DNA of 48,962 nucleotides, filler included, from Sphacelaria rigidula (taxonomy: Eukaryota), in NCBI GenBank assembly GCA_964200075.2. It is 3 parts of 3 records of this genome, joined end to end, with 100 filler letters (N's around TTAATTAATTAA, not from the genome) between each part and the next. Parts side by side here need not be neighbours in the genome. Positions count along the whole stretch, not along the records: positions 32,710 to 48,962 come from CAXNAA020001425.1; 2 more parts are not named here. One strand, written 5' to 3'. Positions 1-48,962 of this stretch are shown one piece after another. The notes under the pieces were generated by a model. That model had not been told where the DNA came from. It saw only the letters and a list, made by a program, of their open reading frames with translations, and made no database searches. Within the stretch, counting starts at the first letter, position 1, and every line of letters starts with the position of its first letter. The translations under genes and the position numbers were made by a program.

Positions 1-1314
1 GAGGTCAATGGTCGCATGCCTATGGCATGCATCCTCATAGGTCCCCCCCCCCCCCCTCCCTCAATAACCACCTCCCCCGCCCCCTGGAAACCCCCGGATG
101 TCTCCGAACTGTCAGCCGATGAAACTGTTCCAAGGGGGCGCTCGCTGTCTAAGGGTTAAGCCTAGTACCACATATGAAAAAAACTGGTCGGGCATGCTGC
201 CTAGACACCTTGTGCGTGGGGCTGAGGCGATGGAGCGTGTTTGCAAGGTGTTCAGCCCGCGTACATCGCCGCGCCCCAAACAGAAAAAAAACATCACCCT
301 CCTCTGTTCCACAAACACCAGGGTGTATTTTTTTTTAATACATATATTTCCCTTTTCGGATACTGGACTTGACGCTCTGACCGCCAGAACGGGTATTCGC
401 TTGCTCGGAAGATGAACCTTAGACTCAGATGACCCACTCTAGCGGTCAAAGAGCTAGGGGCAGAGTCTTCCCATTCCCCCGTTTTGCCGAGGCATCGCAT
501 TGTCTAACTTCAAGTGCGAGCACAAACTTGAAATTTGTACCGTGGGGGAGTGGAGCTGTGCAGAGGGGTGTCGAAGACACCCAACAGAGTAAAAGAGCCA
601 ACATGCAGCACAACAGTACAACAACAGTACAACAAAGTACAACACAACAGTAAATAACAGAGCAGCGTCCATTTCCGTATGTTTCTGGTGCACCAACATG
701 CTAGTCCAGTCCGGTCTCATCTGCTGTACTCGCACAACAGTGCGCAGAACAGCGAAGACGGTACGGTACAGAGTAGCACAAGCAGGGTCGCGAAAAATCG
801 CACAGGCTCTGAGCTACGAATGTATCGTACAGTACGTGGTATTGCGGTGTATTCACGTATTGTCTGCAAAATACTGACCGCGTCTGTATACTCGTACAGA
901 GAACGCCGGGCTGAACCTAGTGCTGCACTGCACAGTCCTGTGCCGAGCTCTACCACTCTTTTGTACAGTAGTGCATTACACACCTGTGTTCATGTTTCGG
1001 CTTTTGTAGAGGGTCTTTGCGCATCCACGGTGTTGTGTACGCTGATGTAGTAATGAAATCGGGTATTGATTCCCGTCAGAGTCGAAGAGTGAGAGGGCTA
1101 GGGGACATGTGCCCGGCGCCATATTGCATCACAGGCGAGTATGCGAGGATGCTGGGCTGTGTCCACGGTACTGTTGTTCTTGTTGTTGACTATACTCTAC
1201 CGTAGTAGCTGCCAATGGTGGTTTTCTGCGTATGTTCAAGAGTGTGTATTCGTGCTCACCTACGGTACAAATAAAGCAGCAAACTGCGTGCTTGGTAGTT
1301 AAAGTCTTGCTTAC

Positions 1315-1365
1315 CTTGAAGGCCTGTTCAAGTGTGCTCTTCCTGGCGCCATCTTCGCTCTCCAT
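1315..1365 (-). CDS. Probable first coding exon of an unidentified minus-strand gene (MESEDGARKSTLEQAFK)
   Basis: ATG in gagATGG context, 17 codons, then a canonical donor AAG|GTAAGC; lies divergent from the gene starting at 1856. No downstream exon could be assigned. Confidence 0.4.
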
Positions 1366-1855
1366 CTCAGTTATAGAATAGGAGATCTCGTGTTGTTATG
1401 CTACTACTAAGTGGTACAACAGACACAGTCAGTAGGGCACCAGGCAAGCACCAGGTACAATATTCTGAGTTTGCGTCACGTTTTTTACCACCCCCTGATA
1501 CTGGTGTTGAAACATAACCAGTACTATACGGGTGGCAACATGTAACCGCCAGGTATCGACTGGACTTGAAGTGCTTGGAGCATCTACCACGAGCTACGCA
1601 CGAGGAACCTGGTCGTGTTACAAGCGCAGAGCAGCACTGAACACAGTCTAACGTCGCTTCTGTGGGTAGAGCTTGAACAACACAGAATTTGTGCGTAAGG
1701 ATTGAGTTTTGGAACCTGCTGCTATTTGCGTGTTTGCTATTCCATTTATTTCATTAAGAAGACGCCTACATACGGACGATCTTGTTTCGAAAACAGTCTG
1801 TCGCGTCGCTTGGCGTCCGTATCGCCGCGTACACACCACCAAGTACGGCACAGTC

Positions 1856-2035
1856 ATGTCGTCGTCAACTTCGTGGCTGAAGAAGTCGAGCGCAATCTAC
1901 TCTGTAGGGCGCAAGCTCGGGGATGGTGGTATGTACATCATTGATCTCGACGACATGGCGCCAGCGGGAGTGCTCTTACGGGCGTACAAGCAGGACACAT
2001 CCGACCGATATACGCTGTCCGTCTCGGAAGGGGAG
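1856..2035 (+). CDS. Dpy-30-motif protein, exon 1 of 4 (MSSSTSWLKKSSAIYSVGRKLGDGGMYIIDLDD...YTLSVSEGE)
   Basis: ATG at 1856, 60 codons, donor GAG|GTACGA, phase 0 matches the next exon. An AG at 1852-1853 means an upstream exon cannot be excluded. Confidence 0.7.
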
Positions 2036-2452
2036 GTACGATAAGCCTCGCGGCGTCATAACAACTGCAGAACTCGGCTGACGCTATTTAGGATAAATCA
2101 CAGATAACAGTAACATCATGGGCTGCATGTTTCACGTAGAGTGAAAACGCCGACCTATTTGCGAGTTCCCACTCGTGTGAGCGTCCATTTACTTGCGCCT
2201 GGTTGTGATGTGCTGAAATGGGTTTCGATCAGTGGAGGAAGGCTGGTCAAGAGCGTTTCAAACTGCTCACTGCGTTCTGGAGTAAGATATTACTTATACG
2301 AATAGTACCCTTTGAGAACCCATTGACGATTTTTGTTATTGTGAATCGGCATCATTTTGACTTGAAAATGAGTGAAAATGATGCCGATTCACAATAACAA
2401 AAACCGTCAAGGTTTCAAAAGGGCACATGGCATCCCCTGGTACTCGTACTGA

Positions 2453-2832
2453 GGCCGTGTCGTAGCACATGAGTTTTCGATCGAACTTGTGTGATGGAAA
2501 ACAAAAATCCCGATCTGATAGGTCGAGATCTCCACCATCTTCAAAATTCGACGATGGTTGAAATAACGACCCACCAGGTCGGGATTATTGTTTTCCACCG
2601 CACATTTTCGACCGAAAACTCATGTGCTAAGGTCATGTCTTATCAAATTGTTTTCGACTCGAAAACGCACGGTGGACTTGAATTTGCTCTTACCTGATAC
2701 GTACACGGCATCCGTGTTCTCAACGATCTGAGAAAATGAAGAGCGTGGTCGAATCAGAAACGAGGGAATTCGATTCGACCGCACGTTTTCGACTCGAAAA
2801 CAAGTTGACAAAACACGGCCTAAGACACGGCC
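2453..2832. mobile_element. PIF/Harbinger-like MITE
   Basis: TIR ggccgtgtc...gacacggcc with 3-bp TSD TGA/TGA; internal palindrome; related copy at 18761-19141. Confidence 0.75.
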
Positions 2833-3329
2833 TGAGAGACCCTAGCCACTGCATTAGCTTAGTCTGTATCCATACGACATTACATTAACGTCTCTGTACG
2901 TCGTTTGCAGTAACATCGTTCGCCTCCAGAAGCGTGGTTGTCTTCGAGATATAATCGCATCGGTGAAAGATCCGCGCCCCGGTGTCTTTTCCAGCGAAGG
3001 AAGTTGCGATGAATCGAGTTTCAACCATCACTGTATGTGTCATGTACAGACACAAGATCCGAAGCGAAGCCCTGAAGATAACCGATAAAGCCTACTTGTG
3101 ATTCAGACGGGGCATCTACTACACGCTGTAGCTAATCAAGACCAGTGTCACTTGTGCCAAAGAGGTAAAATATAACCGGGCAGCACGGTGGCTCACGTTC
3201 TAGGGACCTGTCACTACCTCGAAATATTTGACTCAATCGAGATTTTCAGGTTCTGCCAAAAAGAGTCATCTACACCGTACGCTCGGCTCACGTCCATGCA
3301 CTCTTCTCGAAACTTTCACACACGAATAG

Positions 3330-3481
3330 CTGGCGAGAGCGGGGTTGTCGCGCTCGAGAGAAGACTTAGGGCGGTTGGCAGATAGTGTGGATGTGTATGG
3401 CATCGATGATCAACTTTTCATCCACTCTCAACTGGACGGAATCGCAAAGCCCAAGATCATTCCCACGGGGGACAAGGCCAA
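3330..3481 (+). CDS. Dpy-30-motif protein, exon 2 of 4 (LARAGLSRSREDLGRLADSVDVYGIDDQLFIHSQLDGIAKPKIIPTGDKA)
   Basis: Acceptor aatag|CTG, open frame, donor AA|GTGAGT; phase 0 in and phase 2 out fit both neighbouring exons. Confidence 0.75.
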
Positions 3482-4796
3482 GTGAGTGGGTGTGCTAGGC
3501 ATCTGGCCAACGACTTTATCTCGGATGCTCCAACGGTCACACGCTTTTCCCTTACATTTTTGTCGTGTTTTTCATCCCCCCCTCATCATGAGTATGAGTA
3601 CACCCCCCTCCTCTGTGCGCCTGCTTTTCAAGGGTTTGCGTTGGTTGGCTGCGATGCTGTTAAATACGCCACTTACGGCGTAAGCTAAAATAGGTAACAA
3701 GGTTCCGGATTGTCTCCGGTTGTGTTTTTCCGCGGTAACCATGACAATGGTCGAGCTAGATCATATTGTGCGGGATGAAAAACCTCAACTCCCCGCAAAG
3801 GGTGTAATCGTGCTGCGTGGTGTTTATATGGTGAGACACCCATGAGGCAGTGTGGAACCCATTACTGTCTCTGGAAGTTGCGAGACCAGAAAATGAAGCA
3901 ACTCGTCGGAGGCTGTTATCCATATGCTAGATAATCAGTACGCTGGGGAATCTTGATAGAATGCGGGTCACATTTCATGCGACTCGCCGAACACATCACA
4001 GAGCTTCGTGCATTGTGATTGCGAGCCTGGTCCGGCGAAAGCCCGGCATGCTCTGCTCCAGTTAAGTAGGGGTGCGAGGTCATCGGTCGTATGACTATGG
4101 CATGTAAGATCACGAGTACACTCCCTCCTCCGTACGATTCCGAGCAATAAATCTCGCCACCGATACATGTCTTTCCGAGGGGTGAATCAATTGAAGGTGC
4201 CCGTACATTGAAATCGACACACCAAGTTCCCGAGAGTTAGAATTTATTGGTTTTGAGGGTAGGGGGAGTGGGGGGGGGGAGATGGTTTGGGAGATAGTGT
4301 GATATCCAGCGAATGTCGTGTCCGCCCGAGATTCCATATATGGTTTCCAGCACGTCGCTAGATACGATCCCCACCGCGAAGTCTCTGACTCATGGTACAG
4401 ATGGGGTGTCCTAGCGCGCCAGTTCATCGACGGGAGTTCGCCCATTTGAGAATATGGCGGCTGGTCAAGCAGCCTCGTCGGCGGTATCAGGAGAAACACC
4501 GCCTGTTAAGTATCTCCCGGAGCAGCTATTTGGAGCCCACCATGATTGGGCAGCAACCCTAACCCACGAGTTCCACAGGAGCGGGGTACGAGTGGTTGCA
4601 CCTGAGGACCTGATTGTAGATCCGATGCGATTATTTATCTGTACGGTGCATACTGAGCGACTCGTCCCTGATCCGTAGATTCCCGATCATACTACGCTCG
4701 ATTCCTTACGTGTCGTTTTTGTTTCATCTATATTTTGTTCAAAAGATGCTGAAATTTCCCTCCGGGGGTGGAGGTGGGGGTCGGGAGGTATCTAAA

Positions 4797-5056
4797 GAGC
4801 AATGCTACGGTAGGGGTACACTTTTTTCGCGAAATACTGTCTAGTTTAGGGGTTTCTAACGATTCTAGATGCACAAGAATATGGGTCAAGGCATCCCCGT
4901 TTGCAAATTTATTCGGGATATCCCCAGCACATTGGAGTAATAGTAATCCTAGCGTACTTTTACATATTTTCATAAGTGGTGTTTTGCATGAGATCAAGGG
5001 CTCCTAACAATTCTAACCTCAGAAAATATTTGTGCACCCCTACCGTAGCATCGCTC
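4797..5056. mobile_element. MITE with GAG...CTC termini and 4-bp TSD (Sola-like)
   Basis: TIR gagc(a/g)atgctacggtaggggt(a/g)cac at both ends; flanked by TAAA/TAAA; related copies at 6693-6954 and 48841-end. Confidence 0.8.
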
Positions 5057-5690
5057 TAAAGTTACAATCTACGGGCACCCTTGGCCCAGGATAGCTAGCA
5101 TTACGTACGCCGGGTCGGTGAAGTGCATAGGGTACAAAGCGAATATACACAAGGAGGAGGAGATGCTACATCAGCTGAGAGGTCGACTGACGCAGTTCTT
5201 GGGATTTTCAACTTTTGAGTTTCCATAAGTCGAAAGCTTTCCTTGTTGTGGGGGGCTGGGTAGGGATCCGCAATTGATTTCAGTCTGCGGGCGCCCTCGG
5301 ATGAAGGCTTTCACAACCCGTCTACTCTACTCAGTCGGCGTTTCATTTTGGTTCTCCTTGGAGGAAGGAGGAAACTTCATCCAACACTTATCTCGCAGAC
5401 AGGTTCGTGTGCTGGTTACCCGGGGGCTCGGCCAGACCGCCTCGCTGCCGTCATGTAGGTTAGGTACCCCGAGCGTTCGGATTTTTTTACTCAAGGCAGG
5501 GTGGGGGTCGAACCGACTAAACCCCCCGGTCAACTTGGCGGAGTGCACGTGTCGCCCGACTCTTTTGAGCTTCGGCCGACATTTCATGTCCCAAACTATT
5601 GGGTGACGGAGTCAATCACCTCTGGTTGAGAACAAATCTGATCGCACTTTTCTTGTCAAGTAAGACTCTGCACTCTCGAGAGGTTAAGGC

Positions 5691-5723
<33 letters not shown>

Positions 5724-5896
5724 CGAATACCCTCCGAAGATGTCCATAAGATCTTTCCACAACCCAAAGACGCCACTTTTGCCGACGTGGTCACTGCGAC
5801 TGTTTTCGAGATAAATCAAGGTCCGAAAAAAATTATTCCCGGCGAGGAATGAAACAAAACAATCCTGTCTCTGTTCGAATTTACACTATATTTCTG

Positions 5897-6094
5897 GGGC
5901 AGGTCGAGTAGAGTGTACTCAGTTTCGGGGTATTTCTAGAGTCGTTACTTAGAGTACGCAAATGGGGTAGCGTTCTAGGGGTCGATTTTCACTTATTTTT
6001 CGGGTACGACTCCTAACACTCTACCCCAATTTGAGTGCTTGAAGTACGACTTTCAAAATACCCCGCAATTGAGTATAACCTACTCGACCTGCCC
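5897..6094. mobile_element. Foldback MITE
   Basis: Perfect 15-bp TIR gggcaggtcgagtag/ctactcgacctgccc with imperfect complementarity continuing through most of the element; no clear TSD. Confidence 0.7.
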
Positions 6095-6157
6095 TCGCTG
6101 TATTTCGCTCGTTCTACGCATTTTCGCACGTTCGTGCTCACCAATGCCGACATTCAG

Positions 6158-6265
6158 GGGATTTATACAAGGGATTAAAGCAGGCGACGGCTCGTTAGAA
6201 GAGCTTCTGACAACGGCACTGTCTGAGCTGTGCAAGGTCAAGCCTCAGGGACTTGATGCCATTAG
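6158..6265 (+). CDS. Dpy-30-motif protein, exon 3 of 4 (GFIQGIKAGDGSLEELLTTALSELCKVKPQGLDAIR)
   Basis: Acceptor ttcag|G, donor AG|GTGAAA, phase 2/2; LLTTALSELCKVKP resembles the first helix of the Dpy-30 motif of NME5/RSP23. Confidence 0.8.
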
Positions 6266-6692
6266 GTGAAAAAGTGAATTCACGCCCAACACTACCGACG
6301 CCGGGGTATCCAATGCGTAAATGCTGAAGTAGCACTATCATGATTTGATCGGGCGCCTACCGAACAAAGATACCTGTGGCCATTGATATAACCCTCCTCC
6401 TGGAGTACGCCCGCATATATAGGACACCTGAAATTCCTCCGGGCCCTTGGCTGGCTATTGGAAATCCGTCACAAGCATCTTATCGGCAGTTATACTCAAA
6501 ATCATTCGCGACTCTTCCTTCTCCTTCGCCGATTATTTTTCTTACAAGGGATCATACAGCAGCATAAGCGTCAGGCACTACTGTTGTAACGGCATGATGT
6601 GACATATTTCAAGTCTGTCCGAAGTCGGTTCCAAAAACACTGGAACCCCGACTAGGCGAACGACGGTCACGACGCCCCCGGCAAACGGAAAA

Positions 6693-6954
6693 GAGTGATG
6701 CTACGGTAGGGGTGCACAAATATTTTCTGAGGCTAAAATTGTTAGGAGCCCTTTATTTTATACAAAACACGACTTATGAAAATATGCGAAATTACGCCAG
6801 GATTATTATTCCAATGTGCTGGGGATATCCCGAATGAATCTGCGAACGGGGATGCCCTGACCCATATTCTTGTGCTTCAAGAATCGTTAGGAGCCCCTGA
6901 ATCGGACAAAATTTCGCGAAAGAAGTGCACCCCTATTTTATCGTAGTGTTGGTC
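6693..6954. mobile_element. Second copy (opposite orientation) of the 4797-5056 MITE
   Basis: Same internal sequence reverse-complemented; intact left TIR, degenerate right TIR. Confidence 0.75.
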
Positions 6955-7026
6955 AAACTACGACCTTTTTCCCCACGACGACGCTCCAGAAGCGAGGAAC
7001 GAGGACCTTCTATGAAGTAAAGCGCT

Positions 7027-7571
7027 TAGTGATTCTACGGTAGGGTTGCACAGATATTCTTGTTGGGGGTGCCGGATTTAGACATTTAATAGCCGATCAT
7101 CGAAATTGAGGATGGAGCTTTTCATTGAGGATGAGAACCCGGAGGATTAAAATCTTCATATCCACACCAAATCTTCGAAATATGGTTTCATTCCTTCACC
7201 TACCGGTAGCTATTGACAACAACTGTTACATGCCCTACAATTTTGGATTTGGATAACCGAAATGTTGGGGTCCTAGATGAAAAAACAATTTTGGGGAAAT
7301 TAGGCGATCCGATATTTCGAAGATTTGGTGTGGATACGAAGATTTTAATCCTGCGGGTTCTCATCCTCAATAAAAAAGCTCCATTCTCAAGTTTGATGAT
7401 CTACTGTTATTTGCCGAAACCCAAGTTGCGCTGACCGTGAGGCGATCATCTCGCAGGCAAACATCACAAATTATGAGCTTTGTCGTCGTTTTATTTAGTC
7501 ATACAGTACAACGTAAATATACCTCAAACAAGATTTGGCCAAAGAAATGCACCCGTACCGTCGAACCGCTC
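7027..7571. mobile_element. Sola-like non-autonomous element with different internal sequence
   Basis: Degenerate versions of the same TIR, flanked by CGCT/CGCT; interior 7100-7400 matches the repeat family at 28900-29960. Confidence 0.6.
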
Positions 7572-7673
7572 CGCTTAAAGCGCACATACATGAAGTCGCT
7601 GTCACTGACGGTCTGTATTTTTGTTAGCAGGTCCGTCTCCTCATTCAACATTCGCTATCTTGCGGCTGCACAG

Positions 7674-7797
7674 GTGGCTCGGGGAGTGGTTGCTCGAAAA
7701 CAATCCCAACAAGCCAAAAATCAAAGAGGTGGGGGGGGGAGCACAGGAGCAATTATTGCTGGTGGAGGAGCCGGAGGAGGAAACACCACGACAATGA
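7674..7797 (+). CDS. Dpy-30-motif protein, last exon (WLGEWLLENNPNKPKIKEVGGGAQEQLLLVEEPEEETPRQ*)
   Basis: Acceptor cacag|G in phase 2; WLxxWLLxNNPNKP is the typical end of the NME5-type Dpy-30 motif; TGA at 7795-7797. Confidence 0.8.
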
Positions 7798-8738
7798 CTA
7801 GAATACTGAACTCAGGTCCCCCTTGATCCCGATCCTCGAAGCCTCACGAAACACCGTGTGTATTGGTTTGCACTGCAGGGCACGGTAGAAGAGCACGACC
7901 GTAGCACTTGTACCCAGGGTTCGTAACCCCTGTTCCGGGTACTATATACCCACTAGATGTTTGGCGACGTTTTGGCACGTTTTCCAGCTGTCGCCGATTC
8001 TGCTCTTGGGGGGTTTACTCGAACCGATTTCTCCCGAAATATGAGTACGTGCGAAAAACAAGAGGATTATCAATAGACAGAATATATCAAAAGTAGTTCT
8101 GACAACCTCGAGAGGTTGGCGCGGAACGACCCGGTGTATTCTGGTGTCCGTACTCCGTACAGAAAAAACAAGCAGGCACCCCAACACTGAAGCTGCACAA
8201 GAGTCCGTGGATCGTAACCTGCCTGTGGGGGGGGTACTCCCCACCAGGGTATAATTGTGCTACGGTAGGCGTGCACAATTATTTTCTGGGCCGGTGTACT
8301 GGAGTCAGATGCAGACTCTCACGCACTGGCACTAGTGCAGTTGGGACAAGTTGCTCCTGACGACGTCGGGACTCATGCCGAGATAGCCCCCGCGCAAAGA
8401 GTGCACCGGAGACCGTCCGACAAAACCGGCTGCGATCCCACTATTGCGCTCGTTTTCAGCTATTTCGCCCATGTGAGGGGCTTGTAGCAATCCGAAATCA
8501 GTTGTAATGCCCAAATGAGTCGCGTCGTGCAGCACGAAACCAGCTCTAACGGCGTTTACGATCATCGCCTCCGTGCACATTTTTGGACGGTTCGGGGGGG
8601 GGGGGGGGGGGGGGCTATCCCGGAAGCAGTCCAAGGCGGGGCGGGAAGGGGGGCGGGGGGGNNNNNNNNNNAAGAGGCGCGGGGGGCGGACACGCCCCCC
8701 TCGGCGCGGGGGGGTACGGGCCCCCGCGGGGGGCAGCT

Positions 8739-8771
<33 letters not shown>

Positions 8772-10582
8772 GCTATCCCGGAAGCAGTCTCAGGCGATCC
8801 TCTCGCAGCAGGCAAACATCACTAACCATAAAAGCAATTCGCTGTTGTGTTGCACAGCGTAAAATGACCTCCGACAAGTTTTGACCAAAAAGGTGTACCC
8901 TCCTGCTGAAGCACGACCCGGTGGCAACGAGTATCCTTTTGGCACCCTGTTCGGGTGTTGAGTCTCTCGTCTCCCACGAGGGTCACAATTTTGCCATCCC
9001 TCAACGGTGTACCCCCGTGGGGTCATGAGTTCCTCTCTAAGTTGTGCTTCCGACGCGTGTGTATGATGGCTGGTGTTGCATTGATGGCGCGGGTCTTCAT
9101 CTTGACTTGTCACGCGAAGGGGCACATGGAGCATTCCGATTACCATTTCCGGTGGGGGCGTATTTTCGCTGATCATGTTTATGGTTCAATCGACTTTCGA
9201 TAGGGCTGCTATCCGTGTGCAGTGTCGAGCTTTGACGGCGGTTGAACGCACAAGAAGAGATGGCACAGGATTGGGGAGGGGGGGGATGATATCACGACCC
9301 TTCATCCCAATCCTTGCCGACAAGACATTTCGGCGCCTACTCGCACTCGAAGAACGACGCCCGTCCCGAGAGCGACCCGGACAAAGATCCGATCTTCATA
9401 GACTCATCAACAATGCAGTGGTGTCGGAGTCAAGAGCGAAGAAAACGCGAAAAAATCGTTGCTGTATGCTACAGCAACGATATTGCGCAAGGCCACAGAG
9501 CCACGACGCGAAACACTCGGTGACAGAAGATGAGGGGGAGCCGGCCTCAGTAGTGTAGGCCTCGGTAACGAAGCCAAGACAGCGTTTCGATCGTCCACAC
9601 AAGCAAGACATCGATCGGTCCCTTTACTGCCCCGTTTTTATTTAGAACTACGTACAGTATCCCACCTTCTTGCTTGGCGACGCAAGAAGAATCTCAATGT
9701 TTACGCACTTTCCGCATAACCTTTTCCGACCTCTCCGACAAAATCCGTCCTTGTCACCCCGCAACAGCGTTCCCACTCTGAAATGTCCGACATGCGTTCC
9801 AACACTAAAATAGAGTTTGGGAAAATGCTTTTTTTTTCTTGTCATTACAGAGCGCAAATATCTCAGGATCAGAGTGAGGGATGAACAAAAACACCTCATC
9901 AAAAAAGAGTAAAGGGAATAATACCACATTTGACGTAGGGGAAAATAATTTTTCGTTACACTGATCCTGAGATATTTGCACTCTGAAATGACAAAAGGCG
10001 TGTCCCGAATCTCTCTAATATCAAGTCTATCGGCACATCTAAACTTCTCGGAACTTCTCGCTACTGCCTCCATCCGAAACAAACAGCAGGGGCGTGTTCA
10101 ACAGAGGAACGCGCAGCTTTCAAAGGGTTTGACATATCATTGCTCGTTCGGATCACCAAATGTACGACTTCTGAGTGAGGCCTGATTGATCGAAAGAGAG
10201 TGAAAAGTTGACCGCGGGTGGGAAAAAGTATCTACGCACATTTTGCGCTATTTTCACGTAGCTGGTGCGCAACGCTGAAACCAAAGCTCAATGGACTGAT
10301 TCGCACGGTACGCATCAAGTCACACGAAAAGCGGAGCAAGTATTTGTCAGACGAATCACTATTCATCCGACTCTCAACTTCCCAAGTCTCATGTATGCCG
10401 AGCACAACAGAACAAAAGGGAACAAACAACGTGATGCCGCGGATGCCACCACCGTCACAACGCTCCGGTCCTGATCTCACCCACAATAACCCCCCGCTAC
10501 AACCTGATCTGCTAGATTCGGCTCGTTCTCCCCCCCCCCCTTCCCTGCTCAGCGCATCGGAATCGACTCCCGCCAAAATATC

Positions 10583-10810
10583 TTACACTATCCGCTCGAG
10601 CTCCGTGGCGTACGAAAGACACTCGGCGATAAGGCGCATGGAGGGAATTTCCGCGGATTTTTTGCCGGCCTCGGGAACGGTGAAGATAATCTTGTCTTTG
10701 GTCATCTCCCACTCTGGGTGCTTTTCCTCCACGAACGTTGCCAGCTGCGCTCTGTCTGGCATGCGCAGTAGCTTTTGAGCCTCCGCTATAGACAGCTCCG
10801 AATATGCTGC
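10583..10810 (-). CDS. RPN12: 26S proteasome non-ATPase regulatory subunit 8 (RPN12), last exon
   Basis: Acceptor tag|GCA; translates AAYSELSIAEAQKLLRMP...EIPSMRLIAECLSYATELERIV*, the conserved RPN12 C-terminus (YAxELERIV). Confidence 0.93.
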   Translation of the reverse strand, partial: AAYSELSIAEAQKLLRMPDRAQLATFVEEKHPEWEMTKDKIIFTVPEAGKKSAEIPSMRLIAECLSYATELERIV

Positions 10811-12243
10811 CTATATTTACATATTCCAGTAAAAAGCGTCCATTGTCCGTACACACACGCAAGGCGACGAAATAGGCAGCGCTATAAGTTGTTTGAACGG
10901 AGGCATGGGACAAGAAAGGACGAATAAATCTGGCATCACAGGGAGGCTCGTCAGTAGCTTGGGCCCGACTCTCGGTTCTCGTCTGAAATACAAGTCCGGT
11001 ACGGAACATTTTCACATCACCCGCCAAAGCGCAACTTCAGAGAGCAAGCACTTCAGATGCGTCTGACGTACGGTATGTATATCGACCCAGAGTAGCGGAC
11101 AACATTAAAACGAGCAGAAACAGGTCAACTTACTGTACCTTTCACTAGCGGACGTAACTCAACCAACAGTGGGACAAACCGTCTACTAACTCTTTGCGGC
11201 CTCGTTCACACTTGACCTAAAAAAGTGCCCGTTTTTCTGGCCAGCTGATAATGCGAAGAACTACCCATGAATTAAAAATCGACGACGCATCACGCACACA
11301 AAAGTCCATGCTCACATATCCCATATCGGCCGCAGTGCTATAATACAGCAATACGGTACAGGGGAGCACAATGCAGGACAGTACTGCATCGCACAGTACA
11401 GTACGGTAAGTCCTACCTAGGCCAATCTCAAATCAGGACCCGTCACCACCAGATGTGACTCCCCGCACGTCCGAGCAGCAGCGACGTCTCTTGGGAGTGA
11501 TGTAACAGTGAGTCAAGTTAACAACGGGCAGATCTACGGCATCTGCAGAGAACTGAGTTATCATAGACCCGTCCTTGCCATGCAGTTGCTGGCGGTTTGT
11601 GCCATCGACCACGCCCCTGGCAGGAGTGAGCGACATACTGTAGTCTGCCACGGCCGCGTCACTGAGGCATAGTGCACGCGTCGTCTTCCATGCCGCTTGA
11701 TTCATGTTTCCGACATTGGTGTGTTAATGTCTTACAAAGAGAACAACGAACATATTCATATACGCATGTATCTTGATTCCAATCCGAACTCGTAAAAAAT
11801 CGATTTTAATATGGAGTGATGCCGCGGGATCACCCTGTTGTGTTTTCGACATCAATATCAAGTAGACCAGAAGAACGGATATATATATATATATATATAG
11901 GTGCATCATGTGTGAATGTTTATTAAAATCCAAACTCAAATCAAGTCGATTCTACCCTTGAGTGGTGCCGCGATCCCCCCCCCCCACAAAAAAAAAAAAC
12001 AGCCCCGAAATTGTCACACATACCGCGCATGATTGCAAGTTTCAGACTGAATGAAAGCGCGTCATGTTGGTGACATCGACAGAAACGATCCCACGCGTTG
12101 GAATTCCCAGCTGCTCGGTGTGCTCCGGTTCTTATCGTTTTATTTTACATGCAGATCTTGATCTTGATCTACTCTCACAAACTGTCATACAGCAATCGAC
12201 GATTGAGCACTCAGAACACCTGATTCATACACAACACACTGAC

Positions 12244-12342
12244 CTCGCTGCACTCGGCAATTCCATCCTGCACCGTCTCCAGCAACGAGTCCAAAAAATA
12301 CTTATAGTACTCGTGCGGAACGTTGTCTCGTGCTGCCAACAC
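12244..12342 (-). CDS. RPN12: RPN12 internal exon (VLAARDNVPHEYYKYFLDSLLETVQDGIAECSE)
   Basis: cag| acceptor and |GTCAGT donor, 99 bp, phase 0/0; matches the RPN12 PCI-like domain. Confidence 0.92.
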
Positions 12343-12642
12343 CTGGAGCACGAAAATTCGCGAGACATCAAAACCATGACACACACACACCCACATTGGG
12401 TCGAACAAAGGGGAGACGAATAAAAAAATAAAAAAAGAGGTTCATTGTACGAGTTAGAGTGGGCTGGGTTATGGTTGCTACGCGTTGGAAGTGTCTTATA
12501 CGAACTACTGTAACAAGCCCATCTTATGACATGAATGTTTCATCTCCCGCTTCATTTCTTTCCGTCGATACAGTGATCGGTGATGCTCGCATGAGGGTCA
12601 ATTCTGCGGAGCAGACGTACCATATCTATAACAAGATTTTCC

Positions 12643-12894
12643 CAACGTTGTCTTCTGTAGGATACAGGTACGTTTGGTAGGGTATCGTATTTCTTCCAGA
12701 ACCTCGGATATGGCTTGGAGGTTAAACGGAAACACTTACCAACATCTGCAACCAGGTATTTCTACTAGGGTATACTCGTCTCCCGTGTAAGAGTGAACAG
12801 TTTGGGCAGATCCTACGGGGCGGACGGGTACGGGTAATACCCGGGTAAACACCCTGGATGTACGAAAAATCGTACCCTACAGAACACAACCATG
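12643..12894. mobile_element. hAT-like MITE in an RPN12 intron
   Basis: TIR caacgttgtcttctgtagg/cctacagaacacaaccatg; 8-bp flanks gattttcc/gattcttc (6 of 8 identical); longer relative at 42672-43156. Confidence 0.6.
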
Positions 12895-13801
12895 GATTCT
12901 TCGTTCGGTTTGTGTCGAAGTTTTGACCCCCCCCCCGCGCGCCCTTGATATGAACTCCGCGAAAAAAATGAACTGCGATTTCGGGTGGGGAACCTGGACC
13001 TGCCCGAAAGAAGAAAGAGATCTAGCAGTAGTCGGGTGGGGAAAAAGTAGATGCACAGAACTAATTGCCTCTGTGGCGAAGTAATGGAGTAAAACCCTTT
13101 TAGTGGCAGAATGTGACCCATGCAGAGAGGGACGTGACGTGTTGGAGAGGGAAACGTGGCAAGTAAACGAAGGCGGCATGAAATCGTTTGATACATGAGA
13201 GTAGTGAGTGAGAAATCGATGGCTATACTTGGAGAGAGGTGGTGGCTACAGACCGCGAAACAAAAGGGGGATCGGAGATGGTAAAAGTTTCCGTCTCATG
13301 TACGGAAGAACAACGTAATGCGCGCCAACACGTGGGAGGTGTCTCTAAGAGGAGTAGGAACGGTGATTCGTCTCGAAAGAGATGCGTGGTCAATGGGTCA
13401 AATGACGAAGGCAAGCAACAAATGAGTGCGCCGCACTACTACAGGATGTGCTGTTGTCGGAACTCGAACACACACAAATCCGCCTGAACCAGTGCGTGTT
13501 TCATCTACCAATTCGACGTGTGTTAAATGCAACGATTTGGCCGCAGGATTGCGTATGAAACAAAACTCCGCACCGAAGGCGACACATTCTTTCTTCACCC
13601 CTTAACCGACTCATATATGGTATTTCCGCCTTCTGTCGTCCAAACGCGCAAGGGACAACACCATCAGTAGGGCACATGAGAAACAAGTATGGTATCATGC
13701 GACCAACCTGCAATGCCGGACCCCTGCTGTATTTTTGCAGGTCAACAACGTCTTAGGCTACAAAATACTTGCAAAAACATAATCAGTGCTCGCAGTCTCA
13801 C

Positions 13802-14017
13802 CTTATCATAACTGCCAACCATGAGATACTGTTCCAGTCGGACCGGGAACACCACGCAAGCATCCGCCCTCTCCTCGTCTTTCATCAGCTCAAGTTCCGA
13901 GTGGAACTCCGCCAGGCGGTTTTGCACGAGCAAAAACAGCAAGTTTAAACCCCGGACGGCGCTCTGGTTGGGAGATGCCGGCAGCTCCGTTGCAAAGTCC
14001 ATGTAGTAGGGTTTCAG
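13802..14017 (-). CDS. RPN12: RPN12 internal exon (LKPYYMDF...GLNLLFLLVQNRLAEFHSELE...PVRLEQYLMVGSYDK)
   Basis: cag| acceptor and |GTGAGA donor, 216 bp; contains hallmark RPN12 motifs GLNLLxLLxQNRxAEFHxELE and LEQxLMxGxYxK. Confidence 0.95.
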
Positions 14018-15487
14018 CTGTAAGACCGTGAGTCAGGAAAGGCGGGAGATGAAAACATATTCCGGCGTGCCCCGGTTGATCAAAACCCGGTTGATCAAAA
14101 TGGAGCACACACATGTAAAGGTTAGCTTTGGTGGATTTCATGGGATCGAATCCGAAATGGTGGATTTTTGTTGTCGTTTTCGTGAAGGGGGGGGGATTTA
14201 AATTCCCGGAGTGAAAAATTGCATAGTATCCATTGAAATTCGATTTTCCTCTTTTTTCTTCTTCTTCAAGATTTTGGTTTGGGAGATTCCTGTCGAAATT
14301 GGAACACATGACGAAATGTTCGGCTTTTTTTTTTCGTACGACGCGAGGGGGTGCATGGTGTCGGAACTGAAATATATGCCACCCCTTGGTTTCTGTTATT
14401 TTCCGTGATCAGAAAATGTGAGACATCGATGAAAGCAACTTGACGGGCTATGCGTGTGCTGATCTAGTGCCCCCTACATTAAAAGGGCAAGGCAAACACC
14501 GTAATGAAAGGGAAAATGGGTTGATATATTCCGAGGGCCGGATGAATAATAACTCGTCTGAAAATGATGTGTTTTTAGCGCAATTAATTCGTATAGTAAG
14601 AATCAATCCTTAGGCTTTCGTCTTCAGCGTTGCACTGCACCTCAGGCATGCGCACTCCAGGCACGTGGAATATGTCAACGTTTTGCGTGGATACTTTCTT
14701 GGTCAGCGATCAATGTTTTCCCACTCCCGAGCAATCAGGCCTTGGAACCCGTAGATTTGGTGATTCGAACCAGCAATGATTATCTCGACTCTTAATATCT
14801 TGACACTACGGACTGATCCTCAGCAGGGAGGGGGGGCGAGTGGGGTGTACTCATGATCTTGCATGCCGTGGTCATGAGACCATATGGAGGAGCGGGGTGG
14901 GGTCAAAACTGAAATTGAAAACGTATACCGAAGCATTCTCGGTGAAGTTAGTGCGCGGCAGAATGGTGAAGCGAGCGGAGTGTTCCTCTGAGTCAGGAAG
15001 GACATACTCGTCCTTAGATCCCAACGTTGACGGAGCGAGAGCGAGTGTGGCGCCCACTACATTACAAAAAGGAGGCCACACCAAGGCATTTAACAAAAGT
15101 CACAGTGTTCGGATGCCTAGGTGGTCCAACACGGGATAAGGTCAATCAATCAATTGGCACAGAAACAAGGTAATAAAACGAACAAGTATTGATTTTGTTG
15201 TTCTTGTCTTCACATTAAAAACCGTTCCGATATCTGCGCGGTATTGGACTGAATATCATAATTTAAAATGAAAATAGTATGATAAGCTACTGGGTTAAAA
15301 CGACGAGAAAATGGGGGTGAGTGCAGCCACACTAGTAGTATCGGTTGGCGATTCGACTGTTGCGGTTCACTACATAGGACCACACAACGACTGACCGGCC
15401 ATCACGCCATTGATAAATTTCACGAGACAGAACAGAACAGAACATAGCAAAAAACGAATATTTGATACACGAAAACATAAAGCGCAC

Positions 15488-15664
15488 CTGGGCCATGTGT
15501 CGTTGGAACCCGGCTTCGTCTCCCTCCCTCGCGCTCAAGAAGACGGCCACCTCCATCACGTCACGAACCAGCGTTCGTTCTCGCGTTGCCTCCGGCCCGT
15601 CACGCCCGAGGGGCGGCAGGGACTCGAACGAAGTTATCAGGATCTTCAGCTGCATCAGCTGCTT
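15488..15664 (-). CDS. RPN12: RPN12 internal exon (KQLMQLKILITSFESLPP...RDVMEVAVFLSAREGDEAGFQRHMAQ); upstream start exon not found
   Basis: cag| acceptor and |GTGCGC donor, 177 bp, phase 0/0; FxRxxAQ joins LKPYY of the next exon as in RPN12 homologues. Confidence 0.9.
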
Positions 15665-16255
15665 CTGCGGTCGGTTCGGTTGGGGAGACGTTTGACGTGG
15701 GTCGGCAGGGGAAAGGGGGGGTTGAGTCGATGACGCTTAGCTGTCAACTCTTGTGCCGTGCCTCATGGTGGAAACATGTTTTTCCCATGGGTTTTTTCGG
15801 GTTTGGTGACCACCAGTAAGTATACAATCATATATCAATCGACACCAAGCCGGTTTCAGCTGGAGTCGCTGACCACGGTCGAGCTTGCCTGAGGAACCAT
15901 ATCAACTGTCAACACAGGGATGGAGTAGGACCATTTGGAGATTCTACTTGACGAGAGGTCCATCAACACGCCAACAAAAACAAGAACAGCGACCCCCAAA
16001 GTGCAAACTCGATCACGTTTCAAGTACAGAATAGCGGTATGCTCAAACGTCAAAATCTGCAATTTTTGGAGGGGATGGGGAAAGGGGGCTGTGATTTGAA
16101 CTCTGATTCGCTTCACTACTTCCGTATGTACACCTTGTCCCGCAATGCGTGGGCCACGATACTGTTGATAATACCAGCTTGTGCGTAGATAAACATGACG
16201 GAAGGATCGCCCCATCCTCCAAATCTAGTGCAGATGCCAAATGCCAGAATTCCTC

Positions 16256-16355
16256 NNNNNNNNNNNNNNNNNNNNNNNNNNNNNNNNNNNNNNNNNNNNT
16301 TAATTAATTAANNNNNNNNNNNNNNNNNNNNNNNNNNNNNNNNNNNNNNNNNNNN
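16256..16355. other. Artificial scaffold linker (44 N + TTAATTAATTAA + 44 N)
   Basis: Exactly 100 bp with a six-frame stop spacer; identical block at 32610-32709. Confidence 0.95.
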
Positions 16356-17081
16356 CAAATTGGATCTATCTGATATTGCCGCAGCACCGTCCGTGCTGGC
16401 ATATGTGTGTGACAGAGAACAGTAGTAGCGGTGACGGGATTATTGCCCTGTTTTTTCAACATGTTTTCAGCGCACAGAGGCGCGTGTTGTCCAAAAAGAG
16501 AGGCAGAGAGAAATCGATCTTCGCGTTGGCGACAGGCAAGAAGAGACCACGGGATTTCTCCGCACGTCGATGCTCTGGCATATGAAAAATTTGCACATGC
16601 TGGTAAGATCAAGGATGCCAGCCTCTCGAGCGTTTGGTAATCGCCGAGCGGGGACACACAAAGGGCACGGGCGTGGAGCTTCCTCTCTGTCGTTGCTTCT
16701 TTCTCTGGTGATATCGTCATCGACACGCGTGTACACCGCATTTCGTTGGGTGCACCTAGCCAAAGTTGCTTAACCCTTGGGCCGCGGTGCCCGTAGTCCA
16801 TCTGGACCACGCGTGTACTTTTTTCACGTGAATATTGATGCCGATTCAGCAGGTGACCTACTCTCGCGGTCTGACGGGTAACTCCTGCTGCGGAGTTTTG
16901 GGGGGGAAGATACTTTCGCTCTGTGTTACTTTTGTGTATATTTCCTGCCATAGAGAAATGCGACTTCAGCCCCATTTTAGTGTTGAACCCCGAAATTCAA
17001 AATCGGCTGTTGAAACCAAACGTGGGCCGGTGAGTGGCCTACGAAAAACTGTCCCAAATCTCTACCAATCCGGTTTTCAAA

Positions 17082-17834
17082 AGGCCCATGCTCGGGCCAA
17101 TATTTGGAGTAGGAGCGTAAAAGTTTGGTGTGGACAATGCATAGGGCATGAAAAAAAATACGTCGGTACCATTTTTTTGTAATGAGTGAAAGCCGGATGT
17201 TATGGCAAACAGATTTTTGGCCCACAGATTGTTCACTTTTGGGACGTTTGACCCCCCTGTTGACCCCCAAACAGGGAAAATCGCAAACACACGTCTTGGA
17301 CACTTGGCATCACCCCACAGAGAGGAGCCTAGTCTTCTTTTCAGATTTGCTTGGCTCCGAGGTTTCGAGATTGGCTGCTGCACAAAAAATCGTACGCAAG
17401 AAGTTGTGCTTGCCGACCCCCGCCAGTTTGCCCAATAATCTGTGGAGATCGCCGTAGATTTTATTGCACACGGATTTTTGTTGAGCAGCCGCTCTCGAAA
17501 CCTTGAAGCCAAGGGAATTTGAAGAGGTAGCTAGGGGCCTCTCTGCGGGGTGATACAAAGTGTCCAAGACGGGTGTTGGCGATTTTCCGTGTTCGGGGGT
17601 CAAAAAGTGGCTCAAACACCATGACAGTGAACAATCCGTGGGCCAAAAATCTGTTTGCCATGACATCCGGCCTAGGGGCAATAATCAGTTTTCAGGTATC
17701 AGTAGGATGCCTCTAAAAACTAACTCTTGGGGGGGGAAAAGCATTTTGGCACCGACGTATTTTTTTTCATGCCCTATGCATTGTCCATACCAAATTTTAC
17801 GCTCCGACTCTAAATACTGGCGGAGCATGGGCCT
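17082..17834. repeat. ~750-bp foldback (long inverted repeat) element
   Basis: 17082-17170 is the reverse complement of 17747-17834 and 17190-17440 of 17460-17670 (imperfect). Confidence 0.8.
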
Positions 17835-18760
17835 GCGAACTTCAAATCCGCCTCTAGGCTGGCCCAGCTCGTAGATGTCACTAGTTCATCTAGCGATGTT
17901 TGATCCCTCCTCTGAAGTTATGCTAGCTGCCGAGAGTGTATGCACGACGTACCGCGTCCTGGGTGTATGGGTACTTCTTGCTGTACTGCTCTTCTCCTCT
18001 TGGTCATATTCTTCTGACCGTGGGTCTGATCGATGGAAGTATGGACAAAAGAGAACGAAGAAACCATGTTGCTCGGTACCGCACAGTTGATTACGGTACA
18101 GCGGAGGTGGCTCACGCGAAAGTAGACTCCTGTGAAGATATAGTCTCGACTCGGGCATATCTGCTGTTTCCAGCCTGTATGTCGCCACCATTGGAAATGT
18201 CCAGGTGAGAACTATTTGATGTTTCTGGATACAACCGCTGATGCACGCATCTACGTATGTTCCAGCGCGCTAGAGGATAGAGGACAACAGGTAGTGCACA
18301 ACCTGTCAACTCGGCAGTGCTTTCCTAATCGGATCACGGTCTATCGAGGTCGCTTCGTTCATACCCCCATCAGCCTATATAGAATGCATAATCCAAACAT
18401 AGTTGACGTGAGCCACCGACATCTCCTAGGGATGCTATTTTCAGAATAGTTTTCTGATGCCTTTACGAGCTTGGCCAGCCCAGGAGCGCTTCTGTAGGTT
18501 TCTGCCCATTCTTACCTCGATTTCGAGAGTTCGACTTTCGAATTTGATATTGAGAATCACTTGGGAATAATCGAAGAGCTAAGTTTGAGTTATGGAGGTA
18601 ATGTTTTTTCTCCGACGTGGACCGTTCTGTAAAGGGACCGATCCCGAATCTGGCGGGACCCCAATCTGTGCCAAATCGGGAGGACTCAGATTCGCGAATC
18701 TCAGATCCGTGTGTACCCCCTTCAAACCATCTTTTATGGCAGTCACGAAAACGGATCTGA

Positions 18761-20015
18761 GGCCGTGTCTTAGGTCTGTCTTCGCACACGAGTTTCCGAT
18801 CGAAGAAGTGCGGTGGAAAACAAGAATCCTGATCTGATAGGTCATGATTTCAACCATCTTCAAAATAAACAACGATGGTTGAAATTACGACGTATCAGAT
18901 CAGGATTTTTGTTCTCCACCGCACTTTTTCGATCGAAAACTCATGTGCTCAGACAGGACCTTATGAAATTGTCTTCGACTCGAAAACGTACGGTGGAATG
19001 GAATTTGCTCTTACCTGATACATCCACGGCATCCATGTTCCAAACCATATGAGAAACTAAAGAGCGTGCGCGAATCAGAAACGAGGGAATTCGATTCGAC
19101 CGCACGTTTTCGACACAAGAACAATTTGACAAAACACGGCCCTAGGCCGTGTCGTTTCAATATTTTTTCGACTCGAACGAGTTCGTGCGGCGGAACTGAT
19201 TCAGTTCGCTTTGCTATGTTTGGGTTCGAGCGAATTCGCACGCTTTGAATCGAAAAGGCTAAGCGAAATTCGTGAAGCGGTTCTTCTTTATTTATATTCA
19301 ATAGACAGTACAGTACAGACAGTACAGACCGTACAACAACAGTGGCGACCTGTACTGTCTAGATAGTGTGCGTGTTCCGACAGCGTGCAGGCGCAATGTG
19401 GAAAAGAAGCGGGCAACGCGACATACAGACAGCACAGCTTTCTGACTCTCTGCATACAGGAGGATACGAGGTAGATTTGAACCTCGAGCAGTTTTGCACT
19501 GCCTCTACTGTCCATGAGCGCGTTGGCAATTCGATCGCCCACCCCAACACGCAACTCAGTCGGTTGACCCTGCCACAAAATTAGAAGACCAAGTTTTCGC
19601 CAACAAGAAGAAACACATCATGCCAAAAGTGTGGTGGTGTCGGTTTCCTATTACCGCAGTGTATGTTATTTATCTCTGCGCTGAGTTCGTGACCTATGCC
19701 GCAGGGTTGAGTAGGTACGAGTAGCTGTGAATGAACCTTATGGGTTTTGCGTCATTCTGTGAAAAGGTAGTATCTGGCACGGTTGTCTGCAGCACAGGAG
19801 TTACGTGCCCCTTCGTTCATTCTGCCGCTCGTTTCGCTCGATAAAGCTGAGCTAATCTGTTTTTGACCCTGCCCGTCGTACGCAACTAATTATAAAGTGG
19901 ACTTGAAGGCATCTGAAAGCATAAATGCCGTGGACGTATCAGATACGGCCTCGTAGCAACCAATTCGATTCGACCGCATGTTTTCGAGTCGAAAATGTTT
20001 TGACAAGACACCGCC
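18761..20015. mobile_element. Tandem/composite Harbinger-like MITE(s)
   Basis: Outer ends ggccgtgtc...gacaccgcc with TGA/TGA TSD; internal junction acacggcc-cta-ggccgtgtc near 19134-19153; 19145-20015 is an inverted relative of 21296-22143. Confidence 0.7.
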
Positions 20016-20327
20016 TGAACGCACATCGGAATTTGGCCCAAATCGGGGAAGCTCAAATATATGTCACGATTTGACAACGATTTCCCCCGAATCTGAGCGC
20101 ACATCGGGGGAAAATGGAGGTCCCCCGAATCTGTAGAAAGTGACGTACGTACATTGACGTACGGTGATAGGGCGACAGGCGTTTGATACCCTTGCAACGG
20201 CAGCAGCAGACAGTCTCGTGACAGCACAGACCATGCCTCCCGGCGCCAGCTGCTGGAGCAGCTTCGCACTGGGTTTGACGAGCGGGTAAGAAGTCTTGAC
20301 GCCGTATCCTGCGGCGATGGCAATAAT

Positions 20328-21154
20328 TTATGCTGCACTGCGCTGCTGTATGTATCATCATAACAAACGGTACTGTGCTATACTACATTCTGCTGTCGCT
20401 GTACTTGAAGGGCGATGGATGACACTGCACTGGTGAACTCTCGTGGCACACTGTGCACTGCTGTTGCAATACCGACTGTACCATCATGTATTACAATACG
20501 GCATCACCTTGTACTGTGATTGTGGAGTGTACTGCACCGCATTATACCTTAAGGTACCACGATACGAGGCTGCTCTTGAAAGATGATTCATTGCCTGCCT
20601 GTTCTTCGGCTTCATTGTGACACCACACCCCTGCAGAAAATGACCGTCCGTGTCCAGAACAATTCCAGCAAAGCTGTGAAGCCATGACACACACAGGCGT
20701 ACACACGAATCTAAGTTTCGCGAATCTGAGTCCCCTCAATTTGGCACAGATTGGAGTCCCGCCAGATACGGGATTGGCTGCCATGCAAGTTGGTCTTATG
20801 GCTTCACAGCTTTGTTGGAATTGTTTTGGACACGGACGGTCATTTTCTGGGCGGGTGTGGTATCACAGTGAAGCCGAAGAACAGGCAGGCAGTGAATCAT
20901 CCTTGAAGAGCATCGTCGTACCGGGTACCCTAGGGTATAATGCAGTGCAGTACACTCCACAATCACAGTACACGGTAATGCCGTGTGGTAGTACATGATG
21001 GTACAGTCGGTATTGCAACAACAGTGTACAGTGTGCCACAAGAGTTCACTAGTGCAGTGTCATTCATCGCCCTTCAAGTACAGCGACAGCAGAGTATAGG
21101 ATAGTACAGTACCGTTTGTTATGATGATACATACAGCAGCGCAGTGCAGCATAA
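20328..21154. repeat. Long inverted repeat: arms 20328-20685 and 20798-21154
   Basis: ~357-bp arms are closely similar reverse complements around a ~112-bp spacer; a third more diverged copy at about 22360-22870. Confidence 0.85.
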
Positions 21155-21295
21155 TACTGTTCTGAACTCGTGACATGTTAATCAGAACTTCCCCTATTTG
21201 GGCCAAATTGGGGTCCATACAAGGCGTTTCCCGATTCAAGGTCCCCCGATCTGCGTACAGATCCGTTTTTGTGACTGCCATACAAAATGGTCTCA

Positions 21296-22143
21296 GGTCG
21301 TGTCTCACCATTTGTTTTCGACTCGAAAACACGCGGTCGAATCGAATTGATCGTAATTAGCTCGTATCTCATTCGTCCACGACATTTACGTTCTAAGATG
21401 ACTTTGAGTCTTTTTATTACTATTTGCGAGTGACAGATAGGGTTAAAAGCAGAAACGCTTAGCTTTTTCAGTTGAAAACAAGCGGTGGAACGACCGAAGG
21501 GACACATTATTCCTACGTTGCAGACAACTATGCCAGATACCACCCTTTCACAGAACTATGCAAAACCCACATTTTTCATCCGCAGTTACCAACTCAACCC
21601 TGCAGCATAGATCATAAACTGAGCATAGGAATACATGCACGTGAATGATAAGGAGCCAACATCACCACCCTCTTGGCATGATGTGTTTTTTTCTTCGTTG
21701 CCGAAAACCTGGGCATCTAGTATTGTGGTGGGATCCACCGACGGAGTTGCGTGTTGAGGTGGGCGACCAAATTGCTCACATGCTCATGGATGTAGAGGTA
21801 GTGCAAAACTGCACGCGGTTCAAATCTTCGTTACATCCTTTTGTATGCAGAGAGTGCAGACGGCTCTGCTGTCTGCTGTCTGTATGTCAAGTTGCCGCTT
21901 TGTTTCCACATCGCGCCTGCATGCTATAAGAAACACACACTATGCAGACGGTCAGTATTGTCTGTACGTTCTGTACTGCCGTCGGTATTGAACACAAGTA
22001 AACGAGTTCCGCTTCACGAATTTCGCTTAGCTTGTTTCATGCAAAGTGTGCAAACGCGGTCGGATCCCCATGCAGCAAAACACACTGAATCAATTCCGCT
22101 GCACACACTTGTTCGAGTCGAAAAACAGTGATGAGACACGACC
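21296..22143. mobile_element. PIF/Harbinger-like MITE
   Basis: Perfect 12-bp TIR ggtcgtgtctca/tgagacacgacc with TSD TCA/TCA. Confidence 0.8.
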
Positions 22144-23261
22144 TCAGGGACGTTTTGAGGTGAAAATGGGCGATTCAGCCCCCGAGGTGGTCGAGATTCA
22201 TATCAGCATTTTACGTACCACTTAGAATGAGCTCAAGGGCAACGAATATCGATTTTGTGGAGATCCCGATTTCTTCAAAATCGCGAGGACCCATATTTGC
22301 GAACTCAAAATCGGGGGCATCGTTTTATGGTATCACAGATTCGTGAAATAGTTTTTTAAACAGACCGTCATTTTCTGCATGAGTGTATCGCGTACTTGTG
22401 CATGAAGCGGAAGGGTAGGTAGGCGATGAATCAGCCTTCGAGTACAGAGTCGTACCGTGCTACCTTAGGGTAATGCAGTGCAGGGCACTCTATCATTGCA
22501 AAACATGATGATGCCGTGTAGTAATATATGATGGCACACTCGGTATTGCGAGAACAGTGAACGAACAGTGCGCGAGAAGAGTTCAGTAGTGCAGTACCAT
22601 ACATTACCCTGCAAGTACAGCCACAACATACTAGCATAGTACAGTATCGTTCGTTATGATGATGCATATGGCAGCACAGTGCAGCATAATAATTACTATC
22701 GCCGCGGGGTACGGCGTCAACACTTATTATCCGCTTGTCAAACCCCGTGCGAACCTTCTTCAGTAGCTGGCCCGGGCAGGCACGCCCTGCGCTGTCACGA
22801 GACTGTCTTCTACTGCGGTTGCAAAAATATCAAACGCTTCGTACCCTACCATTGTACATCATGTACGTACTTCACCTCCCTATAATCGGAGGGACCTCAG
22901 ATTCCCCCCGATTTCTGGCGAAAAATCGGGGGGAATCGTTTTGAAACCGTGGTACCCCGATTTTTTCTCCCCCGATTCGGCCCAGATGGAGGTCTGTAAA
23001 ATGCATTCCTCTATTTTTTTCCCCGCCGATCTGCGTAAAGTCGAGATTTGTGACTGTCATGAAAGATGGTCTTACCTCCCCATGAATGTTGAATGTGAAT
23101 AATGTACCGAAGAGTCATCCACTATTAATCACGGATGGTAAAGCTGTAGTTCAAGGTCACACCGCACGAATCACGAACTGGGAATGTGTACACTCGAAGT
23201 AGTGTCAGACGAATCAAGAGTGAAACATGTGTTTGTATCACAATTCCTGTACGAGTCAGTG

Positions 23262-23690
23262 GTGGGAAACATGTACACTTGATACATCTCGTATGAAACG
23301 AAGGTAGGGAACATGTACGGACGATTCTTGCTGCATGAACCGAAACTGGGAAACATTTACGCTTGATTCGCCCTGTATGGATGAAAGGGAAATATATACG
23401 CATGATTCATGCTGCATGAACGGAATTTGGGAAATACGCACGCATGATTCACCTCGTATGAATGGACGGTGAGGAACATGTCCCATGATTGATGCTGCAT
23501 GAATGACAAGGGAGATACATGTACGCTTGATTCACCTCGTATAAATGGAAGGTGGGAAACATGTATCTATGATGCATGCTCAAAAGCGCAAGCTGGGAAA
23601 CATACATATGAATCACGTGATTCATGCTGCGTGGTCAAAAGGGGAGAAATACAGCGTGTACCTATATTCATGCCGTATGAGTGGAAGATA
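23262..23690. repeat. Degenerate ~42-bp minisatellite, array 1
   Basis: About ten units of consensus gggaaacatgtacgc(t/a)tgattca(cctcgt/tgctgc)atgaatggaaggt. Confidence 0.8.
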
Positions 23691-24368
23691 CTGCTATTGT
23701 CGCTTGTCCGCTGTAAAGATTGTGCAGCGCTATGCTGTGCTGTGCTGTGCTGTGCTGTCCGCTGACTGCAGCGCCGGAGCGTTGCCGAAAACTCCCACGA
23801 ACATGCGGAGACGGCGCTTGCAGTATTGGTGCTGTCTGTGGCTGTCTCCGTATTATTTTATACATACAGGCCAACTATACCGTAGAACAAAACATGAAAA
23901 GCAGGAAGGCTGTGGATAGCTTAAGTCGGGAGAATAAACAGCTGGAAGAATCACTCGAGGCGCGCAGATGCGTGCTGTGCTATACTGCACCGTAGTATGT
24001 AGGGCCTGCAGTATACGGGTTTTCCCAAAAAAACCCGCGAGCATGCGCGGACGACTCGTGCTGGTGCTGCCTTCTTCGCAGGTGGTCGTGGTATTGTATG
24101 CAGTATGTTCAGGTCAACTGTACCATAGAACATTACATGAAAATCATAACATGAAACCACAAGAAGAAAAAAGGCTTGGAACACCGCCCTGGGCGCCCAG
24201 ACGCATGTTTTGTGCTACAGTTGATCTGTTCCGTGTGAGTATGAAATTTTTATTTCGGGTTTATTTCGGATTTGACTCTCGAGGGAATAGCGACCTGTAC
24301 GCTCTTATTTGCATGCTCCTCCTGCGAAATGGCCGTAGAACCGCAGAGTCGCGCCCAATGAAGTGACA

Positions 24369-24692
24369 AGTGGGAAACAACGTGTTCTCATGGTTTATAT
24401 CATATGAACAGAAGGTAGGGAACATGTACATGTGATCCACGCTGCATACATGAAGAGCGGGAGCCATGTGCACTTGATCCATCTCGTGTGAATGGAATGT
24501 GGAAAACATGTACGAATGATTCGTGCTGCATGGATGGAAGGGGAGAAACATGTACGCTTGATTCACCTAGTGTGACTGGGAGGTGGACTAGTATGAATGG
24601 GAGGTGGGCAACATGCGCGTATGATTCATGCTGCATGAAAAGAAACTGGCAATCATGTTATACCGGACGAATGGAGGGTGGGAAACGTGTAC
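24369..24692. repeat. Degenerate ~42-bp minisatellite, array 2
   Basis: Same unit and orientation as 23262-23690, about seven units. Confidence 0.8.
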
Positions 24693-26654
24693 CTTCAAGG
24701 ACATCACTCCGGAGTTGCGCGGATGGTGATAGCACATGTGTCCACTCGGCTGAAACAAATGTCCATTCTTTGCTGATCAGAAACGTCCTGTCCGTCAAAA
24801 ACTCAACCCCCATCTCTGCTCCTCACCCGGAAGATGGGTGTCATTACCTACGGTGGGATCACCTGTATTCCCGCAGGGAATCTTGGATTCGTTCTCTCAT
24901 GCTCGGAGGCCCTCAACATCGCAGGTGCTCTTGTTGAAAGGGCTCGTTATAATCATCTGTACAAAACCGAACTAGGCGAAAAATGCCACATTGCTCTGAA
25001 ATTTGGAAATATGTTTTTTCAAAATATCTCGGTTGGCTCTCTCGCGTTTTCGTGACATTATTGGGAAGCCTCTGACCACAGCCCCGAGAGAAGCCCACCC
25101 ACGATGTTTGGGGCGTTTGGGTGTAAGAGAACACATCGTAAGAGAACACATACCAGTTTTCCCGCTCTATTATGGAAGCATGCTTCTACTAACCCCAAGA
25201 ACAACGAGAAAACACAGGTTGAGCCTGTAACAACTGTGGAACATAGCTTCAAACTTCACACAGATGTGCGCAATGACTGTACGCACCACTTTCATTCGTC
25301 ACGTATCGGGTTCTAACACGGGGTTGGACGTTGGCGACCATGTTCGATTATGTGATACTGTTGGTTATTTCCCACCAAAATCGGGTTACCTCGATCGTTG
25401 TTCTCCGCTGCTCCGCGTGCGCCGAGGCGCCGCATGGCAGATCGGGTGTAGTTTAATCTTCAGCACTCAGGTTGTGTGCATGTGCAAACCACGCAAGACT
25501 GCGAAAATTGTACACATATATGAAGCGAGACACTACACAGTCACATAGTCGTGGCTTGTGTGCACTACCCTCAAGGCACCGCAGTGCCACGTGCTATACT
25601 GTGATACAATGCGCGTGTAAGGTAAATGGTGCGGCAGACGGGACACCCGCAGTCTATCCGTATATATGCCTGCCGCTGCAGAGCACGCAGCAACGAGCGA
25701 AGACGTGGGACGGGTCCCTGAAATTGAGAATGTCTTGGCTTGTGTTGACCGTCGTTGGACCCTGCAGCAGTACGGATTTTCTCTGTACTGTACTGTGTAC
25801 TGTAGTACAGTATTTTCACTGCATAAGGTATGGTACAGATATGTTCTGTGCATATTTGAGTATCGTCTGGCAGAGCGGGGGGCGGGGGGCGGCGAGACGT
25901 GTCTGCTGTTGGTGGGCATGCTACGGTACCCACCTTATTTTGTAAGATTTGGACTAATGACGAGATAGCCCCCCAACAAAACGTGCATCGACGACCGTCC
26001 GACAAACCGGCTGCGATCTCACTATTGGGCTCATTTGCAGCAATCTTGCTCACATCAGAGGCGTCTAGCACTCCGTAATCAGCTATGACGCTCAAATGAC
26101 TCGCGTCGTGCAGCGCGAAACCAGCTCTAACGACATTTATGATCATCGCCTCCGTGCACGTTTTTGGCCGGTTCGGGGGAGGCTACCTCGGCAGCAGTCT
26201 TTGTCTTTTTATTACTTGAAATTTCAATAATCTGGTAGTATCGATGAAATGAAATATACGAACGCTACAGCACCTGCATGTTTGTCCAGATTCTGTCATG
26301 GGCAATGATGACCGAACATACTTTTCGGGGAAAACGTACTATATCGACGATGCATGATACCCTGGAACGTGCGGCTCTTTTCGATACACAGTATTGTTCT
26401 CCAGGTTATCCATTTCAAACATTCACCGAGATGCCGCTGCTTCCCTCCGCTCCCCGACACCATTCCTTTACCGCTTGCTCGTTATCAGGGACGGGGTGTG
26501 TTTTTGTTGCTGAGATTTGCGGATTAAGTACTGGAACGGCCAGCGTAGTACGGCTTCTTAAATACTGTTCTAATCAAGCAACTGCTTTCGACAGCATTCA
26601 CTGTCATCGACGGGAGTTTTTCATCGCTGCCATAAAGCGAGGGTCGGCTGAAGC

Positions 26655-28325
26655 ATGGAGAGTGGCGACATAGACGCGGAATCGACCGCGCCTTATGCGC
26701 CTCTCGGGGGTGCACCCAGCGGAAAGAACCGGACCGCCATACCCGACACGTGTCTGACGCAAGGTGCTAGACGTGGTCCGGAGGGAAGCAGCAACATCAC
26801 GATGTTGTCCACCGTACCCGCTGCGGCGGAGGTGTCTGACGCAGGCACAAATGGTTGCAGTAGCCAAGAATACCTCGAATATTCTTCGATGGGGGTGGTG
26901 GACCGACGGACCGGCAGATCGCACGGCATTGACGGTCCTGTGGCGAAACGTCGATGTGCGACACCAGGTTGCCCCACAATCCCCAAGTTCGCTGTTGAGG
27001 GCAGCGAGAACAGGCAATTTTGTGTTCGGCACAAAACTACTGGGATGGTAAACGTCTTCAGAAAAGTATGTGAGTTTGAAGGCTGCTCCAGATTCGCGAC
27101 GTACGGTATGAAGGGTGGTACTAGGATCGAGCAATTTTGCGCTCAACATGCCCCAGCAGGGATGGTACATCTCTATGCTAAGACTTGCGGCTGGCAAGAC
27201 TGCCGAGTAGTAGCGTCGTTTGGCCCAAGGGACAGCAAGAAGGCGGAGCGTTGTTCGAAACACAAGGTTGCCGGAATGTTGAACGTGTTGGTCAGGCGTT
27301 GCGCCCACCAAGGCTGTTATACCCAGCCGTCATACGGGGTTCCCGGCAGTCGAAAGGCTCTATTCTGCTCCAAGCACTCCGAAGACGGAATGGTCAGTGT
27401 GCTAGGTAAGGATTGCTTCCACGAAGGGTGCTCAAAGCGACGGTCATATGGAATGCCAGGAAGCAGGAAAGTGGAGTTTTGTGCGGAGCACGCTCCTGAC
27501 GGGATGGTCAACCTCGCCGCCGCTTGCATGCACGACGGCTGCTTTACGCGGCGGTTTTACGGAGTGGACGGCAGCCGAACACGCAAATTTTGCAAGGAGC
27601 ACGCTCTTGAAGGAATGGTGGCAATACCAAACAAGCGCAGTCCAGCAAATGGACAACACTGCCGCGCCCAAGACTGTAGTAGAAGCGCGTCTTACGGAAT
27701 GGCCGGCAGCAAGACATGGATATTTTGCAGTCATCACGCCACGGACGGCATGTTGAAGATGGTGAAGAAGCGATGCAGTAAAGAAGGGTGCGCCAAACAA
27801 GCGTTGTCTGGCGTTGTTGGTGCCGCCAAACAAGAAGAGTTCTGCGGCCAGCACAAGGAAGAGATGGTGAACGAGGCCTTCATCAAGTGCTCACATTCGA
27901 GCTGCACCAGTCGGACGATCACAAACACAAGAAACGTGCCGCTTTCCGCTGAACACACCTCCCAAGAAACGTTCGCCGTTGAGGGTGACTTCTCTCGGTC
28001 TCGAGGCGGTAGTTCCAGCAGTGCAAATGATGTTGATGAGCTGGAAAGCGATGCGATGTTCAGCACTGCGAACTCCACCGCCATCGCGCGGAACGGTGTT
28101 GAGGCCGCGGTTTTGAAGACAAGCGGCGGCTATAGCTGCACCCTGGAAGTCGGGCATGCCCCCAAGACCGATTTATTGCATTCTGAGCACGAACAATCAC
28201 CACGCCGTCACCCCGTCATCGGGGATCGTCACCTCTCATATCAACTACAGCAAAGGGTGAAGACTGACGTGGACGCTGGTCCCAGGGACACGATGAAAAT
28301 CTGCCACGTCACTGGTGTACCGTAG
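26655..28325 (+). CDS. EsV-1-7 cysteine-rich repeat protein (556 aa, intronless ORF)
   Basis: Eight complete plus one partial ~38-aa repeats of the form C-x4-C-x3-[AP]-x-[FY]-G-x2-G-x5-F-C-x2-H-x3-G-M-V, the EsV-1-7 repeat of phaeoviruses and brown algae; low-complexity N- and C-terminal flanks. Confidence 0.92.
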   Translation: MESGDIDAESTAPYAPLGGAPSGKNRTAIPDTCLTQGARRGPEGSSNITMLSTVPAAAEVSDAGTNGCSSQEYLEYSSMGVVDRRTGRSHGIDGPVAKRRCATPGCPTIPKFAVEGSENRQFCVRHKTTGMVNVFRKVCEFEGCSRFATYGMKGGTRIEQFCAQHAPAGMVHLYAKTCGWQDCRVVASFGPRDSKKAERCSKHKVAGMLNVLVRRCAHQGCYTQPSYGVPGSRKALFCSKHSEDGMVSVLGKDCFHEGCSKRRSYGMPGSRKVEFCAEHAPDGMVNLAAACMHDGCFTRRFYGVDGSRTRKFCKEHALEGMVAIPNKRSPANGQHCRAQDCSRSASYGMAGSKTWIFCSHHATDGMLKMVKKRCSKEGCAKQALSGVVGAAKQEEFCGQHKEEMVNEAFIKCSHSSCTSRTITNTRNVPLSAEHTSQETFAVEGDFSRSRGGSSSSANDVDELESDAMFSTANSTAIARNGVEAAVLKTSGGYSCTLEVGHAPKTDLLHSEHEQSPRRHPVIGDRHLSYQLQQRVKTDVDAGPRDTMKICHVTGVP

Positions 28326-28828
28326 TCAAGCTCAGACATTGTGTTTCGTGTACACAAACGTGGAGCAGGTACTCCCGTCGCGGACGTGCGTCGTTGACGA
28401 CGGAGAGCAGATTCCTTTGGGGTAAAGCATCCCGGGGTGTGTACGTCAACAGCCCCCCCGCAAACTCTGCCAACGAATACATCAGCACAGCAATGGGATG
28501 CCGCGTTGGGAAAACAAGGGCGGGGGGCGAATGGCGGTCGCGGTTCAACAATTGGCTGTTCTACGCGTTTCAACACCGCGCATCTTATGGGGATTGAATT
28601 TCTATGTTGGGATTTTTCAGCTTCGAGTTAATCGACACCAGCTGTAGCCCTCAAAAGGCTAGTGTCTCGCTAACGCATGTCGTGATAACAATGTGTAACG
28701 TTACGGGGAAGGATGTTGCTCGAATTGTTAGATTTGGTAAAAACCCCAGAATTTCGAAAACGAGTACGAGCAAAAATCCGACCGGAAGCAAGGAAGTAGT
28801 AGCTCCCACAGAGGTTAAAAAGGCACAC

Positions 28829-29960
28829 TTTCGAATATAGTACTCAAATCTCGTGACGTGCCGATTCTGCAAGGGTTTGGAACACGTGATTTTACAATTT
28901 GGGGATGGATTTTTCACTGGGTATGAGAACCCGGAGAGTTGAAATCTCCGTATCCACAACAAACATTCGAAATGTGGTTCCATTTCTATATTCGCTAGTA
29001 GCTTTTGACATCTACTATACGTCGTACAAATTTGGATTTCGATAACCGAAATGTTGGGGTCCTGGATGAAACAATTTTGACGAAATTTAGGTGATCGGTG
29101 TTTCAAACCCTTGCAAAATTGGCACGTCACGAGATTTGAGGACGATGATATTCGAAAGTGTGTTATTTCAACCCCCATGAGAGATACTGATTCTTTTCGT
29201 TTGACTCATGAAAAAACACTTTTCCAAGAACACTGGAGAGAGCAGAAAATCCCTCGAGCGCCAAGAGAACTTCACCGTTCCGCTTTTCACTTTTGAATAG
29301 CTGACAGGAATGGGTACAGGCCGTTCCAACACATTTCTGTCTCCTGTTTGTTCCATTTTCTCTGTCTTTTATTTTGCTTATCGCCTTGATACTTTTCTGA
29401 TCCAGAGAGCATCGGTACCACGAGAAAAAATTATTAGACGAATGAAATTCAAGTTTTCTCTCGAGCGACAAGAGATATTCATTCCGATCCTCTTAGCTGG
29501 CAACATCGGTTGTATGTCGTTCCAAATTCACGAAGTAACACGGGATCTTACAAATTGGGGATGAGAAACCCGGAGAGTTAAAATCTTCGTATCCACACCG
29601 AATCTTCGAAATACGGTTCCATTTCTTCACGTACTGATAGCTATTGATAACTGTTACACGTCATGGAAATTTGGATTTCGATAACCGAAAGGTTGGGGTC
29701 CTAGGTGAAAAATCAATGATGGGGAATTCCGGGTGTCCGAACAGACGCCAAAATGTTTCCGAAATTAGTTTTTGACCTAGGACCCCAACATTTTGGTGGT
29801 CGGAATCCGAATCTCTATGGCGTATAGCAGTTGTCAATGGCTATCAGTAGGTGAAGAAATGGAACATATTTCGAAAATTTGGTGTGGATACGAAGATTTT
29901 AATTCTCCGGGTTTCTCATCCCCAATAAAAGATCCATCCCCAATTTGTAAGATCCCGTGT
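28829..29960. repeat. Cluster of inverted repeats / MITE remnants
   Basis: 28829-28884 pairs with 29098-29160; 29537-29718 pairs with 29764-29960; same family as 7100-7400. Confidence 0.7.
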
Positions 29961-30386
29961 TGAGTGAATTTGGTTTCTGCTCCGGGTAGACATTCGACGT
30001 ACCGGTTTTTTGCGGCTTGATTTTCGCGACTCGATATTATCGACTTTAGTTTCGCCATGAATCCCACTCTTGAACCCCTGTTGATTTCGCTTCTTCGGGG
30101 AAATCTTTATCGAACAAAACCCGAACGCATCTTGCACACGTGGACAGATAGCACGCTGTAGGACGTGCTGCACGGGGTTCTACACAGTCTTTTGTGAGAA
30201 ACCCTGCAGGAAAAGCTATTCAAAACAGATACCTTTCTCGCGCAATTTATGTGGGCAAAAAAAGGATTGATTTCGAACAGCAGAAGAACCGGTTCAAAAT
30301 AGCTTCTTTTTTTGCCCATTCAAATTGGGCAGGAAAGGATTTATTCCGAACAGCCTTTTCTGCTGCACAAATCCCATGCTCACTGG

Positions 30387-32135
30387 ATCCGCCAATTCCA
30401 CGACGGTATGCAGGCTCGCGTACGCATGGGCGACGGGGAGCTCTCACAGTGCTTTGAAGTCACACAGGGACTGCGACAAGGATGTGTACTGTCTCCCCNN
30501 NNNNNNNNCTCTCTCAGTGTTTTGTAGTCACACAGGTATTGTGACAAGGATGTGTACTGTCTCCCCTGCTGTTCAACATCTTCGCGGCAGTGCTCGAGAT
30601 AGTCCTCGTGCGAGTCAGCGAGGATGATACCATCATGAAGGACATGGTATATCTCGACGAGGAGACGAGGAGGGGGGCGGAGACACCGCTGAAACGTGTA
30701 CGGAGAGCGGTGTGGGGAATGCTATATGCCGACGATGTTGGCATCACCTTGAGATCCCCCGGCGGGCTGGTGAGGATGATGACCATCATAGTAGACGTGT
30801 TTGGGGCCTTTGGACTGACCGTATCGGAGATGAAGACAGAGACTCTCTTGATGCGAGTGCCGAGGCAAGCACCAAAGAACGGGGAGTCACCGACACCATC
30901 TCCCCCACCGCTGATCATCGAAGCATCGGGCCAGAAACACGCCCAGAAAAGCAGTTTTCGATACTTGGGCAGCCTCTTCAACGAAGAGGGCGAACTCAAG
31001 CAAGAAATCAAGAATTGGAGCAGAGCAGCGTGGGCGTGCGTCAGGAAGTTTTCCCGGGAGCTCTTTGACCCACCGAAAGCACCCTGGAGACTCATGGTCC
31101 GACTGCTGAAAGCGGAGGCGATGGAGCCCTTACTATACGGATGCATGACGTGGGCTCCACGCCGCCAACACTACGACTTGCTGAGAAAGGTGCACTACCG
31201 GCTCCTCCTGCGAGTCATCGGGTACCGCCGAGTGCGCGGCACATACCGACAGCTGTCGTATGCACAGGCCCTCAAGAAGATCGGATGCCAAAGTGCGGAA
31301 GCCATCGTCCGGCAACGACGACTGCTGTTCGCGGGAGCCCTGGCTAGACGACCGGACGGACGATTACGGAAGCGAATAGCATTCGGAACACTAGTCGGGG
31401 GGGAGGATCCAGGACCGGGGTGCCCGGAACAAAACTAGCTGAAGTGCCTGAGGGACGATCTCCATGCTTTCGGAGCCACAGACGGCTCTACGGATGACAA
31501 CCGCCAGACATTCAGAATTGACCGCGCCCTATGGACCTCAGGGGCAAATGAGGAGAGGGGTTGCCGTGGCAAGCGGGAGTGCTGCAAGGAGCGGAGAGGT
31601 TCATGACCTCATGGCACAGAAATGAAGAGGAGGCCAGCCGACTGCGTGCGATTGGACGGGAGACCAACGAAGCCCAGATAGCACAGCAATAACGACGGTC
31701 CAGAGAAGGGGGGGGGGTGGAGGGTGAAACCCCCCGATGAGGGGTGTGGTTATGTCATGCAGTGTTTGTCTTGATACACCTGGTACATATGCTTGTACGT
31801 ATGGCTGTCCCTCGAGAGGTCGAAAGATGGAATCTTGAGATTCTTAGTTCTTTGGTTGGCGGTACTTGGGACCTCGAGTCTCACCCGTAGTCGGACCCCA
31901 TGTTCATTTCTACTTTGCGTCGCGCGTCGAGTTGGAAAGCCGGGTGTCACCCCCTGAAGTCCGAATGGCCACCTGCGGCACCGGATCTTCTGAGGTCAGC
32001 CATATGTAACCTCCTTCCCCTTTGTTATTTATCCCTGTTTTGCTTGTACGAGTATCGCGTTTTGTGAGTTTTAATCTGGGTCTATGTTTTCTTCTTCTTT
32101 TTTGCTAGCCTGTGACCACGGAAGGCGTCCGCATC
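30387..32135 (+). mobile_element. 5'-truncated, inactive non-LTR retrotransposon (RTE-like LINE): reverse transcriptase C-terminal half plus 3' UTR
   Basis: RT motifs [28 protein letters not shown], LLYGCxTW; premature TAG at 31436-31438 and a frameshift near 31560; coding remnant ends near 31692; T-rich tail near 32085-32104. 3' boundary approximate. Confidence 0.9.
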
Positions 32136-32609
32136 AGCAGTGTTATTCCTTCTCGATAATATGGAGGCATGATTGCCGCAGAATATGTACGGAGTACCTT
32201 CTGGTAGATACTGTCATGTTTCGAGGTTTCAATTGTCTGAGCCCAAGACTGGACATCATCACGGAAAGAGGGGTGGACACCTCCAGCATCAAGAGCTCGC
32301 CTCACGGGTGGATTGCGAGGGTGGAGGAAGCTGCATCACTTACGAGTTATGTAACAGCATAAATTGCAAGCGATTTCTACTGAAAAATCGTGCCGCTTTG
32401 ATAGTACACGACGAAGTTCGTGGAGGGTTATGTACATGCAGGCCCCACCCCGTGCGCACTGGTCTGAACACATATGAAACAGTACAGTACAGCACATCAT
32501 ATGCTGCTTACGGCCTGTGTTTTACTGCGCACCACCCGCAGCAGTAAGGCCTGTAGCGGTACAACGTGCTCGATGCTGTGAGTGAAATCCGCCTCCGCTG
32601 CTATCCGCT

Positions 32610-32709
32610 NNNNNNNNNNNNNNNNNNNNNNNNNNNNNNNNNNNNNNNNNNNNTTAATTAATTAANNNNNNNNNNNNNNNNNNNNNNNNNNNNNNNNNNN
32701 NNNNNNNNN
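32610..32709. other. Artificial scaffold linker (44 N + TTAATTAATTAA + 44 N)
   Basis: Identical structure to 16256-16355. Confidence 0.95.
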
Positions 32710-33027
32710 TTCCAGCTTCGTTTCGCTGCTGCTGTTTTATCCGTCCCGGCGTACACTTCAGGGGTGACTCGAGTCTGCGAGCCAATCACGAACATTTTTC
32801 ACTACATAATTCAGTACGAAGGTCGTATTTCATTGGCCCTAGATTCCGCCGATTCCTCACTGAAGGGCCTGTGATTGGTTGATTTTTACACTCCACTACA
32901 AAATATATATCCCCATGTATGGGCGTTGTGCCGTTTTGAAGTGATTTTGTATGGGCGTTGTGCCGTTTTGAAGTGATTTGGTCAGCCATTGAGATATTCG
33001 CGTTCGTGAAGGGAAAAAAACACTCAC

Positions 33028-33107
33028 ATAGACATGGCCTCCGCGGCGGCAGTTGCCTCATCCAGGAGTGACGCGTTCGACATGTCCATGCCCGTTAGCT
33101 CAGCGAC
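33028..33107 (-). CDS. GLDC: Glycine dehydrogenase (decarboxylating), glycine cleavage P protein, exon 6 (VAELTGMDMSNASLLDEATAAAEAMS); remainder of the gene not in window
   Basis: aag| acceptor, AT|GTGAGT donor; NASLLDEATAAAEAM is the conserved P-protein motif. Confidence 0.95.
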
Positions 33108-33606
33108 CTTTGTTGACACATCAAGTTCCATCAAAATATCATCAGCGACAGTTCCCGGAGGCAAATACTTTTCGATGAAGAGCAAGTTGCAGGCATTTTT
33201 CTGCGGTGCGGGAAATGGCATCCGCCAAAACCATTTCACACGCTAAATCGGTTCATGAAAGTCTGCGTCACACGAAACTCTCATATTTCTGAGATGACAC
33301 ACCCTCCTACGACCATGGTCACGCTACGGCAGAGGCACACGGCTCCTCGAGAACACTCGAGGCAAACATTGTGTGTAGCAATTTCACAGACACGTTCACC
33401 CCCCCCCCCTTTTCATCTACTCATCATCATGACTATGTCATGTATCATCATGAGTACACCCTCCCCACCGCCTGTGCTCCGTCTCGAAATTAATGTGTGG
33501 GCGTCATATGATCAAGGCAGGCGAAAAATGAGTAGACTCCCCCCCCCTCCACTCCCCACCATCCCTCCACTGACTCGTATCCCCACCGACCAGCACCAAC
33601 ACTGAC

Positions 33607-33768
33607 CATGGTCTGGAAGTTGAGAAGGGACTGCAGACGCCCCTGCGAGATCTCAGCTTGGTAGGGGGTGTAAGCGGTGTACCAGCCGGGGTTCTCGAGC
33701 ATGTTGCGAAGGATCACGGGTGGAGTGGTCGTCTCGTAGTACCCCATGCCAATGAAGTTCTTCATCAC
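33607..33768 (-). CDS. GLDC: Glycine cleavage P protein, exon 5 ([11 protein letters not shown]...[30 protein letters not shown])
   Basis: cag| acceptor, |GTCAGT donor, 162 bp; [17 protein letters not shown] is diagnostic of GcvP/GLDC. Confidence 0.97.
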
Positions 33769-34541
33769 CTGCGGAGGGCATCCATCCATTTCATTCATCC
33801 ATCAGCAGCAAGGTAAGAGAAGGGGTTTCTTCGTATACTAAAAAAAAGTATCTGCCCCACAATTCCCAAAGTGAGGGACAACCCTTCGTTCGGTCTGAAT
33901 AGTCACAAAAAATACTTGCAACACATGCTGCGCGCATCAGAATCCTCCGTTAGATTTCCTACTTTTGGGCCATTTGAGAATATTTTCCACTCTACGAGTG
34001 GAAAATGTCGCCGCCACTTGTCCTCGAGATACTACACGGTACTTCACCCATGACGTCTACCGCAGGGGACAGTCCGGATTGCTGGGTTCCAAGGTGTTGG
34101 AAGACCATTTTTCATATAACACGCATTCGGGGATTGTCATTTTGAAAAAAAAATCGAGGGACGGGGGAAGCCGAAAAGCAAACGAATTTCTTCTCAGATG
34201 TGTACGAATGAAGAGCGAGCGGCTGGAAGGAAGTACAGACAAGTTTCGAGTAAAAATACATCAAGCGCAGATACGAAGATGGAAGGTCGGTGGCGACTCA
34301 TGATCCGCTTGGAAGGGGACATATGACTTGCTTCGGAAACTGGAAAAAGACAGCAGTCACATCTTCTTGGACAAGTGTATCAATCACACGTCAGAGTCAA
34401 GGAGACTCAATTACAGCCCATACTGCTCGAGACAGACTCTCAACTTCGGACTTCGGTTGTGGATTCATTAAAATCATGTCTAATTACCCACATTTTCTCC
34501 CTCTCCCTCCCCTCCCTCCCCCCGCTTCCTCGCCATCCTAC

Positions 34542-34616
34542 CTTGTTCTTATCAGCGATTGCACGAAGCTTCGCGAGGGCTTCGCTCTCGGATAACGCCT
34601 CCTCCAAATCCAGAGG
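34542..34616 (-). CDS. GLDC: Glycine cleavage P protein, exon 4 (PLDLEEALSESEALAKLRAIADKNK)
   Basis: cag| acceptor, |GTAGGA donor, 75 bp, phase 0/0; conserved GcvP N-terminal segment. Confidence 0.93.
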
Positions 34617-34943
34617 CTGTTGGTACAACAGCGACGACAACAGAGCGGGATAAATAGGAGACAGCGTCACGTGACAGAAAACAGCGTTCCCACCGCCCGT
34701 CGGAGGGGATCGGTACTGCACTTTAAATCCACGCAAGGGAAAGTACAGACCAGAGCAAGAAGGCATCGGCGATACTGTTCGGACGGTCAGCACTACTACG
34801 TTCATCTGATTGGCGGCAACGTGGGTAGATCGCGTGCAGTGATCGTTACTTTACAATATCCCTGAAATACACACGCAAATGCAAGAATCTAGATGCTGAG
34901 CATGAGCGCGACGATGCACATCTGAGACATGACTCGCACAAAC

Positions 34944-35066
34944 CTTTTCGAGGCGAATGCTGTGCGGAACGGTTCTGTCGACAAGGTCGTCGAGCGACTT
35001 GACCCCGACATCCTTCATCATCACTTCGACATCCGCATCACTGGGGCCGATGTGCCTGCGCGCGAA
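34944..35066 (-). CDS. GLDC: Glycine cleavage P protein, exon 3 ([41 protein letters not shown])
   Basis: tag| acceptor, |GTTTGT donor, 123 bp; FxRRHIGP...SLDDLxxxTVPxxIR is the conserved start of the mature P protein. Confidence 0.95.
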
Positions 35067-36568
35067 CTATCACGAGTAGGGGGAAAAGTGGCAACGATGG
35101 AAACACAAGTCAGTAGCCGTCATTCTGACGAGGGACAGGAACAACGCTCCGCAGTGCGGTCGATTGTGTTCCAACAGTAACGAGCGCAGGAGGGGTGCGG
35201 GATGTTGACCATTTCAGATCTTCGTGAGTTTGACCACTTCTGAAAATTCGAGCGGCGTCCGGTACAGAATCCACGGTTGGGATAGGCAGAATGACGCCCA
35301 CCGACCCCCACTTGTTTGTAGAAGCAAGCGGGAAAACGGAGGTGACGGACCCCGGGGGTTGCAGCTGTCTGCTGAGAAATATGCGGCTTGTATTGTGCCG
35401 CCTATAGAGTCCAAACGTTAACGTAACCAACGGTTCACAACATTATAACTGTATGTGCAACCATTTCAACCAGAGCAGAAAAATGCGGCCCGGTTTTCGG
35501 GGTCTTAGTGCGATCTTCCATTCGGCATGGGTGCTGCTACTCCATGGTTGAACGGCGGTAATATTCGACGGCAGGTACAGTGGCACGGCAATGTGTAAAT
35601 GTCAAGGAGTGGTGTGCAGTGCCGCCAAGACTGAGCAGTTCCGGTGTGGATGATCGTGTTGTGTCAAACCCTTGGACCGCGATGCGGGTAGCCCATCCGG
35701 ATGACGACACTTCACTCAACTGAGATTGATGCCGATTCAGCAGGCGACCTACCGGGCCAAAGGGTTCAGCAGCACACAAAATGCGGTCGAATACAAGGCC
35801 CGTCATCATACAGACGCTGGACGCTGGATGGCACTTGACTAAAGTGCCGGAGTTGACCGCAGTTCAGCGTCAACATCCAATGGTTGCCGGGTCTTCAGAC
35901 ATTGGTCACTGACTCACAATCGACGCCTGCATTTCTCATGGATGAAGACGACGGTCACGAGAGACAACACCCCCTCCTCTCTAGACAAAAGAATCACCAT
36001 CTGTCAGTGGAGAGTGTCAACCGAAAGTCGGCGACATGATTTCGACAGCTGTCCTCGCCACACACAAGCTACTGCTAATACTGCGTATAGTGACTGGCGA
36101 CATCGCTTGGCACACGTCGTGCGAGAGAAAATCCGCCGCGAAAACGCACCACTTACCGAGAATAACGCCACCTGCAGACACGTTCCTCCATGTATTAAAA
36201 CACAGTAGTACATCGTCTGCCTGTGGTACGTCTGTGGATTATGTGCTCGTACCGAAACATTCCCGAAAGCAATGATCGAGATGAGAATCACCCCACTTTT
36301 CCGTTTCCGCTCATAATGTGTAGAGAGCATGGAAATTTGTCGCTCCTGCTCCCTGATATTTGTTGCTCGCGAGCAAATGACACGCTGCATCTACGTCGAG
36401 TTTGACGCGAGACCGCACGGATCAACCGTGCATGGAGATCAGGTACATCCGTATTTTTGGAAATGATACAACAGACGGTGTGCGATGAGGGTGGTAGTCA
36501 GTCGCCTCGACTCTGGATCCTTATCCGGTATCCTTGCCCATGTGACCGTGGTTGACAAAACAACTTAC

Positions 36569-36664
36569 CGTGTCTTTCGGCGCAAAAATCTCCTCCACAG
36601 AAGCCGAAAGAGGTCTCGCAATCCCGGCGGGTGCTCGCTTGCGCAACGAAGTTTGGAGCACGGC
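36569..36664 (-). CDS. GLDC: Glycine cleavage P protein, exon 2 (AVLQTSLRKRAPAGIARPLSASVEEIFAPKDT)
   Basis: cag| acceptor, |GTAAGT donor, 96 bp; joins as [15 protein letters not shown]; Arg/Ala/Ser-rich presequence-like segment. Confidence 0.85.
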
Positions 36665-37582
36665 CTGCTCGACGCCAACGTGGACAACGTTCACGTAGGA
36701 CATTTCGGATACTCGCAAGATACGGCACCCGAAGTTGGGGTGAAGAAAAAAACTAATACTGTACAGTACTGTAGTGGGTGACTACTGTAACTGGGATATC
36801 ATGGCTGCACATACATACGTCAGGTGCGCGCGGCTAGAAAAAACAGTACTGTGAGATCAAACAAAGTCGACCATACGACCTCTTGCCCCGTTTCTCCATC
36901 AGGATTCCTGTTCTGGGTTCGGGGGGAGGGGCGACACGTCCGTAGCACGTTGCGCATGCAGTGAGCGAGCCTATTCTCTAAACTAGAGTAGACTTGAGCA
37001 CGGAGAAAACTCGGTTCATATTTGGACATTGTTCCAAATGTCCGTGATGACGGCGACAGAGAAAAGCTGGATCACACAGACCAGCCCACCTCTATCGACT
37101 GCCGGAGACTACTGAACACAATGATGGGTTGGGCATAATACAAGCTAGAGAGACAGCGCAAAATATCAATACCAACATGGGGGTCGAAATATTTCATGTA
37201 CTGTGCTCGCGGGGTTCCCTGATACGCACATCACAGCACTGTAGTACAGCCCGAACCCTTGTATCCAAGGAACATTTCTTCCGTTGAGCACGAGCATGAA
37301 ACACGTACGCGTGCTGAAAACACATGAACTCAATTTGATACCGCTTGTTCTTGTTTCGCGGTCTATTTCCATTCCTATACAAGAACCCGCTCTCCGCATG
37401 CCTACTCACGAATCTGAACACAGCCCATAGTTCCTCGAGGGAATAAATAACTCAGGGGCTTACAGAGACCTACTGCATCATGTAACATTGCAACCTCCGT
37501 AACATTCATCGGTGTTGACCGATTATGGCGTTCATGTTACTGGGGGTGTCATCGGTTACAGCTTACATGACAGGTCACTTAC

Positions 37583-37615
37583 CCTGCGGGCGGACAGCCT
37601 GCCTGATAGGATCAT
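37583..37615 (-). CDS. GLDC: Glycine cleavage P protein, exon 1 (MILSGRLSARR), start of mitochondrial presequence
   Basis: aacATG start, 11 codons, consensus donor AGG|GTAAGT, phase 0; basic, acid-free peptide as expected for mitochondrial targeting. Confidence 0.75.
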
Positions 37616-38258
37616 GTTCTCTTGTAGGACGAAGAAAAGAAAACGACGGGGCTGGTTTCAGATACTCCGCACTTGATAGGTGAGGAGATGAAGATGCAGA
37701 TTCAGAGACTCGGCGATGTTGCCCTCTTTGCGCTTGTAGACGAGGACGACAGCGGCAGGTGCGGTACGCAGTTGAGTGTGGGAAAGAAAGGGAAGCCTTC
37801 TTGGGTTGTGTGCGTGTGATGCGATGCCTCAAAGAATCAAATTGTCGATCGTCATCACAGTTTGGCGGCGTTTTCTTGGTTGAGGGGACAGGGGGATTTT
37901 TTATTATATGGTTTTTGTATAGCACTTTTCACTTGATTTATATAGAGGGTTACTTTAGTGTCACTTCGGAATACTTCCAGCAATTTTGGCGTATTTTCAC
38001 TTGATTAATGACTGGGACAGGTGTTTCACTGACTTTTGCTAGCGGCGGCCCATTCTTTATTTCCCCGCGTTTTTGCGCTGCATTTTTCCCCGTCGCTGAC
38101 CTGACAGTCTCGTGTTCCTGTACGCAAGTAGGTTGTAGTGACAGCAAATATCGATGTACGAGTGACCGGCTGTGTCTACGTGTGCTGTGAGCATCGGCAG
38201 ATAGGACGTACTACAAGAGAGGATTCCAAACGGAGCTGAACATCATAAGGGCGTCACC
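37616..38258. promoter_or_regulatory. Candidate bidirectional promoter and 5' UTRs between GLDC and the plus-strand gene starting at 38259
   Basis: 643 bp between two divergent ATGs, no recognisable interspersed repeat, AT-rich core near 37895-38010. Confidence 0.5.
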
Positions 38259-38285
38259 ATGGCGTCCATCGCTCCGCCGAGAGGT
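38259..38285 (+). CDS. Probable first exon (MASIAPPRG) of the LrgAB/PLGG1-like transporter gene; alternative donor at 38400 would give a 47-aa exon
   Basis: Strong start context gtcaccATGG; donors GGT|GTGAGT (38286) and AAG|GTATGG (38400) are both phase 0, matching the exon at 46339. Linkage across the ~8 kb intron is inferred. Confidence 0.5.
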
Positions 38286-41200
38286 GTGAGTGCGCACTCG
38301 GCCATTGCTGCTGTCGCCATCACCGTCCTCATCAACCGCAGGAAAGACATCAAATTGATCCCCAACTTGTTCTCTCGCAATGGGGGCAAGACCAGAAAGG
38401 TATGGGCTGGCGTGACGTCGTACTTTGTACGCAAGTAGCGCCATATGGAAGGTCGGTGCAAGTCGCATATGGCTGTTGTTGGGGCAGCTTAGGGGGGTTG
38501 AGAATGTTGTCATGTTCACGGCTGTTGACGTGTTCATGTTGCCGATTGTGTTGCATAGCGGTTTTTCTACCCCTCCCCTGCCAGTGTTGCTACACAGCAG
38601 CTGCTGCACAGCATCAGCTTTTGGTTCATCACCATCAAAGTTGACCCTCCACAAGGGACGACACCGGCAACTGGCAACCCCCGTTTTGTCGGTATCTATC
38701 GTCGAGCGAATGCCATTGGTTGATTTTGTTACACGTCAACCGATGGAATGAAAGCGCAGCAAACATCGCGAGTATACGATGAGCGTAGCTCATGTTGCTG
38801 TCTGTGGCGACTCGTGCATGCAAACATTCTCAGTAGCATGACCGCAACAACAGCAGTGGCTGTTTTTCATGTTTTCTCCCTGTTGTCTTCAACTCATGTT
38901 TTTGAATTTCGACCTCGGAAATAAATATATGCGTACATCATTCGCAAAAACCAGGCGTACACGTACGTGGTGCGTGGGCTTCCCACAAAACGCCCGCCGC
39001 ACCACGATGCACTCTAATGCACCGAACGCAGCCTCGTGTGTCCCTCATGTTGAATCTATTTTTTACCTTTCATGTGAGCTGGCGACCTTGCACTTTGGCA
39101 ATTTTGTGTACGTAATCGGTTCTTTTGAAGCGCGACTGCATGGTGTTTTCGTGAGAGCGACAAATGAGATGATTAGTGTTGAGTCTTGATGGTTTGTCCT
39201 GAGTGCATGTTATGGCGCACAAGTTTACATCCCTTGGCTGTTTGTATTCATGATACAAAACGTGCACTTAAATGCCCCCGCCGTCAACAGCTAGTACTGT
39301 ACAAAGTACACAAGGCACCAATGCGCATGGAATAGCAGATGCCCATCGTTGATATGTTCAGTTATCGTAACTCGCTGTCTTATCCGTGTAGTTCGGTACA
39401 CTCCGGTATTGCAACTCATCTTCTCGCCACCTCGCCAACAGCAAGCTGGTACGAGTACCTCTTCTGGTGGTATCTGCTGGTTTAAAACTGTATGTCCATC
39501 CTACTGTATGCACCGACCTTTGCCCTTTATGCCTTCCCCCCCCAAATATATATATATGCGTCTTGTTCAAAATGGGGTCATTTTGGAGGGGAAACCCCGC
39601 CGTGGCGTTACAATTACTTGATTTTACTGCAGCGTGCAAGACCGAAAAACAAGAACGCCTAGGTAATGCGAATCAAGCGAAAGGATGGAGAGCAAAGGTC
39701 TCACTATGTACTGCGCGATAAGATACTGTTCTCTCTATTTTTGATCGCCTGAATTTCAGCACAGCACAGTGTTGCGCCAGAAGAGAAGAACCATTTTCGG
39801 AACAGAATCTGACCACTTCTCCCTCTAGCTCGCCCTGCTGCAGTGCACAGCACCAGATATAGCGACGAGAAACTGTTGGCTATAGTTCGCATAACATATG
39901 ACCTAAGTGTTGGCGCCTTGTAGCGGCTACAACGCGCTTAGGGCCGTGCGTCATGAACTGCGCACTTCTACGGACTACACGCCGATCGGTACAGTACCGA
40001 TGGTCATGATCCAGAAAGGGTCACCGGTGTCAGTTTGCCACCACATCGGCCGCCCAGCCGCTCAAGATGTCGAAGTTAGTGGACCTGCGTGTGCATATAT
40101 GCAGTCACCTCTAGTGCACGAACTCTGGACTGCAGGATAGCCGCTTTGAGGGCACATAGACGTCATTCCCCGAAATCGCTTGTGGCCATGTTCATTATTC
40201 GTGCGGGGCCCAATCGTGCGGGCGCTTGGCGGCTATGTTGCCTGTGTTGTATCCGACTCGGGCGTAAAGTTTCATGAAGGAACGCGAAGTCGCAGGCGAG
40301 AAATCCACAACGAAAGTTGCTCTGAAAATTGGGACTTTACAGTAGGAAAGTACCCATATAAACACAAGATGGGGTTTCGCCCTGTTTACGCCGCATATCA
40401 GATGCGGTTACGCAGTAGTATTACGGTACGGATACTGTCTACTGTACTGTCAAATGCAGTACAGACAGTACATCGCATCAGCAATTATACTGCGCTTTAT
40501 GATGGTCGAGACGGAGTTTTCATTTTCAAAAGCTACCAGCTGCGCCGCCAGGCATGCATGCAGACGATTATGCCGCTCTCATTTGTGCTGAAAGCAATTG
40601 AGATGCTCCTTTTCAGGCGGATTGCACATTCCATATACACTCTTGGCGTGGTGACGAGCGAGAACGCGAACCGTGGCCGCCAACTATCGGCGTACCATGG
40701 GGCCCGCAAGGCACCCGTATCGAGCAACACCATGCACACCACCGAACGCGGGACATGATCACATTTCGGCCTGCAACTTGCGCCGACGATCTAGCCTAAA
40801 CATCGCTTGTCAGATATGCTGCGTGTTGGGCCGTAGGTCCCTCCCAAGGGGCTCCTCCCTCTTGTGGATTATACCTACCTTGGGATGCTCCAAGCTGATA
40901 TTTTATACGATGACTCTTGTACGCAAAAATCCACATATATTTTCCTTTTTTTTGGTGCAACACTAAACAGTATAGACAACATCACCAAAACGAGCGCGAG
41001 CACCGTTTGAGCTACATGGAATTATGTCCCGATCTCTGCGCCCTGAACACCTCATTTTTCAGCCTGTGTATGTAACGGCCCCCGACGACCTAGGGCTCAC
41101 CTCCCACAGATGGGGGCATTTCGAAACCGCCCCTCAGCCAGAATCGAGGACCCACCCAATACCAGGGCGGAAAGTGTGGCATGGGACATGTCCTTCATCA

Positions 41201-42671
41201 CTGTGATGCAGCACAAACACACTCATGTTTTGTCTCGTGTGCTGTAGCTGTCGCTGCGCTGTGGTGAAGACGGTTTGATCTCCGCTGGGACTGCGTGAGT
41301 TGCTTTATATTGTCATCGCGTTCGTCTCTATGAAAAGGAATGTTGTCGGCGCACAGTGCTCTCTACACACTGCTGAAAGCTTCATGGTATGTCGGCTGTT
41401 TCATCTCGAGTGAAACGAACAAGGCGCTTGCCAAACACGCCATTTCTGTGCTGTAGTTGTCGCTGTGCTGTTGTGCATCTAAACATTCTACGACGAACAC
41501 GGTGCGATGTGCGCTGAAGAATGCCTGAACAGCTGTACTGATGCATGCCGTGGTTTGGTCTGCACAAAATCGGGGTGGGATCAGAGTGCTGTTCAAACAA
41601 AGAAAGGTTAAAACAATCGTCACGTGACGGCTGTGCAATTGTCTGTTGCTTCTCCTCTGGTACTTCAGTCAGGGTCGGATGCAGTGATAGCAAAAGACAC
41701 GCAAGGTGGGTGCGTGAACGTTGGGGCAAACAAACTGAGCCAGCACGAAGCTGCCGTATCCTCGGTGATTGATAGTAGCTTTTCTCTTTCTCGCAGCGGC
41801 GCAATGTGTGGGCCAATCAGAGCTATTCGATCACTCAATTCCCACTCGATTATCTAATGTGATTGATCAAAGGTCGCCGTATTTTGGTATATTGAGAGGC
41901 TCTGGATTGGTCGGAAAATATTGGCAGTCAAAATCCCTGCCCCTATCTGTGGGCCCTGTGCCAAACCTAGAGCGTCATGCATACGTGAGTGCACCCGCTT
42001 TCCAGAGACAGCATCATGTTTCCCTATTGAGCTCTGTGTAGCAAGAAATCCATGATGTTTCTATTCCCCTCTCGTGTTGCGTGGGAACGTTGGGATCTGC
42101 CTGCAGTAGTCCGAGTGCTCGTTTGCTGCCCGGGAACAACTTATAAGGTCAGCAGTATTTTTTTTAGTTCGTGTCGCGTTTGTGTGAATTTTGCTGGGTC
42201 CTTTTTTATTTTATTTTTTTGCATTTTGCCCTATTTTGAGTAGTTACCTGTGAGCACGGAAGGCGTCCGCATTAGATGCTCAGTACGGAGTACTACGCAT
42301 ATATCGACACGCTTTTTCATTTGCGAACACGACAACAACTACTACTACTACTACTTACTACTACTACTATCGCAAACAAGATCCACTGTCTGTATATGAG
42401 TATCGCTAGAAAAATGTCCATACTGGAACCAAGATGCAAAAGAGAGATCACTCTCAACCCGACGCAACCCGTGTGTGCTCGACACCACTTCCAAAAACGT
42501 AGGGTCTACAACCAAAGCATGGGCACAGTCCCAACAGTAGCCAGTCTTCGGTGGGAGCATGGTGACCTCAGTTTTATGAGTGAAAGCATGCCACTGCTTT
42601 CTCTGGTCAGAGCGTTTCAACGCTCGGCTCGATTTTTTTTCCCGAAGAGCACACCTGCCCAGACAACAAAG

Positions 42672-43156
42672 CAACGTCGTGTTCTGTAGGGGACGGTTAT
42701 GTTCTGTAGGGTATGCAATTCCTTACAGAACTTACAGAAATATCTGGTACCGTTATGAAATTCCATGAGTCTGACAGGAATTACATAAATTCGTCGGGTA
42801 CGATACCGGAGGCTTACAGAGAACCGAACCGGCAATCGGGTATTTCTTCAAGGGCATACCCGTGCTCTGGGTACGGGCATACATTATGTACAAAAATCAC
42901 AGAAACTGTCGGACAGGGTATGGAGGCTGCACAGAAAACCGTACTCGCAACCTGGTATCTTATCAAGAGCATACCCGTGCCCCCCGGTAAGGGTACGGAA
43001 GGCTTACAGGACTCACAGAACTAGTGGGTAAGGGTGTAAAGTCTTCTAGACCTTACAGAATTTGTCGGGTACAGGTATGAAAGTGTCGGGTACGGTACAC
43101 ACCTGGGAAAATACCCCGGGTATACAGAAATCCATACCCTACAGAACACAACCTTG
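42672..43156. mobile_element. hAT-like MITE with internal cttacagaa/gggtac subrepeats
   Basis: TIR caacgtcgtgttctgtaggg/ccctacagaacacaaccttg, same family as 12643-12894. Confidence 0.65.
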
Positions 43157-44668
43157 AAAACAAGTGTTTCCGTCAATCACGATCGAGTATGATCGGTGGT
43201 CAGGATACGGTATATACCTTGTCGTTTGCCGCCTCTTCAGAATACAGTGGCCAGTGATATGTTCCCTTGGCGCGAGAATACGTCGACTATACTTGACTTT
43301 CCTAATTTTTAAGTAGACTAGTAGTGTTCCTTCTCTCCTATTTCATGCTGCAAGAGGTTGGGCGGGGACACAAGCAGGACGGTGCTTACCGCAGCTGCAA
43401 AGTTGTGAGTTAATCGAGCAGAGCTGTCCTGCGCCCTGTGCTGCCCTCGTAGGTCGAGGTATATTTGGTCGTCTCTCTGCTTTTCTTGTGATTCACTTGT
43501 TGGCTCCTACCTTACAGGCCGTACGAAATTATGATAAAAGCCATGAAGACGAGGGCTAGGAAACACGCCCAAGTTGTCATTTTTAACCGCGCAGTTTTCC
43601 GGAAGGATATTGGGATTTCCGGATCTGGACATTAGGAAGAGCCTGGTCCGAGAACTACATTGGCACACAATCTAGATTTGCTTCCCTGCGGCGCGTCGAG
43701 CGGGCTGCAGAGGAGGTGAAGGATTTTCCTCCCATCAAACCTTTTCCTCGAAAAGTTTGAAGTGTGACGGGTAACGCGATGCGATGGACCATTGTTGTAC
43801 GTCCGGTGCGGAGTAAACAGCAGAGCAGCTGAGCGTGCAGTACACTACCGGGTGACAGAATGTTCAGTTTCGTCTCCCACCTCCGCAGCATCGTCAAGTC
43901 AGTGCAGCCAGTAGTACAAGCAGTGAATCAAGATGATGCATGCAGTGATGTGCAGTACGGTGTAGTGTTGCCTCATGTACAACACGGAATTGTCCATTAA
44001 GTTTTTTCTTCCTTCTTTGCACCCTTTCAGAACTTCCCCTTACTCGGGACAAGAAAAAAAACATCGGTCGAATTTTTCAAGACCTTTGTCACGCACCAAG
44101 ATGAGCGTGCTCTCACCTGAAGGGGTGCTCACACCTTGGTCGTGAAAAACAAAATGGCTGACATACCTCGTAGCGTTCCTGGAAACTTATTTGGAGTAAC
44201 GCCAACCCCTAATCCTAATCCCGGCCAAGTCATACGAGAACCCTCGGGCAAGGGGGGTGCAAAGTTTGCTCTAGGAAAAGAGGGCGTTGACAACCTCAAA
44301 TTGGCGCCCGCCGACCTGGACAGAAAACACGTTCCGGGCAACTTACTGTAGCAGCACTTGGGATTGTCAGCCCTTCTTGAGATCTGAGTATTAGTGTTTA
44401 CTCTAAAATCAAGTAGTAGCCGTTCTTTACGACCAATGCGTAAGGTCTACTGCTCACACGACCATCCTTGAACTGGACGGCAATGATCAACATCTCACGT
44501 GGTACGTTCTGAGAACCGGACACGATTTTTGCATTACCGTTGACATGAACGGCACAAAAAAAAATCACTTTTCCACTTTTCCTCCGCGTACTAGGATAGA
44601 TTTTAGAGCCTGCTACCATTTTAGCGATCATATGCTGCTGCAGTGACCACTCCTCTACTGTCTACAAA

Positions 44669-44910
44669 GCCGGTCGCCCTGGTGGCTTGGTTGGTGTAGG
44701 TTACCTTGAAACATTCCGGCGGTTTGTGGGTTCGAGTCTCAGTGAATTCACACTATATGTTTTTTTTCTCACATCATGCCCAACAGTGGAGAACAACAAT
44801 ATCGTGAGAACACAGTTCAAACAGTTCGACGTCCCGGTCGACGAGGGGAAGAGACCGCTTAACCCTTCTCGCGATGAAGAGTACGGCAAGAACCGCTGAG
44901 GGAGGGTAGA
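44669..44910 (+). mobile_element. tRNA-derived SINE-like element
   Basis: Pol III box A-like tggcttggttgg (44683-44694) and box B-like ggttcgagtct (44729-44739) at tRNA spacing, unrelated body, followed by (TA)n; does not form a full cloverleaf by eye. Confidence 0.55.
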
Positions 44911-45589
44911 GCACTGGAACAATATATATATATATATATATATGTATGTACAGAAACTCCTGTGATGGCCTTCCTCCGGTATGACCCCAGTTGATGCGCC
45001 AACATACACCGGGGGGTGCAGAGTGGCATCCAGAATATATGCGATGACAACACACACATACCAGATCACATACTATTGCAGGGACCTATTTTTCGTTCTC
45101 TCCCAGAAGCGGTACGAAAACGTATTGCCTACTGTAGCGTGTTTATTTCTCGTCTCTCACTTTACCCCGTTCGCTCGCTCGTTCTTCATTACCACAGCAG
45201 GATTTCATTCGTGGCGGATCTGTCACTGTGCGGTCGTCAATCATCAATGATGCTCATTACTTGCAGTTGAAACCGAGCACAAGTCTCACACGAGCATATT
45301 TAAACGGGTCCAGAAACATGGGTACGTCAAGGAGACACGTCAAACGTTGGTCATGTGGGCAGCCTTTGAAGTTCATGCCGCCCAACCCCATCCCCCGCCC
45401 AGCTCAGTGCTGCGTTTCGAAAGTGATGCGCGGGGTCGTACAACTAAGGCAAGCGAAAAATGATACCCCCCCCCCCCCCCCCCCCCCCCCCCTCTTCCGC
45501 ACCAGCCACCACCCAAACAAAAAAGAAANNNNNNNNNNAAGTGGGGCTCGGTACGATCAACCAAAGAAAAGAAAAAAATGGTCCCCCCC

Positions 45590-47250
45590 CCCCCCCCCCC
45601 GTCTCTCTCTGGTGAGACACCCATCAGACAGTGTATAAGCCATGGCTGTCTCCGGAAGTGGCGAGACCAAAAAATAGAGCAACTCATTGTAGGCTGTCAA
45701 CCAAATGCACGAAAATCAGTAGGCTTCGGGTCGAACAATCTTAGCAGCCTGCAGCTCACCCTTCATGCGACTCGCCGAACAGACTACGGCGCTTCGCGCT
45801 TGGTGGGCTGAGGGCAAGCCTGGTCCCGCGAAAACCCGGCGTGCTCCGTCACGGCTTTGTAGGGATGCGGGGTCAATCGTCTCATGACTATGGCATGCGT
45901 GATCATGAGTACACCCCTCTCATCTGCTCGTCTCGAAAGGGATCCGTGGTCAATGGTCAAACGATCAAGGCAAGCAACAAATGAGTACGCCTCCCTCCCC
46001 CCCACCCCCTCTCATCCATGAGGAGCAGGAACAGTGCTCTGTCTAGAAAGGGATGCGTAGTCAAAAGTAAAACAACTGAGGCAAGCAACAGATGAGGACG
46101 CCCCCCCACCCCCACCCCCACCCCCGTCATCCAGGGGAAATTCCGGCGCACTCCGTCCCGACTTTATAGGGATGTGAGGTGTACGGCCATATGACTACGG
46201 CATGCAAGATCATGAGTACACCCCCCCTCATCCCCCGTCTCTCGTGTTTCCACTCTCTACGCCCACCGTACCGAAAACATGGTCACCATCATTTCAATGG
46301 AATGTGACATCAATCTGAACGTGGAATATGACCATCAGATGCTCATCGGGACGGCGGGCATTTTCGTGTTCGAGCAAATTGTGAGGAAGGCGTTGCAACG
46401 CGCGGGGCTGAAGCTGCCGTCGTCTCTCGTGTCCATGGTCGTCGCCTTCCTGCTTCTCAAGGTACAGTATGTGTTTTGGAAGTGTCATCACGCAGCGTGA
46501 GATAACTCAGGACCGTTCAACGTTCGTGTTTGATCCTGAACTATACTGTACTGTACTATAAAAAAATACTCATGTTGAGGCGCGTTCATGAGCGTGCTGG
46601 GCGAGCTCACTGACACACCGTGCGCTCGTGTGTCGGAGGCGTTTTTTAAGTTGGTACCAAGAGCGCTGAAATGAAATCCGGTGCCTACAGCAACACGTCC
46701 AAGTGACTTGACTCTATCATGAAAGAAGTGGCTCGAAACAACCCTCTATTCCTCATTTTAGGCTGGCGTCGGTTGACAACAAAAACAAACTGCGTGAGCT
46801 GGGCAACCAGGTGACCGTTTTGTTTTTACGCTTGCGTTTTTTTTGCGGTAACCATGATGGTGGTCGAGCTAGATCATCTTGTTCGAGGTGGTGAACCCGA
46901 TCTCCGCGCACACGGAGGCTCGCACTACGTGGTCGTTGGACACCCGTGAGGCAGTTTGTAACCCGTTGCTCGTCTCTTGAAGTGACGACACGGAAAATGA
47001 AACGGCTCATCGTAGGCTGTGATCCATATGCAAGATAATCAGGACGCTTTGGGTCGAACAATCTTCGCAGGATGCACCTCATCCTTCATGTGACTCGCCG
47101 AACACATCACGTCGCTTCGCGCTTGGTGATTGAGTGCGAGCCTGGCCCGGGGAAAACCCGGCGTGCTCCGTCCCTGCTTTGTAGGGTTGCGAGGTCAACG
47201 GTCTCATGACTGCCGCATGCAAGATCATGAGTAACCCCTCCCCCCCCCGC
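45590..47250. repeat. Copies of an abundant interspersed repeat family flanking the 46339 exon (45590-46250 and 46780-47250)
   Basis: Shared core ggtctcatgactatggcatgcaagatcatgagtacaccc; other copies at 1-95, 3715-4110, 13340-13435, 14822-14905 (reverse) and 33410-33550. Confidence 0.8.
46339..46461 (+). CDS. LrgAB-family membrane transporter (PLGG1-like), exon (MLIGTAGIFVFEQIVRKALQRAGLKLPSSLVSMVVAFLLLK)
   Basis: cag| acceptor, |GTACAG donor, 123 bp; KLPSSLVSM resembles the KFPSALFGM segment of plant PLGG1 LrgA-like domain. Confidence 0.8.
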
Positions 47251-47530
47251 GCGCGCCTCAGGAGTCATGAGATAGCTCGTCCCCAGAAAGACACCCGAAC
47301 CTGACAGTCTTTTTTCAAGCGAAACTAGCGCCGATAGTGTAGACACACGAGCGTCGAGCGCCTGCTGTCACGAAGCAAGTTACTGCATCGCACCCCCGGC
47401 CCCGGCCGGCTGTAGCTTGCTCGCGTGCACAGCCTGATCTAGCGTCCCCTCGCTATACCGTTAAACCTGCTTGCGTCGACGTCGTCGTCGTCGTCGTAAT
47501 GGTCATTTGTCGTCGTTGCTGTTCATCCAG

Positions 47531-47668
47531 GGCTACGAAGCCTCGAGCGGGAAAGAAGATGCCGACAAGGTGGCCAACTACTTCGGACCCGCGGTGGAGC
47601 ACCTCGGAAAGTGGATGCCGCTTTACCTCGCCCCTCCCCTCATAGTCCTACCCAACGCGCTGGGCGAG
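47531..47668 (+). CDS. PLGG1-like transporter exon (GYEASSGKEDADKVANYFGPAVEHLGKWMPLYLAPPLIVLPNALGE)
   Basis: cag| acceptor, |GTGACT donor, 138 bp; FxPA...WMPLYLAPPLIVLP matches the PLGG1/LrgA motif FEPA...WLPLFYVPSLVVLP. Confidence 0.85.
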
Positions 47669-47720
47669 GTGACTCGAGTCGAGTTTTGCCGCAGTTTGCA
47701 TATCATGTTCAAGTGTTGTA

Positions 47721-47806
47721 CCGCCTTCGCTCCGCAGTTTTGCCGCCTTCGCTCCGCAGTTCTGCCGCCTTCGCTCCGCAGTTCTGCCGCCTTTGCCCCG
47801 CAGTTA
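47721..47806. repeat. 22-bp tandem repeat, four copies
   Basis: ccgccttcgctccgcagttytg repeated directly after the 47531-47668 exon. Confidence 0.9.
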
Positions 47807-48165
47807 TACCCCTGGGAGTGATGGGCGCGCGCGGGGGTGGTAGAGAAATGCTTCTGGGTGTGCGATGAATAAGTAGCGCGTCTGTTGGGTAAGAGCCGTT
47901 TTCAATGTGCTCTATTTTTCATACTGTTCAATCCATTTATAAACGAATGAAACTAGATAAAAAGTGGATGGAAACGGAAGAAAAAAAATCACGAAGAACA
48001 TGAAATTAAATGTTTATAGTTTCGTCCGTTTTCATCCAAACTTTCATACTTTTCGTCCATTATTTGTGAATGGATGAAAACGTTTTCAGAATAAAGCCCG
48101 TCAAATGATGGCCCTATCAGAAGAATGTTCATCCGTTTCTTGTTTGTGAAACGCACAATCATCCC

Positions 48166-48207
<42 letters not shown>

Positions 48208-48537
48208 ACGCTTTTTCAAATTGTGGAGCCCATCCTTTGGTTATGCGGAGGCAGATAGTTCGCGAAAAAATTAAACAAAATTTCGTAGTGACGTTTTTCT
48301 GGGGTCCCAGAACGGAGACAACTTCGAAAAACGACTTCGATCCCGTCGGACCCCCGAAAAACGGTGAAGAGCTCGAGAAGTACAAAAAACATCGCCCGTA
48401 GAAAGTTGCGTAATGGTACATAGCATATTTACGCAAAGTTTCAGGATTTAACTCCTAATGACAGCGTAAAAGTTTTTTTTCAAGTTATTTAATTCGTGCG
48501 TTTCTTCGTGCGGGATCCTGTATGAAACACCAAACAG

Positions 48538-48636
48538 GTACAAGGAGCATCAATGTGGGCTAGGCTGGGAGGTGTACACGTGGCGGGATGGTTGCTGTCC
48601 ATCCTCTCTACGGCTGCCGTCGCGAAGGCTGCCAAG
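48538..48636 (+). CDS. PLGG1-like transporter exon (VQGASMWARLGGVHVAGWLLSILSTAAVAKAAK); gene continues beyond window
   Basis: cag| acceptor, |GTAATC donor, 99 bp, phase 0/0; hydrophobic helix with GW motif as in PLGG1 (AGGWLASL). Confidence 0.8.
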
Positions 48637-48840
48637 GTAATCTTTCATAAAATGGACGGTGTTACACGACATCTCCTACCTTATGCAGCAGTATTCCATA
48701 ATGGTACCACACTTTGGACAATATATGGTTAATAGTTGCAATAGCCAAGGAACGTACAGCATGAAGTATAGGCCTATTGCGACTATTGTCGGCCGGCAAT
48801 AGTTGCAATAGTCCTATACTTCATGCAGTACACTTCTCAT

Positions 48841-48962
48841 GAGTGATGCTACGGTAGGGGTACACAAATAATTTCTGAGGTTAGAATTGTTAGGAGCCCT
48901 TTATCTCATTCATAACACGACTTATGAAAATATTCGAGAGTACGCCATGATTACTACTCCAA
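48841..48962. mobile_element. Left end of another Sola-like MITE (family of 4797-5056), truncated by window edge
   Basis: Begins gagtgatgctacggtaggggtacac and follows the 6693 copy. Confidence 0.75.

What the first reader, a model, noticed from the sequence alone, without database searches (positions are those of the whole stretch)
33028..48636. Head-to-head photorespiration gene pair: glycine decarboxylase P protein and a PLGG1-like glycolate/glycerate transporter
Seen: GLDC starts at 37615 on the minus strand; a strong ATG exon starts 643 bp away at 38259 on the plus strand and is phase-compatible with three LrgA/PLGG1-like exons at 46339-48636; all lie on one contig apart from a 10-N gap. 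Established: GLDC is the CO2-releasing step of photorespiration and plant PLGG1 (LrgAB family) exports glycolate and imports glycerate. Inference: two non-homologous genes of one pathway share a bidirectional promoter, a compact co-regulated C2-cycle module in a brown alga. I know of no description of such a pair, but cannot search.
Basis: partly seen in the sequence, partly recalled or inferred. Interest (0 to 1): 0.8.

Follow-up and report, generated by a model that had tools for sequence, protein, structure and literature searches.

The report
Glycine-cleavage gene paired with orphan transporter
In a brown seaweed, the gene for the enzyme that releases CO2 in photorespiration sits back-to-back with the gene for an unstudied relative of the plant glycolate transporter, a pairing also kept in related seaweeds, which likely marks this transporter as a carrier of photorespiration intermediates on a membrane other than the chloroplast's inner envelope.

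Summary
The pair is real. GLDC-P (minus, ATG 37615) and an LrgA-LrgB fusion transporter (plus, ATG 38259) diverge, with transcript ends at most 377 nt apart. Spliced contigs join 38399 to 46339 across the 10-N gap, so exon 1 is the long form. The two genes are linked in 8 Ectocarpales assemblies and lie on different contigs in Chrysoparadoxa; kelps and Fucales could not be tested.

Two corrections. First, close divergent pairs are the norm in Ectocarpus (61.7% of genes, median 409 bp) and are not co-expressed on average. Co-regulation was not tested here. Second, this transporter is not the plastid PLGG1 orthologue. A second paralogue on another contig groups with plant PLGG1, whereas the GLDC-linked one belongs to a separate, leaderless, less hydrophobic clade.

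For a functional link: the same genome holds a second head-to-head glycine-cleavage pair, GDC-T with a likely GDC-H first exon, and a same-pathway head-to-head pair (M1PDH3/M1Pase1) is already described in brown algae. Best reading: a conserved glycine-cleavage module that points to a likely mitochondrial or peroxisomal carrier of a two-carbon intermediate. Location, substrate and co-expression are unshown.

The parts
33028..37615 (-). GLDC (glycine decarboxylase P protein), first six coding exons; the gene runs off the contig
   Evidence: five introns confirmed by spliced contigs; the translation matches P0024
37583..37615 (-). GLDC exon 1 (coding): start of an Arg-rich, acid-poor, presumed mitochondrial presequence
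   Evidence: 7 R/K and 1 D/E in the first 35 residues; targeting inferred
37616..37794 (-). GLDC 5' UTR, minimum extent
   Evidence: spliced contigs reach 37793/37794; contigs cannot fix the true start
37795..38171 (.). spacer of at most 377 nt between the two transcript ends (45% G+C); candidate shared promoter
37926..38009 (+). 16-nt direct repeat, two copies 68 nt apart, found only here in G000
   Evidence: 0 of 300 shuffles, but 11 of 124 genomic tiles have as good a repeat; role unknown
38172..38258 (+). transporter 5' UTR, minimum extent; shares a 13-of-14-nt word (38207-38220) with the GLDC 5' UTR (37631-37618)
   Evidence: (1 of 1000 shuffles, chosen after the fact); 6 genome matches against 6 for the control pattern
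38259..38399 (+). transporter exon 1, 47 aa: short hydrophobic helix followed by a basic cluster; no plastid leader
   Evidence: helix 10-24 of the orthologue modelled at pLDDT 96-98
38400..46338 (+). 7,939-nt intron 1 with high-copy repeats and the 10-N gap (45529-45538); no other spliced gene seen in it
   Evidence: tables 2 and 5
46339..46461 (+). transporter exon 2 (LrgA-like part)
47531..47668 (+). transporter exon 3 (W-M-P-L-Y-L-A-P-P segment)
48538..48636 (+). transporter exon 4; the gene runs off the contig before the LrgB domain
   Evidence: the loose end of spliced contigs at 47670 reads into this exon

Best explanation
GLDC-P and a leaderless LrgA-LrgB fusion transporter are transcribed back-to-back from a spacer of at most 377 nt and stay linked in Ectocarpales, and the pairing is likely kept because the transporter likely carries a two-carbon photorespiration intermediate (glycolate/glyoxylate, possibly glycine) toward glycine decarboxylase across a membrane other than the plastid inner envelope, most likely mitochondrial or peroxisomal. 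Shown: layout, splicing, linkage, a separate clade, no plastid leader, and a second GDC-T/H head-to-head arrangement (H from one exon only). Predicted: a fold of the NhaA/BASS type. Inferred: the plastid-type paralogue exports glycolate from the stroma while this paralogue handles a later membrane, and the shared spacer lets both genes be raised together when Rubisco oxygenation is high. My split on location, given a link: mitochondrion about 0.45, peroxisome about 0.3, plasma membrane or other about 0.25; the outer plastid membrane is scored as a rival.
For: Linkage in 8 Ectocarpales assemblies. Consecutive ids: CBJ30901.1/CBJ30902.1, CAB1114541.1/CAB1114540.1, g10965/g10966. Same genome: GDC-T (ATG 6575, PF01571) faces a minus-strand ATG exon 727 bp away whose last residues rank 1 of 167,365 windows against a profile of 27 bacterial GcvH N-termini (31.9, next 23.4), with an Arg-rich leader and a GTGAGC donor. 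Same-pathway head-to-head pairs exist in brown algae (M1PDH3/M1Pase1; bioRxiv 2024.02.19.579948). The family's only characterised eukaryotic role that I read of is photorespiratory transport (PMC8146403). Clade separate from plant and bipartite-leader proteins (SH-aLRT 98 and 97; the two brown algal paralogues rejected as one clade, p-AU 2e-6). Lowest helix hydrophobicity of the six groups compared (1.07 against 1.33-1.58), which by recalled trend fits post-translational organelle import. A P. tricornutum PLGG1 homologue has a mitochondrial prediction (PMC9546453), and a review argues that algae oxidising glycolate in mitochondria need such a carrier (PMC5948301).
Against: 61.7% of Ectocarpus genes lie in divergent pairs (median 409 bp) and these are not co-expressed. 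Brown algae have largely conserved macrosynteny (PMC12592211), and I have no background rate for how often a divergent pair survives between orders. All 8 linked assemblies are one order and 6 are one genus. In Chrysoparadoxa the two genes are on different contigs (55,418 and 39,780 bp). Nannochloropsis GDC subunit genes have non-adjacent ids (g260, g176, g1059, g9801; PMC6599299). No partner was recognised upstream of an SHMT gene (0.8 kb available) or an FMN_dh-family gene (about 1 kb) before their contig ends. The P/transporter and T/H spacers share no words above background. The protein is only 28% identical to a grass PLGG1 and differs in the conserved motif after R399 (SVMSSL against xITxPL-type), so its substrate may differ. 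Bacterial LrgAB-type proteins carry pyruvate (PMC5626966, start of abstract only). No location predictor was available.
Confidence: 0.55

Rival explanations
1. An ordinary divergent pair: the two genes share a short nucleosome-free spacer like most brown algal neighbours, are regulated independently, and stay together passively; the transporter moves some other carboxylate such as pyruvate.
For: Frequency, spacing and lack of co-expression of divergent pairs; conserved macrosynteny; not on one contig in Chrysoparadoxa; deep divergence from PLGG1; no shared spacer motif; no LrgAB within 5 kb of gcvP in 80 of 80 bacterial loci.
Against: With about 18,000 genes, the chance that GLDC's upstream neighbour is one of two LrgAB genes is of order 1 in 10,000 (my estimate; the family was picked after the fact and many windows were scanned). 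A second GDC pair (T/H) in the same genome shows that these genes are not placed at random.
Confidence: 0.25
2. The protein is a plastid glycolate/glycerate carrier after all, but of the outermost (chloroplast ER) or periplastid membrane of the four-membrane plastid, working in series with the bipartite-leader paralogue at the inner envelope.
For: Diatom triose-phosphate translocator paralogues are spread over these membranes, the outermost one having only a signal peptide (PMC5635587). The N-terminal hydrophobic helix could act as a signal anchor. The named members of the clade are from lineages with complex plastids (brown algae, Phaeothamnion, Chrysoparadoxa, Vaucheria, Heterococcus, Mallomonas, Cladocopium).
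Against: Low helix hydrophobicity is not what ER-inserted proteins usually show (trend recalled). The diatom paralogues arose by duplication of the symbiont gene, whereas this clade lies outside the plant plus red-lineage plastid clade. Most clade members are unnamed.
Confidence: 0.17
3. Assembly or gene-model artefact: the 38259 exon belongs to another gene, or the scaffold is misjoined at the 10-N gap.
For: The gap is flanked by poly-C and no listed DNA contig bridges it.
Against: The exon matches the N-terminus of full-length orthologues; spliced contigs join it to 46339; a DNA contig spans the junction with GLDC exons 1-2; the same linkage appears in other assemblies.
Confidence: 0.01

Closest known systems
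Plant PLGG1 / AtLrgB (plastid glycolate/glycerate translocator)
   Same: LrgA-LrgB fusion of about 500 aa with PF04172; 28% identical over 461 aa to Brachypodium PLGG1; shared W-x-P, HP and R-G...A-H-x-x-G-T-A motifs.
   Different: No transit or bipartite leader; an extra structured N-terminal helix; separate clade; lower hydrophobicity. The brown algal protein nearer to PLGG1 is the other paralogue (Choristocarpus CAM9125624.1, 36% to the same PLGG1, with a signal-plus-FAP leader; its match in G000 is on C24223).
M1PDH3/M1Pase1 head-to-head pair of the brown algal mannitol cycle
   Same: Two non-homologous genes adjacent and head-to-head in brown algae, about 500 bp apart in Ectocarpales (bioRxiv 2024.02.19.579948, passage).
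   Different: That pair is two enzymes of an established pathway; here one partner is a transporter of unknown substrate, and conservation is shown only for Ectocarpales plus this genome.
Ectocarpus divergent gene pairs with a shared nucleosome-depleted region
   Same: Spacing (at most 377 nt) is at the genome median of 409 bp (PMC7784034).
   Different: Those pairs are on average independently regulated; this pair may be an exception, untested.
Bacterial CidAB/LrgAB/PftAB carboxylate transporters and the gcvT-gcvH-gcvP operon
   Same: Same transporter family (PF04172); GDC genes are clustered in bacteria too (69 of 80 gcvP loci held a GcvH-like ORF).
   Different: The bacterial transporter is two genes and the operon is co-directional; no LrgAB gene lay within 5 kb of gcvP in 80 loci, mostly Pelagibacter and Gammaproteobacteria.

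Membership tests
PLGG1 (plastid glycolate/glycerate translocator) | Fused LrgA-like and LrgB domains in one multi-pass protein | tested here: met
   Orthologues of 496-515 aa carry PF04172 and align end to end with a grass PLGG1; helical multi-pass model at pLDDT 89. The window holds only the first 167 residues.
PLGG1 (plastid glycolate/glycerate translocator) | Plastid targeting leader (transit peptide, or signal peptide plus ASA-FAP in ochrophytes) | tested here: not met
   N-termini of the window exon and of orthologues lack an extension and the motif; the paralogue P0191 has it. By inspection; no predictor was run.
PLGG1 (plastid glycolate/glycerate translocator) | Orthology with plant PLGG1 | tested here: not met
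   Plant PLGG1 and bipartite-leader proteins group at 97; the GLDC-linked clade is apart at 98 (54 rows, quick LG+G4 tree; groups named after seeing the 122-row tree).
PLGG1 (plastid glycolate/glycerate translocator) | Transports glycolate and glycerate; knockout gives a photorespiratory phenotype | not testable with these tools
   Needs a liposome or complementation assay and a mutant.
Glycine decarboxylase P protein | GDC-P domain (PF02347) | tested here: met
   exon 5 is 94% identical to Ectocarpus GLDC.
Glycine decarboxylase P protein | PLP-binding C-terminal half present | tested here: inconclusive
   Off the contig and not found in G000; spliced contigs run on beyond exon 6.
Bidirectional (head-to-head) gene pair | Divergent orientation, 5' ends under 1 kb apart, no gene between | tested here: met
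   At most 377 nt between transcript contig ends; unbroken DNA contig across it.
Bidirectional (head-to-head) gene pair | One promoter drives both genes; co-expression | not tested
   Expression tables exist (PMC12629598), but the annotated files were too large to read and the gene ids could not be mapped.
Conserved same-pathway head-to-head pair (M1PDH3/M1Pase1 type) | Adjacency kept across brown algal orders | tested here: inconclusive
   Linked in this genome and in 8 Ectocarpales assemblies; for Laminariales, Fucales, Choristocarpus and Tribonema only one partner was retrieved. Orientation elsewhere is inferred from one truncated contig only.
Conserved same-pathway head-to-head pair (M1PDH3/M1Pase1 type) | Both products act in one pathway | tested here: inconclusive
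   Rests on family membership and on the second GDC-T/H pair; substrate unknown.

The most novel reading that the evidence does not exclude
Brown algae keep their glycine-cleavage genes as bidirectional two-gene modules (P with this transporter, T with H), and the transporter is the founding member of a leaderless LrgAB subfamily that moves glycine/serine or glycolate across the mitochondrial or peroxisomal membrane, a photorespiratory transport step whose carrier is still unidentified in plants (PMC8146403).
Probability: 0.2. Interest if true: 0.8.

Novelty: new variant of a known kind. Interest (0 to 1): 0.5.

Why it matters
The mitochondrial and peroxisomal carriers for glycine, serine and glycolate in photorespiration are unidentified (PMC8146403), and how glycolate crosses four plastid membranes in brown algae is open. 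Gene neighbourhood singles out one uncharacterised protein (Ectocarpus CBJ30902.1, 'conserved unknown protein') in a genetically tractable alga for a direct test. It also suggests mining conserved head-to-head partners of enzymes in brown algae as a way to assign orphan transporters. If the pair proves independently regulated, it is one of thousands of ordinary divergent pairs, and only the two-paralogue observation remains.

Tried and rejected
Short exon 1 (donor after 38285): rejected by the orthologue alignment and the spliced joint at 38399. No RNA holder was listed on record; X1, X2 and X8 are treated as RNA only because they show GT..AG joints that X5 lacks. Contig depth was not used to rank expression. 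Co-expression from published tables failed for lack of an id map; supplementary files 2, 5 and 10 of PMC12629598 could not be read and probably answer it. The metagenome scan for flanked relatives gave 1 locus of 1,685 bp from 596 candidates, uninformative. PDB sequence search: 0 hits. Foldseek: none at E <= 0.001. VIA-align's best rows (NhaP, SOS1, SbtA, ASBT, NapA, CitS; Z 10.6-12.0, rmsd 3.9-6.1 over 229-317 residues) are below the level trusted for helical proteins and give no substrate. Shared regulatory word: the UTR 14-mer is at control frequency genome-wide (6 against 6) and absent near the GDC-T start. The rest of GDC-H was not found; the one candidate (E 0.2) was spurious. Pfam, PDB and Atlas gave no hit for the 56-aa H exon. 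The sigma-70 scan is irrelevant to a eukaryote. Earlier scan findings: none. No complex prediction was sent, as no binding is claimed.
Full report
Setting. The window is three contigs joined by N44-TTAATTAATTAA-N44 linkers. G000 places them as C1423, C1424 and C1425, of 16,255, 16,254 and 16,253 bp, so they are neighbours by size only. The finding lies on C1425 (32710-48962). A named record, P0024 (CAM9243064.1, labelled Sphacelaria rigidula, contig 16,253 bp), has the sequence of the spliced GLDC product, which gives the likely species.

Observation. Six minus-strand exons from ATG 37615 encode 189 residues of GLDC-P. Four plus-strand exons from ATG 38259 tile the N-terminal third of six brown algal proteins of 506-515 aa (one 496) with PF04172, at 69-87% identity. 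Contigs of runs X1, X2 and X8 show all five GLDC introns and the joints 38399>46339 and 46461>47531; DNA run X5 shows none, and one of its contigs covers 35724-39583 without a difference. X1 and X8 are probably one data set, and their RNA status is inferred from the joints. The transcript contigs end at 37794 and 38172, so the starts are at most 377 nt apart. Both 3' halves are missing from G000.

Conservation. From cluster listings: consecutive ids in Ectocarpus siliculosus (CBJ30901.1/CBJ30902.1), Ectocarpus sp. CCAP 1310/34 (CAB1114541.1/CAB1114540.1) and Nemacystus (g10965/g10966). Equal contig length with accession offsets of 75, 76, 67 and 68 in Ectocarpus sp. 12, sp. 4, sp. 6 and Pylaiella, and 138 in a second sp. 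12 assembly; I read the constant offset as one gene step (inference). In that last assembly a 22,401-bp contig holds the transporter's N-terminal 251 aa and a middle piece of GLDC, which fits head-to-head. That makes 8 linked assemblies, all Ectocarpales. One was not linked on a contig: Chrysoparadoxa (55,418 and 39,780 bp). Four taxa had only fragments on different short contigs (Ectocarpus sp. 8, sp. 13, E. fasciculatus, Hapterophycus). Only one partner was retrieved for Cladosiphon, Scytosiphon, Undaria, Laminaria, Ascophyllum, Choristocarpus, Tribonema and Phaeothamnion. No flanking DNA of other algae was available, so orientation elsewhere is not shown directly.

The null. In Ectocarpus, 61.7% of genes flanking start-adjacent spacers are in divergent pairs, median 409 bp; pairs under 600 bp share a nucleosome-depleted region, but their transcript levels are uncorrelated (r 0.042 and 0.054; PMC7784034, passages). 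Short divergent spacers are common to all brown algae (bioRxiv 2024.02.19.579948, passages), and macrosynteny is largely conserved (PMC12592211, passages). The layout is therefore ordinary and says nothing by itself about co-regulation. The same preprint describes a same-pathway head-to-head pair, M1PDH3/M1Pase1, so the kind is known.

Which transporter? G000 has a second LrgB-family gene on C24223. Its exons are 47-87% identical to Choristocarpus CAM9125624.1, which has a signal peptide followed by FAP; its own 5' end is off the contig. In a 122-row FastTree (full-length rows of 400-660 aa, 8 rows dropped as near-redundant) and a 54-row IQ-TREE, that type groups with grass PLGG1 (named) at support 97. 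The GLDC-linked protein sits in another clade (98) with Phaeothamnion, Chrysoparadoxa, Vaucheria, Heterococcus-like, Mallomonas and many unnamed sequences. Holding the two brown algal paralogues together is rejected (p-AU 2e-6); groups were named after the first tree was seen. Identity to Brachypodium PLGG1 is 28% for the linked protein and 36% for the other. The linked clade has a 13-residue hydrophobic helix followed by basic residues instead of a leader, modelled at pLDDT 96-98, and the lowest mean helix hydrophobicity (1.07, n = 26; plant-like 1.35, n = 12; red or bipartite 1.33, n = 40; rows are related, so no valid p). The model (pLDDT 89) most resembles NhaA/BASS/SbtA/CitS-type carriers at Z 10.6-12.0, below the trusted level for helical proteins. 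So it may work like PLGG1 but is not its orthologue.

Is the link functional? While checking other pathway genes I found that GDC-T on C6371 (ATG 6575) faces a minus-strand ATG exon at 5847-5680, 727 bp away, with an Arg-rich leader, a GTGAGC donor and an end resembling the GcvH N-terminus. Against a profile from 27 distinct bacterial GcvH N-terminal 11-mers (from 80 gcvP loci) it ranks first of 167,365 windows in 124 kb of this genome, 31.9 against 23.4 for the next. Pfam, PDB and Atlas gave no hit for the exon and the rest of the gene is absent from G000, so the call rests on 11 residues plus context. If right, three GDC subunit genes fill three of four places in two head-to-head pairs, and the fourth is a member of a family known for photorespiratory transport. 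Against: no partner was recognised upstream of SHMT or an FMN_dh gene within 0.8-1 kb; the two spacers share no words above background; Nannochloropsis GDC ids are not adjacent (PMC6599299, passages); bacteria show no LrgAB near gcvP in 80 of 80 loci. Spacer features, a unique 16-nt repeat and a 14-nt word in both UTRs, were found after the fact and gave no sign of a wider regulon.

Mechanism. Likely: Rubisco oxygenation yields glycolate, which the bipartite-leader paralogue exports from the stroma; the leaderless paralogue moves glycolate, glyoxylate or glycine across a later membrane to GDC; the shared spacer couples the supply step to the decarboxylation step. Support for a mitochondrial site is indirect: hydrophobicity (trend recalled), a mitochondrial prediction for a diatom homologue not shown to be of this clade (PMC9546453, passage), and a review's argument (PMC5948301, passages). 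An outer plastid membrane, by analogy with diatom TPT1 (PMC5635587, passages), is the main alternative site. GDC also serves one-carbon metabolism (established knowledge), so 'photorespiratory' is itself an inference. Odds: linked and non-plastid 0.55, unrelated neighbour 0.25, outer plastid membrane 0.17, artefact 0.01.

Literature. Ten full-text searches listed no paper on this pair, and the four accession terms gave 0 papers; most subscription papers are not held. Also seen: PMC4368765 (passages: two moss and two diatom LrgB paralogues), PMC3644879 (one passage: GDC higher in surface kelp blades), PMC8146403 (passages), PMC12629598 (passages and searchable supplements). PMC10112911, PMC6374913 and PMC13759113 were searched in supplements only, without usable hits. 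The original PLGG1 paper was not held and is cited through the review. Unreadable supplements of PMC12629598 and of the preprint may settle co-expression and synteny.

Verdict. A real, conserved and apparently undescribed pair of a known kind. Its value lies in pointing to an uncharacterised, non-plastid-type paralogue of PLGG1 as a candidate photorespiratory carrier. Interest 0.5.

Noticed in passing
L035 (G000:C6371) 5680-5847 minus and 6575-7000 plus: Second head-to-head glycine-cleavage pair: GDC-T exon 1 faces a likely GDC-H exon 1, ATGs 727 bp apart. Conservation in other algae not checked.
   Followed up: partly
L006 (G000:C24223) 2463-5600 minus: Second LrgAB-fusion gene, matching the bipartite-leader, plastid-type paralogue; the better candidate for brown algal PLGG1. 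Its 5' end is off the contig.
   Followed up: partly
window 16256-16355 and 32610-32709: N44-TTAATTAATTAA-N44 linkers: the window is three size-ranked contigs, so neighbourhood across these points means nothing.
   Followed up: yes
window 37926-38009: 16-nt direct repeat in the spacer, unique in G000.
   Followed up: partly
window 37618-37631 and 38207-38220: Both 5' UTRs carry the same 14-nt word (13 of 14) in sense orientation; at control frequency genome-wide.
   Followed up: partly
window 38413-38419: A palindromic CRE-like TGACGTC word 14 nt inside transporter intron 1; TGACGT occurs 26 times in the window, so it may be chance (motif name recalled).
   Followed up: no
window 45766-46256 and 46748-47238: Very high-copy dispersed repeat in transporter introns, with depth far above single-copy DNA and also high in the RNA-like runs.
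   Followed up: no
window 13742-14029 and 15335-15736, minus: Exons of a PCI-domain gene (PF10075 on the first; looks like proteasome lid Rpn12/PSMD8 by recall).
   Followed up: no
window 26652-28325, plus: Uninterrupted 557-aa frame with eight EsV-1-7 cysteine-rich repeats (PF19114).
   Followed up: no
window 30545-31438, plus: Reverse transcriptase fragment of a LINE-like element next to a 10-N gap (PF00078).
   Followed up: no
P0187, P0193, P0201, P0207, P0319: A further unnamed LrgAB clade also starts with a short hydrophobic anchor rather than a plastid leader.
   Followed up: no
P0061, P0109: Tribonema minus has two GLDC-P genes on different contigs.
   Followed up: no
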